A DNA stretch of 64,000 bases, from NCBI GenBank assembly GCA_001785445.1, contig MFTV01000010.1:19235-83234 (forward strand), in the 5' to 3' direction. The notes below the pieces were generated by a model. The model did not search any database, had not been told where the DNA came from, and saw nothing but the letters and a program-made list of their open reading frames with translations. Positions 1 to 64,000 of this stretch are shown piece by piece. Every line of letters starts with the position of its first letter. Positions within the stretch are counted from its first letter, which is position 1. Source of the stretch: Candidatus Nomurabacteria bacterium RIFCSPHIGHO2_02_40_30 (GTDB taxonomy: Bacteria > Patescibacteriota > Minisyncoccia > Phycocordibacterales > UBA9973). The position numbers and the translations under genes were made by a program.

Positions 1-225
1 GTAACAGTTGTGAATGCTTCAAAATTGCGTATTACAGACAAAAAGTTGGCGGAGATTTATCATACGAGGTATTCCGGTATTCCGGGCGGGCTACGTATCT
101 TGACGGGTACCCACACAGCTAAAACCAAAGGGTATAAAGAATTAATAAAACTTGCGACTTACGATATGTTACCGTCAAACAAATTACGCAGAACCATGAT
201 GAAGAATTTAAAAATTGAAGACTAA
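1..225 (+). CDS. rplM: 50S ribosomal protein L13, C-terminal fragment (gene starts upstream of the window)
   Basis: Frame 1 is open from base 1. The translation ...YHTRYSGIPGG...MLPSNKLRRTMMKNLKIED resembles the L13 C-terminus (YHHTGxxGG ... MLPKxxLGRxMxxKLKVY). The usual rplM-rpsI order is preserved. Confidence 0.6.
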   Translation, partial: VTVVNASKLRITDKKLAEIYHTRYSGIPGGLRILTGTHTAKTKGYKELIKLATYDMLPSNKLRRTMMKNLKIED

Positions 226-299
226 TAACTTGTCCCGTACTAAATTTTTGATTACGGGGCATAAAGATAAATATTATAAATTAAAATTTTAGTACTGGG

Positions 300-731
300 A
301 TGGAAAAAAATTTAACAAAAGAAAAATCAAAAGATACATATGTCGAAGCAGTCGGCAGAAGAAAGACTTCTACTGCGCGCGTGCGTATCACTCTGGCAAC
401 CAAAGCGAGTTTCGTGGTGAACGGCAAAGATGCAAAAGAATATTTTAAAACAGAAGACCAGCGCCGTTTGATTCTAGACCCGATACTCAAGGGAATGGCT
501 GGCAAAGAAAGTAGTAAATGGAGCGTAGAAGTACATGTCTCTGGTGGCGGAATCCACTCACAAGCTGAAGCGATAAGGCACGGACTTGCTCGAGCCTTAG
601 TTTCTTCTGATGCTGAACTCCGAGGAAGTATGAAAACACTAGGATACTTAAAACGTGATCCGAGAGCAAAAGAACGAAGAAAGTTCGGTCTCAAAAAAGC
701 TCGTAAGGCTCCGCAGTGGAGTAAGCGATAA
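300..731 (+). CDS. rpsI: 30S ribosomal protein S9
   Basis: GRRKTSTARVRI near the N-terminus, GGGIHSQAEAIRHGLARAL, and a basic C-terminus RDPRAKERRKFGLKKARKAPQWSKR are typical of S9. Confidence 0.9.
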   Translation: MEKNLTKEKSKDTYVEAVGRRKTSTARVRITLATKASFVVNGKDAKEYFKTEDQRRLILDPILKGMAGKESSKWSVEVHVSGGGIHSQAEAIRHGLARALVSSDAELRGSMKTLGYLKRDPRAKERRKFGLKKARKAPQWSKR

Positions 732-738
732 AAATTCT

Positions 739-830
739 AAAATCAAACTTTTTTCGGTACGGATTTTTCGAAGCTTGAAAAATCCTGAAGTTTTCGGCTC
801 GTCAGCCTCAAAACCCCTTCAAAAGTTTAT
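739..830 (+). repeat. RPE-like dispersed repeat, copy 1 (after rpsI)
   Basis: Contains hairpin ggatttttcGAAGCTTGaaaaatcc and ...ctgaagttttcggctcgtcagcctcaaaacccct.... About 85 nt are shared with 30541-30625 and with 34150-34240 in reverse complement. Confidence 0.7.
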
Positions 831-865
831 TTTAGAATTTTTTTATTTTATGCTAGTATGTTCAT

Positions 866-1471
866 ATGAATGATGAAGAAGAAATACAAAATAAATCCCT
901 CGATGCTACTCGGGATGATTCTGTTGAATCAGATACTACGGAAGTAGAGGAATTTGAATACAATGACGACGGCGAGGAAGATTTAAAGAAAACTCTGAAA
1001 AAGCTGCGAGCTGATTTAAAATCTTGCCAAAAGGAAAAGGAAGAATATCTGACCGGCTGGCAGAAAGAGCGGGCAGAGTTTGCTAATTATAGAAAAGGCG
1101 AAGATGACAGAAAGACGATGTTTTCGGAATCAATGCGTGAGCATATACTTTCGCGCTTTTTGACTGTTATAGACAGCTTCGATATGGCTTTCGCCAATAA
1201 GCAGGCTTGGGAGAAAGTTGACGAAAATTGGCGCAAGGGTGTGGAGTATATCCATTCTCAAATGAATACTATTTTTGAAGATTATGGGGTCAAGCAAGTA
1301 GGCACGGTAGGAGAAGCTTTTGATCCAAGTATTCATCAGTCTATAGAAGTAGTAGAAACGGACAAAAAAGAACTCGACCACACAGTTTCAGATGTTATTC
1401 AAAAAGGCTACAAGCTGGGCGAACGTGTTATGCGTCCAGCTCGAGTGAATATATACGAATATAAGGAATAA
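866..1471 (+). CDS. grpE: Nucleotide exchange factor GrpE
   Basis: Acidic N-terminus followed by a coiled coil, then a GrpE core: ...FANYRKGEDDRK...LTVIDSFDMAF...AFDPSIHQSIEVVETD...GYKLGERVMRPARV. Confidence 0.85.
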   Translation: MNDEEEIQNKSLDATRDDSVESDTTEVEEFEYNDDGEEDLKKTLKKLRADLKSCQKEKEEYLTGWQKERAEFANYRKGEDDRKTMFSESMREHILSRFLTVIDSFDMAFANKQAWEKVDENWRKGVEYIHSQMNTIFEDYGVKQVGTVGEAFDPSIHQSIEVVETDKKELDHTVSDVIQKGYKLGERVMRPARVNIYEYKE

Positions 1472-1502
1472 TATCTATTCTAATATTCTATAGAATTATA
1501 GA

Positions 1503-3158
1503 ATGAAAACAGAAACCAAAAACTGCGCAGACTGTCAAAATAAATTCATAATAGGTGAAGGAGATTTAAAATTATACGAACAAGTAGGGTTGAAGATTTC
1601 TCGCAAGTGTTTCGACTGCCGGACAAAACAGCATTTTATATTTTCTGTCTTCGGCAAATTTCGAAAAGGAGTTTCGGATTTATCTGGTGAGAGCTTAATA
1701 ACAGTTTTCCCAAATAAATCAAGATATCCAGTATATAAATCACATGAATGGTGGAGTGATGCTTGGGATCCGATGACCTACGGACAAGATTACGATCCAA
1801 ATCGCTCGTTTTTCGACCAACTCAAACAACTCCAAGAAAAGGTTCCGCGACCTCATCAAATAGGCCAAAATAACACTAATTGCGATTGGTGTGATGACGC
1901 TTGGAACTGTAAAAATTGCTATCTTTCTCGTTCCATGGATAAGTGTGAAAACTTGAGTTATGCCTATCGGGTGCTTGATAGCAAAGACTCGTTCGATATA
2001 ACTTACAGTTTCAACTTACAAAATTCTTACGACTGTCTTTTTTGCCATGATTCTTTTAATTTAAATTTTTCCGAAAACTCTCGGGATTGCATAGATTCTT
2101 ATTTTCTTTTCGATTGCCGCAATTGTCAAAATTGTTTCATGAGCTACAATTTACGCAACAAGCAATATTGCATTCGTAATAAACAATATTCTAAAGAAGA
2201 ATATAAACAAGAACTCAAAAAAATCAGATTAGATTCACATAAAAATCTAGAAACTCTAAAAAGTGAATTTGAAGACATATTAAAAAAAGAGGCTGTCCAT
2301 AGGGAAAATTTCAATGTCCGAACCAGTAGTTCAGTAGGCAATTATATGACTGATTGCGATAAATGCGTAAATGTTTTCTCTTGGGAAGAATCACAAAATT
2401 GCCGCAATTGCTTGCGAGGTCTTCGCGCAAAGGACTGTATCGATCAAAGTTTTTCGTGGAATACCGAACTATCAGGCAACAATGGAGTCGTAGACGGAGG
2501 ATATCAAATAAAGTACTCCGGCGGATCTTCGACCGGTAGATTCTGTGAATATGTTGATTTGTGCAAAGAGGTTGAGTATTGTTTCGGCTGTGTTGGCCTT
2601 CGCAAAAAGAAATACTGCATTTTAAATAAACAGTACAACAAAGAAGAATATGAAAAATTAAAAGCGCAAATTATTACCAGCATGGAAACGCGAGGCGAGT
2701 ATGGAGACTTTTTTCCTTATTCCATGGGAACCGGCTATTACAATTTATCCAATGGTATAATATATTTCCCCGATACAACCAAAGAAGAAGTTTTAAGAAA
2801 AGGCGGTTATTGGTTAGAAGAAGATCTTACGCAAACTGACGGCATACCATCTTCCAAACTTCCAGATAGTATATTAGATACCTCTCCGGAAATTTCCTCT
2901 CAAGCGTTGATTTGTCCTGAAACACACTATCGATTCAATATTGCAGTTGCAGAATATGAATTTCATAAAAGAAAAGGTTTTGCATTACCCCGCACTCATT
3001 TTGACCAAAGAATCTTAAATCGGATGCGAAAAATGGTTATTAAAAGTTATCCTTATACGTGCATTTACTGCCGAAAAGAGATAAGTGCTTATTATCCGCC
3101 GGAGTGGGAATATAAGAAAATAGCCTGCGAAGAATGTTACAAGCAAAACATAGCCTAA
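1503..3158 (+). CDS. Cysteine-rich multi-zinc-ribbon protein, paralog 1 of 5 (function unknown)
   Basis: 551 aa. N-terminal CxxC..CxxC ribbon, conserved W-W-S-D-x-W-D-P-x-x-Y-G-x-x-Y-D motif, and central Cys/Asn-rich repeats (DCRNCQNCF..NLRNKQYCIxNKQYxKEEY occurs twice). C-terminal CxxC...CxxC. Overall architecture is shared with ORFs at 3184, 4929, 15673 and 38008. Confidence 0.8.
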   Translation: MKTETKNCADCQNKFIIGEGDLKLYEQVGLKISRKCFDCRTKQHFIFSVFGKFRKGVSDLSGESLITVFPNKSRYPVYKSHEWWSDAWDPMTYGQDYDPNRSFFDQLKQLQEKVPRPHQIGQNNTNCDWCDDAWNCKNCYLSRSMDKCENLSYAYRVLDSKDSFDITYSFNLQNSYDCLFCHDSFNLNFSENSRDCIDSYFLFDCRNCQNCFMSYNLRNKQYCIRNKQYSKEEYKQELKKIRLDSHKNLETLKSEFEDILKKEAVHRENFNVRTSSSVGNYMTDCDKCVNVFSWEESQNCRNCLRGLRAKDCIDQSFSWNTELSGNNGVVDGGYQIKYSGGSSTGRFCEYVDLCKEVEYCFGCVGLRKKKYCILNKQYNKEEYEKLKAQIITSMETRGEYGDFFPYSMGTGYYNLSNGIIYFPDTTKEEVLRKGGYWLEEDLTQTDGIPSSKLPDSILDTSPEISSQALICPETHYRFNIAVAEYEFHKRKGFALPRTHFDQRILNRMRKMVIKSYPYTCIYCRKEISAYYPPEWEYKKIACEECYKQNIA

Positions 3159-3183
3159 TACACATTTACGCTATAGCGTATAT

Positions 3184-4872
3184 ATGCAAATGAACCAAGA
3201 AACAAAAAATTGTCAGAATTGTAAAAAAGACTTCACCATAGAGTCGGAGGATTTTAATTTTTACGAAAAGATAAAAGTTCCGCCACCGACAAGGTGTTTT
3301 GAGTGCCGACAACAGAGGCGCTATGCGTGGAGAAATGAACGGACACTATATAGGAGAAATTGTGATTTGTGTAAAAAAAGCACGGTGACGATTTATTCTC
3401 CAAACAAGCCGTACAAAGTTTACTGCAATGAATGCTGGTGGGGCGACGGCTGGGATGCTTCTTCCTATGGGCGAGATTTTGATTTTACTAGGCCATTCTT
3501 CGAGCAATTTGCAGAACTACAGCACGAAGTGCCCCGCATGGCGCTCCTCAATAAAAATAGTGTAAATTCCGACTATACCAACCATTCCGGTGACAACAAA
3601 AATATTTACCTTTCTTTTTCTACGTGGGGGTCTGAAGATGTGATGTATAGTACTTGGGTTTTTTATTCCCGTGACTGCATGGATTCTAGTTTTATTTATG
3701 AAAAAGGTGAACGATTATACGAAATTATTGATTCTCGCACATCCTATCAATGTCAATACGGGCTTTTCTTGAAAGACTGTTCATCTTGTTACTACTGCTA
3801 TGACTGCCGAGGGTGCAACAACTGCTTTATGTCCAGCAACTTGCGAAACAAAAGTTATGTCTTCAAAAATAAACAATATACGAGAGTTGAATATTTGAAA
3901 AAACTAAAGGAATACGATTTATCTTCTCACCTTGTTCGTGAAGGATTAAATAAAGAGTGGAAAGACATGATGCAAAAAGATGCAATTCATCGATATGTGA
4001 TAAGTGAGAGGAATGTGAATTCTACTGGGTCTTTAATTTTTGACTGCAAAAATGTGAAAGATTCTTTTGAAGTTAATAAAGGTGAAGATTCTAAATATCT
4101 GTATTCTACTATCGACCCCAAAAATTGTATGGATTTATATCATGTGGGGCTAAATCTAGAACTGTGTTATGAATTACAGGGTTGTACTCGCACATCCAAT
4201 TGCCAATTCTGCCATCTTTGTTATGACAACATGAACGCAGTGTACTGCGATACTTGCCAAAACAGCCAGAATCTATTCGGCTGTGTCTCAGTGAAAAAGG
4301 GCGAGTATATGATTTTTAATAAAAAGTACTCTAAAGAAGAATATTTGACACTAAAAGAAAAGATTATCGAACATATGAAAAAGACAGGCAGAGAGGAAGG
4401 TGAGTATGGAGAATTTTTCCCACCAAGTATCGCGCCTGTGTATTACAATGAAACACAGGGGAATTTATATATGCCTATGACTAAAGATGAAGTCTTAGCA
4501 AAAGGCTGGCATTGGGAGGACAATGTTCCGAGGACTTTCGGCAAGGAGACAATTAAGAGCGGAGCCATTCCAGACAAAATTGAAGATGTGTCGGACAGCT
4601 ATTTAAGTGAAATTTTTATTTGTATTGATTGTTCTAAAAATTACAATATAACCCAAAACGAGCTTCTTTTTTACCGCAAAGAAATTCTTCCACTCCCTAG
4701 GAAGTGTCCGAATTGTCGCTATAAAAGAAGATTTGATTTACGTCCACCGAGAAAGTTATGGCATAGACAGTGCATGAAAGAGGAGTGTCCAAATGAATTT
4801 GAAACTACTTATGCCCCCGAACGACCTGAAAAAGTGTATTGCGAAAGCTGCTACAACAAAGAAGTTTATTAG
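3184..4872 (+). CDS. Cysteine-rich multi-zinc-ribbon protein, paralog 2 of 5
   Basis: N-terminus QETKNCQNCKKDFTIESEDFNFYEKIKVPPPTRCFECRQQRR and the WWGDGWDASSYGRDFDFTRPFFEQF motif. C-terminus CPNEFETTYAPERPEKVYCESCY has C-x2-C-x17-C-x2-C spacing. Directly tandem to paralogs 1 and 3. Confidence 0.85.
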   Translation: MQMNQETKNCQNCKKDFTIESEDFNFYEKIKVPPPTRCFECRQQRRYAWRNERTLYRRNCDLCKKSTVTIYSPNKPYKVYCNECWWGDGWDASSYGRDFDFTRPFFEQFAELQHEVPRMALLNKNSVNSDYTNHSGDNKNIYLSFSTWGSEDVMYSTWVFYSRDCMDSSFIYEKGERLYEIIDSRTSYQCQYGLFLKDCSSCYYCYDCRGCNNCFMSSNLRNKSYVFKNKQYTRVEYLKKLKEYDLSSHLVREGLNKEWKDMMQKDAIHRYVISERNVNSTGSLIFDCKNVKDSFEVNKGEDSKYLYSTIDPKNCMDLYHVGLNLELCYELQGCTRTSNCQFCHLCYDNMNAVYCDTCQNSQNLFGCVSVKKGEYMIFNKKYSKEEYLTLKEKIIEHMKKTGREEGEYGEFFPPSIAPVYYNETQGNLYMPMTKDEVLAKGWHWEDNVPRTFGKETIKSGAIPDKIEDVSDSYLSEIFICIDCSKNYNITQNELLFYRKEILPLPRKCPNCRYKRRFDLRPPRKLWHRQCMKEECPNEFETTYAPERPEKVYCESCYNKEVY

Positions 4873-4928
4873 TAAACAGCACCAGCTACCATGTACTAGT
4901 ACATAGTAACAATAAATTGTCATTATAT

Positions 4929-6620
4929 ATGCAGAGTGAAACAAAAAATTGCCAAAACTGTAAAGGTGATTTCGTCATCGAACCGGATGATTTTGGGTTT
5001 TATGAACAGATGAAAGTGCCCCCACCAGTATGGTGTCCGCAGTGCAGGCTACTTCGCAGAATGAATTGGTATAGTTATAGAATTCTGTATAAAAGAAAAT
5101 GTGATTTTACCGGTGAGAATATTATTACAATCTATCATCCGGATTTGCCTTACAAAGTTTATAAACAAGATATTTGGTGGAGTGACAAGTGGGACCCAAA
5201 GAGTTATGGCCGGGAGTATGATTTTTCGCGGCCTTTTTTCGAGCAGTTTAAAGAGTTACTAGATGAGGTGCCAAAGGCGGCTCTGCATACAGAATATACT
5301 ACTATGATAAATAGTGAATATTGTAATGCTGCAAGTTACTTGAAAAATAGCTACCTTTGTTTTAAGCACATTACAGGGGAGGATTCTGCCTACACCAACG
5401 TTGTTTCAAATACAAAAGATTCTCTGGATGTAGCTTATTCTTTAGATCCTGAACTTTGCTATGAAATAGTGGACTGCCGTAAATGCTTCCAGGTATTTTT
5501 CTCACAGGATTGTGAAAATTGTCAGAATATTTATTTCTCACGAGATTTAATGAATTGTGGGGATTGTTTTGGCTGTACTTCACTTCGCAATAAAAATTAT
5601 TGCATTTTCAATCAGCAATACACCAGAGAAGAATATTACAAGAAACTTTCGACTTTTGATTTGGGTTCAGTAAAAAATTTACAAGATTTTAGAAAGAAAG
5701 CTTACGAACTTTCTCTGCGTTCTCCCCGAAGGGCATTTCAAGGCAGAAACAATACGAATGTCTCCGGAGACTATGTGTATAATTCAAGAAATGCCAAAAA
5801 TGTCTATTTTATATCCGACTCTGAAAATATAAGGTATACCCAGTTGTTTATAAAAGGAGGAGTACACAATTGTTATGACTTTACAGCTTTTGGTTCTGCC
5901 AGTGAATGGGTTTATGAGGCTACATGGACTGGTCTTAATACTTCCAATGTTAAATTCAGTGTCTGGAATTATCGCAATCACGATACGGAGTATACTTTTG
6001 GTTGTCATGGCAGTGAATACTTGTTTGGCTGTGTCAGTCTGACTAAAGCGTCATATTGTATTTTTAATAAACAATACACGAAAGAAGAATATTTCCCACT
6101 AGTTGAAAAAATTAAAAAACAAATGAATCAGATGCCTTTTGTAGATAGAAGGGGGCTGGAACACAAATATGGCACGCAAATTCCTATTGATCTTTGTCCG
6201 TGGGCATATAACGAGTCCACAGCTTATGAATTTTTTCCAATCACAAAAGAGGAAGCTATCGCTAAAGGTTTTACTTGGCGTGACTCTGACCCGCGGGAAT
6301 ATCTGGACGCTTCTATTACAGTGCCGGAACATATCAAAGATGTAACTGATGAGATTTTGAAAGCGATTTTGAAATGTGTTGCTTGTGGCAAAAATTATCA
6401 AATTATATCCAAAGAATTAGTATTTTTACGCCGTTTTAATTTTCCTATACCGAGCCATTGCCCACTATGTCGAGACCGAGCTCGTATTAAACAATTAAAT
6501 CCTATGGAGACATATGACCGCACGTGTGATAAATGCAGCATATCAATTACTACATCCTATGCCCCAGACCGTCCCGAAATAGTTTACTGCGAAAAATGCT
6601 ATCAGCAGGAAGTTTACTAG
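4929..6620 (+). CDS. Cysteine-rich multi-zinc-ribbon protein, paralog 3 of 5
   Basis: Start moved to ATG 4929 (MQSETKNCQNCKGDF...), which removes the overlap with paralog 2. Carries the same conserved motifs as the family. C-terminus CDKCSISITTSYAPDRPEIVYCEKCYQQEVY. Confidence 0.85.
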   Translation: MQSETKNCQNCKGDFVIEPDDFGFYEQMKVPPPVWCPQCRLLRRMNWYSYRILYKRKCDFTGENIITIYHPDLPYKVYKQDIWWSDKWDPKSYGREYDFSRPFFEQFKELLDEVPKAALHTEYTTMINSEYCNAASYLKNSYLCFKHITGEDSAYTNVVSNTKDSLDVAYSLDPELCYEIVDCRKCFQVFFSQDCENCQNIYFSRDLMNCGDCFGCTSLRNKNYCIFNQQYTREEYYKKLSTFDLGSVKNLQDFRKKAYELSLRSPRRAFQGRNNTNVSGDYVYNSRNAKNVYFISDSENIRYTQLFIKGGVHNCYDFTAFGSASEWVYEATWTGLNTSNVKFSVWNYRNHDTEYTFGCHGSEYLFGCVSLTKASYCIFNKQYTKEEYFPLVEKIKKQMNQMPFVDRRGLEHKYGTQIPIDLCPWAYNESTAYEFFPITKEEAIAKGFTWRDSDPREYLDASITVPEHIKDVTDEILKAILKCVACGKNYQIISKELVFLRRFNFPIPSHCPLCRDRARIKQLNPMETYDRTCDKCSISITTSYAPDRPEIVYCEKCYQQEVY

Positions 6621-6638
6621 AAACTTTTTAAAAAGTTT

Positions 6639-7154
6639 CTATCTCCCGAAAGCGTCGAAGAGAAATTTTTTAGTTTCTTCGTCTATGAATTGGGTGGTGA
6701 TTATCATCATCTCTGTCGTCAGACCTAAATCTTTTTTTATATTCGTGAATAGATGCTCGTACGGGTATGGGGAAATCCAAGCGGAATTTTTCAGGCAGAC
6801 GAAACCGGCTTTTTTCAGAAGATAACGCAAACTTTCGCGTTCGCTTTTTCTGTCTTCCGGCAAGTCGAGCAAAATTATTCTCCAGAGTCCGTCCCAAGAA
6901 ATATTTACCAGTGTCGTATCATTATCTAATTTTAAAGTATTCACTTTTTTCTTACCTTCTTTAGTGAGTCGTGCATATTCATTTTGTGGAGAAGAAATAT
7001 TCTCTATTAACCCAGCATCTCGAAGCCCTTTGAGGGAGCGAGTGATAGCGTATCTATTTTCAACATCTAAATTACGAAATTCAGGTAAAGAAACAGCTGT
7101 TTTTTGTCCTAGAATCTTAAGTATTTTATTTGAATAGTCTTTTTTACTTGACAT
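6639..7154 (-). CDS. Winged-helix transcriptional regulator, PaaX-like family
   Basis: N-terminal wHTH ([15 protein letters not shown]) and C-terminal [45 protein letters not shown], which matches the PaaX-type W.G.WR..DIPE...R..LR..L...GF..LQ.SVW pattern. Divergent from dnaK. Confidence 0.55.
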
Positions 7155-7254
7155 GCTTATAGACTATCATATATACTCTATTTATACAAGTTTTTCGTGT
7201 TCACGAACTACTTGTCAAATTAGCTTAATTATTAATAATAACTATATAAATCAT

Positions 7255-9168
7255 ATGTCAAAAATTATAGGTATAGACTTGGGTACAACGAATTCGGCAG
7301 TAGCCGTCATTGAGGGTGGCGCGCCGAAAATTATAGAAAATATTGAAGGCGCTCGCACTACGCCGTCAATCGTTTCTGTTGCGAGAAATGGCGACAGGCT
7401 GGTGGGGCTTTTAGCTAAGCGTCAGGCAGTTACCAATCCGGAAAATACAGTCTACGGCATCAAGCGCTTCATGGGACACAATTTTGACGACCCCGAAGTG
7501 CAGAAAGATTTGAAGAATGCGTCCTTCAAAGTTCAGAAATCTGCTAATGGCGGAGTGGAAGTAAAAATTGGCGACAAATGGATGCGTCCGGAAGAAATTT
7601 CGGCCATGATTTTAGGGAAAATAAAAGCAGACGTAGAAGCAAAATTGGGAGAAAAAATTACTGATGCGGTAATCACCGTGCCGGCATATTTTAATGACGC
7701 GCAGAGAAAAGCTACCAAGGATGCCGGTGCTATTGCCGGGCTGGATGTAAAACGCATCATCAACGAGCCTACGGCGGCGGCATTGGCCTATGGATTTAAT
7801 AAAAAGAAAAATGAAAAGATAGTGGTCTATGACTTTGGTGGTGGAACATTTGATGTATCTATTCTTGAAATCGGAGATGACGTGGTGGAAGTAAAGTCTA
7901 CCGATGGCGACAGTCACTTAGGTGGCCGGGACATTGACCACAAGATTATAAATTGGATTGCTGAAGAATTCAAAAAGACTACGGGTGTGGATGTGCGCAA
8001 TGACAAGCTGGCTCTACAGAGGCTCGACGAAGCGGCAGAAAAAGCAAAAATAGAACTTTCTACTTCTATCGAAACCGAAATAAATATTCCATTTATAACT
8101 TCTACATCTGCTGGCCCTCAACATCTCCTCCTTAAGATGACTCGCGCCCAGCTGGAGTCTATTGCTGACGAATATATTTCTCGCTCTATCGAGATAACCA
8201 AGCGCGCTATGACTGCATCCGGCTTCAAGATGGAAGATATGCATGAAATCATCATGGTGGGTGGACAGACTCGCATGCCTAAAATCGTAGACGAGGTTAA
8301 AAAAGTTTTCGGCAAGACTCCGAACTTATCTATCAACCCTGACGAAGTGGTGGCGCTCGGCGCTGCGGTGCAGGCCGGAGTGTTGCAGGGAGATGTGCGG
8401 GATGTTCTGCTCCTAGACGTTATTCCGCTTTCTCTCGGCATCGAAACTCTCGGTGGCGTGGCAACGAAGCTTATAGAAAGAAATACAACTATTCCTTCAA
8501 ACAAGTCGCAAGTATTCTCTACGGCTGCCGACAATCAAACTAGTGTGGAGATTCATATAGTGCAAGGTGAGCGCCCAATGGCTTCCGACAACAAATCTCT
8601 CGGTAGATTTATCCTAGACGGCGTGCCACCGGCTCCACGAGGTATGCCACAAATCGAAGTGTCTTTCGATGTGGATGCGAATGGAATCCTCAACGTGACT
8701 GCCAAAGACAAAGCTTCCGGCAAGACACAGTCTATCAAGATAGAAGCAAGCTCCGGACTAAAAGACGAAGACATCAAAAAAATGCAGGCGGATGCGGAGC
8801 TTCACGCCGAGGAAGATAAAAAGAAAAAGGAAGTTGTGGACGTGAAAAATACTGCCGAGATGATAATTTACACTGCCGAAAAAGCGCTGAAAGACAATGA
8901 AGCGAAAATTCCCGAGGAACTCAAAGATAGCGTAAACGCAAAAATCGCAACATTGCGAACTGCGAAAGATGGAACTGATTCTGAAGCAATCAAAAAAGCC
9001 ACCGAAGAACTTTCTGCCGAAATGTCAAAAATAGGGGAAGCGATAAGCAAAGCCACCGCCGAGGCGGGGCAAGCTGGTGCAGAAGCTCCTGCTGGAGCTT
9101 CTGCTGAAGAGCCAAAGGTCGAACCCAAAGATGCCGACTTCAAGGAAGGCGAAGAACCAAAAGCGTAA
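7255..9168 (+). CDS. dnaK: Chaperone DnaK (Hsp70)
   Basis: Start set at [18 protein letters not shown] (ATG 7255). Classic Hsp70 motifs present: [26 protein letters not shown], and a C-terminal lid with an acidic tail. Confidence 0.95.
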
Positions 9169-9191
9169 ATTATGTTAAAAAAATAAAAAGG

Positions 9192-9236
9192 AATGCCGTT
9201 CACTTGCGATGTTTTGCAATGTGAACGGCATTTTGC
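9192..9236 (+). terminator. Intrinsic terminator after dnaK
   Basis: aatgccgttcac ... gtgaacggcatt forms a 12-bp perfect stem, followed by TTTTG. Confidence 0.6.
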
Positions 9237-9240
9237 TGGC

Positions 9241-9456
9241 TTAGTACCAGCGACTGCTTGATTGATGCGCTCGGTTGGCGGCCTCAATGCGTGCCGCTAC
9301 TGTCGCCGAATCTTCGGCTATGGGAGCGCCTTTGGCTCGTTTGCGACTCACACAAGCCGCATTTCTGAGATCCAACAGTTTCTTTCCTGTTATCAACCCA
9401 GATTTGCGCGCACTTGCATACTTCTGTCCAGCGTTTGGGACTTGCGAATGTGCCAC
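9241..9456 (-). CDS. rpsU: 30S ribosomal protein S21 (GTG start)
   Basis: Basic 71-aa product: ...SARKSGLITGKKLLDLRNAACVSRKRAKGAPIA...ANRAHQSSSRWY. This resembles S21 (SCEKAGVL...ERKRAKASAV...RRTRLY). A GTG start is preceded by AAAGGAG with a 7-nt spacer. The locally GC-rich sequence produces overlapping spurious ORFs on the + strand. Confidence 0.5.
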   Translation of the reverse strand: MAHSQVPNAGQKYASARKSGLITGKKLLDLRNAACVSRKRAKGAPIAEDSATVAARIEAANRAHQSSSRWY

Positions 9457-9552
9457 TTTTAACTCCTTTCGTTCAAAAATTTAACACACACACACAGATA
9501 TATCAAGTATTTTTGATTTGTTGCAATTAAGTTTTTGTGATATCATATAGCT

Positions 9553-9771
9553 ATGAAGAAATTAAACTTACAAAATATAGTTTGGAAAGAGGGGAAATAC
9601 TATGTTTCTCAGTGTTTAAATGTAGATGTCTCTAGTTTTGGCAAGACAAAAAAAGAGGCGCTTAAAAATTTAAGTGAAGCTCTAGATTTGTATTTTGAAG
9701 AAAAAAGTATTCCAAAATTCCAAGAGGTTAAAAGCCCGGAAATATTCCCTATGGCTTTTAGGTATGCCTAA
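9553..9771 (+). CDS. hicB: HicB-like antitoxin (type II TA, UPF0150 fold)
   Basis: 72 aa; ...EGKYYVSQCLNVDVSSFGKTKKEALKNLSEALDLYFEE matches the HicB/UPF0150 pattern (..GGYxAxxPELPGCxxxGDTxEEAxxNxxEAIELYLE). Overlaps the next ORF by 8 nt. Confidence 0.55.
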   Translation: MKKLNLQNIVWKEGKYYVSQCLNVDVSSFGKTKKEALKNLSEALDLYFEEKSIPKFQEVKSPEIFPMAFRYA

Positions 9772-9985
9772 ACTTCTGTCTTCCGCACAAATAATAAGTA
9801 TCATTGAAAGAAAAGGTTTCGTTTTTATTTCCCAAAAAGGAAGCCATATGAAATTCAGAAAATACGGGAATAAAAATCTGACAGTAATTGTTCCAGCCAA
9901 TAAAAAAGAAATTCCTATGGGAACCCTTCACTCAATCATTCGTCAGTCTTCCCTTCTTAAAGAAGATTTTTTACTTTCTAAATAA
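9764..9985 (+). CDS. hicA: HicA-like mRNA interferase toxin (YcfA family)
   Basis: Start at internal ATG 9764 (MPKLLSSAQIISIIERKGFVFISQKGSHMKFRKYGNKNLTVIVPANKKEIPMGTLHSIIRQSSL). This matches HicA (..LLxxGFxxxRQKGSHxxxxHPDGRxxTVPxHxxKDLxxGTLxSIxKQAGL). Confidence 0.6.
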   Translation: MPKLLSSAQIISIIERKGFVFISQKGSHMKFRKYGNKNLTVIVPANKKEIPMGTLHSIIRQSSLLKEDFLLSK

Positions 9986-10090
9986 GTTTTACGTATAAAT
10001 CAGAAAGCATCAGAGAGCAATGCTTCTGATGCTGGTATTTTTCTCGCGATTTTTTAAATAGGGCTCGTGAGATGTACCCTGTTTGGTTCG

Positions 10091-10576
10091 TTAAGCCACG
10101 TTAGAAATTACGTGATTGTAGGAAATACAGAGTTTGCCTAGCTCCCAGTTTTGGGAGTCGCTGAACTCTTGTCTGGCCGCATACAGTTCTGCCGCTCGCT
10201 GTTGAACTTTGTCTTCGGAGACAGTAGCATTCTGAAGCTGATACTCTGCCAAAGCCCAGTCGAACCGTGCCCTGGCTTGTGAGATACATAGAGCAACGTG
10301 TCGAGCTGTGCTCGAAAAGGATTCAGGAGTCACTACGTGACGGTCCCGAGCCAGTCGAAGCGAGCCTTGATAGTAGGACGGCACATAGTATTCGCGTGAT
10401 ACCAACATCCACGCGAAGTGATGATCGACCCGTCGTTCCATTTCTTCTTCGTTTGTGTTCACTCGCCCAGTCTCCGCTCGCCAGCGCCAGATTCCATAGG
10501 CTACGCAAAGCACAAATTGGTCAAAGAACCCCTGTTTAACCGGTTGCTGAATTCTTCCCGATTCACTCAACGACAT
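10091..10576 (-). CDS. Hypothetical protein encoded by a compositionally atypical, GC-rich patch
   Basis: 161-aa ORF with ATG preceded by AAAGGAG (6-nt spacer). Local GC is roughly 50% against roughly 35% in flanking genes. Product is W/R-rich with no family recognised by eye. Confidence 0.5.
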   Translation of the reverse strand: MSLSESGRIQQPVKQGFFDQFVLCVAYGIWRWRAETGRVNTNEEEMERRVDHHFAWMLVSREYYVPSYYQGSLRLARDRHVVTPESFSSTARHVALCISQARARFDWALAEYQLQNATVSEDKVQQRAAELYAARQEFSDSQNWELGKLCISYNHVISNVA

Positions 10577-10697
10577 AAAGATCTCCTTTTAGCTAAACTT
10601 AAACTTCCTGATTTTTATACAACTTTTTCTTTTTTTTTGCAATAGATAACTAGGCTTTTTAGGGTGGCTATTTTTTGCTATAATTTCTAAATGAAAT

Positions 10698-10973
10698 CCC
10701 GTTAGAGATAACTTATGTTTCACTACACTTACATATTAAAAAGTCAAAAGGATGGTAAAATGTATACTGGCTATACAGAGGACCTACGGAAGCGCCTTAG
10801 TCAACATAACAAAGGTTTGTCTAACTACACGAAAGATAGAGGCCCATTTGATTTAATATATTATGAAGCGTGTTTACTGGAAGATAAAGCAAGGTCGAGA
10901 GAATTATTTTTAAAATCGGGAATGGGCAAGCGTTATCTAAAAAATAGATTAGGCGCTTCCTATCTCTAACGGG
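10698..10973. mobile_element. Minimal GIY-YIG-encoding element: 13-bp terminal inverted repeats flanked by a 7-bp direct repeat
   Basis: Left inverted repeat cccgttagagata (10698-10710) is the exact reverse complement of the right one, tatctctaacggg (10961-10973). Both are flanked outward by identical ATGAAAT (10691-10697 and 10974-10980). The downstream ATGAAAT copy is the start codon of the HAD gene. Confidence 0.6.
10715..10969 (+). CDS. GIY-YIG domain nuclease (small stand-alone, UPF0213-like)
   Basis: HYTYILKSQKDGKMYTGYTEDLRKRLSQHNKG...TKDRGPFDLIYYEA matches the GIY-YIG pattern (YxYILxS..G.xYxGxTxDLxxRLxxHN.G...T...GPW.LVYYE). The gene fills an element bounded by 13-bp inverted repeats. 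Confidence 0.75.
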   Translation: MFHYTYILKSQKDGKMYTGYTEDLRKRLSQHNKGLSNYTKDRGPFDLIYYEACLLEDKARSRELFLKSGMGKRYLKNRLGASYL

Positions 10974-11618
10974 ATGAAATATTCTTCGGTGATTTTTGAT
11001 TGGGATGGGACATTGGGGATGACTTTGCATTTGTGGTTTGAAGGATATAAAAGTGAATTGAAAAAGTTAGGGCGCGAATATTCAGACCAAGTTATCATAG
11101 ATGACTTTTTCTATGAGCATAAAAAGACAATGCTGAAATACCCTGATATGGACTTCGATGCTTTTATAGAGAATGTCCGAAAGTATATGATTAGCCATGT
11201 CTCCCATATGAAGCTATACGAAGGAGTACACGAAACATTAGAAAAGTTGCAGGAAAATAATATCAAGCTGGCGCTGGTTTCTTCAAGCCCTAGAAAATTA
11301 CTGGAAGAAGTTCTTGAACTCACAGATTTATCTAAATTTTTCTCTGCCATTTCTGGATTCGACGATATTATGAAACACAAACCCGACCCTGAACCATTTT
11401 TGTATATTATAGAAGTTGCAAAGCTAGACCCAAAAAATACTATTATCATAGGGGATTCACCTCATGATATTAGTGCTGCTAAAGCCGCTGGCATAGACTC
11501 CTGTCTTTTTTTACCGGAAGAAAACAAAATTTTTTATGACTTTGAAAAATTAAAACAAACCAACCCAACATATTGCGTGGAAACTCTGAAAGAATTCGCC
11601 AATATCGTTATAAGTTAG
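10974..11618 (+). CDS. HAD-superfamily hydrolase (phosphatase / phosphoglucomutase-like subfamily IA)
   Basis: Motif I VIFDWDGTL; motif III/IV ...KHKPDPEPF...IIIGDSPHDISAAKAAGI. Confidence 0.8.
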   Translation: MKYSSVIFDWDGTLGMTLHLWFEGYKSELKKLGREYSDQVIIDDFFYEHKKTMLKYPDMDFDAFIENVRKYMISHVSHMKLYEGVHETLEKLQENNIKLALVSSSPRKLLEEVLELTDLSKFFSAISGFDDIMKHKPDPEPFLYIIEVAKLDPKNTIIIGDSPHDISAAKAAGIDSCLFLPEENKIFYDFEKLKQTNPTYCVETLKEFANIVIS

Positions 11619-11648
11619 AAAGCACTAGAAGTGTGCTTTCTAGTGCTT
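11619..11648. terminator. Bidirectional hairpin between the HAD gene and a minus-strand small ORF
   Basis: aagcactagaa / ttctagtgctt forms an 11-bp perfect stem with a 7-nt loop, immediately after the HAD stop. It also lies 3' of the minus-strand ORF 11653-11835. Confidence 0.5.
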
Positions 11649-11652
11649 GATT

Positions 11653-11835
11653 TCACGTTTTTAATATTTCTTTGCCGTTGAATTCCACAATCAAGCGGGA
11701 ATTCTCAGCCCTGAAGTGGAGAACTTCTCCTCCTCCCAATATGAAGCAGATATTGCCATTTTCATTCACACTTATTCCTTCAATGGTTTTCCACAATATC
11801 ACTTTTTCAAGCTCTTTCTGTTTCTCTTCTTGCAT
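11653..11835 (-). CDS. Small hypothetical protein (60 aa)
   Basis: ATG preceded by GGGAGG with a 6-nt spacer. Product looks beta-rich (NGNICFILGGGEVLHFRAENSRLIVEFNGKEI). Divergent from the ATPase gene at 11905. Confidence 0.4.
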   Translation of the reverse strand: MQEEKQKELEKVILWKTIEGISVNENGNICFILGGGEVLHFRAENSRLIVEFNGKEILKT

Positions 11836-11904
11836 AGGTACCTCCCATTTATAATTATAACGTATTTATTTTGAAAAAATCTATAAAAAAGGTACAATTA
11901 ACAA

Positions 11905-13920
11905 ATGAGTGATTTACCGGAAATACCTCAAAATAAAGAGCTGACGTATCTTGGCGTCAGTACCTATCGGGACAAAAATGTTCTTTTTGGTATCAAGCGC
12001 AAAGACAGACGCCAGCATGTTTATATTCTTGGTAAGTCCGGCACAGGTAAGTCTGCCTTGATGTTTAACATGATTATTCAAAACATTCAGAACGGCGAGG
12101 GTGTTTGTATGGTAGACCCGCACGGCGAAAATGTGGAAGCGATTCTCTCCGCTATCCCGCCGCATCGCATGAAAGATGTGATTTATTTCAATCCGGCTGA
12201 TGCCGACCACCATATCGGCTTTAATGTTTTAGAACTTATTGACCCGCAGTACAAGCATTTGGTGGCTTCGGGGCTCATGGGTATTTTTACTAAAATTTGG
12301 GCCAATGCTTGGAGCGCCCGAATGGAATATATTTTGAACAATTGCATCCTAGCATTGCTTGACACTCCGGGGACGACGCTTCTCGGCATTCCGAGAATGT
12401 TAGTGGACAAAGATTATCGCCAAAAAATAATTTCTAACTTGAAAGACCCGGTCATCAAGGCTTTCTGGGTGCACGAGTATGAAGCCTGGCAGGACAAATT
12501 TAGGAATGAAGCTATCGCGCCGATTCAGAACAAAGTCGGGCAATTTCTCTCCACTTCTATAATCAGGAATGTCGTCGGTCAGAGCAAGAGCACGATAAAT
12601 ATTTTCGATATGATGAATGAGGGCAAAATTTTTCTGGTGAATGTTTCTAAGGGTCGCATTGGTGAAGACAATTCCGGTCTCTTGGGCGGCATGATTATTA
12701 CCAAAATTCAGCTAGCCGCTATGGAGCGGGTGCGCGTGCCGGAAGAGTCAAGACGCGATTTCTACCTATATGTGGATGAATTCCAGAACTTTGTGACAGA
12801 TGCTTTTGCCGGCATCTTATCCGAAGCTCGCAAGTACAGGCTGAACTTAACCGTGGCGCACCAGTACACCGCCCAGCTTGTCTCCGACAAAAGTACTGCG
12901 GTGCGCGATGCGGTTTTTGGCAACGTGGGCACGATGATAGTTTTTCGGGTTGGCGCTGACGATGCGGAATTTCTAGAAAAAGAATTTGACCCCGAGTTTA
13001 CTCCACAGGATTTAGTCAACCTGCCGAATTACAAAGCCTACCTGAAATTAATGATAGACGGTGTGACCTCCCGTCCTTTTTCCGCTAAAACTTTGCCGCC
13101 CATGGTCAAGTCGGGCAATAAAGAAGTTGAAGAAGAAGTGATTAAATCTTCCCGTGATTTGTATTGTCGGCCGAAAGCAGTAGTAGAAAGAGAGATTAAT
13201 GATTGGAGTGGAATGTCGCTCGGTGATGATAATGCTCACTCTTCTTCAACTTTGGAGAAGTTTCCAGCTATATGTTCAATGTGTAAAAAAGAAACTACGG
13301 TGCCATTCAAGCCAGAGCCAGGCAGAGCGGTGTATTGCAAAGAGTGTATAGCTAAAATAAAGTCAGGTGAAGTAAAAGTAGAGAAAGGTTCTGAAAATCA
13401 AATTAAATATGATGAATCTAAATTTTTCAAACCATTGGCTGACCTAGGCATAGAATTCGAACAGAAAGATAAAGGCGGGCACAACGGAGAAGACAGGCAT
13501 CCAGAGAGAGGCTTTACTCATACAGCAGCGCACACGAAAAGCCAACCCGGAATACTGGGAGCTATTAAAAAAGTATTCAATAAAACTCCTGCCCCAGTTG
13601 AGATTCCCAAAAAGCCAAAACCAGAAAATCTAGCTTTGAAAGAAGTTTTAGGTAAAATAAATGAACCAGCCTCGACTAGCGCGAGTCTAGGCGGGCCAGT
13701 TTCACTCGACACCCTAAAAGACAAAATCAAAGAAACAAATAAAAATTTAACACATTCTAAAGACCGTTCCGCCAGCCCAGAAGAAATGCATAAATTAAAA
13801 GATTTAATTATTGAGAAAATGGAAAAAAATGAAGATAAAAAAGTTTCAGAACCTCCTTTGACACCAGGCAACATAAAAGAAGTGCCGGAAGATGTCCTCC
13901 GAAAAATTTTAGAACAGTAA
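11905..13920 (+). CDS. TraD/TraG/VirD4-family (T4SS coupling-protein-like) P-loop ATPase with C-terminal DksA/TraR-like C4 zinc finger and charged tail
   Basis: Walker A YILGKSGTGKS, Walker B FYLYVDEFQNF, and a TraG-D_C-like region (SEARKYRLNLTVAHQYTAQL...FGNVGTMIVFRVGADD). Near the C-terminus CSMC-x17-CKEC with ...PEPGRAVYCKEC, then a long K/E-rich tail. Confidence 0.75.
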   Translation: MSDLPEIPQNKELTYLGVSTYRDKNVLFGIKRKDRRQHVYILGKSGTGKSALMFNMIIQNIQNGEGVCMVDPHGENVEAILSAIPPHRMKDVIYFNPADADHHIGFNVLELIDPQYKHLVASGLMGIFTKIWANAWSARMEYILNNCILALLDTPGTTLLGIPRMLVDKDYRQKIISNLKDPVIKAFWVHEYEAWQDKFRNEAIAPIQNKVGQFLSTSIIRNVVGQSKSTINIFDMMNEGKIFLVNVSKGRIGEDNSGLLGGMIITKIQLAAMERVRVPEESRRDFYLYVDEFQNFVTDAFAGILSEARKYRLNLTVAHQYTAQLVSDKSTAVRDAVFGNVGTMIVFRVGADDAEFLEKEFDPEFTPQDLVNLPNYKAYLKLMIDGVTSRPFSAKTLPPMVKSGNKEVEEEVIKSSRDLYCRPKAVVEREINDWSGMSLGDDNAHSSSTLEKFPAICSMCKKETTVPFKPEPGRAVYCKECIAKIKSGEVKVEKGSENQIKYDESKFFKPLADLGIEFEQKDKGGHNGEDRHPERGFTHTAAHTKSQPGILGAIKKVFNKTPAPVEIPKKPKPENLALKEVLGKINEPASTSASLGGPVSLDTLKDKIKETNKNLTHSKDRSASPEEMHKLKDLIIEKMEKNEDKKVSEPPLTPGNIKEVPEDVLRKILEQ

Positions 13921-13922
13921 GA

Positions 13923-15683
13923 ATGAAGATAGAAACCCAAAATTTATCATGGCTAGATATACCAAAGTCTATTTGGTATTTTCTAGAAAAAGATAAAAAG
14001 AAGTCTCTTTTTTATTTTATCGTCATTGTCATAGCATTTTTTTATGATCTCGTTCCCGCATATATTGTAGGTAAAATGGTTGATTTTTTTACTGGCTATA
14101 CACAGGGTCAATCACTTAGTCTTTTTTATTTTTATGTAGTTTTTGTAGGTGTTACTTGGATAGTAGCCTCTCTCATACGCTTAAAAAGCCATAAAGTTTT
14201 AAGTATCGCCAGTAAAAAAGCTCGTACCCGAGCACGTGTTTGGGGATTTGAGCGCTTAACCGAGTTTTCTCTCGGGTGGCATAATAAAGAAAATACAGGA
14301 AACAAATTTCAGCGAATTTTTACTGGAGCAGAAGCTATTGAAAAATGGGTATTAATATTAAGAAGAGATTTGCTTCGGATTATGGCTAACTCTGTCGGGG
14401 TGTTAATATTTTTTTTATTTCTAGACTTTAAATTTATTTCTTTAGTGCTTATATATGCGTTACTTTTTTTGTATGTCGAATTTTCGTTCGGTAAGAAAAT
14501 ACTTAGATTAAGTAATGATTTTAATCTATCTAATCAATCGGCAGGAGGGGTTTACATAGAAAGCGCAAACAATATGCTTGCTGTCAAAGCATTAGGTGCG
14601 AAAGATGGCTTGGTTTCTCGTGTTAAAGATAAAGAAACTATTTCCCGTGATCTTTCGATACAAAAAACAACTATTAGTAATTTCAAGTGGCAACTGTTGC
14701 AGTTTATAAACGGCTTTTCAATAAGTATTTTTCTTTTAATTGCTGGTTTTGCCAGTATTTCTAATGCTATAACAATTGGTATGGTTTTAGTAATATTCAC
14801 TTACTTCTCTAAACTGCAAACTTCATTAAGTGAAATAAGTAACTTACACATGGATGTAATAGATCTTCGTTCAGATCTTGGCAACATGATGCCAATATTT
14901 AAGGAGACAGAATTTATTAAGACAGGCAATGAAAGTTTTCCGAAAGATTGGCAAAAAGTTGAAATTAAAAATGGAGTTATGGATTATGGCTCTGGGCAAA
15001 TGGGGTTAAAAGATTTTAATTTAGTGTTAAAAAGGAATACCAAAACCGGTATTGCCGGGTTATCTGGCTCCGGCAAGTCTACGTTGGCAAAAATTATTTT
15101 AGGCTTATACGGCTTGAAAACAGGGACTTTTAAAGTAGGCAATAAAAATTATTATTCAATTGCGCACAACGAAACCTTGAGCAATATTAGTGTGGTTCTG
15201 CAAGAGACAGAACTTTTTAATCTTTCTTTGCGGGACAACATCACTATGATGCGCGTGGAAGACAAAGAACTTCTGGATATAGCAGTAGAAATTTCCAATC
15301 TTGATGAAGTTATAGGCCGTTTACCGGAGGGGCTCGATGCTATGATAGGTGAAAAAGGGTACATGCTCTCCGGCGGGGAGAGGCAACGTCTCGGCATTGC
15401 CCGTGCGATTTATAAAAATGCGCCAATTATAATTCTCGACGAAGCCACGTCTTCGCTTGATTCGGAGACGGAAGGCAAAATAATGGAGAAACTTTTAGGA
15501 GAGTACGGTAAAGACAAAACTTTCTTAATCATTGCGCACCGCTTGGGTACGCTTAAATATACTGACAACATTGCCGTGATGGAAAGAGGGAAAGTAGTGG
15601 AAGAAGGAAGTTATGATAAGTTAATGAACAACCAGAGCTCTGTCTTTTATAGAATGAATAAAGAAAAAAAAGATGAAAAATAG
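13923..15683 (+). CDS. ABC transporter, fused permease/ATP-binding protein (exporter type)
   Basis: N-terminal 6-TM domain. Nucleotide-binding domain has Walker A GLSGSGKST, signature LSGGERQRLGIARA, and Walker B IIILDEATSSLD. The 3' end overlaps the next gene by 11 nt. Confidence 0.85.
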   Translation: MKIETQNLSWLDIPKSIWYFLEKDKKKSLFYFIVIVIAFFYDLVPAYIVGKMVDFFTGYTQGQSLSLFYFYVVFVGVTWIVASLIRLKSHKVLSIASKKARTRARVWGFERLTEFSLGWHNKENTGNKFQRIFTGAEAIEKWVLILRRDLLRIMANSVGVLIFFLFLDFKFISLVLIYALLFLYVEFSFGKKILRLSNDFNLSNQSAGGVYIESANNMLAVKALGAKDGLVSRVKDKETISRDLSIQKTTISNFKWQLLQFINGFSISIFLLIAGFASISNAITIGMVLVIFTYFSKLQTSLSEISNLHMDVIDLRSDLGNMMPIFKETEFIKTGNESFPKDWQKVEIKNGVMDYGSGQMGLKDFNLVLKRNTKTGIAGLSGSGKSTLAKIILGLYGLKTGTFKVGNKNYYSIAHNETLSNISVVLQETELFNLSLRDNITMMRVEDKELLDIAVEISNLDEVIGRLPEGLDAMIGEKGYMLSGGERQRLGIARAIYKNAPIIILDEATSSLDSETEGKIMEKLLGEYGKDKTFLIIAHRLGTLKYTDNIAVMERGKVVEEGSYDKLMNNQSSVFYRMNKEKKDEK

Positions 15684-17451
15684 CGAAATAAAAAATTGCC
15701 AAAATTGCAAGAAAGATTTCACCGTTGAGCCGGAGGATTTTAATTTTTATGAAAAAATCAAAGTTCCTCCGCCAACTTTTTGCCCAGAATGCAGGCTGGT
15801 GCGGCGAATGCTGTGGCGTAATGAACGCTCGCTTTTCAAAAGGTCTTGCGCCAAAACGAGCAAACAAATAATCACCATGTTTCATCCGGATGCTAAGGTG
15901 GTGGTATATGACCATGACACATGGTGGAGTGACCAGTGGGAACCGACCGATTATGGAAAAGATTATGATTTTTCTAAACCGTTTTTTGAGCAATTCAAAG
16001 AATTACTTTACCGAACATCATTAGCGAATTTAGGAAATTCCAATAACGTTGGCAGTCCTTACGGCAATCACAATGCCGACTGCAAGTATTGCTATTTATT
16101 ATACGCTTCTTTCAACGTTGAACGAACACATTATTCTTATGGCGCGGTTAGATTGAAAGATTGCATGGATATGTATGTCTGTTTGCATTCCGAATTGTGT
16201 TATAACGATATTGTCAGCACTGATTTGTATAAAACTCATTTTTCTTATGACGCGGACGAGTCTGTTAATTGCTTTTTTCTGAAGTATTCTAAAAATATGC
16301 AAGACAGTATTGGCTGTATAAATTTGAGAAATAAAAGTCATTGCATTTTAAATGTAGAATATTCAAAAGAAGAGTACGAGAAAAGGAAAAAAGAGTTTGA
16401 TTTCGGCAGTTATAAAGTTTTGTTTGAATTTGAAAATTCTTTTAACAGACTTGTCCTTAATGTTCCGTACCGATATGCGCACATCATGAAATCTAAAGAT
16501 GTTACCGGAGACAATATTATAAACTCTAAAAATGTAAAGAATTGTTTTGATATTTATCAAAATGTGGAAGATTCAAAGTATTTAATTCATTGCTTGGACG
16601 CCAAGGACTGTTATGACTTATATGGCGGTGGCGCGGTGGCATCTTTAATGTACGAAGGAGTGGATATTGGAAAAGAATCGTCCAAGCAATTATTTTCCAT
16701 ACTCACTCATACTTGTTTCCAAACTTATTATACCTACATGTGCTATAACTCAAAAAATCTTTTTGGCTGTATCGGCTTGCGGGGGAAGCAGTACTGCATT
16801 TTGAATAAGCAGTATTCCAAAGAAAAATATTTTGAACTATTGCCGAAAATTATTGAGCATATGAATACCATGCCCTATAAAGATAAAAAAGGACTAATTT
16901 ATAAATATGGAGAATTTTTCCCAAGCGAATTATCGCCTTTTGCTTATAACGAGACAATTGCCCAAGAATATTTTACAAAAACTAAAGAAGAAATTGTTAA
17001 AGACGGATATACTTATAGAACTTCACCGGCAAAGGATTATCAAGCGACTATTTTGAACAAAGATTTACCAGATCATATCAAAGATGTTTCTGATTCTATT
17101 CTTAAAGAGGTGATTGCTTGTCCTAACGATGGCAAAGAACTGACTCAATGTACCAAAGCTTATCGTATTATTAAATCCGAGTTAGAATTTCTAAAAAATA
17201 ATAACATTGCTTTGCCGCGCTATTGCCCCAATTGCCGTCACTATAAAAGACTCAAGCAAAGAAATCCATTCAAACTCTGGCAGGCTAAATGTCAGTGCGC
17301 TGGGGCTAACTCTCAAAATAAAAAATACAAAAACACAATAAAACATACTCATGGAACCAAACCTTGTCCGAACGAATTTGAAACAAGCTATGCTCCTGAC
17401 CGACCGGAAATTATTTATTGTGAAAAATGTTACCAGCAGGAAGTTTATTGA
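15673..17451 (+). CDS. Cysteine-rich multi-zinc-ribbon protein, paralog 4 of 5
   Basis: MKNSEIKNCQNCKKDFTVEPEDFNFYEKIKVPPPTFCPECRLVRR..., the WWSDQWEPTDYGKDYDFSKPFFEQF motif, and C-terminus CPNEFETSYAPDRPEIIYCEKCYQQEVY. The ATG sits inside the ABC exporter stop region, which suggests translational coupling. Confidence 0.85.
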   Translation: MKNSEIKNCQNCKKDFTVEPEDFNFYEKIKVPPPTFCPECRLVRRMLWRNERSLFKRSCAKTSKQIITMFHPDAKVVVYDHDTWWSDQWEPTDYGKDYDFSKPFFEQFKELLYRTSLANLGNSNNVGSPYGNHNADCKYCYLLYASFNVERTHYSYGAVRLKDCMDMYVCLHSELCYNDIVSTDLYKTHFSYDADESVNCFFLKYSKNMQDSIGCINLRNKSHCILNVEYSKEEYEKRKKEFDFGSYKVLFEFENSFNRLVLNVPYRYAHIMKSKDVTGDNIINSKNVKNCFDIYQNVEDSKYLIHCLDAKDCYDLYGGGAVASLMYEGVDIGKESSKQLFSILTHTCFQTYYTYMCYNSKNLFGCIGLRGKQYCILNKQYSKEKYFELLPKIIEHMNTMPYKDKKGLIYKYGEFFPSELSPFAYNETIAQEYFTKTKEEIVKDGYTYRTSPAKDYQATILNKDLPDHIKDVSDSILKEVIACPNDGKELTQCTKAYRIIKSELEFLKNNNIALPRYCPNCRHYKRLKQRNPFKLWQAKCQCAGANSQNKKYKNTIKHTHGTKPCPNEFETSYAPDRPEIIYCEKCYQQEVY

Positions 17452-17454
17452 CCT

Positions 17455-17590
17455 CACCCCCAGCCTCTCTCAACCCTTCCAGACCTCCCCTTGTCAGGGG
17501 AGGCAAATGGTTTTCCCCTGATAAGGGGGATGCAAGATGGTTTAAGGAGAGGGTGGCCGAAGGTCGGGTGAGGTGAATTATGTTATAATA
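17455..17590 (+). other. GC-rich, multi-hairpin intergenic element between paralog 4 and the second TraD-like ATPase
   Basis: Outer stem acctcaccc / gggtgaggt. Inner hairpins cctcccc-ttgtca-ggggagg and tcccc-tgataa-ggggga. Very GC-rich compared with the flanking AT-rich coding sequence. Starts at the paralog 4 stop codon. Confidence 0.45.
17581..17589 (+). promoter_or_regulatory. Extended -10 promoter element (TGTTATAAT) upstream of the second TraD-like ATPase
   Basis: TGnTATAAT match 9 nt before ATG 17598. The same TTATGTTATAATA string recurs at 61898-61910 upstream of the gene at 61917. Confidence 0.4.
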
Positions 17591-17597
17591 CTTAATT

Positions 17598-19100
17598 ATG
17601 CCCAAGCCGAATCGAGTGCAGATAATAAAATATGGTCCGCCGCCGCCGGAGTTACCGGTCTTCGGAAAGGTTAAACCCGAAGACGTTTCTTTTATTGGGC
17701 GGACTAATTATGTGGCATCTCTCGAAGAAAAGAAATTTATTTTTGGCATTAAGCGCATAGACCGACGCAGGCATTTGTATATATTAGGGAAATCCGGTGT
17801 CGGCAAGAGCAAATTGCTCGAGCTTTTAATGCGCCAAGACATTACTTACAATCATGGACTTTGCCTGATTGATCCACATGGTGACGAACTTGAAGGAATA
17901 CTGGATTATATACCCAAAGAACGCATCGAAGATGTTTGCATTATTGACCCGACTGACGTTAATTTCCCGGCTTCTTTTAATCCGCTGGCGAACGTTGACC
18001 CGATGTTCAAGTTTCAGCTCACGCAAGGACTGATCGAAGTTTTTCAAAAACAATTCGGCGCCAACTGGACGCCTCGACTTGAGCACGTTTTCCGTTTCAC
18101 TTGTCTGGCGCTTTTGGATTATCCACATGCCACCATGCGTGGAATGATTTCCATGCTGACCGATAGAAATTACCGGCAGAAAGTGGTGGAGTATATTACG
18201 GATGACATGGTAAAAAGATTCTTCGCTATTGAATTCGCCGATTGGTCGGAAAAATTCGATACTGATGCGATTATTCCATTAGTTAACAAATTAGGGCAAT
18301 TTCTATCCGACCCCTTGCTTCGCAATATTTTCGGTCAAAAAGAAAATAAAATAGATATCAGCGAATTAATGAATCAGGAAAAAATAATTCTGATTAATAT
18401 TTCTAAAGGTCGGCTGGGAGAAGAAAATTCTTCTTTCCTCGGGTCAATCTTTCTCACTAAAATAAAACAAGCCGGTATGGAACGTGCCGCAATTCCGGAA
18501 AGAGAAAGAAAAGATTTCTATTTATATGTAGACGAGTTTCAAAATGTTGTTACCCAAACTTTTGAAAATATTTTATCGGAGGCCAGAAAATATGCCTTGA
18601 ATTTAACTATCGCGCACCAATATGTCGGACAGATTATTCCCAGAGTCCACCAAGCAGTGCTTGGTAATTGTGGTAGCGTGATTACTTTTCGCGTCGGCGG
18701 TGAAGACGCAGTCAAAATGAAACCTGAGTTTGCTCCGCTCTTTGATGTTAAGGACATGATCAATCTTGCCGTGACAGAGTTTTATATAAAAATGACTATT
18801 GACGGCGAATCTTACGACCCATTCTCGGCAGAAACCTTGAAAGTTTTGTCGCCAACTCATCCTTCATATAGAGAAGAAATAGTAGCCGCTTCTCACCGAA
18901 AATATTCGATACCGAAAGATGCCGCAGCCAAACTCATTGCCGAAGAAGAAGCCACTATCATTCGAAGTTCTGAGGAAAAAGCTATTATTGAAAGTAAAGC
19001 TAAGAGAAAAGAAAAAGAAAAAGGATTGGCAAGTGAAGAGGGAACAGCAGACACAAGTTCAAAAAAGAAAACTTCCCAAGAAGCTGAACCTATGATATAA
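17598..19100 (+). CDS. TraD/TraG/VirD4-family P-loop ATPase, paralog 2 (no zinc finger)
   Basis: YILGKSGVGKSKLLELL...DPHGDE, FYLYVDEFQNVV, and ARKYALNLTIAHQYVGQI...GNCGSVITFRVGGED. Colinear with the 11905 protein but lacks its CxxC tail. Confidence 0.75.
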   Translation: MPKPNRVQIIKYGPPPPELPVFGKVKPEDVSFIGRTNYVASLEEKKFIFGIKRIDRRRHLYILGKSGVGKSKLLELLMRQDITYNHGLCLIDPHGDELEGILDYIPKERIEDVCIIDPTDVNFPASFNPLANVDPMFKFQLTQGLIEVFQKQFGANWTPRLEHVFRFTCLALLDYPHATMRGMISMLTDRNYRQKVVEYITDDMVKRFFAIEFADWSEKFDTDAIIPLVNKLGQFLSDPLLRNIFGQKENKIDISELMNQEKIILINISKGRLGEENSSFLGSIFLTKIKQAGMERAAIPERERKDFYLYVDEFQNVVTQTFENILSEARKYALNLTIAHQYVGQIIPRVHQAVLGNCGSVITFRVGGEDAVKMKPEFAPLFDVKDMINLAVTEFYIKMTIDGESYDPFSAETLKVLSPTHPSYREEIVAASHRKYSIPKDAAAKLIAEEEATIIRSSEEKAIIESKAKRKEKEKGLASEEGTADTSSKKKTSQEAEPMI

Positions 19101-19115
19101 TGTCTTAATAAAGCC

Positions 19116-20213
19116 ATGAACAAAGACTACTACAACATATTAGGAGTAAATAAAAATGCTCCAAAAGAGGAAATCAAGAAGGCTTTTTATAAGCTGGCGC
19201 ATAAATATCACCCTGATAAAAAAGAGGGGAACGAAGCCAAGTTTAAACAAGTTAATGAGGCTTATCAAACTTTATCTGACGATGATAAACGAGCAAAGTA
19301 TGACCAATTTGGTCCGACGAATATGGATGGCGGCCACGCAGGACATCAGCAAGGTGGATTTGGCGGTTTTGATTTTAGTAATTTTTCAGGGGGCTTCCAG
19401 GACGGCAGTGCGAACTTTGACTTTGGCAACTTGAATGACATTTTTAGCGATTTTTTTACTGGTGGCATGGGAGAGGGCAGAAAGGAAGCTCGCCGCGGTC
19501 GAGATATCTCAACTGAAGTGCAAATTTCTTTTTCCGATTCTATTTTCGGTATTAATAGAAAAATTTTAATTACTAAAACCTCCAACTGTCTGACGTGTAA
19601 TGGTTCTGGCGCAAGGGCTGGCTCCAAAGTGGAAACCTGCAAACATTGCAATGGTCAAGGAAAGATTCGCGAATCTAAAAGAACTATTTTCGGCAATGTT
19701 GCCAGTACGAAAATCTGCGATACATGTTTGGGGACAGGCGAGGTACCGAAAGAATTATGTGAAAAATGCAAGGGTAAAGGCGTACTGCGCCGTGAAGAAG
19801 AAATCTCCATCACCATTCCAGCCGGCATACGCGACGGAGAAATGATTCGCATGACAGGTCATGGCGAAGCAATTTCCAAAGGCACAGCTGGAGACCTTTA
19901 TATTAAAATAAATGTGGCGCCGCATGCATTGTTCAAGCGCGAGGGTAATGATTTGGTTATGAATTTGAATTTAAAACTTTCCGACGCGCTTTTAGGCACA
20001 GAGTACCCAATTCAAACTCTAGACGGAGAAATCAAAGTTACTATTCCGGAAGGCGTTACCATCAATGAAATCTTGCGCGTGCGAGGCAAGGGCGTGCCTG
20101 TGTCTAAAAATAAACGTGGCGACCTATTGATTAAACTCAATATCAAACTTCCGTCAAAAATTTCTCGTACATCTCGCGCTCTCATAGAAGAACTCAAAAA
20201 AGAGGGGATATAA
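19116..20213 (+). CDS. dnaJ: Chaperone DnaJ (Hsp40)
   Basis: J-domain with HPD (YHPDKK), G/F-rich linker, four CxxCxGxG zinc-finger repeats (CLTCNGSG, CKHCNGQG, CDTCLGTG, CEKCKGKG), and a C-terminal substrate-binding domain. Confidence 0.9.
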   Translation: MNKDYYNILGVNKNAPKEEIKKAFYKLAHKYHPDKKEGNEAKFKQVNEAYQTLSDDDKRAKYDQFGPTNMDGGHAGHQQGGFGGFDFSNFSGGFQDGSANFDFGNLNDIFSDFFTGGMGEGRKEARRGRDISTEVQISFSDSIFGINRKILITKTSNCLTCNGSGARAGSKVETCKHCNGQGKIRESKRTIFGNVASTKICDTCLGTGEVPKELCEKCKGKGVLRREEEISITIPAGIRDGEMIRMTGHGEAISKGTAGDLYIKINVAPHALFKREGNDLVMNLNLKLSDALLGTEYPIQTLDGEIKVTIPEGVTINEILRVRGKGVPVSKNKRGDLLIKLNIKLPSKISRTSRALIEELKKEGI

Positions 20214-20216
20214 TTT

Positions 20217-20795
20217 ATGTTACCAGGACAAGTTGTTTATATTGGTTTACTTTTGCAGTTCATAGGGCAGATATCGTATATTGCAAGTATTTTTAGGGGA
20301 CATGCAAAACCTAACTTAGTTTCATGGTTTATTTGGATGTTGGCGCCCATGATTGGTTTCTTTTTTCTGGTTCAAGCTGGAGCAGGGTTCTCTGCTCTAC
20401 CTATTTTCATGGCTGGTTTTGGACCTGCTATAATTATTCTTTTTTCAATTTTTATTAAAAATGGATACTGGAAAATAAATGCTTTTGATTTATATTGTGG
20501 GGCTCTCGCTCTTCTTGCGTTGATATTCTATGTTGTTACTCATAACTTGGGTATCTCAATTATTTTTGCCATGTTGAGTGATAGTTTGGCCGCTGTTCCA
20601 ACTATTGTAAAATCATGGAAGTTTCCTGAGACAGAAAGTGGTCTACTCTTTTTTCTCGCAATGTTATCGAATATTCTTGGATTGCTTACAATTAAAGTCT
20701 GGTCTTTCTCAATATCCATATTCGGTATTTTTGTTGTAATTCAATGCGTTGTTATATTATTTTGTATTTATAGAAAAAAGATTTTCAAATTTTAG
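20217..20795 (+). CDS. Hypothetical integral membrane protein (about 6 TM)
   Basis: 192 aa, highly hydrophobic with several predicted TM helices. No recognisable family. Confidence 0.5.
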   Translation: MLPGQVVYIGLLLQFIGQISYIASIFRGHAKPNLVSWFIWMLAPMIGFFFLVQAGAGFSALPIFMAGFGPAIIILFSIFIKNGYWKINAFDLYCGALALLALIFYVVTHNLGISIIFAMLSDSLAAVPTIVKSWKFPETESGLLFFLAMLSNILGLLTIKVWSFSISIFGIFVVIQCVVILFCIYRKKIFKF

Positions 20796-22167
20796 AAATT
20801 TTTTGCCCTTCGGCTGTATCTTTTATTTCGTAGCCCAGAGAATTAATTTTTCCTCTTAATTCATCAGATTTTTTGAAATCTTTTTCTTTGCGTGCTTGCT
20901 CACGTTCTTCTACCAATTTCAAAACTTCTTCGGGTATTATTTTTTCTTTCAAGTCTGCAAAACCGAGTCCAAGAACTTTATCAAAGTCTAACACTGTGGC
21001 CTTTTTGTCGGCATCTGAAATTTTTTCATCTTTGATTACATCCCAAAGAATCGTTAATGCTCGGGGTGTGTCTAGGTCGTCAGCTAGGTATCCTTGGAAT
21101 TTTTGCTGGGACTCCTTATTTATTTTGCCCACCTTTTTCCCTAGGGCCGTGTAGAGCCCGTAGAGCCTTTTTAGGGCTATTTCGGCGCCTTCCAAGGCTT
21201 CCCAGACGAAATTTACCCTTGTCCTGTAGTTTGCCATCAACAGCCAGAATCTATAAGCTACAGGGTCTATGTCTCTTTCGATTACATCCCTCAAAGTGTA
21301 GAAATTGTTCTCGGATTTTGCCATTTTTTTCTGGTCTACAAGGACCCACTCATTATGCATCCAGTATTTTACAAATTGCTTGCCGGTCGCGCCTTCGGAC
21401 TGGGCTATTTCGTTTTCATGATGAGGAAATATATTGTCTACTCCGCCAGTGTGAATATCTAACTGCTTTCCTAGATTTTTCATGGACATTGCCGAACATT
21501 CTATGTGCCAGCCTGGACGGCCCTTGCCTAGTTCTGTCTCCCAAAAAACATCTCCGTCCTTTGAGTCCCACGCTTTCCAGAGCGCGAAGTCCTGCGCATT
21601 TTCTTTGTCATACTCGTCTTTTTTTATTCTACTCATTCTGCCAGCGGCATTTTCTTTCTGGTTTTCCAAAACTAGGTGTGAGAGTTTTCCGTAATTTTTA
21701 AACTTTTTAATATCAAAATAGACACTATCGTCCTCGCTTTTGTAGGCGAGTTTTTTGTCCAGCAATTTTTTTATGATTTCTACCATCTCGGGGGTGTAGT
21801 CGGTAGCTTTGGTGAATTTAGTAGGGTTCTCTATGTGGAGAGACTTAATATCTTTTAAAAATTCTTGCGTATAGAATTCCGTAAATTCTTTTAAGGACTT
21901 TTTTTCTTTTTGCGATTCACGAATAGTTTTGTCGTCAATGTCTGTCAGGTTCATGACGTGCTTCACTTTGTACCCACCATATTGCAACACTCTTTTCAAA
22001 ATGTCAGCAAAAACATAGGCGCGATAGTTCCCGATGTGGGGATAGTTATAAACTGTCGGTCCACAACTGTACATATGTACTTCGTCTTTATCAATAGGGG
22101 AGAAGACTTCTTTTTCGCGTGAAAGGGTATTATATAGTAGGATTTTGTGCATTTTCTTTGAATTCAT
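20785..22167 (-). CDS. cysS: Cysteinyl-tRNA synthetase
   Basis: Class I motifs: HIGN (YPHIGNYRAYVFADIL) and KMAKS (KMSKS-type). Length and internal cysteines are consistent with CysRS. Confidence 0.9.
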   Translation of the reverse strand: MNSKKMHKILLYNTLSREKEVFSPIDKDEVHMYSCGPTVYNYPHIGNYRAYVFADILKRVLQYGGYKVKHVMNLTDIDDKTIRESQKEKKSLKEFTEFYTQEFLKDIKSLHIENPTKFTKATDYTPEMVEIIKKLLDKKLAYKSEDDSVYFDIKKFKNYGKLSHLVLENQKENAAGRMSRIKKDEYDKENAQDFALWKAWDSKDGDVFWETELGKGRPGWHIECSAMSMKNLGKQLDIHTGGVDNIFPHHENEIAQSEGATGKQFVKYWMHNEWVLVDQKKMAKSENNFYTLRDVIERDIDPVAYRFWLLMANYRTRVNFVWEALEGAEIALKRLYGLYTALGKKVGKINKESQQKFQGYLADDLDTPRALTILWDVIKDEKISDADKKATVLDFDKVLGLGFADLKEKIIPEEVLKLVEEREQARKEKDFKKSDELRGKINSLGYEIKDTAEGQKISKI

Positions 22168-23206
22168 TTCTATATATCGAAATAAGAGTATAAAGCATAC
22201 TTACGGATAGTGGCCCTATTAAGATACCTATCGGCCCCAAAAGTGAAATTCCACCAAGGACCGAAAACAGAATAAAAAGCGCAGGTATATTTATTTTTTT
22301 ACCGACAATAAGTGGGCCTAGAAAGTTATCAATAGTTCCTACTAAAATCACCGCCCACAGCAAAAGGCCAAAAGCCGAAGTCGTGTTGCCTGCAGTGAAA
22401 AGAAAAATAATAGCAGGAACAGAAACCAGGGCAGTGCCGAAAGTTGGGATGAGAGACATAAATGCAGCCACTAAACCCCAAAGGGCACCATTGGGAATAT
22501 TAAAAATCCAAAATCCAACCCCCAAAAGCGTTCCTTGGATGACAGCTATTAAGAGAGATCCCTTTATAACACTATTTACAGCCTGAGTTAATCTAGCAAT
22601 TATTTTTTCATCGTCTTTATCAGAAAGAGGGGACAGCATAATCACAGCTTTTTTCCATTTTGTGCCGTCTTTTAAAAAATAAAAGATAATTAAAAGCATT
22701 AACATAAATGAAAAGAAGGCAGAAATTGTAGTGCTAAATATGTTTGCTATATTATTTGATACGTAAGAAACAAAACTTGCAGCTTTCTCGTTTATATCAA
22801 AAACTATGCTAGAGGGCAGTATTTTGTTCACGGCAGTATTTATTGAAGTCATAAATGGTCCGGTACTTTTATTGTCTACAACTTGGTGGTATATATCTTG
22901 GCTTTGATTAAAAACTAAGACACCAGTGCCCAAAATCGGCCCGCATAAAACTAGAGCAAAAATAAAAACAGTTAAAAGAGCAGAGAGCCAATTGGGTAAT
23001 TTATTTTTGTTGAACCATTGATGTAAGGGGTAAAGCACAATAGCGAAAGATAGTCCTAATACTATAACCACCCAAAAAGGTTGAAAAATAAAAAAAGTAA
23101 AAATAAGAGTTGCTAGCAAGAGCCCAAAGAAGAAATATCTTTCAATGATTTTCGTTTGCATATAAGGACATTGTACCACAAGCCTTGCATTTTGGGAAAA
23201 ATTCAT
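22130..23206 (-). CDS. AI-2E family transporter (UPF0118/PerM-like permease)
   Basis: 358 aa with about 8 TM helices and a large central loop. Its topology and length resemble AI-2E/TqsA family permeases. The assignment is from overall pattern only. Confidence 0.55.
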   Translation of the reverse strand: MNFSQNARLVVQCPYMQTKIIERYFFFGLLLATLIFTFFIFQPFWVVIVLGLSFAIVLYPLHQWFNKNKLPNWLSALLTVFIFALVLCGPILGTGVLVFNQSQDIYHQVVDNKSTGPFMTSINTAVNKILPSSIVFDINEKAASFVSYVSNNIANIFSTTISAFFSFMLMLLIIFYFLKDGTKWKKAVIMLSPLSDKDDEKIIARLTQAVNSVIKGSLLIAVIQGTLLGVGFWIFNIPNGALWGLVAAFMSLIPTFGTALVSVPAIIFLFTAGNTTSAFGLLLWAVILVGTIDNFLGPLIVGKKINIPALFILFSVLGGISLLGPIGILIGPLSVSMLYTLISIYRNEFKENAQNPTI

Positions 23207-23220
23207 ATAATATAAGCCCT

Positions 23221-23547
23221 ATGAATAAAGAGGAATTCGCAGTTATACAGACAGGTGGCAAGCAATACAAGGTCTCAAAGGGAGGCTTTCTTTCTATTGA
23301 AAAGATAACAGGAGAATACAAAAAAGGCGATAAATTATCTTTTGACAAAGTCTTGCTCGTAGATGACGGTAAGGACACGACCATAGGCACACCTTATATC
23401 AAGGGCGCTAAAGTGGAAGGAGAATTGGTAGAAATCGGCCGTGCTCGAAAAATCCTAGTTGTAAAATATAAACAGAAATCTCGCTACCTCCGCCGCAACG
23501 GTCACCGCCAGCCATTTTTCAAAGTGAAAATTATTTCTATAAAATAA
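23221..23547 (+). CDS. rplU: 50S ribosomal protein L21
   Basis: Start at internal ATG 23221 (MNKEEFAVIQTGGKQYKVSKGGFLSIEKI...). Matches L21 ([24 protein letters not shown]). Basic C-terminus. Confidence 0.8.
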   Translation: MNKEEFAVIQTGGKQYKVSKGGFLSIEKITGEYKKGDKLSFDKVLLVDDGKDTTIGTPYIKGAKVEGELVEIGRARKILVVKYKQKSRYLRRNGHRQPFFKVKIISIK

Positions 23548-23557
23548 ATAAAAAAAT

Positions 23558-23584
23558 CCCTAATTGGGATTTTTTTATTGCCGA
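23558..23584. terminator. Bidirectional hairpin between rplU and recR
   Basis: aaaaaaatccc-taattg-gggattttttt gives an 11-bp stem with A/T runs on both sides. It lies between the convergent gene ends. Confidence 0.5.
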
Positions 23585-24195
23585 TTCTTTAATGCATTTT
23601 TGAGGGTGTCGTTGTCGGAATATTCGAGTTCGGTACCTGTCGAGAGGCCACGGCCGAGGGAAGAGATTTTTACTGTTTGTTTTTCGGATACGTCTTTTAT
23701 TTGTTCTCGTACATATTGGTCTGTATGGTCGCCTTGTGGGCTTAGTGAAAAGGCCAAAATTATTTCGCTTAATTTATTTGGTTCTTTGCTTCCAGAAATT
23801 TTTTGTTTCAATTCTTCGATTCGAATTCTACTTTTAGTAGTTTTCTCTACTATAGGGACTAGCCCACCCAATATAAAATATTTGCCATGATACATTCGGC
23901 TTTTTTTCACACTTTCTAAATCAGAATCTTTTTCTACTACGAGTAGGGTAGATGAGTCTGCATTTACATTGCTACAAATATCACACAATTTTTCTTTTTT
24001 ATTATTTAAAATAAAAAACCTAAAACATTCTCCACATTGTGCCACTTCTTTTTTCAAATCCAAAATCAGCCCCGATAAATTTTCATTGTAGGCGGGAGTT
24101 CTCGACATTAAAAAATAAACAAAACGCTTCGCTTGGCGTTCTCCAATCCCCGGAAACTCTTTAAAAATTTCAGCCAATTTTTCTATAATATCCAT
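23575..24195 (-). CDS. recR: Recombination protein RecR
   Basis: N-terminal helix-hairpin-helix (FPGIGERQAKRFVYFL), C4 zinc finger (CGECFRF...CDIC), and a Toprim domain. Confidence 0.9.
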   Translation of the reverse strand: MDIIEKLAEIFKEFPGIGERQAKRFVYFLMSRTPAYNENLSGLILDLKKEVAQCGECFRFFILNNKKEKLCDICSNVNADSSTLLVVEKDSDLESVKKSRMYHGKYFILGGLVPIVEKTTKSRIRIEELKQKISGSKEPNKLSEIILAFSLSPQGDHTDQYVREQIKDVSEKQTVKISSLGRGLSTGTELEYSDNDTLKNALKNRQ

Positions 24196-24213
24196 TAGAC
24201 AAGCATTATATCA

Positions 24214-25614
24214 TTAGAATTCATCCAAGTCCCCTTTAACTTTCGAAGCAGAAAATTCACTAATGTTACTTTTTTCCAATGTTAGGAATGTTGTCGTTTT
24301 TTCGTCAAAATATAGGTCGATTTTACCAGTCGGACCATTGCGGTGTTTTTCAATTAAGATTTCGGCGATATTTGTTTTTTCAGATTCCTCTTTTCCTTTG
24401 TCGTCTCGGTGAATGAACATTACCACATCCGCGTCCTGTTCTATACTTCCAGAGTCACGCAGATCTGAGAGACGAGGCTTGCCACCACGAGCTTCCACAG
24501 CGCGAGACAGCTGAGATAAGGCAAGTACTGGTACATCGAGCTCTTTGGCCAAGCTTTTGAGCGAACGGGAAATTTCTGTCACTTGGTTTACCATGCTATC
24601 GTAATTTTTTGAGGTTGTCATTAATTGCAAGTAATCTACGACTATGAGGTCAAGCCCTTTTTCTGCTTTTAGTCTGCGGGAAAGTGCTTTCATTCGTACG
24701 ATAGAGTTTCCCGGTTGGTCGTCAATATAAATTTTAGCTTTTGCTAACTTGTCCAGTGAGTCACGAAGTTGCGAAAATTCTCGGTCGGAAGAAAGCCGGC
24801 CGGTGCGCAAATTCCAAGCATTCACTCGGCTCTCGGCAGAGAGCATTCTGTCCACCAATTGCTGGGAAGACATTTCCAGAGAAAATATAACCACTGATTT
24901 TTCATGGATGACTGATGTCATGCGTGCGATATCTAGCGCAAGCGTGGTCTTACCCATACTTGGGCGAGCTGCGATAATAATCAAGTCGGACTTTTGTAAA
25001 CCAGAGAGCATCAAATCCAAATCTTTAAATCCAGTTGGCAGTCCTCTCAGCATGCCTTTGTTTTCGTGTAGTTTTTCCAAGCGTTCATAAGCTTCCGGCA
25101 AGGCATCTTTTAAATTCACAAATTTTTGATTTTTTGGAGAGGAGACCACGCTAAAAATTTTCTTTTCAGCCATGTCGAGGATGTCGTCCATGTGGTCGTC
25201 GCCTTCTTCAAAGGCGAGTTCAGACACATAGTCAGCAGCTTCTATTAAACTCCTCAAGACATATTTTTTCTGCACTATGTCAGCATAGTGTTTTACGTTG
25301 GTGGAAGAGGGAACGACATTTACTATTTCCGCCAGATACTGATTGCCTCCGACTTGTTCAAGTAATTTTTGCTCTCCGAGCTTGGTAGAAAGAGAGAGCA
25401 TATCTATCGGCTCATTTTTTACCGACAAATCAAGCATCGCTTGGAAAATTTTCTTATGCTTCTCAACATAAAAAGATTCTGATGTTATCATGTCTTCCAC
25501 TTCATGCATTGCATCTTTACGGAGCATAATAGATCCCAAGACTGCTTGTTCGGATTCGATGCTCTGGGGAGGTATACGCAGATTGTTTTGTTTATTTTTT
25601 ATGACTTTCGGCAT
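24214..25614 (-). CDS. dnaB: Replicative DNA helicase DnaB
   Basis: N-terminal DnaB domain, Walker A IIAARPSMGKTTLAL, and RecA-like motifs (VVDYLQLM, HRDD). Confidence 0.9.
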   Translation of the reverse strand: MPKVIKNKQNNLRIPPQSIESEQAVLGSIMLRKDAMHEVEDMITSESFYVEKHKKIFQAMLDLSVKNEPIDMLSLSTKLGEQKLLEQVGGNQYLAEIVNVVPSSTNVKHYADIVQKKYVLRSLIEAADYVSELAFEEGDDHMDDILDMAEKKIFSVVSSPKNQKFVNLKDALPEAYERLEKLHENKGMLRGLPTGFKDLDLMLSGLQKSDLIIIAARPSMGKTTLALDIARMTSVIHEKSVVIFSLEMSSQQLVDRMLSAESRVNAWNLRTGRLSSDREFSQLRDSLDKLAKAKIYIDDQPGNSIVRMKALSRRLKAEKGLDLIVVDYLQLMTTSKNYDSMVNQVTEISRSLKSLAKELDVPVLALSQLSRAVEARGGKPRLSDLRDSGSIEQDADVVMFIHRDDKGKEESEKTNIAEILIEKHRNGPTGKIDLYFDEKTTTFLTLEKSNISEFSASKVKGDLDEF

Positions 25615-25694
25615 AAATTTATTCTCTACTATGCTAACAGTGTTGTCAAAGATTTAAGTTGATAAGACTGTTACTAAAATGTTAATATAGCCAT

Positions 25695-26645
25695 ATGTCT
25701 AAAAAGGTATTTTTATCGGGGATTCAGCCTTCAGGAAAACCACATATTGGCAACTATTTTGGCATGATGAAGCAGTTATTGGGCCAGCCGGAAGATTATG
25801 AGGTCTATGTTTTGATAGTTGACTACCATGCAATGAAATCTGTTAGGGATTCGAAAGAAATGAAAGAAAATATTATAGCGGTTGTGCTGGATTATTTAGC
25901 CTTGGGTCTTGATCCAAACAAAGTTACTTTTTTTAAACAAAGCGATGTTTCAGAGCATACTGAGCTCTGCTGGATTTTCGACACTATCACCACTATGCCG
26001 TATTTGATGCGCGCCCATGCTTTTAAAGATGCAGAAGCCAAGAATAAAGAAATAGATGTAGGTACCTTTAACTACCCGATGCTTATGGCTGCAGACATCC
26101 TGCTTTATGGTCCGGACATAATACCAGTGGGGGCTGACCAAAAACAACACATTGAAATTGCACGAGATACAGCTTTGAAATTCAACAACACTTACGGAGA
26201 AACTTTCAAACTACCCGAAGCCATGATTATGAAAGAAGTAGCAATAATTCCGGGCACAGACGGGCAGAAAATGTCTAAAAGTTATAACAACACTATTCCG
26301 CTTTTCGCCGAGTACGAGGAAATTAAAAAAGCGGTGATGAGCATAGTGACAGACTCTAGAGGCGGAGTGCCACAAAATGTTTTTGCTATACACAAACTAT
26401 TTCGCAATGAAAATGAATTAAATAAAATTTATGCAGAAAAAGCCGGCAAGTACAAAGAGCTGAAAGAACTTCTTGTGGAAGATTTAGAGAAATTTATTGC
26501 CCCACTTAGAGAAAAGCGTAAAGAATTTGCCAAAGACATTCCAAAAGCACTTGCCATACTTAAAGCGGGGGGTGAAAAAGCCAAAAAAGTTGCTTCCGCC
26601 AAAATGGACGAAGTCCGAGAGAAAATCGGTGTAAGTGTATACTAA
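25695..26645 (+). CDS. trpS: Tryptophanyl-tRNA synthetase
   Basis: Class I HIGN (SGKPHIGNYFG) and KMSKS. The roughly 316-aa length fits TrpRS. Confidence 0.9.
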   Translation: MSKKVFLSGIQPSGKPHIGNYFGMMKQLLGQPEDYEVYVLIVDYHAMKSVRDSKEMKENIIAVVLDYLALGLDPNKVTFFKQSDVSEHTELCWIFDTITTMPYLMRAHAFKDAEAKNKEIDVGTFNYPMLMAADILLYGPDIIPVGADQKQHIEIARDTALKFNNTYGETFKLPEAMIMKEVAIIPGTDGQKMSKSYNNTIPLFAEYEEIKKAVMSIVTDSRGGVPQNVFAIHKLFRNENELNKIYAEKAGKYKELKELLVEDLEKFIAPLREKRKEFAKDIPKALAILKAGGEKAKKVASAKMDEVREKIGVSVY

Positions 26646-26649
26646 AACA

Positions 26650-26946
26650 ATGAAGCACAATCGTCAAAAAGTTTTTGAATACAAAAAAGAATTGGTGGAA
26701 GTTTTTTCTAAGTTATCTGGGAATAAAGAGTTTATAGACATCTTTTTAAAAGACATTCTTACGCCTAACGAATTTGAAACCTTGGCTCTACGGTGGCAGA
26801 TAGTCAAGAAATTAAATAAGGGAGAAGACCATAGGTCTATAGTAGGGGATTTGGGTCTTGGAATGAGTACTGTTACTAGGGGGTCTCGCATGCTTCGCAA
26901 CAAAAATGGTGGGTTCAATGTAATGTTGAAAAAGTTTGGCAAATAA
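26650..26946 (+). CDS. TrpR/YerC-family (Trp repressor-like) small DNA-binding protein
   Basis: ...DILTPNEFETLALRWQIVKKLNKGEDHRSIVGDLGLGMSTVTRGSRMLRN matches the TrpR-like helix-turn-helix pattern (LTPxExxxLxxRxxI...L..G..SQREI...LG.SIATITRGS). A GTG at 26635 could extend it by 5 aa. Sits immediately downstream of trpS. Confidence 0.6.
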   Translation: MKHNRQKVFEYKKELVEVFSKLSGNKEFIDIFLKDILTPNEFETLALRWQIVKKLNKGEDHRSIVGDLGLGMSTVTRGSRMLRNKNGGFNVMLKKFGK

Positions 26947-27271
26947 AGCTTGCCCAGTATCGAGCTTCGCTCTATTTTGGGTTATCCACAGCCCTTATCT
27001 AAAAACTCTTGCTTTATATCTTTACCTATGCTACCATGCACTAGTGCATAGATGTAAGAGTGATGATGAGAAATAATATGAAAAATAACTTTCAAACAAA
27101 TAAAATAGAGAAATTATCAAACAAAGCTTGGTGGGGCGCAAGTTTCGCTTTTGCGTCTATTTGTTGATTTCTTTTTCTACTTAACCAAGCAAGGAATCCA
27201 CCAACCGGCGCAAAAATCGCTGGTTTTCTGGTTTTTGTGCTAGAAAAAATTGTTCTTCGAAAGGAAAATAT

Positions 27272-27430
27272 ATGACACAGGAAGAAAAAAATTCTTGCGA
27301 GCTTGTATCGCAAGAATTGGTTGGGACAGGACTACTTTCTCTGGAAAAGTTCAACGCTCTGTGCGAAAAACACGGCGTGGATCCGAAGCTTGTTAAGCTT
27401 TACAATATGGCGATTGCTTCGACGAAGTAA
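27272..27430 (+). CDS. Candidate small protein (52 aa) in a low-coding region
   Basis: ATG with upstream AAGGAAA. Product MTQEEKNSCELVSQELVGTGLLSLEKFNALCEKHGVDPKLVKLYNMAIASTK. It falls below the 60-aa ORF track cutoff. Confidence 0.3.
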   Translation: MTQEEKNSCELVSQELVGTGLLSLEKFNALCEKHGVDPKLVKLYNMAIASTK

Positions 27431-27949
27431 CTAACTTTCCTAAAAGGAGGTGATCTGATATGTGGCCTGCCGCAGACGAAGTCTGGTCCTAAGGGCTAAG
27501 TAAATAGCGTCTAGCCCAACGCAAAAATTTGGAGGCGTCGCTTGTTATGCAAGTGGCGTCACCAAATACTATTTCATTTAAATTAAAATTAACACTTGCA
27601 TTTTTGTGAGGGTTGGTTATACTAAAAAGGTGAATAAGAAAATACAAGCAAATAGTTATTATTTTTTCAGCTTTACTCAAAGTCTTAGAAGGCTGATATT
27701 TGCGCTGTAAAATCTCTCAACACAAAACTACAACTCAAAAATTAGCCCTCTAAAGGGGCTATTTTTTGTTCTTCGCCCAACAAAGGGCAGAAAGGAGGTA
27801 AAATGTTTTGTTTTTTTAACGGTCCATGGGATTACCCACTGGACAAAAAAAAGAAAAAGCGTCCCAAAAAATAGGGCGTAGAACGAGCAACACCGAAAGG
27901 AGAAATGTTGCTCGTTTTTTCATTTTATTCATGATAAAATGCTGTTACC

Positions 27950-29284
27950 ATGAAAGACAGAATTTATATAAAAGATTTGAAAGGTAATGTGGGCAAGGAG
28001 GTAGTTATTGCCGGATGGGTGGATGTGCGGCGGGACCAAGGTAAAATGGTATTTTTCGATATGCGGGATGTGACAGGTAAGGTGCAGGCTATTGCCGTAC
28101 CAAACAGAAAGGAGGTAATGGAAATTGCCGGGAAAATGAGACCTGAATGGGTTTTAAAAATTACCGGCATAGTCAACAAGCGTCCAGAGAAAAATATAAA
28201 AGCTGGAGTAGTAAACGGAAACGTTGAGCTTGAGGTAACAAATATTGAAGTACTTAGTCAGGCGACAGAATTGCCATTTGCTTTGGATGCCGAGCTTAAT
28301 TTTGATACTTATCTCGACTATTTACCGCTGACACTGCGCACAGAACGCGCCAGAGATATTTTCACTATGCAAGCCACGATTCTTGATGCGTATCGAAAGT
28401 CTTTGCAGACTCAAAATTTTAGTGAATTTGAAGCTCCAGCAATAGTGGGAGGTGATGCCGAAGGCGGAGCGGCCGCCTTCAAGGTGGATTATTATTATGA
28501 CCAGACTGCATATCTTGCCACCAGTCCCCAGTTTTATAAGCAAATTATGGTGGGACCGTTTGAACGCGCTTTTACTGTGGCAAAGATCTTTAGAGCTGAA
28601 AAAAGCGCCACAACACGACACTTAAGCGAAGCGACTTGCCTTGATTTCGAAATGGGCTTTATTGAGAATGAATTAGAACCCATGAAAGTTCTTGAAAATG
28701 CAATTCGCGATACTGTGAAAATAGTGGGAGAGTTGCATGGAGATATGTTTGCTCGTTTTAATACGACTGTGCCCGAAGTCCCAACCGAGATTCCCATTTT
28801 TACTCTTGCCGAAGCGCAAGCGTTAATAGCTAAAGAATTTAAAAGAACCATAGAAGATAGCAACGATATGTCCCCTGAAGACGAACGGCAGATTTGCGAG
28901 TATGCCAAGAAAAATCTTAAGTCTGATTTTGTATTTATCACTAGATTCCCAACAAAAAAGCGCGCCTTCTATACTTACGAGGAACCGTCAGAAACTCCAT
29001 ATTCCAGAGGTTTTGATTTGCTTTTCCGAGGACTGGAAATAAACAGTGGAGCGCAACGCATACACAATTATGAGGACCTTGTAAGACGCATCATAGAGCG
29101 AGGAATGAATCCTGAAAAGTTTTCATATTATTTGCAGACTTTTAAATACGGCATGCCTCCGCACGGGGGATCATCAACAGGCTTGGAGCGTTTCACGGCG
29201 CGAATGTTGGAACTGCCGAATGTAAAAGAAGCAACGGCTTTCCCTCGCGACATGAATCGCATTGACATAAGACTTTCAGAATAA
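27950..29284 (+). CDS. aspS: Class IIb aminoacyl-tRNA synthetase, AspRS/AsnRS type (archaeal-like short form)
   Basis: N-terminal OB-fold anticodon-binding domain. Class II motifs FRAEKS (motif 2), ...GGSSTGLERF (motif 3), and a FPRD C-terminus. At 444 aa it fits a non-discriminating AspRS or an AsnRS. Confidence 0.8.
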   Translation: MKDRIYIKDLKGNVGKEVVIAGWVDVRRDQGKMVFFDMRDVTGKVQAIAVPNRKEVMEIAGKMRPEWVLKITGIVNKRPEKNIKAGVVNGNVELEVTNIEVLSQATELPFALDAELNFDTYLDYLPLTLRTERARDIFTMQATILDAYRKSLQTQNFSEFEAPAIVGGDAEGGAAAFKVDYYYDQTAYLATSPQFYKQIMVGPFERAFTVAKIFRAEKSATTRHLSEATCLDFEMGFIENELEPMKVLENAIRDTVKIVGELHGDMFARFNTTVPEVPTEIPIFTLAEAQALIAKEFKRTIEDSNDMSPEDERQICEYAKKNLKSDFVFITRFPTKKRAFYTYEEPSETPYSRGFDLLFRGLEINSGAQRIHNYEDLVRRIIERGMNPEKFSYYLQTFKYGMPPHGGSSTGLERFTARMLELPNVKEATAFPRDMNRIDIRLSE

Positions 29285-29291
29285 ATTTATA

Positions 29292-29630
29292 ATGCTCTAT
29301 AATATTTCTGGTAAGGTTATCAAAGGGGATGGATATGGTAGAAAAATTGGTTTTCCTACCGTAAATTTAGCAAGAGACTTCAGCAAAGAGAAAGAATTTC
29401 CACCAGATGGAGTATATGCTGGAACTGCATTACTGGATAGTGTAGAATACAGAGCAGGAATTGTAATAGGTCCACTGGATAAAGTTGAAGCACATTTAAT
29501 AGGCTACGCCGGAGATGCTTACGGGAAAGAAGTAACTTTGCAAATAAAAAAATTTATAAGAGATTATAAAAAATTTAACACAGAGCAGGAATTGATTATT
29601 CAAATAAAAAAAGATATGGAATTATGTTAA
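29292..29630 (+). CDS. Riboflavin kinase domain protein (stand-alone RibF C-terminal domain)
   Basis: GKVIKGDGYGRKIGFPTVNL...PDGVYAG...GIVIGP...EAHLIGYAGDAYGKEVTLQIKKFIRDYKKF...QIKKD matches the riboflavin kinase fold motifs. Confidence 0.6.
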   Translation: MLYNISGKVIKGDGYGRKIGFPTVNLARDFSKEKEFPPDGVYAGTALLDSVEYRAGIVIGPLDKVEAHLIGYAGDAYGKEVTLQIKKFIRDYKKFNTEQELIIQIKKDMELC

Positions 29631-30523
29631 AAAATTACTCGGGCCCTGTTTTTATTATCGTCGCTGCATTTCTTTGGGCATTTGACGGGCTGATTCGTCA
29701 GCATTTGTATTCTCTGCCGCCCATAACCATAATATTCTTCGAGCATCTCTTTGGGCTTATAATACTGTTTCCTTTTGTTTATAAATATGTTTTAAAAACA
29801 CAGCTTACTAAACGGGATTGGTGGCTTTTGGTTTTGATATCAGTTTTAAGCGGGCTTTTCGGGACTTTGTGGTTTACCACAGCCCTTGGCAAAGTACATT
29901 TTATTTCTATATCAGTAGTATTTCTTTTGCAAAAACTTCAGCCTATATTTGCCATCACTACTGCCAGAATCTTTTTGAAAGAAAAGTTGGATAGTAAATA
30001 CATAAAGTGGGCGGTGTTGGCCATAGTTTCTGCATATTTTGTCACTTTCCCAAATGGAGTTGTGAATCTAGAGACTGGCGAGGGGACTATTATCGCTGCC
30101 TTGTATGCCCTCGGCGCAGCTTTTGCTTGGGGTTCATCCACCACATTTTCTAAAATGCTTTTAACCAAAGTGGATGCCAAGGTCAGCACTTTCTTCAGAT
30201 TTTTTATTACGGTACTTATAGCTTTTCCAATATTGATTTTATTTGGTCATGGAGGAAGCCTGCTCTCGCCAACTACTTCACAATTTGGATTTTTGGCCCT
30301 TATAGCTATCTCCACTGGCATGGTGGCACTACTTATATACTATAAAGGCCTAGCAAAGACTCCAGTGCATATCTCTACCATACTTGAGCTTACTTTCCCA
30401 TTTATCGCTATTTTTCTAGATATGACCATAAACGGCACTTCACTTGCATTTTCACAATGGGTAGGGGCTATCGTCCTTGTCTTTTCTATTTATCAAATCG
30501 CTAGATTGCGAGAACATTCATAA
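29624..30523 (+). CDS. DMT-superfamily (EamA-like) transporter
   Basis: 299 aa with about 10 TM helices arranged as two EamA-like halves. Confidence 0.6.
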   Translation: MLKNYSGPVFIIVAAFLWAFDGLIRQHLYSLPPITIIFFEHLFGLIILFPFVYKYVLKTQLTKRDWWLLVLISVLSGLFGTLWFTTALGKVHFISISVVFLLQKLQPIFAITTARIFLKEKLDSKYIKWAVLAIVSAYFVTFPNGVVNLETGEGTIIAALYALGAAFAWGSSTTFSKMLLTKVDAKVSTFFRFFITVLIAFPILILFGHGGSLLSPTTSQFGFLALIAISTGMVALLIYYKGLAKTPVHISTILELTFPFIAIFLDMTINGTSLAFSQWVGAIVLVFSIYQIARLREHS

Positions 30524-30540
30524 AAAGAAATTAGGAGCAA

Positions 30541-30625
30541 GATTTTTACCGGTACGGATTTTTTGAAGCTTAAAAAATCCTGAAGTTCTCGGCTCGTCAG
30601 CCTCAAAACCCCTCAAAAACCTTCT
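30541..30625 (+). repeat. RPE-like dispersed repeat, copy 2 (after the DMT transporter gene)
   Basis: ggattttttGAAGCTTaaaaaatcc. The stem carries a compensatory c>t / g>a change relative to copy 1. Confidence 0.7.
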
Positions 30626-30765
30626 CCCAATTTCTTTTTAACTTGTATAGCGAAACTCGTCGCAGGCGCACTTTTTAGAAAGCCTTGCGCAGGAAATTAG
30701 AAAATAAAGAAAGTATTCTTTCTGTTATTTTCTTGATTGACGAGCAGTTCGCTAGCAAAGCTTTG

Positions 30766-31617
30766 CTAGATAGATTGCTTTATAAAAAGTTGTGCCAAGG
30801 AAGAGTTTTGCTGTTCAATAGCGTTTGTCACAAAAAGGTGAGTACAGCCATTTTTTAATATTTTCTCGGCGATTTTTTCGCCAGCGAAAACTCCATGTGT
30901 CGTGCCTACTATTATTTTCTTTGCTCCCCGGGACTTTAAGTGTTCTATGGCCCGTATTATCGTGCCGCCGGTAGATATGATGTCGTCCAAGATGCAGACA
31001 TTTTTGCCACGCACAGGCACTTCTCCTTCCATTTTATGTATACGAGCATGAATCTGATTTTTTGTTGCCTTGCTTTCATGGCGTACCTTTTTCAAAGAAT
31101 GTCCTTGCGCACTTTCGGTAAAGTATGATGCACCTTCATCTGGAGAAATAACAACAAATTTCTCTTTGCCGAAATATTTTTTTGCATGAGCCAGAAGTTG
31201 TTTGCCCGCAGATATATTTTCTATCGATAGTCCTGCCCGAGAAAATTTTCCGGGACGGGATAAAAAATGACAATCATAAGTAATTAATTTCTTCACTCCA
31301 AAGTTTCTTAAAAGCTCACAGAGTACATCTGCACTTACTGCCTCACCGATTTTATTTTCTCTATCTTGCCTAGCGTAAGGGAGATAAGGTACAAAAAGCT
31401 CTATGTATTTTGTTTCCTTTTTTACGCGAGACAAAATGAGCAATAATTCAAAGATTCTTTTATCTGGTTCCGGAAACAGCCTGTGGTATATGGCCAACTT
31501 CTTGTTTTTTAGAGATTTGATACTAGGTATCAATACATAGGATTCAGTATCCGGAAAATGCTTGATTATAATGTTGGATTTCCCAAAGTCGGTGGCATAT
31601 GGGGTGATTAATTTCAT
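30766..31617 (-). CDS. prs: Ribose-phosphate pyrophosphokinase
   Basis: Start trimmed to MKLITPY (ATG complement at 31617) to avoid overlapping the divergent gene. PRPP-binding motif VCILDDIISTGGTI is present. Confidence 0.85.
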   Translation of the reverse strand: MKLITPYATDFGKSNIIIKHFPDTESYVLIPSIKSLKNKKLAIYHRLFPEPDKRIFELLLILSRVKKETKYIELFVPYLPYARQDRENKIGEAVSADVLCELLRNFGVKKLITYDCHFLSRPGKFSRAGLSIENISAGKQLLAHAKKYFGKEKFVVISPDEGASYFTESAQGHSLKKVRHESKATKNQIHARIHKMEGEVPVRGKNVCILDDIISTGGTIIRAIEHLKSRGAKKIIVGTTHGVFAGEKIAEKILKNGCTHLFVTNAIEQQNSSLAQLFIKQSI

Positions 31618-31631
31618 GCTAGAATAGTACC

Positions 31632-31967
31632 ATGGATTTATTAAAGAAAAAATGTGTGCCGTGTGAGGGCAGGGGAATAAAACCTTTTGATAGGGCTGAA
31701 GCGCAAGACTATGTGGATGAGTCTCACGGCTGGACCCTAAGTGAAGATGCAAAGGAAATTTCCAAAGAATATAAGTTCCAAGATTTTATCGGAGCAATAA
31801 ACTTCGTAAATAAAGTAGCCGACATTGCCGAAATGGAAGGCCACCATCCGGACATCCAAGTACACTATAACAAAGTTCTCCTAGAACTCTCTACTCACGC
31901 CATCGGCGGCCTCTCCGAAAATGATTTCATCGTAGCTACCAAAGTGGACGCGCATAATAGGTTTTAG
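31632..31967 (+). CDS. Pterin-4a-carbinolamine dehydratase (PCD/DCoH)
   Basis: W..S....I.KEYKF.DF..A..FVNKVA..AE..GHHPD....YN.V.....TH...GL...D is the PCD signature. Confidence 0.75.
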   Translation: MDLLKKKCVPCEGRGIKPFDRAEAQDYVDESHGWTLSEDAKEISKEYKFQDFIGAINFVNKVADIAEMEGHHPDIQVHYNKVLLELSTHAIGGLSENDFIVATKVDAHNRF

Positions 31968-32545
31968 CTAGGGAACTTGCTTTTGAAGACGAGGTCGGAG
32001 AGGGGCTTTCTGTCGCTTGGATTTTCGCGGGCGCGCAGAGGCTCGGGCAAATCTGCGACATTGCCATGTTTGCCGACGGCTATCATCATCTCAACGGTGT
32101 AGTTTTCTGGGATGCCAAGCTTTTCTTTGGCCAGAGCGTAATCAAAACCTTCCATGCCATGCGCTACGAGGTTCATAGTGGATGCCTGTAAAGCGAAGTT
32201 TTCCCATGCGGCACCGGTGTCGAATGAATGAGTGCGAGACACTGTGCCTTTATAATGTAGGTCATGTGAAATGGTCACAACAAGAGCGCTTGCATTTTTG
32301 CACCAGTCTTGGTTGAAGGGGATTAAGAGTGAAAACAAAACATCAAACTCCGGCGTGCCACGCATAGCATATATGAACCTCCATGGCTGCATGTTGCTAG
32401 CTGAAGGCGCCCAACGCGCAGCCTCAAAGAGGGTCATAAGCTCTTCCTCACTTATACTTTCCCCCGACATTGCTCGTGGCGAATACCTCTCCAAAAATAT
32501 GTCATCTATCTCGTATTCCGTTTTTCTTCCGTTCACAGTTTTCAT
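31964..32545 (-). CDS. Nitroreductase-family protein
   Basis: RYSPRAMSGESISEEELMTLFEAARWAPSASNMQPWRFIY is the nitroreductase N-terminal signature. The roughly 190-aa length fits. Confidence 0.75.
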   Translation of the reverse strand: MKTVNGRKTEYEIDDIFLERYSPRAMSGESISEEELMTLFEAARWAPSASNMQPWRFIYAMRGTPEFDVLFSLLIPFNQDWCKNASALVVTISHDLHYKGTVSRTHSFDTGAAWENFALQASTMNLVAHGMEGFDYALAKEKLGIPENYTVEMMIAVGKHGNVADLPEPLRARENPSDRKPLSDLVFKSKFPS

Positions 32546-33066
32546 CTATTTGTGATATTTTCTGTATTGGGTTTATTTTGATTTAGTTCATTTATTTTAT
32601 TTTGACTTATTAAATTCAGCCAACTAAAAATAATAAGGGTTATTATTGCGAAAGGAAGAGAAGTCAGCACAACATAGGTAGTTATTTTTGCACGAAATCT
32701 ATATTTTTTTATTTTATCATCTGTATCTATTTTTTTATTAAAATCACCATCGTAAGGAAATCCATGTGCTCTTTCTTCGTTTACTAATTGAAAGCTTCTC
32801 TCTGCTATTTTAGCTGTCACAAAGTGTGCTAAAAAATTAAAAGTTATAGGTAGGAATAAAAAACACCAAGAAATTAATAAAAAATAAGAGTGAGTAATAT
32901 AATTTTTTAAATACCCTATAAGACTTATTGTAAGTACAAATGATCCAGTACTTAAAACAAATATTATGTTATTCATTGAACGATAAGCCGTGTTACCTAG
33001 CTCTGTTTGTCGTTCTTGATTTATATCAGAAACCTGTATTAAATGATCTTTTCTTTCTTTATCCAT
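32542..33066 (-). CDS. Hypothetical membrane protein
   Basis: 174 aa with 3-4 TM helices and no recognisable family. Confidence 0.45.
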   Translation of the reverse strand: MDKERKDHLIQVSDINQERQTELGNTAYRSMNNIIFVLSTGSFVLTISLIGYLKNYITHSYFLLISWCFLFLPITFNFLAHFVTAKIAERSFQLVNEERAHGFPYDGDFNKKIDTDDKIKKYRFRAKITTYVVLTSLPFAIITLIIFSWLNLISQNKINELNQNKPNTENITNR

Positions 33067-33088
33067 ATTACATTATTATATACTAAGT

Positions 33089-35728
33089 TTACTCCAAAAA
33101 CCCTTCAATTTTCTTACCGTCTCTTTTGAGCCAAAGGGTGTTGCCTTCGAGGCGTTCGAGGACTTGCTGGATGGCGCGCTTGGCGCCCGGAGCGTCGTGA
33201 GTGGCAAAGAACTCTTTAAATGATTTCAAATGTTTTTCTTCAGCGCTGCCGGAAATAGCTTTTATAAGTCTCGCAAGTGTATGCCCGCCGTCGCCATAAC
33301 GCGAGACGAGAATTTTCCAATTTAATTTAATGCATTTAAGCCAAATGTCACGGCCCTCGGGATTGGCTCCTATGGAGGAGAGGATGCCTACAGTGTCTTG
33401 GGTGCGGACATGTTTCGACATTGCGAATTCGCAAGTAAGCTTTAGAATTTTTGGGTCAGAGAAGTCTCCCAGCACTCCGCCTATTCTATTCTTCTCTTCA
33501 TGTAATGTTTCTTTTTTATATTTTTCAATAAATATTTTATATTCTTTCATGCCACCACTGGATGCGACAACTGAATATACAGCTCCGCGAATGTCCGGAT
33601 TTATTTTTCCAGTTTTAAACATTGCTCTTGCTTTGTTTATTATTCCTGTGTGCCCGGAGCGTCCTAAACGAGAAATACAAAGGGAGCGAAGCAATGTGTC
33701 GGTATGCATTTCATTTTTTCTAGGACTCCATCCCAAGCGTTTCATGGTGGGGGAGAAAAGGTCGAGAATAAGTTTATCCAAATTACTTTTTGTGGGTCGA
33801 AGATGCCGAGCTTGTCGAGGTACTATCAATTGTTCAAGTCGCGCAAGGCCGAGAGCAATTTCAAGCCAAACAGTGTAATTGTCTTCCCCGCCTGCAACAG
33901 CTTTGCCGTAGGCATTGCGGGCAGGATTTTTATATGCAGATAAAAATTCTAATGCATCAGTAGTGGGTATAGTGCCAGCCTCCGAGAGAGCAAAGAGGTC
34001 GCGAATAACGCCGAGCCTGTCGCGAGGTGACAAAATCTTTCTCTCTACTGGCATTTTTAACTTTTCCAACAATTCTTTACTATATGCAGTCCTAAAGAAT
34101 CCCGTCTCTCCAAAGTTTACTTTTAAATAAGAGTTTTCTAAAATAAACTTTTTAAGGGGTTTGGCGAGCGACGGCGAGCCAATTTCAGGATTTTTCAAGC
34201 TTCGAAAAATCCGTACCGGCAAAAAGTTTGATTTTTGAGAACTCTGATACTGCACATTCGATGAATTATGTAAGGGCACTTGCCAGATAGTTTTATCTTT
34301 TGATTTTTTCTTTGAAATAGGGCTAGCGAAAAATCTTTCTTGCGAAAGAGCAAGTTTACCGTTTTTGATTTCAGCTTTGACGACAGGGTAGCCGGGTTTG
34401 CTGGTCCAATTGCGCATCATTTTTGCGACAGGCTTGCCGGAAACTTTTTCAAACGCTTGCCATAGGTGAAGCGTTTCGGTATTTTTATAACTGTGCTTTT
34501 TCAGATAGTGATGCAGGCCGGCTCGGAAATCTTTTTCTCCCAAGTAGCTCGCCAGCATGCGAATGACTGATGCGCCTTTGGCATACGAGACTTCATCAAA
34601 TATTTCTCCTATTTCATCCGGATGATGCACGGGTATCTCTATCGGATGTGTATTTAGTAGAGCATCCAAGTGCAATGCTCTACCGAGGTCGTTGGTAGAG
34701 AATTGTGTCCAAATGTCCCACTTTGGGAAAAGTTTGTCCACGGCGAGGTATTCTATATATGTAGCGAAGCCTTCATTGAGCCATAAGTGTGTCCACCATT
34801 CCATAGTTACAAGGTTGCCGAACCATTGATGGGCGAGCTCGTGGGCTATCACGAGCGCCACCCATTGTTTGTTGGAAACAGAAGAATGGTTTTCATCCAC
34901 CAAGAGCGCGCTTTCGCGATAGGTAACGGCACCCCAGTTCTCCATGGCTCCGGACTGGAAGTCTGGTATAGCTATCATGTCTAAAGTATTCAGAGGATAT
35001 TTTATATCAAAATATTTTTCATAAAATTCCAGAGTTTTCACTGCGCAGTCGAGCGCGAAGCCTGCCTGATGTTTTTTGCCGTGGGTGGTGTAGACGCGCA
35101 CTTGCACTCCAGTCTTTGTTTTCTTTTCAATATATTCGAAATCACCAACAATGAAGGCGAGGAGGTAAGTAGACATCTTGGGTGTAGGGTGGAACCGAAT
35201 GACTTCAAAACCACTTTCATGTTCTTCTACTGACTTTGGCAAGGTATTGGAAATAGCGGTTTTGCCTTTTGGCACTACAAGAGAGACATGGAATACTGCT
35301 TTCTGCGCCGGCTCGTCAAAACAGGGAAAAGCTCTTCGCGCATCGGTGGCTTCGAACTGCGTGGTGGCCATGTGGTGCTCTTTGCCATCTATGTAGTAGC
35401 GACTGCGATAAAATCCACGCATTTTGTCATTCAGTATGCCTTTGAATACTATGGTCAATTTATTTTTTCCGGCAGGAATATTTTCTGGGAAAGTGAAAGT
35501 TGCTGTCTCTGATTTTTCATCATAAGAAATTTTACCCCACATGTCAGACATGTGGGCAGTCTCGATTTCCAGCTCTTTAGAATGGAGAGTTAATGTCTTT
35601 GTCTTTTTTAAAATAGAGAGGGTAATGGTTTCAACTCCTTCAAAAGTGAAATTTTTCAAATCAGGACGTATCTTGAGGTCGTACTCTATCGGTATGACAT
35701 TTTTCGAAAGGCGAACGGTCTGTTTCAT
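33089..35728 (-). CDS. pepN: Aminopeptidase N (M1 family zinc metallopeptidase)
   Basis: GAMEN motif (QSGAMENWG) and zinc site HELAHQWFGNLVTMEWW...LWLNEGFA (HExxH-x18-E). Large C-terminal ERAP1-like helical domain. An internal segment at about 34150-34240 coincides with a dispersed 85-nt repeat. Confidence 0.9.
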   Translation of the reverse strand: MKQTVRLSKNVIPIEYDLKIRPDLKNFTFEGVETITLSILKKTKTLTLHSKELEIETAHMSDMWGKISYDEKSETATFTFPENIPAGKNKLTIVFKGILNDKMRGFYRSRYYIDGKEHHMATTQFEATDARRAFPCFDEPAQKAVFHVSLVVPKGKTAISNTLPKSVEEHESGFEVIRFHPTPKMSTYLLAFIVGDFEYIEKKTKTGVQVRVYTTHGKKHQAGFALDCAVKTLEFYEKYFDIKYPLNTLDMIAIPDFQSGAMENWGAVTYRESALLVDENHSSVSNKQWVALVIAHELAHQWFGNLVTMEWWTHLWLNEGFATYIEYLAVDKLFPKWDIWTQFSTNDLGRALHLDALLNTHPIEIPVHHPDEIGEIFDEVSYAKGASVIRMLASYLGEKDFRAGLHHYLKKHSYKNTETLHLWQAFEKVSGKPVAKMMRNWTSKPGYPVVKAEIKNGKLALSQERFFASPISKKKSKDKTIWQVPLHNSSNVQYQSSQKSNFLPVRIFRSLKNPEIGSPSLAKPLKKFILENSYLKVNFGETGFFRTAYSKELLEKLKMPVERKILSPRDRLGVIRDLFALSEAGTIPTTDALEFLSAYKNPARNAYGKAVAGGEDNYTVWLEIALGLARLEQLIVPRQARHLRPTKSNLDKLILDLFSPTMKRLGWSPRKNEMHTDTLLRSLCISRLGRSGHTGIINKARAMFKTGKINPDIRGAVYSVVASSGGMKEYKIFIEKYKKETLHEEKNRIGGVLGDFSDPKILKLTCEFAMSKHVRTQDTVGILSSIGANPEGRDIWLKCIKLNWKILVSRYGDGGHTLARLIKAISGSAEEKHLKSFKEFFATHDAPGAKRAIQQVLERLEGNTLWLKRDGKKIEGFLE
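34150..34240 (-). repeat. RPE-like dispersed repeat, copy 3, embedded in-frame in pepN
   Basis: Reverse-complement copy. It is translated within pepN as ...FLPVRIFRSLKNPEIGSPSLAKPLKKFILE... The copy 1 frame gives ...FSVRIFRSLKNPEVFGSSASKPLQKFILE. Confidence 0.65.
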
Positions 35729-35772
35729 TTAGTCAGTATATCTTTTTTCGTTAAAAATGCTAATATATAAGC

Positions 35773-36510
35773 GTGGAAAGCAAAACTTATCAAATAAAAA
35801 CAGGAAATTTCGAGGGGCCGTTTGGGCTACTTTTGGACTTAGTGGAAAAGCGCAAACTTTTCATAAATGATGTGTCTCTGGCCTCTGTTACTGAAGACTA
35901 TTTGCAGTACATGAATAAGCTAGGGGGCTTAAGCCCGGGAGAGGTTGCGAGCTTCATATTGGTGGCATCCACGCTTATTTTAATAAAGTCGAAGTCACTT
36001 TTGCCGAATTTAAATCTGACAACAGAAGAAGAGGGCGACATAAAGAATCTGGAAGAAAGGCTTCGCCTTTATGAGCTTTTCATGAAACTCGGAGGTAATA
36101 TAAAAAATAATTTCGGTAAGAAAATAATCTTTGCCCCACAAGAAAGAAAAAGTGAGGTGCTGATATTTTTGCCGGACGAACAGATAACCAAAAAGAGCAT
36201 GATGACTTTCGCGCAGGATGTCCTCGGCGCTATGCCGAAAAAAGTATTCTTGCCCGAAGTGGAAGTGAAAAAAGTCATCAGCATCGAAGAGATGATAGAT
36301 AAACTAACAGACAGAATAAAAAATTCGCTCAAATTAAATTTCAAAGATCTCAACGGCAAAGTCTCGAACCGCGAGGAGAAAGTGGTGGTCATCGTCGGGT
36401 TCTTGGCGATGCTCGAGCTTGTAAGGCAAGGAATTATGGATGCAGTGCAAGAGAATGATGGCGCAGACATTATTATGGAGAGAATAGAAATTACTGAAAT
36501 TCATGATTAA
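35773..36510 (+). CDS. scpA: Segregation and condensation protein A (GTG start)
   Basis: FEGPFGLLLDLVEKRKLFINDVSLASVTEDYLQYM is the ScpA N-terminal signature. Followed directly by an ScpB-like gene. Confidence 0.8.
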   Translation: MESKTYQIKTGNFEGPFGLLLDLVEKRKLFINDVSLASVTEDYLQYMNKLGGLSPGEVASFILVASTLILIKSKSLLPNLNLTTEEEGDIKNLEERLRLYELFMKLGGNIKNNFGKKIIFAPQERKSEVLIFLPDEQITKKSMMTFAQDVLGAMPKKVFLPEVEVKKVISIEEMIDKLTDRIKNSLKLNFKDLNGKVSNREEKVVVIVGFLAMLELVRQGIMDAVQENDGADIIMERIEITEIHD

Positions 36511-37060
36511 TTTAGAAAATAAAATCGAAGCAATATTATTCTGGAAAGGAGAGCCAATGTCACGCAAAAAGTTGGCAGAGATTTTGAAAGTGGGACAAAC
36601 GGAACTAAATGAGGGAATAGAAAAGCTCAAAGAAAATTTAAGCGGTAGAGGAATAGTGTTGATAGAAAAGGAAAATGATTTAATGCTTGGCACAATGCCC
36701 GAGCTTTCCAAGCTCATTGAAGATTTACAAAAAGAAGAATTAAATAAAGACCTTTCTAAAGCGAGCCTTGAGACACTTTCTATTATTCTCTATAAAAATG
36801 GTGCAAATAGAGCCGAGATAGACTATATACGGGGAGTGAACTCTAGCTTCACTCTACGCGCGCTTTCTATTCGTGGATTAGTAGAAAAAACTACCGACCC
36901 AAAGGATAGCCGACGCTATATTTACAAACCAAGCTTCGAACTCTTGTCCTTCATGGGCGTAAAATCCGTGGAAGAATTACCGGACTATAGTGAAGTAAAC
37001 AATGGCATCGAAATTGCCGCTAAAAATTTAGAGGAGGAAATTAAAGAAGAGAGTAATTAG
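36503..37060 (+). CDS. scpB: Segregation and condensation protein B
   Basis: IEAILFWKGEPMSRKKLAEIL followed by tandem winged-helix domains. Overlaps scpA by 8 nt. Confidence 0.8.
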   Translation: MINLENKIEAILFWKGEPMSRKKLAEILKVGQTELNEGIEKLKENLSGRGIVLIEKENDLMLGTMPELSKLIEDLQKEELNKDLSKASLETLSIILYKNGANRAEIDYIRGVNSSFTLRALSIRGLVEKTTDPKDSRRYIYKPSFELLSFMGVKSVEELPDYSEVNNGIEIAAKNLEEEIKEESN

Positions 37061-37899
37061 AGGCAGTCGGGGTTGATGCTCAAAACATAATTCTTGATTA
37101 AATCTTCTCCTTCTACAAATTCACCTCCTTCAAAACCCGAGATATCTTTTTCTTTTACTAAATTTTTATACTCTTCCGTAAAAGTTCGTGCAAGTGGCAG
37201 ATATGACCAGTGCCATTTTTCTTCATTGTGGCCGGTTGGCCTGTTCTCGCCTTTTAAATTATAAGTCTGACAAAATCCGAAATCTTTGGCATTTTTTACC
37301 AGCCAGTCATAAACTTTTCCTCCTGTTTCTCCTTCGAAATACTTTGGATTGGCATTATTTATGTCTATATCCGTACCCCAGTGGTGGCGAGAGGCGCTGG
37401 GCACGGCGCTATACTCCAATATTTTTTTAAATCTTTCTCGTCCATCCGATATACTTTTCGATAAATCTTCTCCGTCCACTATGGTGTAACCGGTCCACTT
37501 TTTATTCCACAAATCTTTTTGGTAGTCGAAATTTCTGGCAGCTGAAGCTATTTTTAGCTCTACTCCATCAGCTTCTGCAGCTTCCCTCATTTTCAGAAAT
37601 GCGTTCAGAGTTTCTTTTCTCAAATACATTTTGTAGCCACCAATATTGTATTTTTCTGGCACCGGAGCGAAATCTTTTCTCTCGGCTGGGTCAAATTTGC
37701 CTAATAAATAAACTTTTACTTTGGCTTCTTTGAGTGCCTGTTCGGCTTTCAAGATTCTCTGTTCGATTTCTTCGTTTTCCTTTTTCTGTCGCAAGTCCAT
37801 AAAATCTGAAGTTAGGCGGGGGGTCAGCACAATAAATATCATAAAGAAAGTTACAAACGCGTATATGAAATTTGGAGCATGTTTTTCGATGGGATTCAC
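37057..37899 (-). CDS. M15-family peptidase (VanY-like D-Ala-D-Ala carboxypeptidase)
   Basis: N-terminal TM helix. ...AARNFDYQKDLW...SRHHWGTDIDI... is a VanY/M15B-type zinc-binding arrangement (H..G.A.D). Confidence 0.6.
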   Translation of the reverse strand: MNPIEKHAPNFIYAFVTFFMIFIVLTPRLTSDFMDLRQKKENEEIEQRILKAEQALKEAKVKVYLLGKFDPAERKDFAPVPEKYNIGGYKMYLRKETLNAFLKMREAAEADGVELKIASAARNFDYQKDLWNKKWTGYTIVDGEDLSKSISDGRERFKKILEYSAVPSASRHHWGTDIDINNANPKYFEGETGGKVYDWLVKNAKDFGFCQTYNLKGENRPTGHNEEKWHWSYLPLARTFTEEYKNLVKEKDISGFEGGEFVEGEDLIKNYVLSINPDCL

Positions 37900-38007
37900 T
37901 TGAAAACATTACCATATAAAGCTATATTTAGGCAATGGAGGCTCAAACAAAAACCTGTCACCCCGAACGAAAGCAAAGCTTCGTACGGGGCAGGAAATTG
38001 TAAAAAT

Positions 38008-39726
38008 ATGGAAAAGAAATCACAAAAGGTGGTGTGTCAGAATTGTAGGGCTAATTTCGTCATCGAACCGAATGATTTCGGTTTTTATGAAAAAATAAAA
38101 GTTCCACCACCGACCTTTTGTCCAGAATGCCGAAGACAGCGCAGATGGGCTTGGAGGAACAATATGTCTCTTTACTCTAGGAAATGTAAACTATGCGACG
38201 AATCTGTAATTTCTATTTATTCTCCGGATTCTAGTATTATTATTTACTGCAATAAATGCTGGTGGAGCGATAAGTGGGACCCAAAAAGCTACGGAAAAGA
38301 GTATGATTTCTCAAAACCATTTTTTACGCAGTTCAAGGAGCTAATGCAGAAAGTGCCTCATATGTCAGTGGTCAATGATGATGGTATTGCGAGCGTAAAC
38401 TGTGAGTACACCCACGATTGGTGGTTTTCCAAAGACTGCTATATGTGCTTCTCCGGCTGGAATGTGCAGAGCGTTATGTATAGTTTTTTTATGTTGCAGG
38501 GACGGGACATGATGGACTGCAATATTATTCGTTCCAAAAGTGAAAATCTATATGAATGCGTGCGCGGCAAAAATTCGTATCAATTGAAATATTCCCAACT
38601 ATGCTTGGCTTGCATCGATTCCCAATTTTTATATGATTGCGCCAACTGCTCGAATTGTTTTATGTGCGCCAACCTAAGGAACAAAAAATATCATTTTAAG
38701 AATAAAGAGTATTCCAAAGAGGAGTATGAAAAGATTTTAGCAAGTTACCGGCTCGATACATTTTCTGGTGTAGAGAGAGCGCAAAAAGAATACGATGAGT
38801 TTATTTTGCAGTATCCCAGAAGGTATGTGTTTATAACCCACAGCTTGAATTGCAATGGTGACCATATTTCTTTTTCTAAAAATTTAAAAAATTGTTTCGT
38901 GGCTAAAAATTGTGAAAACTGCAGGTATTCTGAATTTATCGGTGATGCCAATAACCCGAACAAAGACTGCTACGATATCACCATGTCCGGCGGGGTGTCA
39001 GAAAGCTATGAAGGGGTAGTCATAGATCACTCACAGCTCAATCTTTTCTCTGTATTCTCCGTTAAGAGCCAAGACTTGAAGTACACACAACATTGCCACA
39101 ACTGCAAGCACTGCTTCGGCTGTGTCGGTTTGCGGAATGCAAACTACTGCATTTTTAACAAACAATATACGAAAGAAGAATATGAAAAGCTTATGCCGAA
39201 AATTATAGGACACATGAATAAAATGCCCTATGTTGACCACATAGGAAATTCCTATGGATATGGGGAATTTTACCCCATAGAGATGTCACCCTTCGGCTAT
39301 AATGAAACATACGCTCCAGAGCTTCAGATGTTTACAAGGGAGGAAGCAGAAAATAACGGCTACAACTGGCGGGAGAATGTACAAAGAACTAAAGGCAAGG
39401 AAACTATTTATCCGGAGGACATTCCGAATTCTGTTGATGATGTGGCAGACAATATACTCGACGAAGTTTTGTGCTGCATTGTCTGTGAAAGAAATTATAA
39501 AATTGTTCCAAAGGAGCTTATTTTTTATAGAAAGTTAAAAATTCCGATTCCACGCAGATGTTTCTACTGCCGTTACCAAATGCGCCTACTCAAAACAAAC
39601 TCTTTGAAGCTCTGGCATAGAAAGTGCATGAAAGAAGGCTGTAAAAATGAATTTGAGACCTCATATGCACCGGAGCGGCCGGAAATTGTTTATTGTGAAA
39701 AATGTTATCAGAGTGAGGTATATTAA
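38008..39726 (+). CDS. Cysteine-rich multi-zinc-ribbon protein, paralog 5 of 5
   Basis: Start set at MEKKSQKVVCQNCRANFVIEPNDFGFYEKIKVPPPTFCPECRRQRR (ATG 38008); the longer 37879 start would overlap the divergent gene. Has the WWSDKWDPKSYGKEYDFSKPFF motif and C-terminus CKNEFETSYAPERPEIVYCEKCYQSEVY. The stop lies 15 nt before mraY. Confidence 0.85.
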   Translation: MEKKSQKVVCQNCRANFVIEPNDFGFYEKIKVPPPTFCPECRRQRRWAWRNNMSLYSRKCKLCDESVISIYSPDSSIIIYCNKCWWSDKWDPKSYGKEYDFSKPFFTQFKELMQKVPHMSVVNDDGIASVNCEYTHDWWFSKDCYMCFSGWNVQSVMYSFFMLQGRDMMDCNIIRSKSENLYECVRGKNSYQLKYSQLCLACIDSQFLYDCANCSNCFMCANLRNKKYHFKNKEYSKEEYEKILASYRLDTFSGVERAQKEYDEFILQYPRRYVFITHSLNCNGDHISFSKNLKNCFVAKNCENCRYSEFIGDANNPNKDCYDITMSGGVSESYEGVVIDHSQLNLFSVFSVKSQDLKYTQHCHNCKHCFGCVGLRNANYCIFNKQYTKEEYEKLMPKIIGHMNKMPYVDHIGNSYGYGEFYPIEMSPFGYNETYAPELQMFTREEAENNGYNWRENVQRTKGKETIYPEDIPNSVDDVADNILDEVLCCIVCERNYKIVPKELIFYRKLKIPIPRRCFYCRYQMRLLKTNSLKLWHRKCMKEGCKNEFETSYAPERPEIVYCEKCYQSEVY

Positions 39727-39741
39727 TGATATAGTGTATAT

Positions 39742-40800
39742 ATGTATCTAGATTTAGTTAAAATTTTTGTACCGACTACATTTGCCTTTTTTCTGGGTAT
39801 TTTTATTACGCCTTTGGCTACCCATTTTTTCTACAAATATAAAATGTGGAAGAAAAAAGCAAGGAGTGAAGATATAACATCCGCTGATTTCAAATTAATC
39901 CATCAACAGAAAGAAGAAACTGAAATTTCAACCCCATGCGTGGGCGGTATTGTCATCTGGGTTTCTGCACTCTTCACTGTTTTTGTATTTTTTCTGTTGT
40001 CAGTTATTTTTCCGAATGATTTGTTTTCAAAATTAAATTTTTTCAGTCGTTCGCAAACTTTTATCCCTGTGGGCATATTTATATTGGGAGCCATATTGGG
40101 ACTGGTGGACGACGTTTTGGAAATTAGAGGCAAAGTGGATATAACCAGAAATTCAGCTTGGTATACCAGAATAAAATTATTTATCATAACAATACTGGGC
40201 TTACTCGCAGGCTTTTGGTTCTTTTTCAAACTAGATATGCATTCTGTTCATATTCCTTTTAACGGCAATGTGGAGCTTGGAATTTTATTTATACTGTTTG
40301 TCGTTATTGTGATGCTCTCTACTTTCTCCGGCGGAGTAATAGACGGGCTAGACGGACTCTCCGGCGGAGTTTTGGCATCTATTTTTGGAGCTTACTCTGT
40401 TATCGCTTTCGTCAATAATCAAATAGATTTGGCGACTTTCTCCGGAGTAGTGACAGGCGCAATTTTGGCATTTCTTTGGTTCAATATTCCTCCGGCGCGT
40501 TTCTATATGGGGGAGACCGGCATGATGCCACTTACTATTACTCTCGCCACTATAGCGTTTTTGACGGATACAGTTTTGATTTTACCGATAATAGCCTTTC
40601 CGCTGGTTATTACTTCAGCTTCTTCCAGCCTGCAGCTTCTTGCCAAAAAGTTTTTTGGCAAGAAAGTTTTTCGAGTGGCGCCACTGCATCACCACTTTGA
40701 AGCTATTGGCTGGCCGTCTTACAAAGTTACTATGCGTTTTTGGGTTCTGGCGGTCGTGTCTGCTATTATTGGAATAATTTTAGCGGTCATTAGCAGATAG
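39742..40800 (+). CDS. mraY: Phospho-N-acetylmuramoyl-pentapeptide transferase
   Basis: 10-TM protein with the MraY signature VIDGLDGLSGG and conserved HHHFE near the C-terminus. Confidence 0.85.
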   Translation: MYLDLVKIFVPTTFAFFLGIFITPLATHFFYKYKMWKKKARSEDITSADFKLIHQQKEETEISTPCVGGIVIWVSALFTVFVFFLLSVIFPNDLFSKLNFFSRSQTFIPVGIFILGAILGLVDDVLEIRGKVDITRNSAWYTRIKLFIITILGLLAGFWFFFKLDMHSVHIPFNGNVELGILFILFVVIVMLSTFSGGVIDGLDGLSGGVLASIFGAYSVIAFVNNQIDLATFSGVVTGAILAFLWFNIPPARFYMGETGMMPLTITLATIAFLTDTVLILPIIAFPLVITSASSSLQLLAKKFFGKKVFRVAPLHHHFEAIGWPSYKVTMRFWVLAVVSAIIGIILAVISR

Positions 40801-40838
40801 AGCTTTAGACTCTTAGATAGAGTCTAAAGCTCTATCTG
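40794..40838. repeat. 45-nt perfect palindrome (copy A) at the mraY/ftsW junction
   Basis: cagatagagctttagactct-tagat-agagtctaaagctctatctg has 20-bp arms and a 5-nt loop. It overlaps the mraY stop. A second copy lies at 50029-50075. Confidence 0.7.
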
Positions 40839-40845
40839 CAAAAGT

Positions 40846-41943
40846 ATGAAAACAAAGAAAGTAGACAAATTTTTTCTCGGTATCGTACTTATCTTGATTT
40901 TTTTCGGGCTGGCTATTTTTGTTTCCGCATCTTTGGGCATCTTGGCAAAAAATGAAAAGATTTTTTATTCCGTGCTTTTCAGCCAGCTTGTCTTAGGGCT
41001 TGGGATGGGGTTCGTCGGCATGTACCTTTGTTTTAAAATTGACTACAAGTTTTGGCGTAAATACGCCTTTTATATTTTTTTAGCTTCGACACTGCTCACC
41101 GCGGCTGTTTTTATTCCCGAGCTAGGGTGGAGCCACGGCGGAGCTCAAAGGTGGATACAGTTTGGAGGATTTTCTTTTCAACCGGTAGAAATTTTAAAGT
41201 TTGGTTTTGTGATTTATTTTGCTGCCTGGCTGTCCTGGGCAAAAAACAAAGTGCAGGATTTCAAATTCGGCATATTGCCATTTTTTATAATGATTTCTAT
41301 AATAGCTCTGATTTTAATAAATCAACCCGACACCAAAAGCTTCATTTTAATAGCCACAACAGGCATATCAATGCTTTTTATTTCTGGTGTGTCGATGAAA
41401 AAGATTTTTGGAGCAGGAATTTGTATAGTGTTAGTTTTGATGGCGCTATTGTTATATAAACCTTATTTGCAAGAAAGATTTAAAACTTTTTTAGACCCCT
41501 CGAGTGATCCTAGAGGTTCTTCCTACCAAATCCAACAGTCGTTAATTGCCTTGGGCTCTGGGGGCGCCATAGGCCGTGGATTTGGCCAAAGCGTTCAAAA
41601 ATTTAGCTACTTACCTGAACCGCAGGGAGACTCCATCTTTGCTGTTTTAGGTGAAGAATTAGGTTTTGTGGGAGCAGGCGCAACCATATTTCTTTATCTG
41701 CTTTTTGCTCTGCGCGGATTTCGCATCGCAAATCGCGCACCGGACCCTTTTGGTGGACTTTTAGTCTCGGGGATTGTTATACTGATTACGGTGCAGTCAT
41801 TTATGCACATTGCTTCCATTACCGGAGTCTTCCCGCTTACCGGCGTGCCGCTTCCTTTTATGAGCCATGGCGGCACATCCCTCATGATCTATATGGCAGC
41901 TATGGGTATTGTATTAAACATATCAAAATTTAACAAAAATTAA
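40846..41943 (+). CDS. ftsW: SEDS-family peptidoglycan glycosyltransferase FtsW/RodA
   Basis: 10 TM helices. Conserved SEDS loop ...SDPRGSSYQIQQSLIALGSGGAIGRGFGQS...LPEPQGDSIFAVLGEELGFVG. Confidence 0.85.
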   Translation: MKTKKVDKFFLGIVLILIFFGLAIFVSASLGILAKNEKIFYSVLFSQLVLGLGMGFVGMYLCFKIDYKFWRKYAFYIFLASTLLTAAVFIPELGWSHGGAQRWIQFGGFSFQPVEILKFGFVIYFAAWLSWAKNKVQDFKFGILPFFIMISIIALILINQPDTKSFILIATTGISMLFISGVSMKKIFGAGICIVLVLMALLLYKPYLQERFKTFLDPSSDPRGSSYQIQQSLIALGSGGAIGRGFGQSVQKFSYLPEPQGDSIFAVLGEELGFVGAGATIFLYLLFALRGFRIANRAPDPFGGLLVSGIVILITVQSFMHIASITGVFPLTGVPLPFMSHGGTSLMIYMAAMGIVLNISKFNKN

Positions 41944-41944
41944 C

Positions 41945-43075
41945 ATGAAAATAGTTTTTACAGGCGGAGGAACAGGCGGACACTTTTATCCCATCATCGC
42001 TGTTGTTCAAAAAGTAAACCAAATCATCGACCATGAGAATATAATAGGAGCCAAGCTCTATTATATTTCCAACAGTCCCTATGACAAAGAGATGCTATTT
42101 GAAAACGGACTTTTATACGAAGAAGTAACTTCTGGGAAAATGCGAACCTATTTTTCCCTTAAAAACTTTTCTGATGTGTTTAAAATATTTTTCGGCACAA
42201 TAAATGCAATTTATAAATTATTTTCAATTTACCCTGATGTTGTTTTCGGCAAAGGGGGCTACGCGTCCTTCCCGACAATTTTTGCCGCGAGGTGTCTTCG
42301 CATTCCTGTGGTGATTCACGAATCAGACTCGGCGCCAGGGCGGGTAAATAAATGGGCTGGGCACTTCGCTAAAAAAATAGCCATCTCTTTCCAAGAAGCG
42401 AGCGACTTTTTCCCTAAGAATAGTGTGGCTTGGACTGGACAGCCGATAAGAGCTGAAGTAGAACATCCTGCGCCCAAGGAAGAAGCCTTCGAGTATTTTA
42501 AATTGGAGTCGAAGTTGCCGGTTATTTTAATTTTAGGAGGCTCACAGGGCGCGGAACTTATAAATAACACCATTTTAGATGCAGTTCCAAGACTGGTAAA
42601 AAGTTATCAAGTTATCCACCAAACTGGAGTTAATAATTTTAAAATGGTTGAGGCTCGAGGGAGGGTAGTATTAACCGACAATGAATACAAGCTAAGATAT
42701 CTATCATTTCCTTTTTTAAACAACTTGCAACTGAAAATGGCGGCAGGGGCGGCAACTATTGTTATTTCCCGAGCGGGTTCGGCTCTTTTTGAAATAGCCT
42801 CTTGGGGGTTGCCTTCAATCTTAATACCGTTTACACAATCTAATGCCGACCATGCCAAGAAAAATGCTTTCAACTATGCTCGCGCTGGCGCCTGCAGTGT
42901 CATCGAAGAGGCGAATATGACCGCTAATATTTTAAGTTCAGAAATTGAGAGAATTGTAGGAGATAAGGAAGATTATGCTCGAATGGCAGAAGCGGCAAAA
43001 GTCTTCAATAAACCCGATGCGGCGACGAAAATCGCCCGCGCGCTCGTGGACATAGCTTTAAGCCACGAGAAATAA
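41945..43075 (+). CDS. murG: UDP-GlcNAc:lipid I N-acetylglucosaminyltransferase MurG
   Basis: MKIVFTGGGTGGHFYPIIAV, the MurG N-terminal G-loop, on a GT-B fold. Placement after ftsW is the usual order. Confidence 0.85.
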   Translation: MKIVFTGGGTGGHFYPIIAVVQKVNQIIDHENIIGAKLYYISNSPYDKEMLFENGLLYEEVTSGKMRTYFSLKNFSDVFKIFFGTINAIYKLFSIYPDVVFGKGGYASFPTIFAARCLRIPVVIHESDSAPGRVNKWAGHFAKKIAISFQEASDFFPKNSVAWTGQPIRAEVEHPAPKEEAFEYFKLESKLPVILILGGSQGAELINNTILDAVPRLVKSYQVIHQTGVNNFKMVEARGRVVLTDNEYKLRYLSFPFLNNLQLKMAAGAATIVISRAGSALFEIASWGLPSILIPFTQSNADHAKKNAFNYARAGACSVIEEANMTANILSSEIERIVGDKEDYARMAEAAKVFNKPDAATKIARALVDIALSHEK

Positions 43076-43091
43076 ATGTTAAACTGTTTAA

Positions 43092-44417
43092 ATGGATAAA
43101 AAAGTTGTAACCAGATTTGCACCCAGTCCTACGGGGAAGTTTCATGTAGGCGGTGTTAGGTCGGCGCTTTATAATTACCTTTATGCTAGAAAAAATGGGG
43201 GGAAGTTCATTTTGCGTTGCGAAGATACGGACAAAGAAAGATCCAAAAAAGAATATGAAGATTACTTTCTTGATGTATTTAAATGGCTAGGTTTGAACTA
43301 CGACGAATACTACCGCCAATCTGAACGCACCGCTATTTATAAAAAATACTTGAGTAAACTCATAGAAGAAGGTAAGGCGTATATTTCAAAAGAAGAAATA
43401 AAGGAAGAGGGGCAAAGAAGTGAAGTTATTCGTTTTAAAAATCCCAATATAAGAATTAATTTTCACGACGAAGTATTAGGCGACCTCTCTTTTGACACTA
43501 CGGATTCCAAAGACTTTATTATAGCGCGCGATCTTGAAACTCCGCTTTTTAATTTTACCAATGTTGTGGATGATTTTGAAATGGGAGTCACTCACGTGAT
43601 TCGCGGGCAAGAACATGTGTCCAACACTCCGCGGCAAATTTTAATTGGCGAAGCCATAGGTGCTCCAAGGCTCATTTATGCCCACTGCTCTATTATCTTA
43701 AACGAAGAAAGAGCCAAACTGTCCAAGCGCGACCCTTTGGTGCTTCCAGCTCTTGGCTACAAAGAAGAGGGGTATTTACCGGAGGGCATACTTAACTTCA
43801 TGTCTCTTTTGGGCTGGAACCCCGGTACTCCGGAAGAAATTTTCACCCTGAAAGAATTAGTGGAAGCTTTTTCTATAGAAAGAATGCAAAAGCAGCCAGC
43901 TATATTTAATGTAGATAAGTTACATTGGGTAAATAAAGAACATATCAAGAAGTTGTCTGGAGAGGAAATAGAAAAAAATATTTTAGCATGGCTGAAACCT
44001 GCTTACGCAGGTTTCAGGGAGAGTATCCTTATAAAACTAATTCCGGTGATTCTGGAGAGAATTTCAAAATGGAGCGATGTGAAAAACATGGCCGAAAAGG
44101 GGGAGCTCGACTTCTTCTTTAAACAGCCGGAATATGATAAGAGTAAATTAATTTATAAAAATGCTGCACTCGAAAAAATAGTTTCTAATCTAGGCAAAGC
44201 TATTGTAGTTTTGAAAAATTTAGATGAAAAAGATTTTAATAAAGAAAATATAAAAACAAAATTAATGGATACAGCAGATAGTCTAGATAGTCGAGGTGAA
44301 TTACTACATCCGGTGCGTTTTGCCCTTTCCGGACTAGACAAGTCTCCAGACCCATTTATTATTGCCGAGATTTTAGGTAAAAATGAAACTATTTCAAGAT
44401 TACAGAAAGCTATTTAG
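43092..44417 (+). CDS. gltX: Glutamyl-tRNA synthetase (short form)
   Basis: Class I motifs RFAPSPTGKFHVGGVRSALYNY (HIGH-type HVGG) and KLSKRD (KMSKS-type). Confidence 0.8.
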   Translation: MDKKVVTRFAPSPTGKFHVGGVRSALYNYLYARKNGGKFILRCEDTDKERSKKEYEDYFLDVFKWLGLNYDEYYRQSERTAIYKKYLSKLIEEGKAYISKEEIKEEGQRSEVIRFKNPNIRINFHDEVLGDLSFDTTDSKDFIIARDLETPLFNFTNVVDDFEMGVTHVIRGQEHVSNTPRQILIGEAIGAPRLIYAHCSIILNEERAKLSKRDPLVLPALGYKEEGYLPEGILNFMSLLGWNPGTPEEIFTLKELVEAFSIERMQKQPAIFNVDKLHWVNKEHIKKLSGEEIEKNILAWLKPAYAGFRESILIKLIPVILERISKWSDVKNMAEKGELDFFFKQPEYDKSKLIYKNAALEKIVSNLGKAIVVLKNLDEKDFNKENIKTKLMDTADSLDSRGELLHPVRFALSGLDKSPDPFIIAEILGKNETISRLQKAI

Positions 44418-45663
44418 TATAATTATTTTTACAATACTGATAATACCTTTGGCTTTTTCCCATGCGCAAACAGCCGGAGATTTAAAAGATAAAATAAATC
44501 AAAAAGATGCTGACATTCAGCAACTGGAGAAAGAAATAGCTGCTTATCAGCTAGAGCTTGATACTCTAGGAGAACAAAAAAGCTCCCTCAATAGCGCCAT
44601 CAAACAGCTTGATTTAACAAAGAAAAAATTAAATACCGATATTGCCGTAACGGAGAAAAAGATTGATAAAACAAATCTAAAAATAGAAAGTTTAAGCTCC
44701 GACATAAGTACGAAACAGGACACAATAACAAACAACGTAGAATCTATCAAGTTGGAAATTCGAAAAACCAACGAATTTGAGATGAACAGCATCCTTTCAA
44801 CTCTGCTTTCTGAAAATGACTTTACGGTCATCTGGAACGACATAGACAATATAGCCACGGTGCGGGAAAAAATAAGGCAAGACATAGTCAAGCTAAAAGA
44901 AATAAAGGGGGAACTGGAAGATACCAGGAAAGAAACCATTTCTGCTAAAAATGAACTTACTAAGCTTAAGTCCAGACTTTCTGACCAGAAGAAAATAGTG
45001 GTGCAAAATACAAATGAAAAAAACAAACTGCTAAAGCAGACGAAAAACAATGAAGCTAATTACCAAAAACTGCTTAAAGAGCGAATGGCCGAGAGGGATG
45101 CCTTTGAGAAAGAGTTGCGCGACTACGAAGCCCAGTTGGAATTTATTCTAGATCCGTCCAAACTGCCTTCGGGCGGAGTATTAAGCTGGCCGCTTGAAAG
45201 AATATTTGTGACCCAGCTATTTGGCAAGACAGTAGACTCCAAACGCCTGTATGCATCGGGCACCCACAACGGCGTGGACTTTCGCGCCTCGGTGGGGACG
45301 CCGGTCATGGCTATGGCTGACGGCACAGTTTTGGGGGTAGGAAATACTGACACAACTTGCTATGGAGCATCTTTCGGCAAATTTGTTTTTATAAAATACA
45401 ACAACGGCCTTGCGAGCACCTTTGGGCATTTGTCACTTATAAAGTCATATGAAGGGCAAAGAGTTAGAAGGGGCGAAGTGGTAGGCTATACCGGCAACAC
45501 TGGGCATACCACCGGCCCTCATTTGCACATATCTCTATACGCTTCGGAAGCTGTCAAAATGGCTTCCAAGCCCTCTAAAGCCTGTGGCGGGCGTATTTAC
45601 AGGCTACCCGTTGCGCCGATTAATGCTTACCTTGATGCGTTGTATTATTTGCCTCGGTTGTAG
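44383..45663 (+). CDS. M23 peptidase with N-terminal signal peptide and long coiled coil (EnvC-like)
   Basis: Signal/TM segment, roughly 230 aa of heptad-rich sequence, then a LytM domain: HNGVDFRASVGTPVMAMADGTV...GHLSLIK...GNTGHTTGPHLHISLY. Confidence 0.8.
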   Translation: MKLFQDYRKLFSIIIFTILIIPLAFSHAQTAGDLKDKINQKDADIQQLEKEIAAYQLELDTLGEQKSSLNSAIKQLDLTKKKLNTDIAVTEKKIDKTNLKIESLSSDISTKQDTITNNVESIKLEIRKTNEFEMNSILSTLLSENDFTVIWNDIDNIATVREKIRQDIVKLKEIKGELEDTRKETISAKNELTKLKSRLSDQKKIVVQNTNEKNKLLKQTKNNEANYQKLLKERMAERDAFEKELRDYEAQLEFILDPSKLPSGGVLSWPLERIFVTQLFGKTVDSKRLYASGTHNGVDFRASVGTPVMAMADGTVLGVGNTDTTCYGASFGKFVFIKYNNGLASTFGHLSLIKSYEGQRVRRGEVVGYTGNTGHTTGPHLHISLYASEAVKMASKPSKACGGRIYRLPVAPINAYLDALYYLPRL

Positions 45664-45678
45664 TATAATTTATAGGTT

Positions 45679-45867
45679 ATGAAAAATAAAAAGAGTGGTT
45701 TTATTCAAATAATTATTCTTATCGTCGTTGCTCTTCTAGTGATGCGTTATTTTGGTCTCACTATTTCCGGAATCTTGGATTATTTTGGTCTTACGTGGAC
45801 TGAAATTATTAGTTGGCTCAAAAAAGCCTTGGATTGGCTCAAAGAGTTATTTCAAAGTGTAAAGTAA
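45679..45867 (+). CDS. Small membrane protein (62 aa)
   Basis: Single TM helix (IQIIILIVVALLVMRYF) plus an amphipathic C-terminus. Followed by a terminator-like hairpin and T-run at about 45885-45930. Confidence 0.35.
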   Translation: MKNKKSGFIQIIILIVVALLVMRYFGLTISGILDYFGLTWTEIISWLKKALDWLKELFQSVK

Positions 45868-45944
45868 ATAAAAAATAAAAATACCCCGAAGACCGAAAGG
45901 TAATCGAGGTTCTTTTGGTTTCATTTTTTCTAAAGAACTTACCC

Positions 45945-46380
45945 AGACGAGGGTGACGTGAGATCTGTCCGCTCCTTGCTTAAGATCCAATCACGTCACC
46001 CTTTGCGCTTGGTCAGTGCGTACTGCGTTAGATACCACTGACCTCATTCGGTGTGCGACTTCGAGAGGCACACCGAATGGAACTTTACTCGTCGCCTTGT
46101 AACGACCGAGGCAGGGCAAATGGGTCGCCCTCCTCTGCTACTTCTTCCGTCGTCTTGGCGAGTGGTTCAGGCTTTGTTGCCCGAGTTAAGAAAACAAAAA
46201 TTTGGGCTATCATTGCTAGCGCTAGGCCGGCAAATTCAAGCCACATCAACCTTTCCCATGTCATACGTATCCTCCTATCCATGTTTATACCACAAAGTTA
46301 GAAATAAACAAGGAAAACTAAAGGAGCCTGCCCCAACCGAGTTTCGTTCTGGTTCGGGGTTATCCACAGCTTAGGCTTGG
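45945..46380. other. GC-rich, highly structured region of about 430 nt (candidate structured RNA gene, or foreign DNA carrying a small ORF)
   Basis: Consecutive perfect hairpins: gggtgacgtga/tcacgtcaccc (11 bp), ggtcagtg/cactgacc (8 bp), cattcggtgtgc/gcacaccgaatg (12 bp). Local GC is far above background. No conserved tmRNA or RNase P motif was recognised. A minus-strand 59-65-aa ORF (46085-46282) with an AGGAGG Shine-Dalgarno sequence and one TM helix also lies here. Confidence 0.4.
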
Positions 46381-46393
46381 TGTTATTTTCTGA

Positions 46394-46440
46394 TGTGGAA
46401 TATAATGTATATTAAGTGGGAAAAAGTGGGAAATGTGTGG
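46394..46440 (+). promoter_or_regulatory. mraZ promoter with MraZ-type GTGGG direct-repeat operator
   Basis: -35 TTGGTG (about 46378), 17-nt spacer, -10 TATAAT (46401-46406). GTGGG / GTGGG / GTGTGG repeats at 46416, 46426 and 46435 have 10-bp periodicity, with an extra TGTGG at 46394. This lies 25-70 nt upstream of the mraZ ATG. Confidence 0.55.
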
Positions 46441-46462
46441 ATAATGATTTTTAAATAAAAAT

Positions 46463-46900
46463 ATGCTCATCGGTGAATACATACATACAATAGACGAGAA
46501 AAACAGAGTTTCCTTGCCGGTAAAGTTCAGGAAGGAAATGGGCAGAAAAATTATTATCACACCGGGGCTGGGGCAGTGTTTATTTATTTTTACAACTGCC
46601 GAGTGGGCAAAAGTAAGTAAAAAACTTTCCGACTCGGAGGCCGACCTTTCTTTCCTGAAAGCAGACCAGAGAAGTTTCAACAGATATATGTTTGGACGAG
46701 CGGCGGAAGTGGAAATTGATGCAATCGGCAGAATGCTGATACCGGAATTCCTGCAAGAGGGTATCAGACTTCGAGACAAAGCGGCAATTATCGGAGTCAA
46801 AGATAGGGTGGAGATTTGGAACGAAAAGGCATGGAGAGAGCAGAAAGAAAAAATCGGGAAAGAAGCGGAGCAATTGGCAGAGAAGTTAGGAAATGAATGA
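46463..46900 (+). CDS. mraZ: Transcriptional regulator MraZ
   Basis: Tandem MraZ/SpoVT-AbrB-like halves: MLIGEYIHTIDEKNRVSLPVKFRKEM... and ...EVEIDAIGRMLIPEFL. Confidence 0.85.
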   Translation: MLIGEYIHTIDEKNRVSLPVKFRKEMGRKIIITPGLGQCLFIFTTAEWAKVSKKLSDSEADLSFLKADQRSFNRYMFGRAAEVEIDAIGRMLIPEFLQEGIRLRDKAAIIGVKDRVEIWNEKAWREQKEKIGKEAEQLAEKLGNE

Positions 46901-47867
46901 TATGGAAAGCGTGCATAAGACAGTTCTTTTACAAGAGACAATAGATGGTTTGAATTTGAAAAATAATTCTGTAGTCGTGGATGCCACATTCGGTGGAGGC
47001 GGGCATAGCTTAGAAATTTTATTAAGAAACCCAAATACAAAAGTTATCGCCATTGATCAAGATAGTACCGTTTGGGAAAGGGTGAAAGAAAAATTTAAAG
47101 GATTAGAGAACAGAATTTCTTTTACCAATAAAAATTTCCGAGACATAGATAAACTGGAGAATATTGATCCCGTTAGAAGCCGCCCTCTCGAACACGAGAG
47201 TGCTACGATCACCTTGGGGCGACCTGCTTCTAACGGGATTGATGGAATTATTTTTGATTTAGGTTTAAGTTCCGACCAGCTAGAGAATTCCGGACGAGGA
47301 TTTTCTTTCATGAAAGATGAGCCCTTGCTCATGCAAATGAAAAGTTCAGCGAAAGAAAATCCTTCTCCAGAAGATGTTACAGCACTTGATGTGGTAAATA
47401 CATGGAGCGAGAAAAGTTTAGCCGATATTATTTATGGCTATGGAGAGGAAAAATTTAGCCGGAGAATAGCCAAGGGCATAGTGGAGACACGACAAAAGAA
47501 AAAGATTGAAACCACGACCGAACTAGTCGAAATCATCAGTCAGGCAGTTCCGGCAGCATATAGGAGAGCCAGATTACACTTTGCCACCAGAACCTTTCAG
47601 GCCATAAGAATAGCAGTAAATGACGAGCTGGGTAGCTTGGAACAAGGATTGAGTAAAGGATTTGACGCATTAAAAATAGGTGGACGAATAGCAACAATTT
47701 CTTTCCACAGCTTGGAAGACCGAATAGTAAAAAGATTTTATAAAAAAAAGGTTACGGAGGGAAAAGGAAAATTAGTAAATAAAAAGATAATTTTAGCAGA
47801 TAATAGTGAAATTAAAAATAATCCAAGAGCCAGAAGCGCAAAATTACGAATAATAGAAAAAATATAA
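46893..47867 (+). CDS. rsmH: 16S rRNA (cytosine1402-N4)-methyltransferase RsmH (MraW)
   Basis: HKTVLLQETIDGL...VVDATFGGGGHS (SAM-binding) ...FDLGLSSDQLE...ISFHSLEDRIVK is the RsmH signature. Confidence 0.9.
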   Translation: MNDMESVHKTVLLQETIDGLNLKNNSVVVDATFGGGGHSLEILLRNPNTKVIAIDQDSTVWERVKEKFKGLENRISFTNKNFRDIDKLENIDPVRSRPLEHESATITLGRPASNGIDGIIFDLGLSSDQLENSGRGFSFMKDEPLLMQMKSSAKENPSPEDVTALDVVNTWSEKSLADIIYGYGEEKFSRRIAKGIVETRQKKKIETTTELVEIISQAVPAAYRRARLHFATRTFQAIRIAVNDELGSLEQGLSKGFDALKIGGRIATISFHSLEDRIVKRFYKKKVTEGKGKLVNKKIILADNSEIKNNPRARSAKLRIIEKI

Positions 47868-47942
47868 AAAATATGAGTCCCGTTAGAAGTTCACTGGCGG
47901 GAGATAAAAAGAAAAATTATAAATTTTAAAACTTCTAACGGG

Positions 47943-48323
47943 ATGAGTGCGATAGCTTCAAAAATAAATATGCAAATCAGGAGTATCAATGTTATAAACA
48001 ACAATGTTGAAAAACTCTTTTTGCGTATCTTACTTTGGTCTTTCGCGACATTTCTTTTGTGGTATATTTTCCTTTTAGGCAGTATGGTTTTCAATATTGT
48101 AGAACGCCGAACCCTTGAAAAAGAAGCGTTGGTTTTATCTAATCAAGTTCATGAATTGGAGCTTAACTACCTATCAATGTCTAACAAGATTGATCTTACT
48201 TTTGCATATTCTGTGGGTTTTAAGGAGACGAATATCAAGTTTGCAACTCGTAAATTTTTAGGATTTAACCCTAGCAACGGGTCATCTGGTAATATTGATA
48301 GTATTTCTAAAAATGAAATTTAG
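47943..48323 (+). CDS. Putative cell-division protein FtsL-like (single TM plus coiled coil)
   Basis: 126 aa with one TM helix and a short heptad region. Sits between rsmH and ftsI, where ftsL normally lies. No sequence signature. Confidence 0.4.
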   Translation: MSAIASKINMQIRSINVINNNVEKLFLRILLWSFATFLLWYIFLLGSMVFNIVERRTLEKEALVLSNQVHELELNYLSMSNKIDLTFAYSVGFKETNIKFATRKFLGFNPSNGSSGNIDSISKNEI

Positions 48324-50028
48324 TTTTCTCTTTAGGTCCAGAGTCATTCTTTTTTGCTTGATTTTATTTTCTTTGGTTTTGATGTCCAAGCTGTTTTTGG
48401 TGCAAATAATGCATGGTGGAGCGTATGGAGAGGAAGCGAACCGTCAGTATGCCACACCGTCATCAAACATTTATGAACGCGGAACTATTTATTTTATGCG
48501 CAAAGACGGAGAACCAGTATCTGCGGCTACCCAGACGTCTGGATTTAAGCTAGCTATTGAGCCTACTAAAATTATCGACTTTGAAAATACTTACAAAAAG
48601 TTGTCAGACATAGTAGCTATAAGTCGTGATGATTTTCTAGCTAAAGCGCTGAAGAAAAACGACCCCTACGAAGAAGTCGCAAGCCATCTTTCCAAAGAGG
48701 AAGCCGACGCTGTATCGGCGTTAAAGCTTTCCGGAGTAAATATTTTTAAAGAAAAGTGGCGTTTTTATCCCGGAGTTTCTTTAGCTTCGCATACTCTTGG
48801 CTTTGTGGGGTATAAAGGCGACGAACTTGGCGGACGCTATGGCCTAGAGAGGCAGTATAACACAGAGCTGGCGCGCAATAACGGCAACCCATATATAAAT
48901 TTTTTCGCCGAAGTTTTTTCCAATATTAATAAAACTTTATTTCAAAACGGAGTGCGGGAAGGGGACGTAATAACAACCATCGAGCCTTCGGTTCAAGATT
49001 TTTTGGAAAAGAAATTAAGAGACGTCAAGGAAAAATATCAAGTTGACTCTATTGGAGGAATAATAATGAATCCAATGGACGGCTCTATTTACGCTCTTGG
49101 TGTCAAGCCTGACTTTGACCCGAATAATTTTTCCAAAGTTAAGTCAACCAATACATTTTCTAACCCGCTAGTGGAAAGTGTATTAGAATTCGGGTCTGTG
49201 GTCAAACCATTGGTTATGGCTGCGGCACTTGATGCCAAGGTTCTAACTCCGGAGACAACTTATACCGACAACGGGTCGGTAATAGTTGAAAATAAAGAAA
49301 TATTTAACTTTGATAAAAAGGCCCGAGGTCCGAATACCAGCATGCAGGAAGTTCTCAATCAGTCCTTAAATACCGGCATGGTTTTCGTAGAAAAGAAATT
49401 AGGTAAAGAGCTTTTGCGCGAATATCTTTTGTCCTACGGTATTAAAGATAAAACAGGAATTGACTTACCTAATGAGACTTCTGGACTTGTTTCCAATATA
49501 CTAAATAGCCCTCGTGAAATCGAGTACGCCAATGCGGCTTTCGGCCAGGGCATAGCCCTTACGCCGGTAGAATTAATTCGAGCATTGGCCACCCTAGCAA
49601 ATGGCGGGAATCTAGTTACTCCGCATGTTGTGAAAGAAATAAAATACAATGACGGCACTCGCAAAGAAAACAAGTATCCCACAATGCCTGCCAAGATTAC
49701 GAAAGCTACGAGTGAGGAGATAACCAGAATGCTGGTGACTGTAATGGACAAAGCTATAAAAAGCGGGCTAGGAAAATTAGAACATTTCAGTGTAGCTGTA
49801 AAGACGGGCACAGCTCAAGTTGCCGATAATACCACCGGAGGCTATTATACAGATAGGCACACGCACTCATTTGTTGGTTATTTTCCAGCATATGACCCGA
49901 AATTTATAGTATTTCTTTATGCAGTGAATCCTCGTGGGGTAGAATACGCTGCCACCACTTGGACGGATGCTTTTTTAGACATTACTAAATTTTTATTAAA
50001 TTATTACGAAATTCCACCGGACAGATAA
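48295..50028 (+). CDS. ftsI: Penicillin-binding protein 2/3-type transpeptidase (FtsI-like)
   Basis: N-terminal TM helix, PBP dimerisation domain, and transpeptidase motifs SVVKP (SxxK), SLN (SxN) and KTGTA (KTG). Confidence 0.85.
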   Translation: MIVFLKMKFSFLFRSRVILFCLILFSLVLMSKLFLVQIMHGGAYGEEANRQYATPSSNIYERGTIYFMRKDGEPVSAATQTSGFKLAIEPTKIIDFENTYKKLSDIVAISRDDFLAKALKKNDPYEEVASHLSKEEADAVSALKLSGVNIFKEKWRFYPGVSLASHTLGFVGYKGDELGGRYGLERQYNTELARNNGNPYINFFAEVFSNINKTLFQNGVREGDVITTIEPSVQDFLEKKLRDVKEKYQVDSIGGIIMNPMDGSIYALGVKPDFDPNNFSKVKSTNTFSNPLVESVLEFGSVVKPLVMAAALDAKVLTPETTYTDNGSVIVENKEIFNFDKKARGPNTSMQEVLNQSLNTGMVFVEKKLGKELLREYLLSYGIKDKTGIDLPNETSGLVSNILNSPREIEYANAAFGQGIALTPVELIRALATLANGGNLVTPHVVKEIKYNDGTRKENKYPTMPAKITKATSEEITRMLVTVMDKAIKSGLGKLEHFSVAVKTGTAQVADNTTGGYYTDRHTHSFVGYFPAYDPKFIVFLYAVNPRGVEYAATTWTDAFLDITKFLLNYYEIPPDR

Positions 50029-50075
50029 CCAGATAGAGCCTTAGACTCTATCTAAGAGTCTAAGGCTCTATCTGG
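50029..50075. repeat. 47-nt perfect palindrome (copy B) at the ftsI/murF junction
   Basis: ccagatagagccttagactct-atcta-agagtctaaggctctatctgg has 21-bp arms. Compared with copy A the arm substitution t>c is compensated by a>g, and the loop is reverse-complemented. Confidence 0.7.
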
Positions 50076-50082
50076 AAACACC

Positions 50083-51399
50083 ATGAAAACAATTTTGAAA
50101 AAAATAATAACTTACATTTTGCGGCTAGAGTCGGTTTTGGTACTTTTCAAATATAAACCAAAAATCATTGCTATTACCGGCTCGGTCGGCAAGACTTCCA
50201 CCAAAGATGCGGTGTATGCGGTCTTATCGGGAATTACATATGTTCGTAAAAGTGAAAAAAGCTACAACAGCGAAATAGGTTTGCCCCTTACTATCTTAGG
50301 TGTTCCAAATGGGTGGAATAATCCATTAATCTGGCTCAAAAATATATTTGCTGGTTTATGGCTTTTTATATATCCTCACAAATACCCCAAAATGCTTGTG
50401 CTGGAAGTAGGCGTCGGCAAAGAGGGGGATATGAAGAAAACCGCATCATGGCTTAAAACCGATGTAGTCATTATTACGGCCGTAGGTGAGACTCCGGTGC
50501 ATATTGAATTTTTTAATTCACGCAAAAACTTGATAGAGGAAAAAAGTCAACTCATAAAAACTTTAAAAAAGGACGGTCTTCTTGTATTGAATGCTGATGA
50601 CGAAGATGTGCTGCAAATGGGAACAAACAGCAAGCACCTTGTTAAAACTTATGGATTTAAAGAAGGTGCTAATATTTTGGGTTCCAGCGATAGTATTTTT
50701 TACGATGAACATGGAGTACCCAAGGGAGTAATTTTCAGAGTTGATGAAGAGGGCAGGAGTCTGCCCGTAACCATAGAAGGAGTTTTTGGAAGGAATCACG
50801 TTTATGCAACTTTGGGTGCTCTTGCTCTCTCTTCTGGTTTAAAATTTAATATGCTTGATGCTGTAAATGCGCTCAAAAATTACGATATTCCGCCCGGACG
50901 AATGCGGCTTTTAGAAGGCATCAATGATTCTCTTATAATTGACGATAGCTACAATTCTTCTCCGTTTGCTTGCGAGTCGGCGCTCCGAACCTTAGGCGAA
51001 GTAAAAAATTTGGGAAGAAAAATAGCTGTCTTGGGAGACATGCTGGAACTTGGCAAGCACACGCAGGAAGCTCATAAGAATATTGGTCGTATTGCCAAAG
51101 AATACACAGATGTTCTTATTGTTGTAGGTCCTAGAGCTCAAGATATAAAAGACGGAGCGTTAGAGGTTTACCCGTCTTCCGGCGGGCGAGGGATTAATCC
51201 TGCTAACATTTTTGAATTTTTAGATTCGTATCATGCAGCAGAATTTATAAAAACTTTTGTGCAAAAAGGAGACCTAGTACTAGTGAAAGGTTCCCAAGGT
51301 ATGCGCATGGAGCGGATAGTGGAAGCTATACTTTTAGACCAAATAAATAAAGAAAAACTACTCGTCCGCCAAGACAAAGAGTGGCTGGAGAAAAAGTAG
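50083..51399 (+). CDS. murF: UDP-MurNAc-pentapeptide synthetase MurF (Mur ligase)
   Basis: Mur ligase P-loop ITGSVGKTSTKD and the central/C-terminal Mur ligase domains. Its position after ftsI, with murE absent, favours MurF, but MurE cannot be excluded by eye. Confidence 0.7.
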   Translation: MKTILKKIITYILRLESVLVLFKYKPKIIAITGSVGKTSTKDAVYAVLSGITYVRKSEKSYNSEIGLPLTILGVPNGWNNPLIWLKNIFAGLWLFIYPHKYPKMLVLEVGVGKEGDMKKTASWLKTDVVIITAVGETPVHIEFFNSRKNLIEEKSQLIKTLKKDGLLVLNADDEDVLQMGTNSKHLVKTYGFKEGANILGSSDSIFYDEHGVPKGVIFRVDEEGRSLPVTIEGVFGRNHVYATLGALALSSGLKFNMLDAVNALKNYDIPPGRMRLLEGINDSLIIDDSYNSSPFACESALRTLGEVKNLGRKIAVLGDMLELGKHTQEAHKNIGRIAKEYTDVLIVVGPRAQDIKDGALEVYPSSGGRGINPANIFEFLDSYHAAEFIKTFVQKGDLVLVKGSQGMRMERIVEAILLDQINKEKLLVRQDKEWLEKK

Positions 51400-51402
51400 A
51401 AA

Positions 51403-51651
51403 TTATATTTCTCCGAAAATCTTGGCAACTAAGTTCTCGGTCTTTTTTATTAATTTAAACAAGTGAGGGTATTTGGCTGTGTGTTTTTCTAGCCATAAGC
51501 GAATTTTCGGGGAAGAGAAAGACAAAAGAACCAAGCCAATAAATAGAAAAATAATCCCCTGCAGAAAAGGCAGTGCCAGACCCAGCAGTCCGAATATTAT
51601 AAAAATAATTCCAAGAGTTAAAACTACTGCCCTTTTGATTTTCTTTTGCAT
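51403..51651 (-). CDS. DUF454/YbaN-like small inner-membrane protein
   Basis: GLLGLALPFLQGIIFLFIGLVLLSFSSPKIRLWLEKH matches the YbaN pattern (G.LG..LP.LP..PF.LL...F...S.R...WL). Confidence 0.5.
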   Translation of the reverse strand: MQKKIKRAVVLTLGIIFIIFGLLGLALPFLQGIIFLFIGLVLLSFSSPKIRLWLEKHTAKYPHLFKLIKKTENLVAKIFGEI

Positions 51652-51734
51652 GATGCTAATTATAGCAGAAATTTTTTGAAGGTACTGATTTTGTTGACAA
51701 ATTTTATATGTATGTAAATATGGTATTACTCACG

Positions 51735-51900
51735 GGCTGGGATAGTTAGGCAGAACCTCATAACCCTGTCTAAACTATGTGTCCCCGCGCCTTCACACGT
51801 GGTGTGAAGCCCAGTCTCGTGAGCGCTCTCATAATATTAAGAGCATCCCAGAAGGCTAGCGTCGAGAACTTTCTCCGCTAGTCTTTTATATTTTTATTTT
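51735..51900 (+). ncRNA. Candidate small structured RNA (about 150 nt) with its own promoter and intrinsic terminator; identity unknown
   Basis: Consensus -35 TTGACA at 51694-51699. GC-rich hairpins follow: cttcacac/gtgtgaag, and cacgggctggg paired with cccag..tcgtg. Terminal hairpin ggctagcg/cgctagtc (51854-51883) is followed by TTTTATATTTTTATTTT. No ORF with an RBS lies inside. Confidence 0.45.
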
Positions 51901-51943
51901 ACAATTTATTATTTTTTACAAAAGTGTTGTATTATTGAAAGAT

Positions 51944-52015
51944 GGCCCTATCGTCTAATAGTTAGGACAAGAGCTTCTCAAGCTTTAAATCTGGGTGCGA
52001 TCCCCAGTAGGGTCA
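51944..52015 (+). tRNA. tRNA-Glu (anticodon CTC)
   Basis: 72 nt. Acceptor stem GGCCCTA/TAGGGTC (one G-U pair). D-arm GTCT..AGGAC. Anticodon stem AGAGC/GCTTT with loop TTCTCAA (CTC at 34-36). T-arm CTGGG-TGCGATC-CCCAG. Discriminator A. No encoded CCA. Confidence 0.8.
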
Positions 52016-52020
52016 CAAAT

Positions 52021-53061
52021 TTATTCTTCAATTTTTGGCTTTTCGACTTCGAGAAGTGCGAGGTCAGGGGAGGAGCCGGCGATGCGGAGAACATCTTTGT
52101 CTATCTTTTTGAGTTCTTTGTTTGAAGCATTGTAATGGTTTACTACTGTGCCGAGGGCGTTGCCGAGTTTGTTGTGGTATTCATCGTAAGATTTTAAATG
52201 TTTTCCTAAGTCTTCCACCTTTTTAATTATTTCCTTGGCGGACTCTTCTATTTGAAGCGCTTTCAAGCCTTGGAGCACTGTCTGCAAATATGCGAGGAAG
52301 GAAGTAGGGGATGTAATTATGACTTTATACTTTCCGGCAGCACGCTGGATTAAATTTTCATTGTCGTCTCCTGCTCCAACTTTATTTGTAATTAAATCAT
52401 AATATATAGCTTCATGGGGGATGAACATAAAAGCGAAATCAGTGGTGCCTTTCGTGGGCTGGATGTATTTAGCAGTCTCGGTAATTCTATTTTTCAAATC
52501 ATTTACGAAAATTGTTTCCAATCTTTTTTTCTCCGTGGCGTCACGCTCCTCAACCATTTTATTATAATTCTCCAATGAGAATTTTGAATCTATTGGAATT
52601 ATTTTATCTTTTACGAATACTACAGCATCCACGATGGTTTTATCAGGGAATTCATATTGCATTTGGTAGCTTCCGGGAGGGAGAACATTTTTTAAAACTG
52701 TTTCCAAATAGTACTCTCCCAGTATTCCGCGCTGTTTAGGATTTTTTAAAATATTCTCCAAGCTCTGCAACTGGTCGGCGAAAGATATGACTTGCTTGTT
52801 CGTCTCGTCCAGCCTAGTGAGTCGCTCTGTAACATCGCGTATTATTTTATTCGATTCACTCGAATGAAACTTTAAGTTTTCACTAACCTGCTTATGGCTC
52901 TCTGCCATTTTATTATCTACGGTTCGCGAGAGTTCATTGATTTGGGTAAGTATAAGGTTGAGCCCAATATCATCTTTCTTTTCTTCCTTATCTTTATTCA
53001 AAAAAAGGTAAACAATAATACCTCCTACAATTATTCCCAAAACTATCCAAAGAATTTGCAT
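52021..53061 (-). CDS. rmuC: DNA recombination protein RmuC-family
   Basis: N-terminal TM helix, coiled coil, then the RmuC core (...QRGILGEYYLETVLKNVLPPG...FAFMFIPHEAIYYD...). Confidence 0.7.
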   Translation of the reverse strand: MQILWIVLGIIVGGIIVYLFLNKDKEEKKDDIGLNLILTQINELSRTVDNKMAESHKQVSENLKFHSSESNKIIRDVTERLTRLDETNKQVISFADQLQSLENILKNPKQRGILGEYYLETVLKNVLPPGSYQMQYEFPDKTIVDAVVFVKDKIIPIDSKFSLENYNKMVEERDATEKKRLETIFVNDLKNRITETAKYIQPTKGTTDFAFMFIPHEAIYYDLITNKVGAGDDNENLIQRAAGKYKVIITSPTSFLAYLQTVLQGLKALQIEESAKEIIKKVEDLGKHLKSYDEYHNKLGNALGTVVNHYNASNKELKKIDKDVLRIAGSSPDLALLEVEKPKIEE

Positions 53062-53150
53062 AACTATATTTTAACATTTTTTAAAATTCTTGTACAAAAG
53101 AAGAAACACCGATGAAACATGGTGTCTCCTCGGTGTTGTTGCTCGTGGTC

Positions 53151-53399
53151 TTACTCAACCACGAATATATGCGTTGACCAGTCCTTTTCTCTTATCTTGC
53201 ACTGTTTTTCCCCAGCCAACGCAGACAAGAGGTTTTTCAACTGGTCGAAGCTTAGCTTCGTAGGAACCTCAATTTCGTGGATAAACTTAATCATTTTTTC
53301 GTCGTACACATAAACCTTCCACGATTTGAGTTTAGTTTCTCGATCCTTGACCACAATCAGGTGTTGTCCTTTTTGCAAGGCAGGGTCCTCTCTTTCCAT
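53151..53399 (-). CDS. Small hypothetical protein (82 aa)
   Basis: Longest ORF in an otherwise empty gap. No clear Shine-Dalgarno sequence. Weak call. Confidence 0.3.
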   Translation of the reverse strand: MEREDPALQKGQHLIVVKDRETKLKSWKVYVYDEKMIKFIHEIEVPTKLSFDQLKNLLSALAGEKQCKIREKDWSTHIFVVE

Positions 53400-53455
53400 A
53401 GGAGCTTATTTCCGTACAGTATTATACATAAAAAACTAAATATTTCAAGGGGATG

Positions 53456-54193
53456 CTATTTCCCCAAATAATGCTTCAAAGTGTAGATCCAGTCTTCGTC
53501 AATGCCGTCCCCATTTAATTTCTGGGCTAAAAGCCATTCGAGGTAGCCTTTGTCTATTTGCATGACTTCTTCTATTCTCTTGCCATTGTATTTGCCGAAT
53601 TTGAAAGTGTGCAACAAGGATGGGTGTGAGGAAATTTCTATCATTTTTTCTATTACTGCATTTTCCTCCAAGCTCTCTTCTGCTAATTTTTTCTGCATTT
53701 TATTTTTGAGATATATAAAAAGTTTCTCCAACACTAAAACATCTCCCATGGCGTCATGCGCGGTGGCTTCCACCTCGAGGTCGAGCAGGTAGCGTAAGTA
53801 TTGCAGGTTGTATCTTTCTATTTTTTCTTCTTTGTCTAAATGTCTAGCTACTCGCAGAGTACAGATAAATTTCTTTGGCTCAATGCCTTCTTTCTTTATC
53901 ATTATTAAATCAAAAGGCGCATTGTGAGCCACAACAATAGAATCTTTGTCTTCGAAAAGTATTTTGATTTTTGGAAAGTCACTACTTTTTTGGAAAGATT
54001 CCTTTTCAGCAAGCATTTTGTTTGTTATGTGATGTACAGCTGAAGCTTCAGGAGGGATTTTAATCGGGGGCTTGTAGAGACCAGAAAAAGTTTCGCTGTT
54101 GTCTTTATCTGCAACTTTGTATGCAATTTGACACAAAAAATCTTTGTCTGTATTTCCAGTAGTCTCTGTGTCGAAAAATATTAACTTAGACAT
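53456..54193 (-). CDS. DEDDh 3'-5' exonuclease (DnaQ/epsilon-like) with a C-terminal extension
   Basis: Exo I IFFDTETTG, Exo II VAHNAPFDL, Exo III HDAMGDV. The C-terminal roughly 60 aa is FGKYNGKRIEEV..DKGYLEWL. Confidence 0.75.
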   Translation of the reverse strand: MSKLIFFDTETTGNTDKDFLCQIAYKVADKDNSETFSGLYKPPIKIPPEASAVHHITNKMLAEKESFQKSSDFPKIKILFEDKDSIVVAHNAPFDLIMIKKEGIEPKKFICTLRVARHLDKEEKIERYNLQYLRYLLDLEVEATAHDAMGDVLVLEKLFIYLKNKMQKKLAEESLEENAVIEKMIEISSHPSLLHTFKFGKYNGKRIEEVMQIDKGYLEWLLAQKLNGDGIDEDWIYTLKHYLGK

Positions 54194-54222
54194 TTCATTA
54201 TTTTATCATAATTTGGTACAAT

Positions 54223-54675
54223 ATGTGCATGTTACATGAACAAATAAAAAACAATATCAAAGAGGCGATGATGGCCAAAGATGCCGTGAAGCTCCGCACC
54301 TATAGAGGGATGGTGGCGGCATTTACCAATGAGTTGGTTGCAAAAAACAGAAAGCCGAGTGAAATACTGGAAGATGCTGACGTGCTTGTGGTGATAGCCC
54401 GTCTCGTTAAACAAAGAAAAGATTCTATAGAACAATATAAAAAGGGTAACAGAGATGATTTAGTAAAAGAAGAAGAAGCTGAGCTTGCCATCCTAGAAAC
54501 ATATTTACCAAAAATGATGGACAGGTCGGAAGTGGAAAAAATTGCTCAAGCCAAAAAAGATGAGCTCAACATTGATGCTACCAAGAAAGGCATGCTTATG
54601 TCGGCGCTGATGAAAGATTTGAGGGGTAAAGCTGATGGTAGCATAGTCAAAGAAGTCGTAGATTCTCTTTTTTAA
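54223..54675 (+). CDS. GatB/YqeY domain-containing protein
   Basis: LHEQIKNNIKEAMMAKD..KLRTYRGMVAAF...DADVLVVIARLVKQRKDSIEQYKKGNRDDLVKEEEAELAILETYLP...LMKDLRGKADGSIVKEVV matches the YqeY/GatB C-terminal-like fold. Confidence 0.8.
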   Translation: MCMLHEQIKNNIKEAMMAKDAVKLRTYRGMVAAFTNELVAKNRKPSEILEDADVLVVIARLVKQRKDSIEQYKKGNRDDLVKEEEAELAILETYLPKMMDRSEVEKIAQAKKDELNIDATKKGMLMSALMKDLRGKADGSIVKEVVDSLF

Positions 54676-54687
54676 TTCGACCTCTTT

Positions 54688-55290
54688 ATGTATACGATAA
54701 ATTTTCTGGCTAACCTAGTAGAGAATCATCAGATATTGGTGTATGCTTTGATTTTTCTCGGCATAATCATTGAGGGAGAATTTATTTTATTATGCACCGG
54801 TGTTCTTGTGCATCTCGGAGCTCTAAATTTTTATTTTGCCCTTCCATTTGTTTTTATGGCGGGGTTCTGTAAAACTTTCTTAGGCTACAGTATCGGGTCT
54901 TTGATGCAAGACAAATGGAATCATACAAAATTTTTCAAATATATTGAAAAACGAGTTTCCAATATAATGCCTCACTTCAAGCAAAAACCCTTTTGGTCAA
55001 TTTTTATTTCAAAATTTATAATGATAAATCATTTCGTTATTGTTTTTGCCGGTTATCAAAAGATAAATTTCAAGAAATATTTGAAAGCCGAACTTCTTTC
55101 TACTGTTATATGGGCTCCGGGGTTAATATTGTTGGGATACTTTTTTTCTTATACCGCCATCAGTGTTAGCCACGAGATTTGGAGATTTTTGATGATAGTG
55201 CTAGTTTTGATTATAGCTTTTGTTTTGTTTGATAAATTAGTTAGTCGAATTTACGAGATTTTTGAAGAATTTTATCACAACCACAGTTAA
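54688..55290 (+). CDS. DedA/SNARE-associated (VTT-domain) membrane protein
   Basis: About 5 TM helices, with an N-terminal ...IEGEFILLCTGVLVHLGALN region typical of the DedA family. Confidence 0.6.
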   Translation: MYTINFLANLVENHQILVYALIFLGIIIEGEFILLCTGVLVHLGALNFYFALPFVFMAGFCKTFLGYSIGSLMQDKWNHTKFFKYIEKRVSNIMPHFKQKPFWSIFISKFIMINHFVIVFAGYQKINFKKYLKAELLSTVIWAPGLILLGYFFSYTAISVSHEIWRFLMIVLVLIIAFVLFDKLVSRIYEIFEEFYHNHS

Positions 55291-55291
55291 T

Positions 55292-56206
55292 ATGAACCAA
55301 TCTAGTAAAAAATTAATTACCCACAACGGCTCTTTCCATACAGATGATATTTTCGCTGCGGCCACGCTTTCTCTTTTACTGGAACGGAAAGGCGAGTCGT
55401 ATGAAATAATTCGCACCCGAGATGAGGAAATAATAAAAAATGGCAAAAAAGATGGACAGTATGTTTTTGATGTAGGAGGAGTGTATGACGCAGAGCAAAA
55501 CAGATTTGACCATCATCAAGTCGGCGGGGCGGGAAAAAATAAAAATAATATAGAATATTCTTCTTTCGGCTTGGTTTGGGAAAAATTCGGAGAGGAATTT
55601 TGTGGCTCTAGCGAAGTTGCCGACATAATAGAGAAAAAGTTAGTAGCTCCAGTGGACGCGCATGACAATGGAGTGGATTTAGTAAAAAATATTTCTGATG
55701 TTTCGCCGTATCATATACAACATTTCTTCTCTTCAATGAATCCAACATGGCGCGAAGAAGATTTTGATTCCGACAAGATGTTTTTAGAGGCTGTGGCAAT
55801 TGCAAAAAAAATATTATTACGAGAAGTTACCCATATTACCGATTTTGTTTTAGCTGAAAAGTCAGTAATTTCTTTTTATAGCAAAGCACAAGATAAAAGA
55901 ATTATTATTTTAGACAAGAATTATCCTTCTGAATATATATTGACTAATTTTCCAGAACCTCTTTTTGTAATTTATCCAAGAGAAAGAGATACTTGGGGAG
56001 CCAAAGCAATCAGGACTGACGTAAAAAGTTTCAAAAATCGCAAAGATTTCCCAGTATCTTGGGCAGGGTTACGAGATGAAGAATTGCAAAAGGCTAGCGG
56101 AGTATCTGATGCAGTATTTTGCCACCGCGCCCTTTTTCTAGCTGTAGCAAAGTCCCCCGAGGGAGCTACTAAATTAGCGCAAATTGCCTTAGAATCATTA
56201 GAATAA
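55292..56206 (+). CDS. MYG1/UPF0160-family metal-dependent hydrolase
   Basis: Start set at MNQSSKKLITHNGSFHTDDIFA (ATG 55292, directly after the DedA stop). Conserved THNGSFHTDD and FDHHQ motifs. Confidence 0.75.
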   Translation: MNQSSKKLITHNGSFHTDDIFAAATLSLLLERKGESYEIIRTRDEEIIKNGKKDGQYVFDVGGVYDAEQNRFDHHQVGGAGKNKNNIEYSSFGLVWEKFGEEFCGSSEVADIIEKKLVAPVDAHDNGVDLVKNISDVSPYHIQHFFSSMNPTWREEDFDSDKMFLEAVAIAKKILLREVTHITDFVLAEKSVISFYSKAQDKRIIILDKNYPSEYILTNFPEPLFVIYPRERDTWGAKAIRTDVKSFKNRKDFPVSWAGLRDEELQKASGVSDAVFCHRALFLAVAKSPEGATKLAQIALESLE

Positions 56207-56213
56207 AATTAGC

Positions 56214-57209
56214 ATGGCCTTTATTGATGAAATAAATATATACGGTCAAGCCGGCCGAGGCGGGGACGGTGTGGTGCGCTGGCGTCAGGAGAAATTCGTG
56301 CCTAAGGGTGGTCCTTCCGGAGGTGACGGTGGCCGAGGCGGGGACTTTTATGTGCAAGCAGTGCGAGATGTGCATATTCTTTCCAAATACAAAGCTAAGA
56401 AAAAATTTATCGCCGAGAGGGGTGAAGATGGCAGTAATAAAAGCCTACATGGGAAATCAGGGGATGACTTTGTTTTAGAGTTGCCCATAGGCTCTATAAT
56501 TACCAACCTTGATACGGACGAAAGTTGGCAGTTAAACAAAGAAGGAGAAAAAATTATGCTTTTAAAAGGCGGATACGGCGGCTTCGGCAATGAACATTTT
56601 AAAAGTTCTCTCAACACTACTCCAAAAGAATCTCGCCCAGGGGCTGTTGGCGAGCACGGAAATTTTAAAATAGAGTTAGAACTTTTTGCAGATATCGGGC
56701 TCATTGGCCTTCCAAACGCCGGCAAGACTTCGCTTTTAAATGCATTTACTAATGCGGAAGCTAAAGTGGGAGATTATGAATTCACTACTCTTGACCCCAA
56801 TTTGGGAGATTTTTATGGCTTTATCATTGCTGATATTCCAGGGCTGATTGAAGGAGCTTCGGAGGGCAGAGGCTTGGGAGTCAAATTCTTACGTCACATC
56901 AAGCGCACTAAAATGCTGGCGCATCTAGTGTCATTCGAAAATTCTAGTATGCTCAAGACTTATAAAGAAGTGCGTAAAGAATTGGCCAAGTATGATAAAA
57001 AATTAAATTTAGGAGACGAAGGTTTGTCGGCAAAAGACGAGATAATCATTCTCACCAAGACAGATGTCAAAGAAGATCAAAAAATAGTTGCAAAAAAGAT
57101 CAAAGAATTTAAAAAAATAAGTAAAAATGTTTTCACAATTTCGTTATTTGATGATAAAATGATTAAGAAATTAAGAGATGAATTAGTGAAGATTTTAAAG
57201 AAGAAATAA
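56214..57209 (+). CDS. obg: GTPase Obg
   Basis: Obg fold with glycine-rich repeats (GRGGDGVVRW..GGPSGGDGGRGGDFY) and a G-domain (GLPNAGKTSLLN, DIPGLIEGA, TKTD). Confidence 0.9.
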   Translation: MAFIDEINIYGQAGRGGDGVVRWRQEKFVPKGGPSGGDGGRGGDFYVQAVRDVHILSKYKAKKKFIAERGEDGSNKSLHGKSGDDFVLELPIGSIITNLDTDESWQLNKEGEKIMLLKGGYGGFGNEHFKSSLNTTPKESRPGAVGEHGNFKIELELFADIGLIGLPNAGKTSLLNAFTNAEAKVGDYEFTTLDPNLGDFYGFIIADIPGLIEGASEGRGLGVKFLRHIKRTKMLAHLVSFENSSMLKTYKEVRKELAKYDKKLNLGDEGLSAKDEIIILTKTDVKEDQKIVAKKIKEFKKISKNVFTISLFDDKMIKKLRDELVKILKKK

Positions 57210-57211
57210 AT

Positions 57212-58642
57212 ATGGAAAATAAATATTACACAACGATAGGGCTGGAAATACACGCGGAGCTCAAGACAAAAACGAAAATGTTTTGCTCTTGCAAGAATGA
57301 CCCTGATGAAGAGAAGCCGAATGTAAATATCTGCCCAGTGTGTATGGCGCATCCGGGGGCGTTGCCGGTAATAAATAAGAAAGCTATTGAATATGTGATA
57401 AAAGTTGGCTTAGCGCTAGATTCAAGTATTGCGGATTTTTCAGAATTTGACCGTAAAAATTATTTCTATCCAGATATTCCCAAAGGTTACCAGATTTCCC
57501 AATATAAATACCCGATAGTTTCCGGTGGACACTTAGCAGACTTTGACATTACCCGTGTGCACTTGGAGGAAGATACTGCCAATAATAAGCACGACAGAGG
57601 GGACTACTCGCTGATAGATTTCAACCGTGCAGGCGTGCCGCTGATGGAACTTGTCACTGAAGCTCATACTTTTGACAGTGCCGAAAAGGCTGCAAAAGCT
57701 GCCAGTAATTTTGCAAAAGAGTATCAACTTATCCTTTGGTACATAGACGTGTCGGAAGCCAATATGGAAAAAGGGGAGATGCGAGTGGAAGCTAATATTT
57801 CAATTTCCAAAGACCGGAAAACTTTGGGGACAAAAGTAGAAGTGAAGAATTTGAATTCTTTTAAAAGTGTTGAACGTGCCATATTATTTGAAGTAAACAG
57901 GATGACGCAGTTGCACGATAGTGGCAAGGAAACGGAAATAGTGCAGGAGACGCGTGGCTGGGATGAAAATAAGCAAAAAACTTTTTCCCAGAGAAAAAAA
58001 GAGTCCAGTGAAGGCTATAGATATTTTCCGGAGCCTGATTTACCAAAATTAAAGCTCCACGAAGCTTTTGACTTAGAAAAAATGAAGAAAGATTTGCCTG
58101 AGTTGCCTATAGCAAAACGAGCAAGATATAAAAATGATTTCGAAATAAAAGATGAAGATATCCAAGTTTATGTTAATGATGTTGATTTAGGAAGGTGGTT
58201 TGAGGAGGTGGCAAAAAACTTAATGAAAAAAGATAGTGTGAAAATTCTTTCAAATTATGTTACTTCAGATTATCTTGGGTTCAAAAAAAATAATCCAGAA
58301 ATAAAACTACCAAGCTCTAAAAATTTTGTTGAACTTATAAACTTAGTTGCAGAAAATAAAATTTCTTCTCGAGTGGCTAAAGATGTTTTGGCAATGATTG
58401 TATTCAATGATGAGTCACCACTCAAAATTGCTACTGAGAAAAATTTACTGCAAAGCAACGATGAAAGCGCGCTTAAAGGAATAGTAGAGAAAATTATAAA
58501 AGAAAACCCTGAAGTTGTGGCTACCTATAAAGGTGGAAAAGAAAATGCCATGATGTCTCTCGTGGGTAAGATAATAAAAGAATCCAATGGCTCTGCAAAT
58601 CCGCAAATCGTTATTAAATTATTAAAAGAAATGCTAACATAA
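57212..58642 (+). CDS. gatB: Asp-tRNA(Asn)/Glu-tRNA(Gln) amidotransferase subunit B
   Basis: IGLEIHAELKTKTKMFCSC...NICPVCMAHPGALPV is the GatB N-terminal signature. C-terminal YqeY-like domain. Confidence 0.9.
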   Translation: MENKYYTTIGLEIHAELKTKTKMFCSCKNDPDEEKPNVNICPVCMAHPGALPVINKKAIEYVIKVGLALDSSIADFSEFDRKNYFYPDIPKGYQISQYKYPIVSGGHLADFDITRVHLEEDTANNKHDRGDYSLIDFNRAGVPLMELVTEAHTFDSAEKAAKAASNFAKEYQLILWYIDVSEANMEKGEMRVEANISISKDRKTLGTKVEVKNLNSFKSVERAILFEVNRMTQLHDSGKETEIVQETRGWDENKQKTFSQRKKESSEGYRYFPEPDLPKLKLHEAFDLEKMKKDLPELPIAKRARYKNDFEIKDEDIQVYVNDVDLGRWFEEVAKNLMKKDSVKILSNYVTSDYLGFKKNNPEIKLPSSKNFVELINLVAENKISSRVAKDVLAMIVFNDESPLKIATEKNLLQSNDESALKGIVEKIIKENPEVVATYKGGKENAMMSLVGKIIKESNGSANPQIVIKLLKEMLT

Positions 58643-58646
58643 TAGT

Positions 58647-59513
58647 ATGAAAACACTTCGTGAATGTATAAAAGAATCAGAAGAAAAAGGTGTAGCGATA
58701 GGGCATTTTAATATTTCAAATCTGGAAGGATTCCATGCTATATACAATGCCGCTAAAAAACTCAATGTTCCTATTGTTATTGGTTTGTCGGAAGGGGAAG
58801 CCGGAGCTGTCGGTCATACTGAAGGAGTAGCCTTGGTTCGTGCCATAAGAGAACGGGACAACTACCCGATATTCATAAATGCAGACCACCATGGCAGCTT
58901 TGAGGCAGTAAAACAAGCTATAGATGCTGGTTTTGATGCCGTAATTATAGACGGAGCAAAATTAAGTTTTGAGGAAAATGTAAAAATTACTAAAGAGTGT
59001 GTTGAGTATGCCAAAAAAGTGAGTAGTGAAACAGGAAGAGGTATCTTAGTAGAAGGTGAGCTAGGATATATCGGTTCCGGTTCAATCATCAGAGACACCA
59101 TTCCGGAAGGCGCAGGAATTTTAACAAAAGTGGAAGATGCGAAGAAATTTGTTGAACTCACAGACATAGACTTGCTGGCTCCGTCAGTTGGTAGCATTCA
59201 TGGACTAATAAAATCCGGCAAGCCACATATAAATGCAGAGCTTGTAGCTGAAATAAGAAAAGCCACAGGTGTGCCTTTAGTTCTACATGGTGGTTCAGGG
59301 CTAAGAGGTGAAGATTTTACTAACGCAATAAAATCCGGAATTTCAACAGTTCATATAAATACTGAAATTAGAATTGCTTTCGTGGAAGGTCTAAAAAAGT
59401 CTCTTCTTGAAAAGCCGAATGAAGTTACTCCTTATAAAGTTACAAAGCCTGCTCAGGATGCAGTGGAAAAAGTGGTAGAAGAAAGATTGAAACTTTTTAA
59501 TGGGATTAAGTAA
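58647..59513 (+). CDS. fba: Class II fructose-bisphosphate aldolase family protein
   Basis: GVAIGHFNISNLEG...NADHHGSFE...GELGYIGSGS...LHGGSG are class II FBA/TBP aldolase motifs. Confidence 0.8.
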   Translation: MKTLRECIKESEEKGVAIGHFNISNLEGFHAIYNAAKKLNVPIVIGLSEGEAGAVGHTEGVALVRAIRERDNYPIFINADHHGSFEAVKQAIDAGFDAVIIDGAKLSFEENVKITKECVEYAKKVSSETGRGILVEGELGYIGSGSIIRDTIPEGAGILTKVEDAKKFVELTDIDLLAPSVGSIHGLIKSGKPHINAELVAEIRKATGVPLVLHGGSGLRGEDFTNAIKSGISTVHINTEIRIAFVEGLKKSLLEKPNEVTPYKVTKPAQDAVEKVVEERLKLFNGIK

Positions 59514-61170
59514 TCTCATGAAAGAAGAAATTAAAAAAATTTTTAAAGGGGAAGTAGCGGATGATGAAGCGACTATATTAATGTATTCACATGATGCGAG
59601 TCTCTTGGAAGTGCGGCCGAAGGTTGTGGTATACCCGAAAGATGCACAAGATGTGAAAAATTTAGTTAAGTGGGTGGACGAAAATAAAAATAAATATAAA
59701 GACCCAGAAAAAAACAAAGATTGGAAAAGTTTATCTATTACCGCTCGTTGCGCGGGGACAGACATGTCTGGTGGAGCCATAGGAGAGTCTATAATAATGG
59801 ATTTCACGAGGCATATGAATAAGCTCGTGTCTTTTAAAGGTGACAGAATTACGGTACAGCCAGGGATGTTTTACCGAGATTTTGAAAAAATCACTTTAGA
59901 AAGAGGACTAATTTTACCTTGCTATACGGCTTCCAAAAGCCTCAATGCCATGGGTGGAATGTTCGGCAATAATTCTGCCGGAGAAAGAACTTTGAAATAC
60001 GGCAAAACTGAAGATTACATTTTAGAGAGTAGAGTTGTTTTTTCTGACGGAGTCGAAAGAATAATAAAACCTTTCCCCGTTAGTGAAATTCTAAAAAAAG
60101 AAGAAATTAATAAAAAAATTTATCAATTAATTAAAAAAAACGAAGAAGAGATAGAAAAAGCGAAACCAAAAGTACATAAAAACTCGGCAGGCTATTATAT
60201 TTGGAATGTTATACATGATAATGTTTTTGATTTAAACAAACTCCTTGTGGGTTCGCAGGGGACTTTGGGCATAGCCACGGAAATTACTTTCAAAGTTATA
60301 CAAAATAATAAATATTCCAAATTGGTGGTTATTTTTATGAACGACCTAGAGCCACTTGGTCGACTGGTGGACGAGATTTTGATGTTTAGTCCAGAAACAC
60401 TGGAAGCTTACGACGACAAAACCATGAAGTTGGCAGTTAGATTTTTCCCAGATTTTTTGAAAAATAAAGGATTATTCGGAATGCTCAAACTCATGTGGAG
60501 TTTTCTACCGGAATTTTTAATGATGGTAACGGGAGGCTTCCCGAAGTTAATTCTTCTAGCAGAGTTCGCTGGGAAAAATGACGTTGAGGTGCAAAGTAAA
60601 TGCATAAAAATGCAAAATAATATTAAAAATTTCAAATTAAAAGTTCATATAACAAGGTCGGAAGATGAAGCCAATAAATATTGGGACATAAGAAGAGAAA
60701 GCTTTGCTCTCTTGCGCAAGCACGTCAAAGGACTTCGCACTGCTCCGTTTATTGACGATATCATAGTGCGTCCGGAGTTCTTGCCGAAGTTTCTGCCTCA
60801 ACTGAACACTATTTTAGCTAAATACGATTTAAAATATACTATTGCGGGGCACGCTGGGGACGGCAATTTCCACATTATTCCGCTAATGGATTTTTCAAGC
60901 CCTGACACTGCAAAAATCATAACTGACCTATCTTTGAAAGTGTATACCCTTGTATCACAATATCATGGCTCGATTACTGCCGAGCATAATGATGGCATTA
61001 TCCGTACACCATACCTAGACAAGATGTATTCTCCGGCTGTACTTGAAATTTTTAAGAATATTAAAGAGATTTTTGACCCTAAAAGTATTTTTAATCCGGG
61101 CAAGAAAATTGCCACAGAGAACTTAGGTGGTACCAAAGAATATATAACAAATCACATTGCAAAAGAATAA
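59500..61170 (+). CDS. FAD-linked oxidase (FAD_binding_4 / GlcD-D-lactate dehydrogenase-like)
   Basis: PCMH-type FAD-binding domain (..RCAGTDMSGGAIGESIIMDF..) and a C-terminal FAD-oxidase domain (...GSITAEHNDGIIRTPYL..). Confidence 0.7.
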   Translation: MGLSNLMKEEIKKIFKGEVADDEATILMYSHDASLLEVRPKVVVYPKDAQDVKNLVKWVDENKNKYKDPEKNKDWKSLSITARCAGTDMSGGAIGESIIMDFTRHMNKLVSFKGDRITVQPGMFYRDFEKITLERGLILPCYTASKSLNAMGGMFGNNSAGERTLKYGKTEDYILESRVVFSDGVERIIKPFPVSEILKKEEINKKIYQLIKKNEEEIEKAKPKVHKNSAGYYIWNVIHDNVFDLNKLLVGSQGTLGIATEITFKVIQNNKYSKLVVIFMNDLEPLGRLVDEILMFSPETLEAYDDKTMKLAVRFFPDFLKNKGLFGMLKLMWSFLPEFLMMVTGGFPKLILLAEFAGKNDVEVQSKCIKMQNNIKNFKLKVHITRSEDEANKYWDIRRESFALLRKHVKGLRTAPFIDDIIVRPEFLPKFLPQLNTILAKYDLKYTIAGHAGDGNFHIIPLMDFSSPDTAKIITDLSLKVYTLVSQYHGSITAEHNDGIIRTPYLDKMYSPAVLEIFKNIKEIFDPKSIFNPGKKIATENLGGTKEYITNHIAKE

Positions 61171-61191
61171 GTTTTAGGCTATACTCTTCCG

Positions 61192-61881
61192 ATGTTTGCC
61201 ATTAAAGCCACCAAGAGAGATTTAAAAGTAAAGCTAGATACCTTAAGGAAAGGAGGGGAAATTCCGGCTGTTTTTTATGGTTTGGGTAAAGTTTCCACTT
61301 CTATTTCAATTCCTATTATTCAGTTTAAAAAAGTCTGGCGCGAAGCGGGGGAATCTTCAGCTGTTAAAGTATCAATGACAGATGCGGATATTGATGTGCT
61401 GATTCATGAAGTGCAGGTAGACCCTGTTACAGATGAGCCAATTCATGTGGACTTTTTGGCTATAGACATGAATAAGAAGATACGAGTGAAAGTGGCTTTG
61501 GTATTCGAAGGTGTATCGAATGCAGTGAAGAGTGGCATAGGCAATCTCGTAAAAGTATTGCATGAGATTGAAGTAGAAGCGTTGCCTAAAGACCTCCCCC
61601 ACAATCTTGTCGCTGACATATCTTCACTCGAAACGTTAGACAATAATATTTTGGTCTCTGATATAAAATTGCCGTCTGGAGTTGTGGTTGTTACAAATGG
61701 CGGGGACGTAGTTGCTTCTGTAGTTGCCCAAGTGGAAGAAAAAGAAGAAATTGTGGTGCCGGTTGACCTCACTGCAATCGAAGTAGAAAAGAAAGGCAAG
61801 AAAGATGAGGAGGGAGTGGAAGGCGAGGCTGCTACTCCGGTTCCAGAAGAAAAAGTAGAAAAGAAAACAGATAAAAAATAA
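61192..61881 (+). CDS. rplY: 50S ribosomal protein L25 / general stress protein Ctc
   Basis: L25 N-terminal beta-barrel (RKGGEIPAVFYG...) followed by an acidic C-terminal extension typical of the Ctc form. Confidence 0.8.
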   Translation: MFAIKATKRDLKVKLDTLRKGGEIPAVFYGLGKVSTSISIPIIQFKKVWREAGESSAVKVSMTDADIDVLIHEVQVDPVTDEPIHVDFLAIDMNKKIRVKVALVFEGVSNAVKSGIGNLVKVLHEIEVEALPKDLPHNLVADISSLETLDNNILVSDIKLPSGVVVVTNGGDVVASVVAQVEEKEEIVVPVDLTAIEVEKKGKKDEEGVEGEAATPVPEEKVEKKTDKK

Positions 61882-61900
61882 AACGGCAGGGTCTAATTTA

Positions 61901-61909
61901 TGTTATAAT
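61901..61909 (+). promoter_or_regulatory. Extended -10 element TGTTATAAT upstream of the transglycosylase-like gene
   Basis: Same TTATGTTATAATA string as upstream of 17598. Lies 8 nt before ATG 61917. Confidence 0.35.
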
Positions 61910-61916
61910 AATAACT

Positions 61917-63251
61917 ATGGTGCAAAAAACCGTAGTTATTATTTTTATATTACTTATCTTTTTCGGCTTCAAGACGCATAAATCCTATGCTCAATTTGAC
62001 TGTCTTACACTAACAACCTCTTCAGCCGAAGCTGACAAGGACTTCTGTAAAAGTGAATTAAATCAGATAGAAGCTCAACTTTCGGAACTTCTAGCTAAAC
62101 AACAAGAACAAAAAAAGCAAACAGGTACTATAAAGGGTGATGTGGATTATTTAACCAGCCAGATTAATGCCCTAAAAACAAAAATTAAAGCAAGGAGTCT
62201 AGCTATTGCTCAGTTAAAAGTAAACATAACAGAAAAGAAAAATAAAATAGAATCACTTTCCGACAAAATAGAGCGTGAGCATGAATCCTTGGCGCAACTT
62301 TTGCGTAATACTAACGAATCTGACGACGAAACTATTGTGCATCTCATTCTTTCTGATGCCAGTATTTCAAATTTTTATAGTGATTTAGAATCTTATGCTT
62401 CCATCAAGCAGGCGGTTAAAGCCTCAGCAGACATTATTAGGGGCATAAAAACTGAAACCGAAGTCGCCAAAAAGGATCTTGAAAAAAAGCAAAATGCTGA
62501 AACAGATGCCAAAGTTGAACTAGAAAATGCTCAAAAAAAAGTAGCCAAATCTGAAGCCGAGAAAAAACAGCTTCTAGCTATTTCAAAAGAAAAAGAGCAA
62601 GTATATCAAAAACTAGCGGCTGAAAAAAAGTCTCGCGCGGATAAAATTCGCGCCGCCTTATTCCAACTTCGTGATACGAAGGCTATTCCTTTCGGTATCG
62701 CATTGCAATATGCCAAAGAAGCTGAAATTCAAACCGGAGTCCGCCCGGCATTTCTGCTTGCTTTAATCACTCAAGAAACAAATCTCGGAGCAAATGTGGG
62801 CACTTGCAATCGCTCGGATGACCCTCCGTCGAAAAGTTGGAAAAATATTATGAAGCCTGAGCGAGACATTGCGCCATTTGAAAGAATAACTTCGGCATTG
62901 GGAATAAATCCTTTCGGGACTCCGCTTTCTTGTCCACAAGGCGGAGGCTGGGGTGGGGCCATGGGTCCTTCGCAATTTATTCCTTCCACTTGGGAACTTT
63001 ATGCAAAAAAGATTGCAACTGCCTTAGGCATCAGCGGAATGCCAAATCCATGGGAGCCGGAGCACGCATTTATGGCTTCCTCTATTTATCTCGGAGAGCT
63101 GGGGGCAGACAATGGAGGCTATACTGCGGAGAGAACTGCGGCGCTTAAATATTTTGCCGGCAGTAATTGGAATAAAAAAGCTAATGCTTTTTATGGCAAT
63201 AGTGTCATGAGTTTAGCCAATAAAATTCAAGCAAACATAGATTTGCTTTAA
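61917..63251 (+). CDS. Secreted lytic transglycosylase-like protein (MltB-type domain) with N-terminal coiled coil
   Basis: Signal/TM segment and roughly 220 aa of coiled coil. C-terminal domain carries ...GAMGPSQFIPSTW..., which resembles the MltB family GxMQFMPxTW motif. Confidence 0.6.
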   Translation: MVQKTVVIIFILLIFFGFKTHKSYAQFDCLTLTTSSAEADKDFCKSELNQIEAQLSELLAKQQEQKKQTGTIKGDVDYLTSQINALKTKIKARSLAIAQLKVNITEKKNKIESLSDKIEREHESLAQLLRNTNESDDETIVHLILSDASISNFYSDLESYASIKQAVKASADIIRGIKTETEVAKKDLEKKQNAETDAKVELENAQKKVAKSEAEKKQLLAISKEKEQVYQKLAAEKKSRADKIRAALFQLRDTKAIPFGIALQYAKEAEIQTGVRPAFLLALITQETNLGANVGTCNRSDDPPSKSWKNIMKPERDIAPFERITSALGINPFGTPLSCPQGGGWGGAMGPSQFIPSTWELYAKKIATALGISGMPNPWEPEHAFMASSIYLGELGADNGGYTAERTAALKYFAGSNWNKKANAFYGNSVMSLANKIQANIDLL

Positions 63252-63277
63252 AATAAAATTCGTGATAAAGTTTCTGG

Positions 63278-63496
63278 GTGAAAAAAGATATCCACCCGAA
63301 ATATGATCTGAAAACCAAAGCTACCTGTGCCTGTGGAGCTGTTTTTTATGTTGGCTCCACGATGCCTTCTATTGCCATGGAAATTTGTAGTAAGTGCCAT
63401 CCTTTCTATACTGGTAATGAAAAAATAATGGATACCGCCGGACGTGTTGAACGTTTCAACAAAAGAAAGGCTGCTACAGCTAAGGTCAAAAAATAA
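63278..63496 (+). CDS. rpmE: 50S ribosomal protein L31
   Basis: MKKDIHPKY...CACG...ICSKCHPFYTG..K...GRVERF is the L31 signature with a C4 zinc site. Confidence 0.85.
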   Translation: MKKDIHPKYDLKTKATCACGAVFYVGSTMPSIAMEICSKCHPFYTGNEKIMDTAGRVERFNKRKAATAKVKK

Positions 63497-63587
63497 ATTA
63501 AGCTGCTCTTTCTCAGGTCCTCGGAATCCTCCGTCCCTATCCCAGCCAGACCATTCGAAAAAGCACTTAATTTATTTTTTTAATTAT

Positions 63588-64000
63588 ATGGATATAGAAG
63601 AATTAAAAAAAGATCATAGAACCAGCTATTTGGCAGTTGCGTTAGAAAAACTCCTTCGTGAAGAGGCGGAAGTGCGCGAAATGCTCGCAGGTGATGACAG
63701 CCTGCATGAAATGGCTGCTAAAGAACTCAAGCTGATACAGGAAGAAAAAGAAAGAGTGGAGAAGCAAGTGCAAGAAATTCTGGACAAAGACAAAGCAGAA
63801 GAAAAATTAAGAGATGAATTTCCGAATGAAATAGTGCTGGAAGTGCGGGCAGGGGCTGGCGGAGACGAAGCTTCTCTTTTCGCTTGGGAGCTTGCGCATA
63901 TGTATGAGAAGTTTTCAGAGGGTCAAGGATGGCAGTGGAGAGTGAATTATGAATCCAAGAGTGATCTTAATGGCTACAAAGAAGCAAGTTTTGAAATAAA
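63588..64000 (+). CDS. prfA: Peptide chain release factor (RF1-type), N-terminal part; runs off the window end
   Basis: ...EIVLEVRAGAGGDEASLFAWELAHMYEKFSEGQGWQW... matches the RF1/RF2 domain 2 signature (VLEIRAGAGGDEAALFA). It is not in the ORF track because there is no stop within the window. Confidence 0.7.
   Translation, partial: MDIEELKKDHRTSYLAVALEKLLREEAEVREMLAGDDSLHEMAAKELKLIQEEKERVEKQVQEILDKDKAEEKLRDEFPNEIVLEVRAGAGGDEASLFAWELAHMYEKFSEGQGWQWRVNYESKSDLNGYKEASFEI

What the first reader, a model, noticed from the sequence alone, without database searches (positions are those of the whole stretch)
40794..50075. Two near-identical long palindromes with compensatory substitutions at gene junctions inside the division/cell-wall cluster
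- A 45-nt palindrome at 40794-40838 (mraY stop to ftsW) and a 47-nt palindrome at 50029-50075 (ftsI stop to murF) have 20-21-bp perfect arms.
- They differ by one arm position that is co-varied on both arms (t/a versus c/g).
- The central 5-nt loop is tagat in one and atcta, its reverse complement, in the other.
- Neither is followed by a U-tract, so they are not canonical intrinsic terminators.
- Both sit exactly at stop codons within presumably co-transcribed genes.
- The co-variation argues for a selected hairpin: an RNase processing or stabiliser site, an attenuator, or a protein-binding palindrome.
- The loop inversion suggests the two copies are in opposite orientation, like a small invertible or mobile palindromic unit.
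Basis: seen in the sequence. Interest (0 to 1): 0.6.

Follow-up and report, generated by a model that had tools for sequence, protein, structure and literature searches.

The report
Mobile REP palindromes between division genes
The two long palindromes are copies of a small mobile hairpin repeat (REP/REPIN type, the kind spread by a RAYT tyrosine transposase) that is scattered through Nomurabacteria-like ultra-small bacteria and has landed at the ends of mraY and ftsI; this is a known kind of element, though I found no earlier description of it in this bacterial group.

Summary
There are two 47-nt perfect hairpins, at 40793-40839 and 50029-50075, each with 21-bp arms. They differ by compensated changes and have reverse-complementary 5-nt centres. 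One overlaps the mraY stop codon and the other starts one base after the ftsI stop.

They are not specific to this cluster. Each arm is most of a 27-nt hairpin unit, CCAGATAGAG-CYTTAGA-CTCTATCTGG. Exact arms turn up in dozens of Patescibacteria assemblies in three forms:
- single units
- back-to-back doublets like those here
- inverted pairs flanking a ~220-aa Y1 (HUH) transposase gene that JGI annotates as RayT

The transposase's best solved-structure match, though weak, is E. coli TnpA-REP (4ER8).

Relatives with 74-80% identical MraY have no insert at mraY-ftsW. About half of 32 relatives have an empty ftsI-murF junction. The others carry this repeat, a variant of it, or unrelated palindromes.

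The "co-variation" reflects two repeat subtypes (C and T). Both arms of every doublet carry the same subtype.

Best reading: these are REPIN-like non-autonomous elements. Any effect of the hairpin on the mRNA is plausible but untested. No cognate transposase lies in the window.

Verdict: a new member of a known kind, of modest interest.

The parts
40793..40839 (.). REP doublet 1 (T subtype). 21-bp arms, centre TAGAT (40814-40818). Lies between mraY and ftsW.
40815..40837 (-). The complete 23-nt core of the hairpin unit inside doublet 1 (AGATAGAG-TCTAAAG-CTCTATCT, i.e. the unit in reverse orientation). The left arm is the truncated inverted partner.
40798..40800 (+). mraY stop codon TAG, lying inside the left arm. 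The C-terminus ...ISR* matches relatives that lack the element.
50029..50075 (.). REP doublet 2 (C subtype). 21-bp arms, centre ATCTA (50050-50054). Lies between ftsI and the MurF-type ligase gene.
50031..50053 (+). The complete 23-nt core of the hairpin unit inside doublet 2 (AGATAGAG-CCTTAGA-CTCTATCT, forward orientation). The right arm is the truncated inverted partner.
50017..50028 (+). Native ftsI 3' end CCGGACAGATAA (PDR*). It resembles the repeat's own 5' end CCAGATAGAG and is the likely target sequence.

Best explanation
Both palindromes are doublets of a repetitive-extragenic-palindrome (REP) family that is widespread in Nomurabacteria/Paceibacteria-type Patescibacteria.

**The unit.** A 27-nt hairpin, CCAGATAGAG-CYTTAGA-CTCTATCTGG.

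**The doublet.** One full unit joined to a truncated inverted copy. Together they fold as one 21-bp hairpin, which makes it REPIN-like.

**Shown:**
- Identical units flank genes for a Y1 (HUH) tyrosine transposase of the RAYT type.
- The units are dispersed as singles and doublets.
- Relatives have empty orthologous sites.

**Inferred from the known biochemistry of E. coli TnpA-REP and IS200/IS605 transposases:**
- When the DNA is single-stranded, for example at a replication fork, the hairpin is bound by the cognate RAYT. The RAYT cuts and rejoins single strands and so creates new copies.
- These two copies landed at the 3' ends of mraY and ftsI. The native sequence there (...AGCAGRTAA and ...CCNGAYAGATAA) resembles the repeat's own CAGATAG end.
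- In the polycistronic mRNA each copy would form a very stable hairpin at the stop codon. It could act as a 3'-exonuclease barrier or loosen translational coupling. That would be a side effect of the insertion, not the reason the sequence exists.
For: **1. The unit is widespread.** A scan of 185,579 species genomes with the 19-nt arm gave 63 loci.
- Nearly all hits with a completed hairpin are labelled Patescibacteria, Nomurabacteria, Paceibacterota or the like.
- The 8 hits from other phyla are lone arms, not flanked by the bases that would complete the unit. This is about the number chance predicts.
- Viral contigs gave 3 incomplete hits.

**2. Three forms exist.**
- 28 non-redundant doublets.
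- 42 full single units.
- Units flanking or lying inside transposase genes.

**3. Link to a transposase.**
- Inverted units bracket a 220-aa ORF in L012, L016, L031, L034 and L043.
- The ORF hits Pfam Y1_Tnp at 29.5 bits, above the 23-bit cut-off.
- H79, H81 (the HUH motif) and Y139 are invariant.
- JGI names homologues 'REP element-mobilizing transposase RayT'.
- The best PDB fold match is 4ER8_A, TnpA-REP bound to a REP hairpin (probability 0.99, E = 3.3e-3).
- More distant homologues each carry their own cognate flanking hairpins.

**4. Presence/absence at orthologous sites.**
- mraY-ftsW is empty (1-24 nt between the genes) in L069, L070 and L071, and MraY keeps the same ...IS(R)* end.
- ftsI-murF has a gap of 20 nt or less in 15 of 32 relatives.
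- The same family sits at that junction in L045/L097, joined differently to the stop codon, so it is an independent insertion.
- A CAGATAG-headed variant occupies it in L080.

**5. Hairpin symmetry is maintained.** The two variable base pairs outside the conserved core agree in 26/28 and 24/28 doublets, with 3-4 pair types. The next two positions are at chance level.

**6. Published REP behaviour matches.** Elsewhere REPs donate TAG stop codons, form inverted dimers and sit downstream of ORFs (PMC3733652).
Against: - No RAYT homologue lies in the 64-kb window. I could not establish whether the source genome encodes the cognate one.
- There are only two copies in 64 kb. Exact-arm copies number about 5-15 per related assembly, far fewer than the hundreds in classical REPIN populations.
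- Mobility is inferred from differences between species. All near-identical strains carry both copies, so no polymorphism within the population was seen.
- The repeat lacks the unpaired 5' GTAG or CGTC tag of the classical REP super-families.
- The NCBIfam RAYT equivalog model scores only 24 bits against a cut-off of 80.
- A sequence profile of the transposase finds no PDB chain, and the fold match is weak (TM 0.38/0.48; model pLDDT 70).
- How the compact doublet arises from the single unit is unresolved.
Confidence: 0.8

Rival explanations
1. The hairpins are selected cis-acting RNA elements of the division/cell-wall operon, such as a 3'-end stabiliser, an RNase site or an attenuator. They would set the ratio of MraY to FtsW and of FtsI to MurF. 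On this view their mobile-element ancestry is incidental (exaptation).
For: - The RNA hairpins are very stable and sit exactly at stop codons.
- Both copies are fixed in all near-identical strains.
- The ftsI-murF junction carries a strong hairpin in 10 of 32 relatives, drawn from at least six unrelated sequence families. This could reflect repeated selection for a hairpin there.
Against: - mraY-ftsW is empty in all three relatives examined, and about half of the ftsI-murF junctions are empty.
- The same sequence occurs at unrelated junctions, in both orientations, and in frame inside coding regions.
- Other junctions of the cluster also collect palindromic inserts: 4/21 at mraZ-rsmH and 2/22 at rsmH-ftsL. 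The pattern therefore fits permissive landing sites.
- There is no U-tract on the sense strand.
Confidence: 0.13
2. The palindromes are binding sites for a dimeric DNA-binding protein, acting as an operator or a nucleoid-organising site within the cluster.
For: - Perfect two-fold symmetry over 21 bp.
- E. coli REPs are known to bind gyrase, IHF and Pol I (background knowledge).
Against: - No regulator gene is associated with them.
- Copies occur inside coding regions and at unrelated loci.
- The conserved partner across genomes is a single-strand-specific HUH transposase, not a double-strand DNA binder.
- The element is not conserved at these junctions.
Confidence: 0.03
3. The two inverted copies are recombination sites. 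The 9.2-kb segment between them would be invertible or excisable, or the sites would be integron attC-like.
For: - The two copies are in opposite orientation, judged by their centres.
- The cluster has an unusual split gene order.
Against: - All genes between and around the copies are on the + strand.
- mraY-ftsW-murG-gltX-M23 and ftsI-murF adjacencies are the same in relatives that lack the element.
- No recombinase gene lies nearby in the window.
- There are no attC-type R/L boxes.
- All strain contigs show one arrangement.
Confidence: 0.02
4. They are unconventional, U-tract-independent transcription terminators or pause sites used by these bacteria.
For: - Strong hairpins directly after ORFs.
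- Terminator rules in Patescibacteria are not established.
Against: - They lie inside tightly packed co-oriented gene runs with 7-8 nt to the next start codon.
- They are absent in relatives with the same gene order.
- Units also occur in frame inside genes, where termination would be lethal.
Confidence: 0.04

Closest known systems
REPINs (REP doublets forming hairpins) with RAYT transposases, as in Pseudomonas fluorescens SBW25 (PMC3116915, PMC3337134, PMC5581495)
   Same: - Two copies of a short palindromic repeat in inverted orientation fold into one long hairpin.
- Copies are dispersed at gene ends.
- The cognate Y1 transposase gene is itself flanked by the repeat and is present at about one or two copies.
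- Different transposase lineages have different cognate repeats.
   Different: - The doublet here is very compact, 45-47 nt against roughly 70-110 nt. The second unit is truncated, so the two overlap around a 4-6-nt centre.
- Copy numbers seen are tens rather than hundreds.
- The hosts are ~1-Mb Patescibacteria.
- Single units are about as common as doublets.
E. coli REP/BIME elements and TnpA-REP (PDB 4ER8; PMC3479197)
   Same: - A short stem-loop repeat recognised as single-stranded DNA by an HUH/Y1 enzyme.
- A REPtron layout, with the gene bracketed by inverted repeats.
- 4ER8 is the top structural match of the modelled transposase.
   Different: - There is no unpaired 5' GTAG guide tetranucleotide. 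Here GATAG is base-paired within the stem.
- The stems are perfect rather than imperfect.
- The protein is about 220 aa, with a long C-terminal extension that ends inside the 3' repeat.
- Sequence similarity is too low for the NCBIfam equivalog model.
GTAG- and CGTC-tagged REP super-families (Di Nocera et al. 2013, PMC3733652) and Rickettsia palindromic elements
   Same: - The repeats supply TAG stop codons to upstream ORFs.
- They lie mostly downstream of co-directional ORFs.
- They form inverted dimers.
- They are sometimes inserted in frame inside genes.
   Different: - Neither tag is present as an unpaired end.
- Patescibacteria were not among the phyla that paper reports (as far as the passages I read show).
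IS200/IS605 insertion sequences and their miniature derivatives
   Same: - The same transposase superfamily.
- Hairpin ends.
- No target-site duplication is seen at either site.
- There is an apparent sequence-specific target.
   Different: - IS200/IS605 ends are two different hairpins in direct orientation, and the whole gene-carrying element multiplies.
- Here the flanking hairpins are usually inverted copies of one unit, and the short repeat, not the gene, is what is multi-copy.
Neisseria Correia/NEMIS and other MITEs at gene junctions
   Same: Works like these at the RNA level, if at all: a co-transcribed inverted-repeat insert forming a long hairpin between genes of one operon.
   Different: - MITEs are 70-300 bp with terminal inverted repeats.
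- They make target duplications.
- They depend on DDE transposases.

Membership tests
REP (repetitive extragenic palindrome) | Short (20-40 nt) stem-loop-forming repeat | tested here: met
   The 27-nt unit has a 10-bp stem and a 7-nt loop. DNA fold energy is -8.1 kcal/mol, z about -6. The stem half not constrained by the search pattern is present in 42 of 51 single hits.
REP (repetitive extragenic palindrome) | Many dispersed copies per genome | tested here: inconclusive
   There are 2 copies in this 64-kb window. Related assemblies hold about 5-15 exact-arm copies, for example JBBUHH01, MFUV01 and MFTJ01. The whole source genome could not be scanned.
REP (repetitive extragenic palindrome) | Extragenic location, typically just downstream of ORFs | tested here: met
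   Both window copies lie at ORF 3' ends. In 18 of 30 doublets (before removing near-duplicate sites) a long ORF has its stop inside or just before the element. Some single units are nevertheless intragenic and in frame.
REP (GTAG/CGTC super-families) | Unpaired GTAG or CGTC tetranucleotide at one end | tested here: not met
   The unit begins CCAGATAGAG, and its GATAG is paired with CTATC. It therefore does not belong to either tagged super-family as defined in PMC3733652.
REPIN | Two REPs in inverted orientation with a short spacer, forming one long hairpin | tested here: met
   Arms are 21 bp with a 5-nt centre. The 28 doublets elsewhere have 4-6-nt centres, with one of 11 nt. The second unit is truncated, so this is a compact variant.
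REPIN | Doublets are the replicating unit (commoner and better conserved than singlets) | tested here: inconclusive
   There are 28 doublets against 42 single units in an ascertainment-biased sample. 25 of 28 doublets have no mismatch between arms.
RAYT (REP-associated tyrosine transposase) | HUH motif and catalytic tyrosine; Y1_Tnp fold | tested here: met
   Pfam PF01797 scores 29.5 bits against a 23-bit cut-off. H79, H81 and Y139 are invariant across 18 sequences down to 27% identity. The top PDB fold hit is 4ER8_A, though weak. This was tested on genes from related genomes, not from the window.
RAYT (REP-associated tyrosine transposase) | Gene flanked by its cognate REPs, usually inverted | tested here: met
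   L012, L016, L031, L034 and L043 carry this repeat. L065, L070, L081, L085, L092, L112, L121 and L125 carry other cognate hairpins. L035 is an exception, with both flanks in direct orientation.
RAYT (REP-associated tyrosine transposase) | Membership of the curated NCBIfam equivalog NF047646 | tested here: not met
   The score is 24 bits against a cut-off of 80. This is a distant clade rather than the proteobacterial equivalog.
RAYT (REP-associated tyrosine transposase) | A cognate RAYT present, at low copy, in the genome that carries these two palindromes | not testable with these tools
   The window has no homologue. The genome scan did not return the source species, and the rest of the source assembly could not be fetched.
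Intrinsic terminator | GC-rich hairpin followed by a U-tract on the transcribed strand | tested here: not met
   The sense-strand tails are AAAAGTATG and AAACACCATG. The only call is a weak antisense one.

The most novel reading that the evidence does not exclude
In these ultra-small genomes, palindromic mobile elements may have been repeatedly recruited as operon punctuation. On this reading a strong hairpin between ftsI and murF (and here also between mraY and ftsW) is selected because it uncouples expression of neighbouring cell-wall genes. That would explain why at least six unrelated hairpin families occupy the same junction in different lineages.

A linked possibility is that the cognate repeat found in frame inside most of these RAYT genes is an autoregulatory site.
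Probability: 0.12. Interest if true: 0.55.

Novelty: new member of a known kind. Interest (0 to 1): 0.3.

Why it matters
- **Avoiding a misreading.** It shows that a striking conserved-looking hairpin with compensatory changes inside an essential operon is a mobile repeat, not a dedicated regulatory RNA.
- **Extending REP/RAYT systems.** It extends REP/REPIN-RAYT systems, studied almost entirely in Proteobacteria, to Patescibacteria with ~1-Mb genomes. There, intergenic space is so scarce that the repeats overlap stop codons and even sit in frame inside genes.
- **A possible study system.** These lineages could be a compact system for studying how such repeats persist and what they cost or contribute.
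- **Practical uses.** The repeat is a likely cause of assembly breaks, and it could serve as a lineage marker in these metagenome-derived genomes.

Tried and rejected
- **Rfam.** A search of the whole window at gathering thresholds found only tRNA-Glu, so this is not a described RNA family.
- **Degenerate copies in the window.** A 3-mismatch hit at 44548 has no hairpin partner and lies in a coiled-coil coding stretch, so I treated it as chance. A relaxed stem pattern found only the two known copies plus one chance-level hit.
- **Apparent shared flank with L063.** This proved to be a hisS-def junction, not ftsI-murF, so it is not orthologous.
- **Sequence searches of the transposase against PDB chains.** The single sequence gave only chance-level hits (E ≥ 0.1) to unrelated proteins, and the 18-sequence profile gave none. 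Only the fold comparison linked it to 4ER8.
- **Viral contigs.** Three chance-like lone arms, so there is no evidence of a phage vector.
- **Cross-class spread to Saccharibacteria.** I do not claim this. L012, labelled Saccharibacteria, has flanks nearly identical to the Nomurabacteria locus L016, so the label is probably wrong.
- **Deriving the doublet from the single unit.** I tried simple fold-back copying, and cutting after a CT dinucleotide as E. coli TnpA-REP does. Neither reproduces the observed junctions cleanly, so I left this open.
- **Finding the cognate transposase of the source genome.** I used identical-protein look-ups and cluster accessions. The RAYT clusters from the same field site belong to other assemblies and carry different cognate hairpins.
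Full report
**1. The observation**

| | Copy 1 | Copy 2 |
|---|---|---|
| Span | 40793-40839 | 50029-50075 |
| Arm | GCAGATAGAGCTTTAGACTCT | CCAGATAGAGCCTTAGACTCT |
| Centre | TAGAT | ATCTA |
| RNA fold | -37.6 kcal/mol | -39.1 kcal/mol |
| DNA fold | -23.5 kcal/mol | -24.2 kcal/mol |

- Each copy has 21 perfect base pairs.
- The arms differ at two positions, and both differences are compensated on the partner arm: T-A versus C-G inside the arm, and G-C versus C-G at the outermost pair.
- As RNA, no shuffle out of 200 folds as well.
- The 20-mer occurs nowhere else in the 64 kb, and none is expected by chance.

**2. Gene context**

- Pfam assigns the surrounding ORFs as follows: MraY (39742-40800), FtsW (40846-41943), MurG, GltX, an M23 peptidase, MraZ, RsmH, a small FtsL-like ORF, FtsI (48295-50028) and a Mur ligase (50083-51399).
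- The mraY stop TAG lies inside the left arm of copy 1.
- Copy 2 starts one base after the ftsI stop.
- There is no sense-strand U-tract.
- The source is a Candidatus Nomurabacteria genome from the Rifle aquifer, found in assemblies GCA_000995805.1 and GCA_001787075.1.

**3. What the sequence is**

I scanned one genome per prokaryotic species with the 19-nt arm AGATAGAGCNTTAGACTCT. This gave 63 loci.

- Eight single, hairpin-less hits come from unrelated phyla, which is about what chance predicts.
- The rest are assemblies labelled Patescibacteria, Nomurabacteria, Paceibacterota, Taylorbacteria, Minisyncoccia or similar.

Reading these loci shows that the arm is most of a smaller hairpin unit, CCAGATAGAG-CYTTAGA-CTCTATCTGG. 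The unit occurs in three forms:

- **Singles.** The half of the stem not required by the search is present in 42 of 51 hits.
- **Doublets like those in the window.** One complete unit is joined to an inverted copy truncated after CTCT. This leaves centres of AGAT or ATCT (16 cases), or these plus one or two bases.
- **Inverted pairs 0.2-0.9 kb apart.**

The window's copies each contain one complete unit, at 40815-40837 in reverse orientation and at 50031-50053 in forward orientation. This is why their centres are reverse complements of each other.

**4. The partner gene**

- Between the separated inverted units lies a ~220-aa ORF.
- It matches Pfam Y1_Tnp above the curated threshold.
- It has at least 2,927 homologues, several of which JGI names 'REP element-mobilizing transposase RayT'.
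- The HUH histidines (H79, H81) and a tyrosine (Y139) stay invariant in an alignment reaching 27% identity.
- An AlphaFold model (pLDDT 70) has E. coli TnpA-REP bound to a REP hairpin (4ER8) as its best solved-structure match. IS608 and ISDra2 transposases follow among the meaningful hits. The scores are weak.
- The protein's last codons (…LPDRV*) are encoded by the 3' repeat itself.
- More distant homologues in related genomes are each bracketed by their own, different hairpin. This is the pattern expected for co-evolving REP-RAYT pairs.
- One of these (L070) sits between murG and gltX in a relative's copy of this same cluster.
- The window contains no homologue. The curated proteobacterial RAYT model is not reached.

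**5. Conservation at the two junctions**

All near-identical strains carry both copies.

*mraY-ftsW.* Relatives with 74-80% identical MraY have 1-24 nt between the genes, no hairpin, and the same ...IS(R)* C-terminus.

*ftsI-murF, across 32 non-redundant relatives.*
- 15 have a gap of 20 nt or less.
- One (L045/L097) has the same repeat, but fused to the stop codon differently from the window. It is therefore an independent insertion.
- One (L080) has a variant that also begins CAGATAG.
- The rest carry at least five unrelated palindromic inserts, a tandem repeat, or short spacers without a strong hairpin (L109, L111).

*Other junctions.* Other junctions of the cluster also collect such inserts in some relatives: 4/21 at mraZ-rsmH and 2/22 at rsmH-ftsL.

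*Target.* The native ends (AGC AGR TAA for mraY; CCN GAY AGA TAA for ftsI) resemble the repeat's CAGATAG end. This suggests a sequence-guided target, but it rests on only three or four events. No target duplication is visible.

**6. The 'compensatory' changes**

- The C/T position agrees between arms in 28 of 28 doublets (0 of 20,000 shuffles).
- Every other genome sampled is uniformly C or T. The window alone has one of each.
Each doublet is built from, or homogenised to, one of them.
- Independently, the two base pairs outside the conserved core vary among doublets within a genome yet stay complementary (26/28 and 24/28 agree, with 3-4 pair types). The next two positions are random.
- Hairpin symmetry is therefore truly maintained. 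The cause could be selection for recognition as a folded single strand, or the mechanism that generates doublets. I could not decide between these.

**7. Mechanism**

*Shown:*
- Family membership by sequence.
- Association with a Y1/HUH transposase.
- Dispersal.
- Empty orthologous sites.

*Inferred from the E. coli TnpA-REP and IS200/IS605 literature (PMC3479197):*
- The hairpin forms in single-stranded DNA, is bound by the cognate enzyme, and is cut and rejoined to give new copies.

*Inferred only:*
- The co-transcribed 21-bp hairpin stabilises the upstream message or weakens coupling to ftsW and murF.

Published surveys already report REPs that supply TAG stops, lie downstream of ORFs, form inverted dimers and occur in frame within genes (PMC3733652).

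**8. Comparison and novelty**

This behaves like a REPIN-RAYT system. It meets the structural definitions of REP, REPIN and RAYT, with these exceptions:
- There is no unpaired GTAG/CGTC tag.
- The doublet is unusually compact.
- Copy number is modest.
- The cognate gene was not shown in the source genome.

Full-text searches combining REP, RAYT or REPIN with Candidate Phyla Radiation or Patescibacteria found no description of such elements. I therefore rate it a new member of a known kind.

Interest is modest.

Noticed in passing
window 47167-47239 and 47878-47943: A second inverted-repeat family. It has 14-nt termini, (A)TCCCGTTAGAAG.. and ..CTTCTAACGGGA(T), with 45 and 38 nt between them.

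- One copy lies inside the rsmH ORF.
- The other fills the rsmH-ftsL spacer and ends at the start codon.
- The same terminus appears in the mraY-ftsW spacer of L071.
- It also appears as a 129-nt insert at ftsI-murF in L077/L078.
   Followed up: partly
L019 5939-5961, L026 7312-7334, L053 3797-3819, L054 747-769, L027 7481-7503, L037 4-26: Single 27-nt units lie in frame inside long ORFs.

- They read QIESKALS or, in the other orientation, DRALDSI.
- L026 and L053 are orthologous proteins from two different assemblies, with the unit at the same position.
   Followed up: partly
RAYT genes in L031, L034, L070, L081, L085, L092, L112, L121, L125 (also L022, L035, L050): Nine of eleven diverse RAYT genes contain an in-frame internal copy of their own cognate hairpin.

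- Seven match the flanking hairpin with 0-2 mismatches; the weaker two have 3 (L034) and 6 (L121).
- It sits near codon 57-61 in one clade and codon 93-96 in another.
- The internal copy changes in step with the flanking repeats.
- This could be local self-insertion or autoregulation.
- I know of no description of it.
   Followed up: partly
L043 2408-3352: A RAYT gene is truncated exactly at its internal repeat. The first ~62 codons are replaced by an unrelated 129-aa ORF, which suggests rearrangement at the internal hairpin.
   Followed up: no
ftsI-murF junction in L077-L112: This junction is a hot spot for inserts across relatives.

- At least six unrelated palindromic families occupy it, for example CCCTCTCCTT..AAGGAGAGGG, CCACAAGTCGGACATGTGG.. 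and CCCTGTTAAATAA..TTATTTAACAGGG.
- One relative has a GGATATAG tandem repeat there.
   Followed up: partly
L070 13312-14075: In a relative with 78% identical MraY, a RAYT gene sits between murG and gltX of this same cluster. It has a different cognate hairpin, GTAGACGTCCGACGTCTAC.
   Followed up: yes
window 37879-51399: The division/cell-wall cluster is split and permuted relative to the usual order. It runs mraY-ftsW-murG, then gltX and an M23 peptidase, then mraZ-rsmH-ftsL-ftsI-murF. A 615-aa ORF without any Pfam match precedes mraY.
   Followed up: no
window 739-837 versus 34136-34235: An 87% identical ~100-nt inverted repeat within the window. One copy lies inside the M1 peptidase gene.
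   Followed up: no
L068 11000-11452: A contig from the same field site has an MraY 89% identical to the window's. Its 3' end diverges, and the downstream sequence is unrelated rather than ftsW. This is either a recombinant strain or an assembly chimera close to the repeat position.
   Followed up: no
Genome-contig scan: The scan did not return the source species' own two loci, although every strain contig examined carries them. The representative genome evidently lacks this region or the exact arms. Copy number in the source genome is therefore unknown.
   Followed up: no
window 61894-61956: An AT-rich 28-nt imperfect inverted repeat (79% complementary, 7-nt centre) in the spacer between two ORFs.
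   Followed up: no

What the first reader, a model, noticed from the sequence alone, without database searches (positions are those of the whole stretch)
45945..46380. GC-rich block of about 430 nt made of consecutive perfect hairpins between a small-protein terminator and the mraZ promoter
- The composition is strikingly above background.
- It contains 11-, 8- and 12-bp perfect stems back to back, plus longer-range complementarity.
- In AT-rich small genomes such islands are usually structured RNA genes. The size range fits tmRNA, RNase P RNA, or large SRP/6S RNAs.
- By eye I could not find RNase P P4 (GGAAAGUCC / ACAGAA), a tmRNA tRNA-like end, or SRP helix-8 motifs on either strand.
- A minus-strand small ORF (46085-46282) with an internal AGGAGG-ATG and one TM helix is also present.
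- The region therefore may instead be horizontally acquired DNA encoding a membrane peptide.
- Its 3' end carries a 47-nt repeat that is also found at 26946-26992.
Basis: partly seen in the sequence, partly recalled or inferred. Interest (0 to 1): 0.55.

Follow-up and report, generated by a model that had tools for sequence, protein, structure and literature searches.

The report
Orphan small-gene cassette upstream of mraZ
The GC-rich, hairpin-filled block is not a known structured RNA gene; it is most likely a species-specific small gene on the opposite strand (a 59-residue membrane peptide followed by three perfect stem-loops and a terminator), in a spot before the cell-division operon where related bacteria each carry different inserted material.

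Summary
Positions 45945-46358 are 50% GC in a 39% GC window and carry three perfect stem-loops of 12, 8 and 12 bp. The "47-nt repeat" is a real but imperfect second copy.

The RNA-gene interpretation does not hold. Rfam finds nothing at gathering score or at E<=10, and ARAGORN finds nothing. Excess structure is confined to the 3' half (z -7.5). The other half folds like shuffled sequence (z -0.9). That half is an ORF on the minus strand with AGGAGG-6 nt-ATG, coding for 59 aa with one transmembrane helix.

The block has no DNA or protein homologue anywhere. This includes 1.84 billion representative proteins, phage and plasmid records, and 160 related loci.

Among the 80 genome-collection loci, about 74 have lysS upstream of mraZ. 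The spacer between lysS and the conserved mraZ promoter, whose edge is a perfect DnaA-box consensus (TTATCCACA), varies from 56 nt to 2.5 kb. It holds unrelated minus-strand small ORFs with strong Shine-Dalgarno sites, GC-rich hairpins, REP-associated transposase-like genes and toxin-antitoxin-like pairs.

My best reading is a lineage-specific accessory transcription unit: putative promoter, SD, small membrane peptide, structured 3' UTR and a bidirectional terminator. Whether it is translated, and what it does, remain untested. The organism is clonal in public data, so no comparative test is possible.

The parts
45883..45910 (.). Hairpin T, a bidirectional intrinsic-terminator-like stem-loop (ACCCCGAAGACCGAAAGGTAATCGAGGT). 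It is followed by CTTTTGGTTTCATTTTTT on the + strand, where it ends the 62-aa gene. On the minus strand it is followed by ATTTTTATTTTTTATTT, where it would end the small-gene transcript.
   Evidence: Sequence read. The fold is -13.3 kcal/mol as minus-strand RNA and -9.9 as plus-strand RNA, because a C.A mismatch on + becomes a G.U pair on -. The stem is interrupted, so the simple scan did not call it. Relatives carry the same module (hairpin plus a CTTTGGTG-type tail) after lysS.
45932..45938 (+). AAAGAAC motif (GTTCTTT on the minus strand), lying between hairpin T and hairpin C.
   Evidence: The same motif occupies the same place in the boundary modules of relatives: L003, L004, L005, L027, L016, L017, L044, L047 and L074. 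I read it as the U-rich tail following the last GC-rich hairpin of the minus-strand unit. This is an inference.
45950..46002 (-). Hairpin C: a perfect 12-bp stem (AGGGTGACGTGA / TCACGTCACCCT) with a 29-nt loop that contains a 5-bp inner stem.
   Evidence: repeat I3; -27.3 kcal/mol; forms part of the 3' region with z -7.5.
46011..46043 (-). Hairpin B: a perfect 8-bp stem (GGTCAGTG / CACTGACC), extended by further pairs in the fold.
   Evidence: I13; -15.5 kcal/mol.
46045..46079 (-). Hairpin A: a perfect 12-bp stem (CATTCGGTGTGC / GCACACCGAATG) with an 11-nt loop. It starts 5 nt after the ORF stop codon.
   Evidence: I4; -20.5 kcal/mol. No other copy exists in 84 kb of this genome. A scan of the metagenome collection found none either, but that collection does not hold this organism, so the result is uninformative.
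46085..46264 (-). Candidate coding sequence of 59 aa: MTWERLMWLEFAGLALAMIAQIFVFLTRATKPEPLAKTTEEVAEEGDPFALPRSLQGDE. It has one predicted transmembrane helix (about residues 6-27) and an acidic, proline-rich tail with net charge -4.
   Evidence: This stretch has no excess RNA structure (z -0.89). GC at codon positions 1/2/3 is 0.60/0.43/0.50, against native means of 0.46/0.33/0.38. Gene callers report it as a 59- or 65-aa protein on about 98 contigs, always with identical sequence. It has no homologue.
46271..46276 (-). Shine-Dalgarno sequence AGGAGG, 6 nt upstream of the ATG at 46264.
   Evidence: Of the 22 AGGAGG occurrences in the window, this is the only one followed by an ATG-initiated ORF of at least 50 aa. 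Only 2 of 51 native genes have any SD.
46284..46311 (-). Putative promoter: TTGTTT (46311-46306), a 16-nt spacer, and an extended -10-like TGgTATAAA (46292-46284).
   Evidence: Read. It matches TGnTATAAT at 8 of 9 positions. Relatives have a GTGGTATAnn motif at the same place: L010, L017, L019, L023, L030, L061 and L073. It was NOT called by the consensus scan, because the -35 is weak and the last base of the -10 is A. It remains an inference.
46331..46359 (.). Imperfect hairpin (CCCCAACCGAG TTTCG TTCTGGTTCGGGG) abutting the DnaA-box-like site. Together with that site it makes up the '47-nt repeat'.
   Evidence: It is related in inverted orientation to the hairpin T region: 45883-45921 against 46315-46360, with 4 of 3000 shuffles scoring as high.
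46360..46368 (+). TTATCCACA, a perfect DnaA-box consensus. It marks the start of the conserved mraZ promoter region, so it bounds the block and belongs to the neighbouring feature.
   Evidence: Present about 100 nt upstream of the mraZ ATG in 79 of 80 relatives. DNA homology with relatives begins at 46359. The window holds 4 copies against 0.53 expected.
26946..26992 (+). Second, imperfect copy of the hairpin plus GGTTATCCACAGC, just after the stop codon of a Trp-repressor-family gene and upstream of a promoter-like site.

Best explanation
The block is a lineage-specific accessory transcription unit read on the minus strand, divergently from mraZ.

Proposed layout and workings:
- A weak, extended -10-type promoter (46311-46284) starts a short-leader mRNA.
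- AGGAGG-6 nt-ATG drives translation of a 59-aa single-pass membrane peptide (46264-46085).
- The roughly 215-nt 3' UTR carries three perfect GC-rich stem-loops (46079-45950). They most likely protect the 3' end from exonucleases and back up termination.
- Transcription ends at a bidirectional terminator (45910-45883) shared with the convergent 62-aa gene.

The high GC content has two sources: the GC-rich stems and an ORF whose composition is foreign to this genome.

The unit occupies a hypervariable slot between an upstream terminator and the conserved mraZ promoter, whose edge is a DnaA-box-like site. Related Nomurabacteria carry unrelated cargo in the same slot.

Shown: the sequence features, their statistics, the absence of homologues and the variability of the slot.
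Inferred: the promoter, translation, the roles of the hairpins, and acquisition by recombination.
For: (1) Structure and coding potential are cleanly separated. The ORF part folds like shuffled sequence (z -0.89, 35 of 200 shuffles as good). The part from 5 nt after the stop codon to the terminator has z -7.48.

(2) AGGAGG sits 6 nt before the ATG.

(3) Hairpin T is followed by a long U-tract on the minus strand and is more stable as minus-strand RNA (-13.3 against -9.9 kcal/mol).

(4) Relatives show the same architecture at the same place but with unrelated sequence. For example, L003/L085 (MraZ 93% identical) has: hairpin 1, AAAGAAC, a GC hairpin, a 79-aa minus-strand ORF with GGAGG, a promoter, and the box.

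(5) Across the variable stretches (islands) of 68 relatives, SD-ATG signals on the minus strand number 86 against 17 expected, while the plus strand has 22. In 103 distinct loci, 48 have an SD-led ORF (6 in shuffled controls), 65 have a promoter-like site (29 in controls) and 29 have a perfect hairpin of at least 10 bp (3 in controls).

(6) The slot is hypervariable. The distance from the lysS stop to the box runs from 56 nt to 2.5 kb. Its small ORFs are almost all singletons, 171 of 180.

(7) The block is atypical for this genome. GC1/2/3 all lie about 2 sd or more above native genes, and an SD occurs at only 2 of 51 native genes.

(8) A second island in the same window (9170-10970) shows the same signature of GC-rich, SD-led minus-strand orphan ORFs and a perfect 12-bp hairpin terminator, next to HicA and GIY-YIG genes.

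(9) The block appears with identical sequence and context in assemblies from more than 100 index blocks, so it is not an assembly artefact.
Against: - The peptide has no homologue at all, and the organism shows no sequence variation in public data. There is therefore no evolutionary evidence for coding.
- Three overlapping ORFs of 107, 82 and 65 aa exist in the block simply because GC-rich DNA has few stop codons, so ORF length carries no weight.
- The consensus scan did not call the promoter. Its -10 lacks the usual final T, and the leader would be only about 12-15 nt.
- The scan did not call the terminator either, because its stem is interrupted.
- Several relatives hold only hairpins and no ORF in this slot (L016, L029, L033, L037). 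A non-coding product is therefore a realistic alternative.
- No expression data were available.
Confidence: 0.55

Rival explanations
1. A non-coding minus-strand small RNA. The unit is transcribed as proposed, but the 59-codon ORF is fortuitous. The functional product would be a structured RNA whose hairpins are the active part. Alternatively the unit acts only as a transcription insulator between the upstream gene and the regulated mraZ promoter.
For: - At least a dozen relatives have, in the same slot, a consensus-like promoter next to the box, followed directly by a long near-perfect GC-rich hairpin and terminators, with no SD-led ORF (L016, L028, L029, L031, L032, L033, L037, L042, L052). 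Twenty of 103 loci have a perfect hairpin but no ORF.
- L028 and L122 differ by an A-U to G-C double change inside such a hairpin.
- ORFs are cheap in GC-rich DNA.
Against: - The ORF region has no excess structure.
- AGGAGG lies at ideal spacing from the ATG, and the hairpins begin only after the stop codon.
- No Rfam family matches.
- The sequence shares nothing with the ORF-less units of relatives.
Confidence: 0.2
2. A relic or passenger of a mobile element, such as a foldback/MITE-like, REP-type or IS200/IS605-derived non-autonomous element. It would have been inserted or recombined into a hotspot, and the hairpins would be DNA-level recognition structures rather than RNA elements.
For: - The block is bracketed by an imperfect inverted repeat of about 46 nt (45883-45921 against 46315-46360; 4 of 3000 shuffles).
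- The same slot in 9 relatives holds a REP-associated tyrosine-transposase-like gene (NF047646, E 3e-8) flanked by species-specific palindromes. L057 has an IS1595 transposase.
- REP palindromes sit right next to the box in L014, L017 and L053.
- Islands in L005, L024, L028, L029, L030 and L074 are arrays of unrelated modules separated by 80-135-nt boundary repeats that are 89-100% identical.
Against: - Hairpins A-C are unrelated to each other and are single-copy in 84 kb of this genome.
- No target-site duplication is visible (read from the sequence).
- No transposase occurs in the window.
- The right-hand repeat arm continues into the host-conserved box and recurs with it at 26946, which does not fit a mobile-element end.
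- There are no hits in phage, plasmid or viral collections.
Confidence: 0.15
3. A type I toxin-antitoxin locus. The 59-aa hydrophobic peptide would be a membrane toxin whose structured, stable mRNA is controlled by a cis-encoded antisense RNA. That RNA would start inside the ORF on the plus strand (promoter-like site 46186-46213) and cover the SD and start codon.
For: - The peptide is small and single-pass, and the locus is an orphan that varies between species.
- The mRNA has a highly structured 3' end.
- A plus-strand promoter-like site, TTAAGA-16-TATCAT, lies antisense to the ORF.
- Toxin-antitoxin genes populate such islands in this genome and its relatives.
Against: - The antisense promoter match is at chance level: 2 found against 2.2 expected in the region.
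- No convincing terminator exists for the antisense RNA.
- The long acidic C-terminal tail is unlike well-known type I toxins. This comparison rests on my own knowledge.
- The 5' region is not significantly structured.
- There are no paralogues or homologues.
Confidence: 0.08
4. A housekeeping structured RNA gene on either strand (RNase P RNA, tmRNA, SRP RNA, 6S RNA or a divergent relative).
For: GC-rich islands in AT-rich genomes are often RNA genes, and the whole block folds better than shuffles.
Against: - No Rfam match even at E<=10, and no tmRNA by ARAGORN.
- The structure consists of three local perfect hairpins confined to one half of the block.
- Nothing homologous exists in 160 related loci, where a housekeeping RNA would be conserved.
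Confidence: 0.02

Closest known systems
Strain- or species-specific accessory gene islands at recombination hotspots between conserved core genes
   Same: The flanks are conserved: a terminator module on the left, and the box plus mraZ promoter on the right. The content is unrelated between species. Composition and translation signals are atypical. The slot also holds transposase-like and toxin-antitoxin genes.
   Different: The scale is very small (about 0.4 kb, one tiny ORF). The slot lies directly against the regulated promoter of the cell-division operon. In this genome the usual left-hand core gene (lysS) has been replaced by a rearranged murG-gltX-M23 segment.
Type I toxin-antitoxin toxins (Hok, Fst, TisB, TxpA and BsrG type small membrane peptides)
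   Same: A peptide under 60 aa with one transmembrane helix, its own promoter and strong SD, a highly structured mRNA end, an intergenic position and poor conservation.
   Different: No credible antisense RNA gene, no sequestration of the SD in a significant structure, an acidic 33-aa tail, no paralogues, and toxicity untested.
REP / REPIN elements with RAYT transposases
   Same: GC-rich perfect palindromes downstream of a stop codon in an AT-rich genome. RAYT-like genes with cognate palindromes occupy the homologous slot in nine relatives.
   Different: The three hairpins are unrelated to each other and are single-copy in 84 kb. No RAYT occurs in the available sequence. The only palindrome in the window that occurs in two copies is a different sequence (40790-40842 and 50029-50075).
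Integron gene-cassette arrays / CALINs (clusters of attC sites lacking an integrase)
   Same: In relatives, the islands are arrays of small, mostly orphan ORFs and toxin-antitoxin pairs, separated by near-identical palindromic boundary elements of about 80-135 nt.
   Different: The boundary elements show no recognisable R''/R' (RYYYAAC / GTTRRRY) core sites by eye. No integrase is seen. The cargo carries its own promoters and SDs. The attC covariance model could not be run. The window itself has only one module.

Membership tests
Known structured RNA families (Rfam 15: RNase P, tmRNA, SRP, 6S, ribozymes, riboswitches and others) | A match to the family covariance model at or near its gathering score | tested here: not met
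   No match in 45945-46380 at gathering score or at E<=10 with permissive filters over 45000-46600 on both strands. ARAGORN finds no tmRNA.
Known structured RNA families (housekeeping RNAs) | Conservation of the locus or sequence in related genomes | tested here: not met
   None of the 80 genome loci or 80 metagenome loci of Nomurabacteria has similarity to 45945-46358.
Protein-coding small gene | An ORF with a start codon preceded by a ribosome-binding site at functional spacing | tested here: met
   AGGAGG, 6 nt, ATG, 59 codons, TAA.
Protein-coding small gene | An evolutionary signature of coding: homologues, synonymous drift | tested here: inconclusive
   No homologue in 5.8 billion (word-indexed) or 1.84 billion (exhaustive HMMER) proteins. 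All public copies are identical, so there is nothing to compare.
Protein-coding small gene | Evidence of transcription and translation | not testable with these tools
   No RNA-seq, Ribo-seq or proteomics access.
Type I toxin-antitoxin system | A small (under about 60 aa) hydrophobic peptide with a transmembrane helix | tested here: met
   59 aa. The best 19-residue hydropathy window is residues 9-27, with mean 1.99.
Type I toxin-antitoxin system | A cis- or trans-encoded antisense RNA antitoxin with its own promoter and terminator, overlapping the toxin mRNA | tested here: inconclusive
   One plus-strand promoter-like site at 46186-46213, but the region yields 2 such sites against 2.2 expected by chance. 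No clear terminator.
Type I toxin-antitoxin system | Toxicity of the peptide and neutralisation by the RNA | not testable with these tools
   Requires experiment.
REP / REPIN repeats | Many copies of the same palindrome dispersed in intergenic regions of the genome | tested here: not met
   Hairpins A, B and C occur once each in the 64-kb window plus 20 kb of flanks. The rest of the genome could not be searched.
REP / REPIN repeats | A cognate RAYT (Y1 transposase) gene in the genome | tested here: inconclusive
   tblastn with four RAYT-like proteins of relatives finds nothing in the window. The rest of the genome is unavailable.
MITE / foldback transposable element | Terminal inverted repeats, a target-site duplication and multiple copies | tested here: not met
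   An imperfect inverted repeat of about 46 nt exists. No duplication flanks it (read from the sequence), no second copy of the element exists, and the right arm runs into host-conserved sequence.
Integron cassette / attC site | An attC recombination site (R''-L''...L'-R' imperfect hairpin with a GTT core) and an IntI integrase or an array of such sites | not tested
   The IntegronFinder attC model is not available. By eye, the boundary modules do not show RYYYAAC / GTTRRRY cores. No integrase is seen in the loci read.
Intrinsic (Rho-independent) terminator (hairpin T) | A GC-rich stem-loop followed directly by a U-tract | tested here: inconclusive
   By eye and by folding, a 7+3 bp interrupted stem is followed by AUUUUUAUUUUUUAUUU on the minus strand and CUUUUGGUUUCAUUUUUU on the plus strand. 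The consensus scan, which needs an uninterrupted stem and a loop of 3-8 nt, called no terminator in 45500-46600.

The most novel reading that the evidence does not exclude
The stretch between the upstream terminator and the DnaA-box edge of the mraZ promoter may be a dedicated expression slot in Nomurabacteria. Its promoter and terminator scaffolds would be conserved, even kept identical within a genome. The transcribed core, either a long GC-rich hairpin RNA or an SD-led small ORF, would be exchanged wholesale, with modules stacking into arrays separated by near-identical palindromic boundary elements.

That would be a cassette-exchange system working without a recognisable integrase, possibly driven by the REP/RAYT machinery found in the same slot. 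The window's block would be one such cargo.

The strongest hint is L029. Two copies of the scaffold are 100% identical on both sides of a totally different core of about 85 nt, and the divergence begins at the predicted transcription start.
Probability: 0.15. Interest if true: 0.7.

Novelty: new member of a known kind. Interest (0 to 1): 0.35.

Why it matters
For annotation, this removes a false lead. The island is not a missing RNase P, tmRNA or SRP gene of a candidate-phyla-radiation (CPR) genome.

For biology, it shows three things about a streamlined, AT-rich genome that barely uses Shine-Dalgarno sites:
- it still carries tiny, compositionally foreign, SD-led orphan genes with elaborate hairpin tails;
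- these genes concentrate at one position, directly against the regulated promoter of the cell-division operon;
- that position turns over completely between species.

If the small peptides or hairpin RNAs are functional, for example as toxins, in phage exclusion or in surface and membrane modulation of an episymbiont, this slot is a convenient place to look for fast-evolving accessory functions in Nomurabacteria. The conserved DnaA-box consensus at the edge of the mraZ promoter also suggests a testable link between replication and cell division in this group.

Tried and rejected
- RNA family searches. Rfam at gathering score on the whole window and at E<=10 on 45000-46600 gave only noise (mir-980, PART1_2), both outside the block. 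ARAGORN found only tRNA-Glu at 51944. Rfam and ARAGORN on relatives' upstream regions found no RNA gene upstream of mraZ.
- Peptide homology. Nothing in Pfam, NCBIfam or PHROGs. The word-indexed search of 5.8 billion proteins returned only the peptide itself, as did exhaustive HMMER against 1.84 billion representatives.
- The plus-strand 107-aa ORF has no homologue.
- DNA similarity. Distant-mode BLAST against phages and plasmids found no match.
- Viral contigs. Neither the peptide nor the hairpin C pattern was found.
- Metagenome scan for the hairpin A pattern gave 0 matches. That collection evidently lacks this organism, so the result says nothing about copy number.
- Closer relatives. I looked for relatives with a diverged copy of the block in order to test coding against structural constraint. 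The best MraZ identity in both collections is 93%, and those loci carry unrelated cargo. The 90% clusters of MraZ and of the peptide contain only identical sequences.
- Sequence family across relatives. An attempt to define a family for the variable cores by k-mers and nhmmer recovered only the boundary/terminator module and SD/anti-SD words. Nothing is shared with the window's block.
- CCCCGAAG as a REP seed, by analogy with the REPs of L020 and L030. The other three copies in the window lie within called ORFs, so I dropped it.
- Retron, CRISPR and group II intron readings. No repeats or reverse-transcriptase-like ORFs nearby and no Rfam hits.
Full report
**1. What is there**

The window is a Nomurabacteria (Parcubacteria / candidate phyla radiation) genome fragment. 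It is identical to a 163-kb scaffold, and the same proteins are seen on contigs from more than 100 index blocks of public assemblies.

Positions 45945-46380 are 50.2% GC against 39.2% for the window. That places the block in the top 0.75% of same-size windows. The few equally GC-rich windows lie over called ORFs of at least 120 aa.

Three perfect inverted repeats lie back to back:
- 45950-45961 / 45991-46002, 12 bp (not 11);
- 46011-46018 / 46036-46043, 8 bp;
- 46045-46056 / 46068-46079, 12 bp.

The block folds much better than shuffled sequence on either strand (z -5.3 and -4.8).

The "47-nt repeat" exists. Positions 46325-46371 and 26946-26992 align at 36 of 47 positions with two gaps. They share an exact 14-nt core (GGTTATCCACAGC plus one base), and both fold as hairpins. 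No shuffle out of 2000 scored as well.

**2. It is not a known structured RNA**

Rfam gives only one tRNA in the whole window at gathering score. For 45000-46600 at E<=10 it gives nothing inside the block. ARAGORN finds no tmRNA.

The decisive internal observation is that structure is not spread over the block. The 194 nt that contain the minus-strand ORF fold no better than shuffles (z -0.89). The 217 nt from 5 nt after its stop codon to the terminator have z -7.48. That is the anatomy of a coding sequence followed by a structured 3' tail, not of a 430-nt ribozyme-like RNA.

**3. Anatomy on the minus strand**

- TGTGGATAA (46368-46360).
- An imperfect hairpin (46359-46331).
- A putative promoter: TTGTTT (46311-46306), 16 nt, TGgTATAAA (46292-46284).
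- AGGAGG (46276-46271), then 6 nt, then ATG (46264).
- 59 codons, ending in TAA (46087-46085).
- Hairpin A (46079-46045, -20.5 kcal/mol), hairpin B (46043-46011, -15.5) and hairpin C (46002-45950, -27.3).
- GTTCTTT (45938-45932).
- Hairpin T (45910-45883), followed by AUUUUUAUUUUUUAUUU.

On the plus strand, hairpin T is followed by CUUUUGGUUUCAUUUUUU and ends the convergent 62-aa gene. It is therefore a bidirectional terminator. It is more stable as minus-strand RNA (-13.3 against -9.9 kcal/mol), because a C.A mismatch on the plus strand becomes a G.U pair.

The peptide has one hydrophobic helix (about residues 6-27) and an acidic, proline-rich tail with net charge -4.

The longer 65-aa reading starts 1 nt after the putative -10 element and is therefore unlikely.

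Caveats: the consensus scan called neither this promoter nor this terminator. The -35 is weak, the -10 ends in A, and the stem of T is interrupted.

**4. The block is an orphan**

- The peptide has no relative other than itself among 5.8 billion word-indexed proteins or 1.84 billion representatives read exhaustively by HMMER.
- It has no Pfam, NCBIfam or PHROG match.
- The plus-strand 107-aa ORF has no relative.
- The DNA has no match in phage or plasmid records and none in viral contigs.
- All public copies of the peptide and of the adjacent MraZ are identical. No comparative test of coding against structural constraint is possible.

**5. Context: a hypervariable slot**

I fetched 80 mraZ loci from species-representative genomes and 80 from metagenomes. 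All are Nomurabacteria-like, with MraZ 74-93% identical to the window's.

DNA homology with the window begins sharply at 46359, the base before TTATCCACA, and runs to the mraZ start codon. Nothing matches 45945-46358.

TTATCCACA lies about 100 nt upstream of mraZ in 79 of 80 genome loci.

In about 74 of those loci the upstream gene is lysS. The distance from the lysS stop to the box ranges from 56 nt to 2.5 kb. In the window, lysS is replaced by murG-gltX-M23 peptidase-62-aa gene, a synteny found in no relative.

The variable stretch (the island) in relatives contains:
- minus-strand small ORFs with GGAGG-type SDs, often GC-enriched and several of them transmembrane;
- long GC-rich perfect hairpins;
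- a REP-associated tyrosine-transposase-like gene in nine species (NF047646, E 3e-8, below the curated cut-off), flanked by species-specific palindromes;
- an IS1595 transposase and a PaaX/Cas2-like protein;
- pairs that look like HicAB by eye but gave no Pfam or NCBIfam hit.

Quantitatively:
- SD-ATG signals on the minus strand of the islands number 86 against 17 expected, and 22 on the plus strand.
- In 103 distinct loci, 48 have an SD-led ORF (6 in shuffled controls), 65 a promoter-like site (29 in controls) and 29 a perfect hairpin of at least 10 bp (3 in controls).
- The small ORFs are nearly all singletons, 171 of 180.

The closest relative (L003/L085) has exactly the window's architecture but a different ORF of 79 aa: hairpin 1 with a U-rich tail, AAAGAAC, a GC hairpin, a minus-strand ORF with GGAGG, a promoter and the box. 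Only the left boundary (69% identity over 77 nt) and the mraZ promoter region (about 80% identity) can be aligned with the window. The interior has therefore been replaced, not merely diverged.

**6. Foreignness within this genome**

Only 2 of 51 native genes in the window have any SD. Most have a TGnTAnnAT-type -10 element 7-12 nt before the ATG, which looks leaderless. The AGGAGG of the block is thus out of character. GC at all three codon positions is about 2 sd or more above native genes.

A second island in the window (9170-10970) has the same signature. It holds two GC-rich orphan ORFs on the minus strand with AAGGAG-type SDs and a perfect 12-bp hairpin terminator, next to HicA (PF07927), a HicB-like gene and a GIY-YIG gene. 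The 161-aa orphan of that island has relatives only in a few Nomurabacteria and one Doudnabacteria. This class of cargo therefore looks CPR-internal rather than imported from a distant donor.

**7. Best explanation and rivals**

Best explanation (confidence 0.55). The block is a lineage-specific accessory transcription unit on the minus strand. It encodes a 59-aa single-pass membrane peptide. Three perfect 3'-UTR hairpins most likely act as 3'-end protection and termination back-up. A bidirectional terminator is shared with the neighbouring gene. The sequence features, statistics, orphan status and slot variability are shown. The promoter, translation, hairpin function and mode of acquisition are inferred.

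Rivals:
- Non-coding small RNA or insulator (0.2). It is supported by ORF-less hairpin units in the same slot of relatives and by one compensatory pair between L028 and L122.
- Relic or passenger of a mobile element (0.15). It is supported by an imperfect inverted repeat of about 46 nt bracketing the block and by transposase-like genes and boundary repeats in relatives. It is weakened by single-copy hairpins, by the absence of a target duplication, and by the right arm running into host-conserved sequence.
- Type I toxin-antitoxin (0.08). The peptide fits. The antisense promoter is at chance level, and the acidic tail is atypical (my own knowledge).
- Housekeeping structured RNA (0.02). Effectively refuted.

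**8. Comparison with known systems and novelty**

The block behaves like cargo of a small genomic island at a recombination hotspot. It resembles type I toxin genes and REP-bearing 3' UTRs, but fails or cannot complete their membership tests (see the table). I file it as a new member of a known kind: an orphan accessory small-gene island.

The more novel possibility is that the slot is a cassette-exchange site with conserved promoter and terminator scaffolds. It rests mainly on two observations:
- L029 has two scaffold copies that are 100% identical on both sides of an unrelated core of about 85 nt, which begins at the predicted transcription start.
- Near-identical boundary repeats separate unrelated modules in L005, L024, L028, L030 and L074.

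I give that reading about 15%.

**9. Verdict**

The RNA-gene interpretation is wrong, and the "acquired membrane peptide" fallback is the better reading. Interest is moderate to low for the block itself (0.35), with a more interesting family-wide pattern around it.

Noticed in passing
window 46360-46368 (+), 46436-46444 (-), 26982-26990 (+), 18119-18127 (+); relatives L003-L082: TTATCCACA, the perfect DnaA-box consensus, lies about 100 nt upstream of the mraZ ATG in 79 of 80 Nomurabacteria genomes, just upstream of the -35. The window has 4 copies against 0.53 expected. In L029, L079 and L011 a second copy sits just upstream of the -35 of the RAYT-like gene's promoter. In B. subtilis, DnaA is reported to bind the ftsL promoter region (PMC8203912, citing Goranov et al. 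2005). DnaA control of the dcw operon in this CPR group is therefore a testable idea.
   Followed up: partly
window 46414-46433: A tandem AAGTGGGAAA x2 lies directly downstream of the mraZ -10 (TATAAT, 46401-46406). It is conserved in relatives. It looks like the direct-repeat MraZ operator (TGGGN repeats at 10-nt phasing, as known from E. coli; this comparison is from my own knowledge).
   Followed up: partly
relatives L011, L020, L029, L030, L033, L045, L074, L079 (island coordinates): The RAYT-like (REP-associated tyrosine transposase-like) genes in the lysS-mraZ slot are flanked by species-specific palindromes. They also carry an in-frame copy of the same palindrome inside the coding sequence, just after the HxH motif (for example L029 ...HFHIYITLDENLRKSDFRK...). 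This internal copy co-varies with the flanking copies from species to species. L016 lacks the internal copy.
   Followed up: partly
L029 island positions 1-262 and 1000-1236: Two copies of a scaffold (REP, terminator hairpin, GGCG hairpin ... promoter, box) are 100% identical on both sides of a completely different GC-rich hairpin core of about 85 nt. The difference begins 1-2 nt after the -10 element and ends at the U-tract. Only the transcribed part has been swapped.
   Followed up: partly
relatives L005, L017, L024, L028, L030, L044, L074: Larger islands are arrays of unrelated modules separated by boundary elements of 40-135 nt that are 89-98% identical. Each element comprises a terminator-like hairpin, an AT spacer, AAAGAAC and the foot of a GC hairpin, always in the same orientation. 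This is superficially reminiscent of attC-delimited cassette arrays.
   Followed up: partly
window 9170-10970: A second accessory island. It holds a HicA toxin (9695-9985), a HicB-like DUF7387 protein (9553-9771), a GIY-YIG nuclease (10715-10969), two GC-rich SD-led orphan ORFs on the minus strand (10091-10576 and 9241-9456) and a perfect 12-bp hairpin terminator (9192-9232).
   Followed up: partly
whole window (51 genes listed): Native genes almost never have a Shine-Dalgarno sequence (2 of 51). They typically have a TGnTAnnAT-type -10 element only 7-12 nt before the start codon, which suggests predominantly leaderless or very short-leader mRNAs.
   Followed up: partly
window 40790-40842 and 50029-50075: Two copies of a 21-24-bp perfect or near-perfect palindrome (CAGATAGAGCYTTAGACTCT, 5 nt, then its reverse complement). 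One lies directly after mraY and the other after the PBP gene. It is a REP-like element family distinct from the hairpins of the finding.
   Followed up: no
window 39742-51399: The dcw cluster is rearranged. mraY-ftsW-murG (39742-43075), followed by gltX and an M23 peptidase, lie upstream of mraZ-rsmH-ftsL-PBP-mur ligase. In about 74 of 80 relatives lysS precedes mraZ, and in L054 murG lies downstream of mraZ.
   Followed up: partly
window 45883-45921 and 46315-46360: The block is bracketed by an imperfect inverted repeat of about 46 nt (AAACCAAAAGAACCT...TTTCGGTC...TTCGGGGT against AAACTAAAGGAGCCT...TTTCGTTC...TTCGGGGT). Four of 3000 shuffles score as high. No flanking duplication is visible.
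   Followed up: partly
window 26993-27272: Downstream of the second copy of the hairpin plus box there is a promoter-like site (TTGCTT, 17 nt, TACCAT), a possible 29-codon ORF (MKNNFQTNKIEKLSNKAWWGASFAFASIC) and two further hairpins before the next gene. It may be another small variable unit.
   Followed up: no
L028 and L122 (first 230 nt after the box, minus strand): The only pair of species that shares a homologous ORF-less core (86% identical) shows an A-U to G-C double substitution inside the long hairpin. This is consistent with selection on the stem.
   Followed up: no

What the first reader, a model, noticed from the sequence alone, without database searches (positions are those of the whole stretch)
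51694..51900. Independent small-RNA gene candidate upstream of tRNA-Glu
- A consensus -35 hexamer TTGACA (51694-51699) is followed by A/T-rich -10 candidates.
- A GC-rich, roughly 150-nt structured segment (51735-51853) follows, with an 8-bp hairpin CTTCACAC/GTGTGAAG and an end-closing helix CACGGGCUGGG/CCCAG-UCUCGUG.
- A clean intrinsic terminator follows: GGCTAGCG...CGCTAGTC plus T-run (51854-51900).
- There is no ORF with a ribosome-binding site inside.
- The size and promoter/terminator architecture fit 6S RNA, SRP RNA or a novel sRNA. I could not match the SRP helix-8 motif (GGAAGCAGC) by eye.
Basis: seen in the sequence. Interest (0 to 1): 0.5.

Follow-up and report, generated by a model that had tools for sequence, protein, structure and literature searches.

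The report
Orphan small RNA gene in Nomurabacteria
Next to a tRNA-Glu gene in a tiny groundwater bacterium (Candidatus Nomurabacteria) lies a self-contained, strongly folded ~160-nt non-coding RNA gene with its own promoter and terminator; it matches no known RNA family, was found only in a very narrow group of strains, and its function is unknown.

Summary
The sequence features are real. A TTGACA -35 and an extended -10 sit 51694-51721. A GC-rich four-helix core spans 51729-51823, followed by a small hairpin and an intrinsic terminator (51850-51887 plus U run). The + strand folds far better than shuffles (z -7.1) and better than the - strand. All six frames carry stops.

It is not SRP RNA, 6S RNA, tmRNA, a tRNA or any other Rfam family: there was no credible hit even at E<=10. 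It is not a tRNA-Glu leader. In a sister lineage (L103/L106) the same RNA unit is convergent with the tRNA.

The unit is absent from the syntenic locus of 80 related species. I found it only in the window's species and one or two sister lineages, in three different gene arrangements. The rearrangement breakpoints fall just outside the predicted promoter and terminator.

Against sister lineage B, flanking genes differ by 6-13% and the tRNA by 10%. The RNA promoter and body (160 nt) show no substitution and one loop indel. That means either strong constraint or recent recombinational spread. No covariation is available.

Best reading: an independently transcribed, clade-restricted orphan sRNA. 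Its mechanism is unknown; base-pairing through C-rich loops is only a guess. Interest is modest.

The parts
51694..51699 (+). -35 hexamer TTGACA of the RNA promoter
   Evidence: Read. It is the only TTGAC[AT] with an extended -10 at the right spacing in the window. It is identical in lineage B and in L109, where homology to the window starts about 4-6 nt upstream of it.
51713..51721 (+). Extended -10, TGTAAATAT (TG, one base, then AAATAT; 16-nt spacer from the -35)
   Evidence: It resembles the genome's usual TG[CT]TATA[AT]T promoters. The hexamer keeps A at position 2 and T at position 6 but matches only 3 of 6, so promoter function is inferred.
51728..51728 (+). Predicted transcription start (+/- 1-2 nt)
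   Evidence: Inference: 7 nt after the -10, the same spacing as between extended -10 motifs and ATG at four leaderless-looking genes. It coincides with the first paired base of P1.
51729..51741 (+). P1, 5' strand (CUCACGGGCUGGG) of the closing helix
   Evidence: MFE and centroid agree; pair probabilities 0.89-0.99.
51742..51778 (+). P2 hairpin: 12 bp with one bulged A, and the 12-nt loop AACCUCAUAACC (51754-51765)
   Evidence: The only change in the core among strains is loss of one A in this loop (L107, L108, L111, L112).
51779..51790 (+). P3, a weak 4-bp hairpin GUGU-CCCC-GCGC (it may instead be a single-stranded C-rich junction strand)
   Evidence: Pair probability 0.70-0.77.
51791..51809 (+). 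P4 hairpin CUUCACAC-GUG-GUGUGAAG
   Evidence: Pair probability 0.97-0.99.
51810..51823 (+). P1, 3' strand (CCCAGUCUCGUGAG, one bulged U)
51825..51844 (+). 3' hairpin GCUCU-CAUAAUAUUA-AGAGC, followed by unpaired AUCCC (51845-51849)
   Evidence: Pair probability 0.94-0.99; identical in lineage B.
51850..51900 (+). Intrinsic terminator: stem AGAAGGCUAGCG / CGCUAGUCUUUU with an inner GAGA/UCUC stem, then a U-rich tail
   Evidence: -18.8 kcal/mol. In lineage B, G51855 (paired with U51882) is A, turning G.U into A-U, and the tail differs at 51888-89 but stays U-rich.

Best explanation
It is a discrete, independently transcribed small non-coding RNA gene of about 160 nt on the + strand, restricted to a narrow clade of Candidatus Nomurabacteria.

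Transcription would start about 51728 from a sigma-70-type promoter (TTGACA, 16-nt spacer, extended -10) and stop at the intrinsic terminator near 51890. The RNA folds into a compact four-helix junction (P1-P4, 51729-51823), a short 3' hairpin and the terminator hairpin.

Shown from sequence:
- The anatomy and the strand-specific, well-defined fold.
- The absence of coding potential.
- Independence from tRNA-Glu.
- Retention of the whole unit through three different local rearrangements.
- Near-identity of the unit where the flanks have diverged.

Inferred:
- That it is transcribed.
- What it does.

My preferred mechanism, at perhaps 25% overall, is a trans-acting regulatory RNA. It would pair through its unpaired C-rich segments (ACCUCAU in the P2 loop, UCCCC in P3, AUCCC before the terminator) with G-rich ribosome-binding or start regions of mRNAs, without Hfq, as C-rich-loop sRNAs of Firmicutes do. 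A protein-binding or scaffold role for the compact junction is about as likely.
For: - Promoter: the TTGACA plus extended -10 combination is unique in the window.
- Fold: z -7.1 on the + strand against -3.5 on the - strand, an 11 kcal/mol difference. G.U pairs favour the + strand, and helix probabilities are 0.77-1.0.
- Terminator: hairpin of -18.8 kcal/mol followed by a U run.
- Coding: stops in all six frames and no protein-level similarity.
- The tRNA-Glu upstream region from about 51905 is conserved with relatives, so the tRNA has its own promoter.
- The unit is kept in three arrangements: window (RNA then tRNA-Glu, same strand), lineage B L103/L106-L108/L112 (RNA convergent with tRNA-Glu, glyA inserted), and L109 (a 362-aa gene inserted between orf82 and the RNA promoter). 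Breakpoints lie at about 51688 and about 51890-51894, just outside the promoter and terminator.
- Conservation against lineage B: 0 substitutions and 1 loop indel in 160 nt of promoter, core and 3' hairpin. Compare 9-11% in orf82, 12.6% in the murF 3' end (L112), 6.5% in rmuC and 7 of 73 nt in tRNA-Glu. Fisher p is 5e-7 to 2e-3.
- The only two changes inside the RNA body are structure-neutral: a loop deletion and G.U to A-U in the terminator stem. The two other differences, at 51888-89, lie in the U-rich tail, which stays U-rich.
Against: - There is no transcript evidence.
- There is no covariation: effectively one independent comparison, with no substitution in any core helix.
- Complete identity, even in the promoter spacer, next to a tRNA that differs by 10% fits a recent recombination or horizontal-transfer tract as well as it fits selection. 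These strains are mosaic: the murF 3' end is 0.3% diverged in L106 but 12.6% in L112.
- The unit is absent from the syntenic locus of 80 related species and of the closest relative, which has a 159-nt gap fully used by terminator, promoter and tRNA.
- One metagenome pattern scan found only one true carrier.
- The -10 hexamer is weak.
- No target complementarity above chance was found within the 64-kb window.
- A compact junction closed by a 13-bp helix is not typical of base-pairing sRNAs.
Confidence: 0.5

Rival explanations
1. It is passenger or selfish DNA. A structured, GC-rich segment was recently acquired at the tRNA-Glu rearrangement hot spot and spread between closely related strains by recombination. 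It may be transcribed but has no cellular function; it could be a remnant of a mobile element or of a larger foreign insert.
For: - The tRNA-Glu flank carries different inserts in almost every one of 80 related species: small ORFs, a PKD-repeat gene, GIY-YIG ORFs, glyA.
- The unit has a very narrow distribution.
- It shows 100% identity, including presumably neutral promoter-spacer positions, while the adjacent tRNA differs by 10%.
- The strains are mosaic.
- Its GC content is 56% against 39% for the window.
Against: - It is a single copy in the window and in about 1 Mb of related loci, with no terminal-repeat or target-duplication signature and no transposase, integrase or endonuclease nearby.
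- The island of identity is only about 170 nt and coincides with a promoter-to-terminator unit, which is short for a homologous-recombination tract.
- The fold is strand-asymmetric, as expected for RNA rather than a DNA palindrome.
Confidence: 0.25
2. It is a cis-acting transcription punctuation module. The hairpins act as a terminator or insulator, partly bidirectional, between convergent or divergent neighbours (tRNA-Glu, rmuC, orf82) rather than producing a functional RNA.
For: - In the ancestral-type arrangement (L103/L106) the tRNA-Glu 3' end abuts the terminator hairpin from the other side.
- The terminator stem is flanked by an A-tract and a U-tract.
- Relatives carry simple terminator hairpins at this place.
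Against: - A terminator needs about 40 nt, not a 95-nt four-helix junction with its own promoter.
- On the - strand the hairpin is followed only by UUCU.
- The core is better conserved than the terminator itself: 0 of 96 against 3 of 41 differences.
Confidence: 0.08
3. It is a tRNA-derived or tRNA-like RNA: a degenerate duplicate of tRNA-Glu that evolved into a new cloverleaf-shaped RNA.
For: - It has a four-way junction topology.
- The 9-mer AUAGUUAGG equals the tRNA-Glu D-loop and lies at the same offset from the 5' end. CCCAGU is shared at the junction of the T-stem-equivalent helix and the closing helix.
- Local alignment gives p about 0.056 and global alignment p about 0.037 against shuffles.
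- Partial tRNA-Glu duplicates exist at this hot spot in other species.
Against: - The alignment statistics are marginal and were looked for after the fact.
- ARAGORN and the Rfam tRNA model find nothing here.
- Arm lengths (13, 12, 4 and 8 bp) and loops are not tRNA-like, and there is no T-loop or anticodon-loop signature.
Confidence: 0.05
4. It is a divergent housekeeping RNA (6S RNA or SRP RNA), or a leader or attenuator of tRNA-Glu.
For: It lies next to a tRNA.
Against: - No Rfam match at E<=10 to SRP, 6S, tmRNA or any leader family.
- The fold is a cruciform with no GNRA-capped helix-8-like hairpin.
- It is absent at the locus in 80 related species.
- It is convergent with tRNA-Glu in L103/L106, and a terminator plus a separate conserved tRNA promoter lie between the two genes in the window.
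Confidence: 0.03

Closest known systems
Orphan, Hfq-independent sRNAs of low-GC Gram-positive bacteria with C-rich unpaired motifs (e.g. RsaE/RoxS and other Rsa RNAs; PMC2790875 appeared in the listing but I did not read it, so the comparison rests on my own knowledge)
   Same: A stand-alone gene in an intergenic region, with a sigma-70-type promoter, an intrinsic terminator, a length of 100-200 nt, stable hairpins, and C-rich segments (CCUC, UCCCC, AUCCC) in predicted unpaired positions.
   Different: No sequence or covariance-model similarity. The core is a closed four-way junction rather than a string of hairpins. No targets were found. The distribution is limited to a few strains, whereas RsaE is conserved across Bacillales.
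6S RNA (Rfam RF00013)
   Same: Similar size class; an independent gene with a promoter and terminator.
   Different: No model match. No rod-like fold with a central bubble. The 5' and 3' ends do not pair with each other.
Bacterial small SRP RNA / 4.5S (Rfam RF00169)
   Same: The core is about 100 nt, is GC-rich relative to the genome and has a closing helix.
   Different: No model match. No helix-8 motif or GNRA tetraloop. Branched rather than a single hairpin. Not present at the locus in related species.
tRNA / tRNA-like cloverleaf RNAs
   Same: Four helices around one junction, a 9-nt identity to the tRNA-Glu D-loop at the same offset, and a location beside a tRNA gene.
   Different: Not recognised by ARAGORN or the Rfam tRNA model. 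No linker nucleotides in the junction. Arm and loop sizes are unlike tRNA.

Membership tests
Bacterial small SRP RNA (RF00169) | Match to the family covariance model (helix 8 with GNRA tetraloop and the conserved symmetric and asymmetric loops) | tested here: not met
   cmscan at gathering threshold on the whole window, and at E<=10 on 451 nt and 174 nt, gave no SRP hit. No GGAA-capped hairpin appears in the fold.
6S RNA (RF00013) | Match to the family model; a rod-shaped fold of about 180 nt with a large central bubble and paired 5' and 3' ends | tested here: not met
   No hit. The MFE and centroid folds are a four-way junction plus two 3' hairpins, with pair probabilities 0.77-1.0.
6S RNA (RF00013) | Binding to the RNA polymerase holoenzyme and synthesis of product RNA | not testable with these tools
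   This needs biochemistry.
tRNA / tmRNA | Cloverleaf with canonical arm lengths and conserved D- and T-loop nucleotides, recognised by ARAGORN or Rfam RF00005 / RF00023 | tested here: not met
   ARAGORN and Rfam find only tRNA-Glu at 51944-52016.
Independent intrinsic-terminator-bounded sRNA gene (generic class) | Own promoter upstream, and a Rho-independent terminator downstream on the same strand | tested here: met
   TTGACA, 16-nt spacer, extended -10. Terminator hairpin of -18.8 kcal/mol followed by a U run. This is sequence-level evidence only.
Independent intrinsic-terminator-bounded sRNA gene (generic class) | A discrete transcript detected | not testable with these tools
   No expression data are available.
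Independent intrinsic-terminator-bounded sRNA gene (generic class) | Conserved structure supported by compensatory substitutions | tested here: inconclusive
   The only variants found are a 1-nt loop deletion and a G.U to A-U change in the terminator. No helix substitutions were seen.
Cis-regulatory leader / riboswitch / tRNA leader | Constant position upstream of, and on the same strand as, the regulated gene | tested here: not met
   In L103/L106-L108/L112 the next gene, tRNA-Glu, is convergent. In the window a terminator and a separate tRNA promoter intervene.
Repeat element (MITE / REP-like) | Multiple copies per genome with terminal inverted repeats | tested here: not met
   Single copy in the 64-kb window, with and without filters, and none in about 1 Mb of related loci. 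The test is limited because the rest of the genome was not available.
C-rich-loop base-pairing sRNAs (RsaE/RoxS type) | Family model match, and complementarity of C-rich loops to Shine-Dalgarno regions of target mRNAs | tested here: inconclusive
   No Rfam match. C-rich unpaired motifs are present. No complementarity above chance was found in the window, but only about 63 genes could be tested.

The most novel reading that the evidence does not exclude
The element is the first sighted member of an undescribed class of compact four-way-junction RNAs in CPR/Patescibacteria. It would be a protein-binding, tRNA-mimicking or catalytic RNA carried on a small promoter-to-terminator cassette that moves between strains at the tRNA-Glu hot spot. 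More divergent relatives elsewhere in Patescibacteria genomes could have escaped my exact-pattern and synteny-limited searches.
Probability: 0.1. Interest if true: 0.6.

Novelty: new member of a known kind. Interest (0 to 1): 0.27.

Why it matters
To my knowledge, almost nothing is known about regulatory or structural small RNAs in CPR/Patescibacteria, whose reduced genomes are thought to carry few regulators. A well-delimited, strongly folded RNA gene that stays invariant while its neighbours are shuffled would be a concrete candidate to test in groundwater metatranscriptomes. Its distribution is very narrow and there is no covariation or expression evidence. For now it is an ordinary orphan-sRNA candidate, not a new principle.

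Tried and rejected
- Rfam at gathering threshold on the whole window and at E<=10 on 451 nt and 174 nt: only tRNA-Glu, plus noise hits on AT-rich flanks and the terminator.
- nhmmer, blastn (word size 7) and the covariance model R1, with default filters and with filters off, against 80 GTDB Nomurabacteria rmuC loci and extra loci (about 1 Mb): nothing but self.
- Closest strains (P0001, P0002, P0004 contigs): 100% identical over whole loci, so uninformative.
- Two viral-contig pattern scans, and phage and plasmid blastn searches: nothing.
- Metagenome pattern scan (loop L2 plus P3): six chance hits and one true carrier, L103.
- Six-frame translation and tblastn: no coding signal.
- Target search by duplex energy and loop complements in the window: not better than shuffles.
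- Homology to tRNA-Glu: marginal, p about 0.04-0.06.
- Attempt to extend the L109 arrangement through its 362-aa gene: only two short contigs that end inside or before the RNA. The C51751A difference at the L109 contig end therefore cannot be checked for a compensating change.
- Group I intron idea, prompted by PMC13011429: rejected because of size and the lack of an Rfam intron hit.

Full report
**Context.** The window comes from a Candidatus Nomurabacteria genome (CPR/Patescibacteria). Its RmuC protein is identical to entries from GW2011/RIFCSP Nomurabacteria bins, and 80 related loci all come from Nomurabacteria/Paceibacteria MAGs. The local gene order is murF (50083-51399 +), a DUF454/PGPGW membrane protein of 82 aa here called orf82 (51403-51651 -), the candidate RNA (+), tRNA-Glu(CUC) (51944-52016 +) and rmuC (52021-53061 -).

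**Checking the observation.**
- The + strand of 51725-51895 folds at -69 kcal/mol, against -40.5 +/- 4 for dinucleotide shuffles (z -7.1, 0 of 200 as good).
- The 95-nt core alone gives z -5.4, with 0 of 500 shuffles as good.
- The fold is well defined, with mean pair probabilities of 0.77-1.0 per helix.
- It consists of a closing helix P1 (51729-51741 / 51810-51823), a long hairpin P2 (51742-51778, loop AACCUCAUAACC), a weak P3 (51779-51790), P4 (51791-51809), a 3' hairpin (51825-51844) and a terminator hairpin (51850-51887, -18.8 kcal/mol) followed by a U-rich tail.
- The reverse strand folds 11 kcal/mol worse (z -3.5), as expected if G.U pairs matter. This argues for an RNA on the + strand rather than a DNA palindrome.
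- All six frames are interrupted by stops, and translated searches against about 1 Mb of related DNA found nothing.
- TTGACA alone is at chance frequency (22 copies in the window). The combination of TTGAC[AT] with a correctly spaced extended -10 (TGTAAATAT, 51713-51721) occurs only here.
- The organism's usual promoters look like TG[CT]TATA[AT]T, often 6-8 nt before an ATG. That spacing puts the predicted start at about 51728, exactly at the foot of P1.
- Caveats: the -10 hexamer is weak, the generic scanner did not list this promoter or terminator, and the window holds several other strongly folded intergenic spots.

**Known families.** Rfam found only the tRNA in the whole window at gathering threshold. 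At E<=10 on 451 nt and on 174 nt it gave only noise on AT-rich flanks and the terminator. There is no hint of SRP RNA, 6S RNA, tmRNA, a riboswitch, a ribozyme or an intron. ARAGORN finds no tRNA or tmRNA in the element. The cruciform fold is incompatible with the rod of 6S RNA or the hairpin of 4.5S RNA.

**Distribution.**
- In 80 species-level relatives, the ancestral order is rmuC, terminator, TGCTATATT promoter, tRNA-Glu, orf82, all on one strand.
- The closest relative outside the clade (94% RmuC identity, L082) has a 159-nt rmuC-orf82 gap. That gap is fully occupied by a terminator, the promoter and the tRNA.
- nhmmer, sensitive blastn and a covariance model of the core (R1), with and without filters, found no homologue in about 1 Mb of these loci or elsewhere in the window.
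- The tRNA-Glu flank is a rearrangement hot spot that carries different inserts in different species.
- Contigs of the window's own species are 100% identical and uninformative.
- One metagenome scan with a loop-based pattern returned six chance hits and one true carrier, L103. Looking up variants of orf82 then gave further carriers: L106-L108, L111, L112 and the truncated L109.

**What the carriers show.**
- In lineage B (L103/L106-L108, L112) the order is orf82(-), RNA(+), tRNA-Glu(-), glyA(-), rmuC(-). The RNA gene is convergent with the tRNA, which keeps the ancestral orientation. In the window, the 129-nt promoter-plus-tRNA segment (51891-52019) is inverted and glyA is absent.
- In L109 a 362-aa gene with no Pfam match lies between orf82 and the RNA promoter. 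Homology to the window resumes about 4-6 nt upstream of the -35 hexamer.
- The unit therefore persists in three arrangements whose breakpoints (about 51688 and about 51890-51894) bracket the predicted promoter-to-terminator unit. This rules out a tRNA-Glu leader or attenuator and supports a discrete unit.
- The tRNA-Glu upstream region from about 51905 is conserved with many relatives, so the tRNA has its own promoter.

**Conservation.** The table compares the window with lineage B.

| Segment | Difference from the window |
|---|---|
| orf82 | 9-11% |
| murF 3' end in L112 | 12.6% |
| rmuC | about 6.5% |
| tRNA-Glu | 7 of 73 nt, including a compensatory acceptor pair |
| RNA terminator | 3 of 41 nt |
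| RNA promoter, core and 3' hairpin (160 nt) | no substitution; one deleted A in the P2 loop in a subset |

- Fisher p values for the RNA against the flanks range from 5e-7 to 2e-3, depending on the flank used.
- The terminator change G51855A converts a G.U pair into A-U.
- This is what purifying selection would give. However, it is effectively one evolutionary comparison, there is no helix covariation, and the strains are mosaic: the murF 3' end is 0.3% diverged in L106 but 12.6% in L112.
- Complete identity even in the promoter spacer, beside a 10%-diverged tRNA, is equally well explained by a recent recombination or transfer of the cassette.

**Mechanism.**
- I commit to an independently transcribed, clade-restricted small RNA (confidence about 0.5).
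- As mechanism, a trans-acting base-pairing regulator using its unpaired C-rich segments is my first choice, at about 25% overall. It is unsupported by target searches limited to the roughly 63 genes of the window.
- A protein-binding role for the compact junction is about as likely.
- Rivals: passenger or selfish DNA at the hot spot (0.25), a transcription punctuation module (0.08), a tRNA-derived RNA (0.05; the 9-mer AUAGUUAGG is shared with the tRNA-Glu D-loop at the same offset, p about 0.04-0.06), and a divergent 6S RNA, SRP RNA or tRNA leader (0.03).

**Verdict.** It is a new member of a known kind, an orphan bacterial sRNA candidate in a phylum where, to my knowledge, none has been characterised. 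Interest is modest because the distribution is narrow and expression and covariation evidence are lacking.

Noticed in passing
window 45880-46380: A GC-rich stretch of about 450 nt with no ORF lies upstream of mraZ. It holds several long near-perfect hairpins (z about -4.6 on both strands) and has no Rfam hit even at E<=1. It may be a second orphan structured RNA or a decayed gene.
   Followed up: partly
window 17447-17578 (+): A 130-nt GC-rich long imperfect hairpin (MFE -71.8 kcal/mol, z -4.2) lies between two genes. It is the most stable 100-nt fold in the window and is immediately followed by a TGTTATAAT promoter at 17581 and an ATG at 17598.
   Followed up: partly
window 10676, 17581, 61901 (+) and 51667-51659 (-): The extended -10 motif TG[CT]TATAAT is followed by an ATG 6-8 nt later at four genes, including orf82. 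This suggests that leaderless mRNAs driven by extended -10 promoters without a -35 element are common in this organism.
   Followed up: partly
window 40792-40838: A perfect 21-bp palindrome (GCAGAUAGAGCUUUAGACUCU / AGAGUCUAAAGCUCUAUCUGC) lies between genes 39742-40800 and 40846-41943. It is the top GC-corrected structure in the window and is probably a terminator.
   Followed up: no
window 51891-52019 compared with L103 786-906: The tRNA-Glu gene with its promoter is inverted in the window relative to lineage B and to most of the 80 related species. The two tRNA-Glu copies differ at 7 of 73 nt, including a compensatory acceptor-stem pair, which suggests replacement of the cassette from a more distant lineage.
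   Followed up: partly
L011 about 9370-9690, L053, L067 (upstream of tRNA-Glu): A 5' fragment of tRNA-Glu (GGCCCTATCGTC...CTAACGGTTAGGAC) is interrupted by a 39-nt hairpin and followed by a GIY-YIG-like ORF, directly upstream of the intact tRNA-Glu. It looks like a homing-endonuclease-associated insertion or duplication at this tRNA (compare PMC13011429 on introns in Patescibacteria tRNAs).
   Followed up: no
L085 and L088 about 4100-4155; L037 upstream of tRNA-Glu: A two-hairpin leader of about 55 nt (GGCCTTAATCATCTG...CAGATAATCGGCCGAACATTTAAATTTAAATGT) lies between the promoter and the mature tRNA-Glu 5' end in some species. Its 5' end resembles the tRNA acceptor sequence.
   Followed up: no
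L103 1047-2288; L109 118-1206: There are strain-specific insertions beside the RNA unit. One is a GC-rich glyA (SHMT) gene between rmuC and tRNA-Glu in lineage B. The other is a 362-aa gene with no Pfam match between orf82 and the RNA promoter in L109, L110 and L113.
   Followed up: partly
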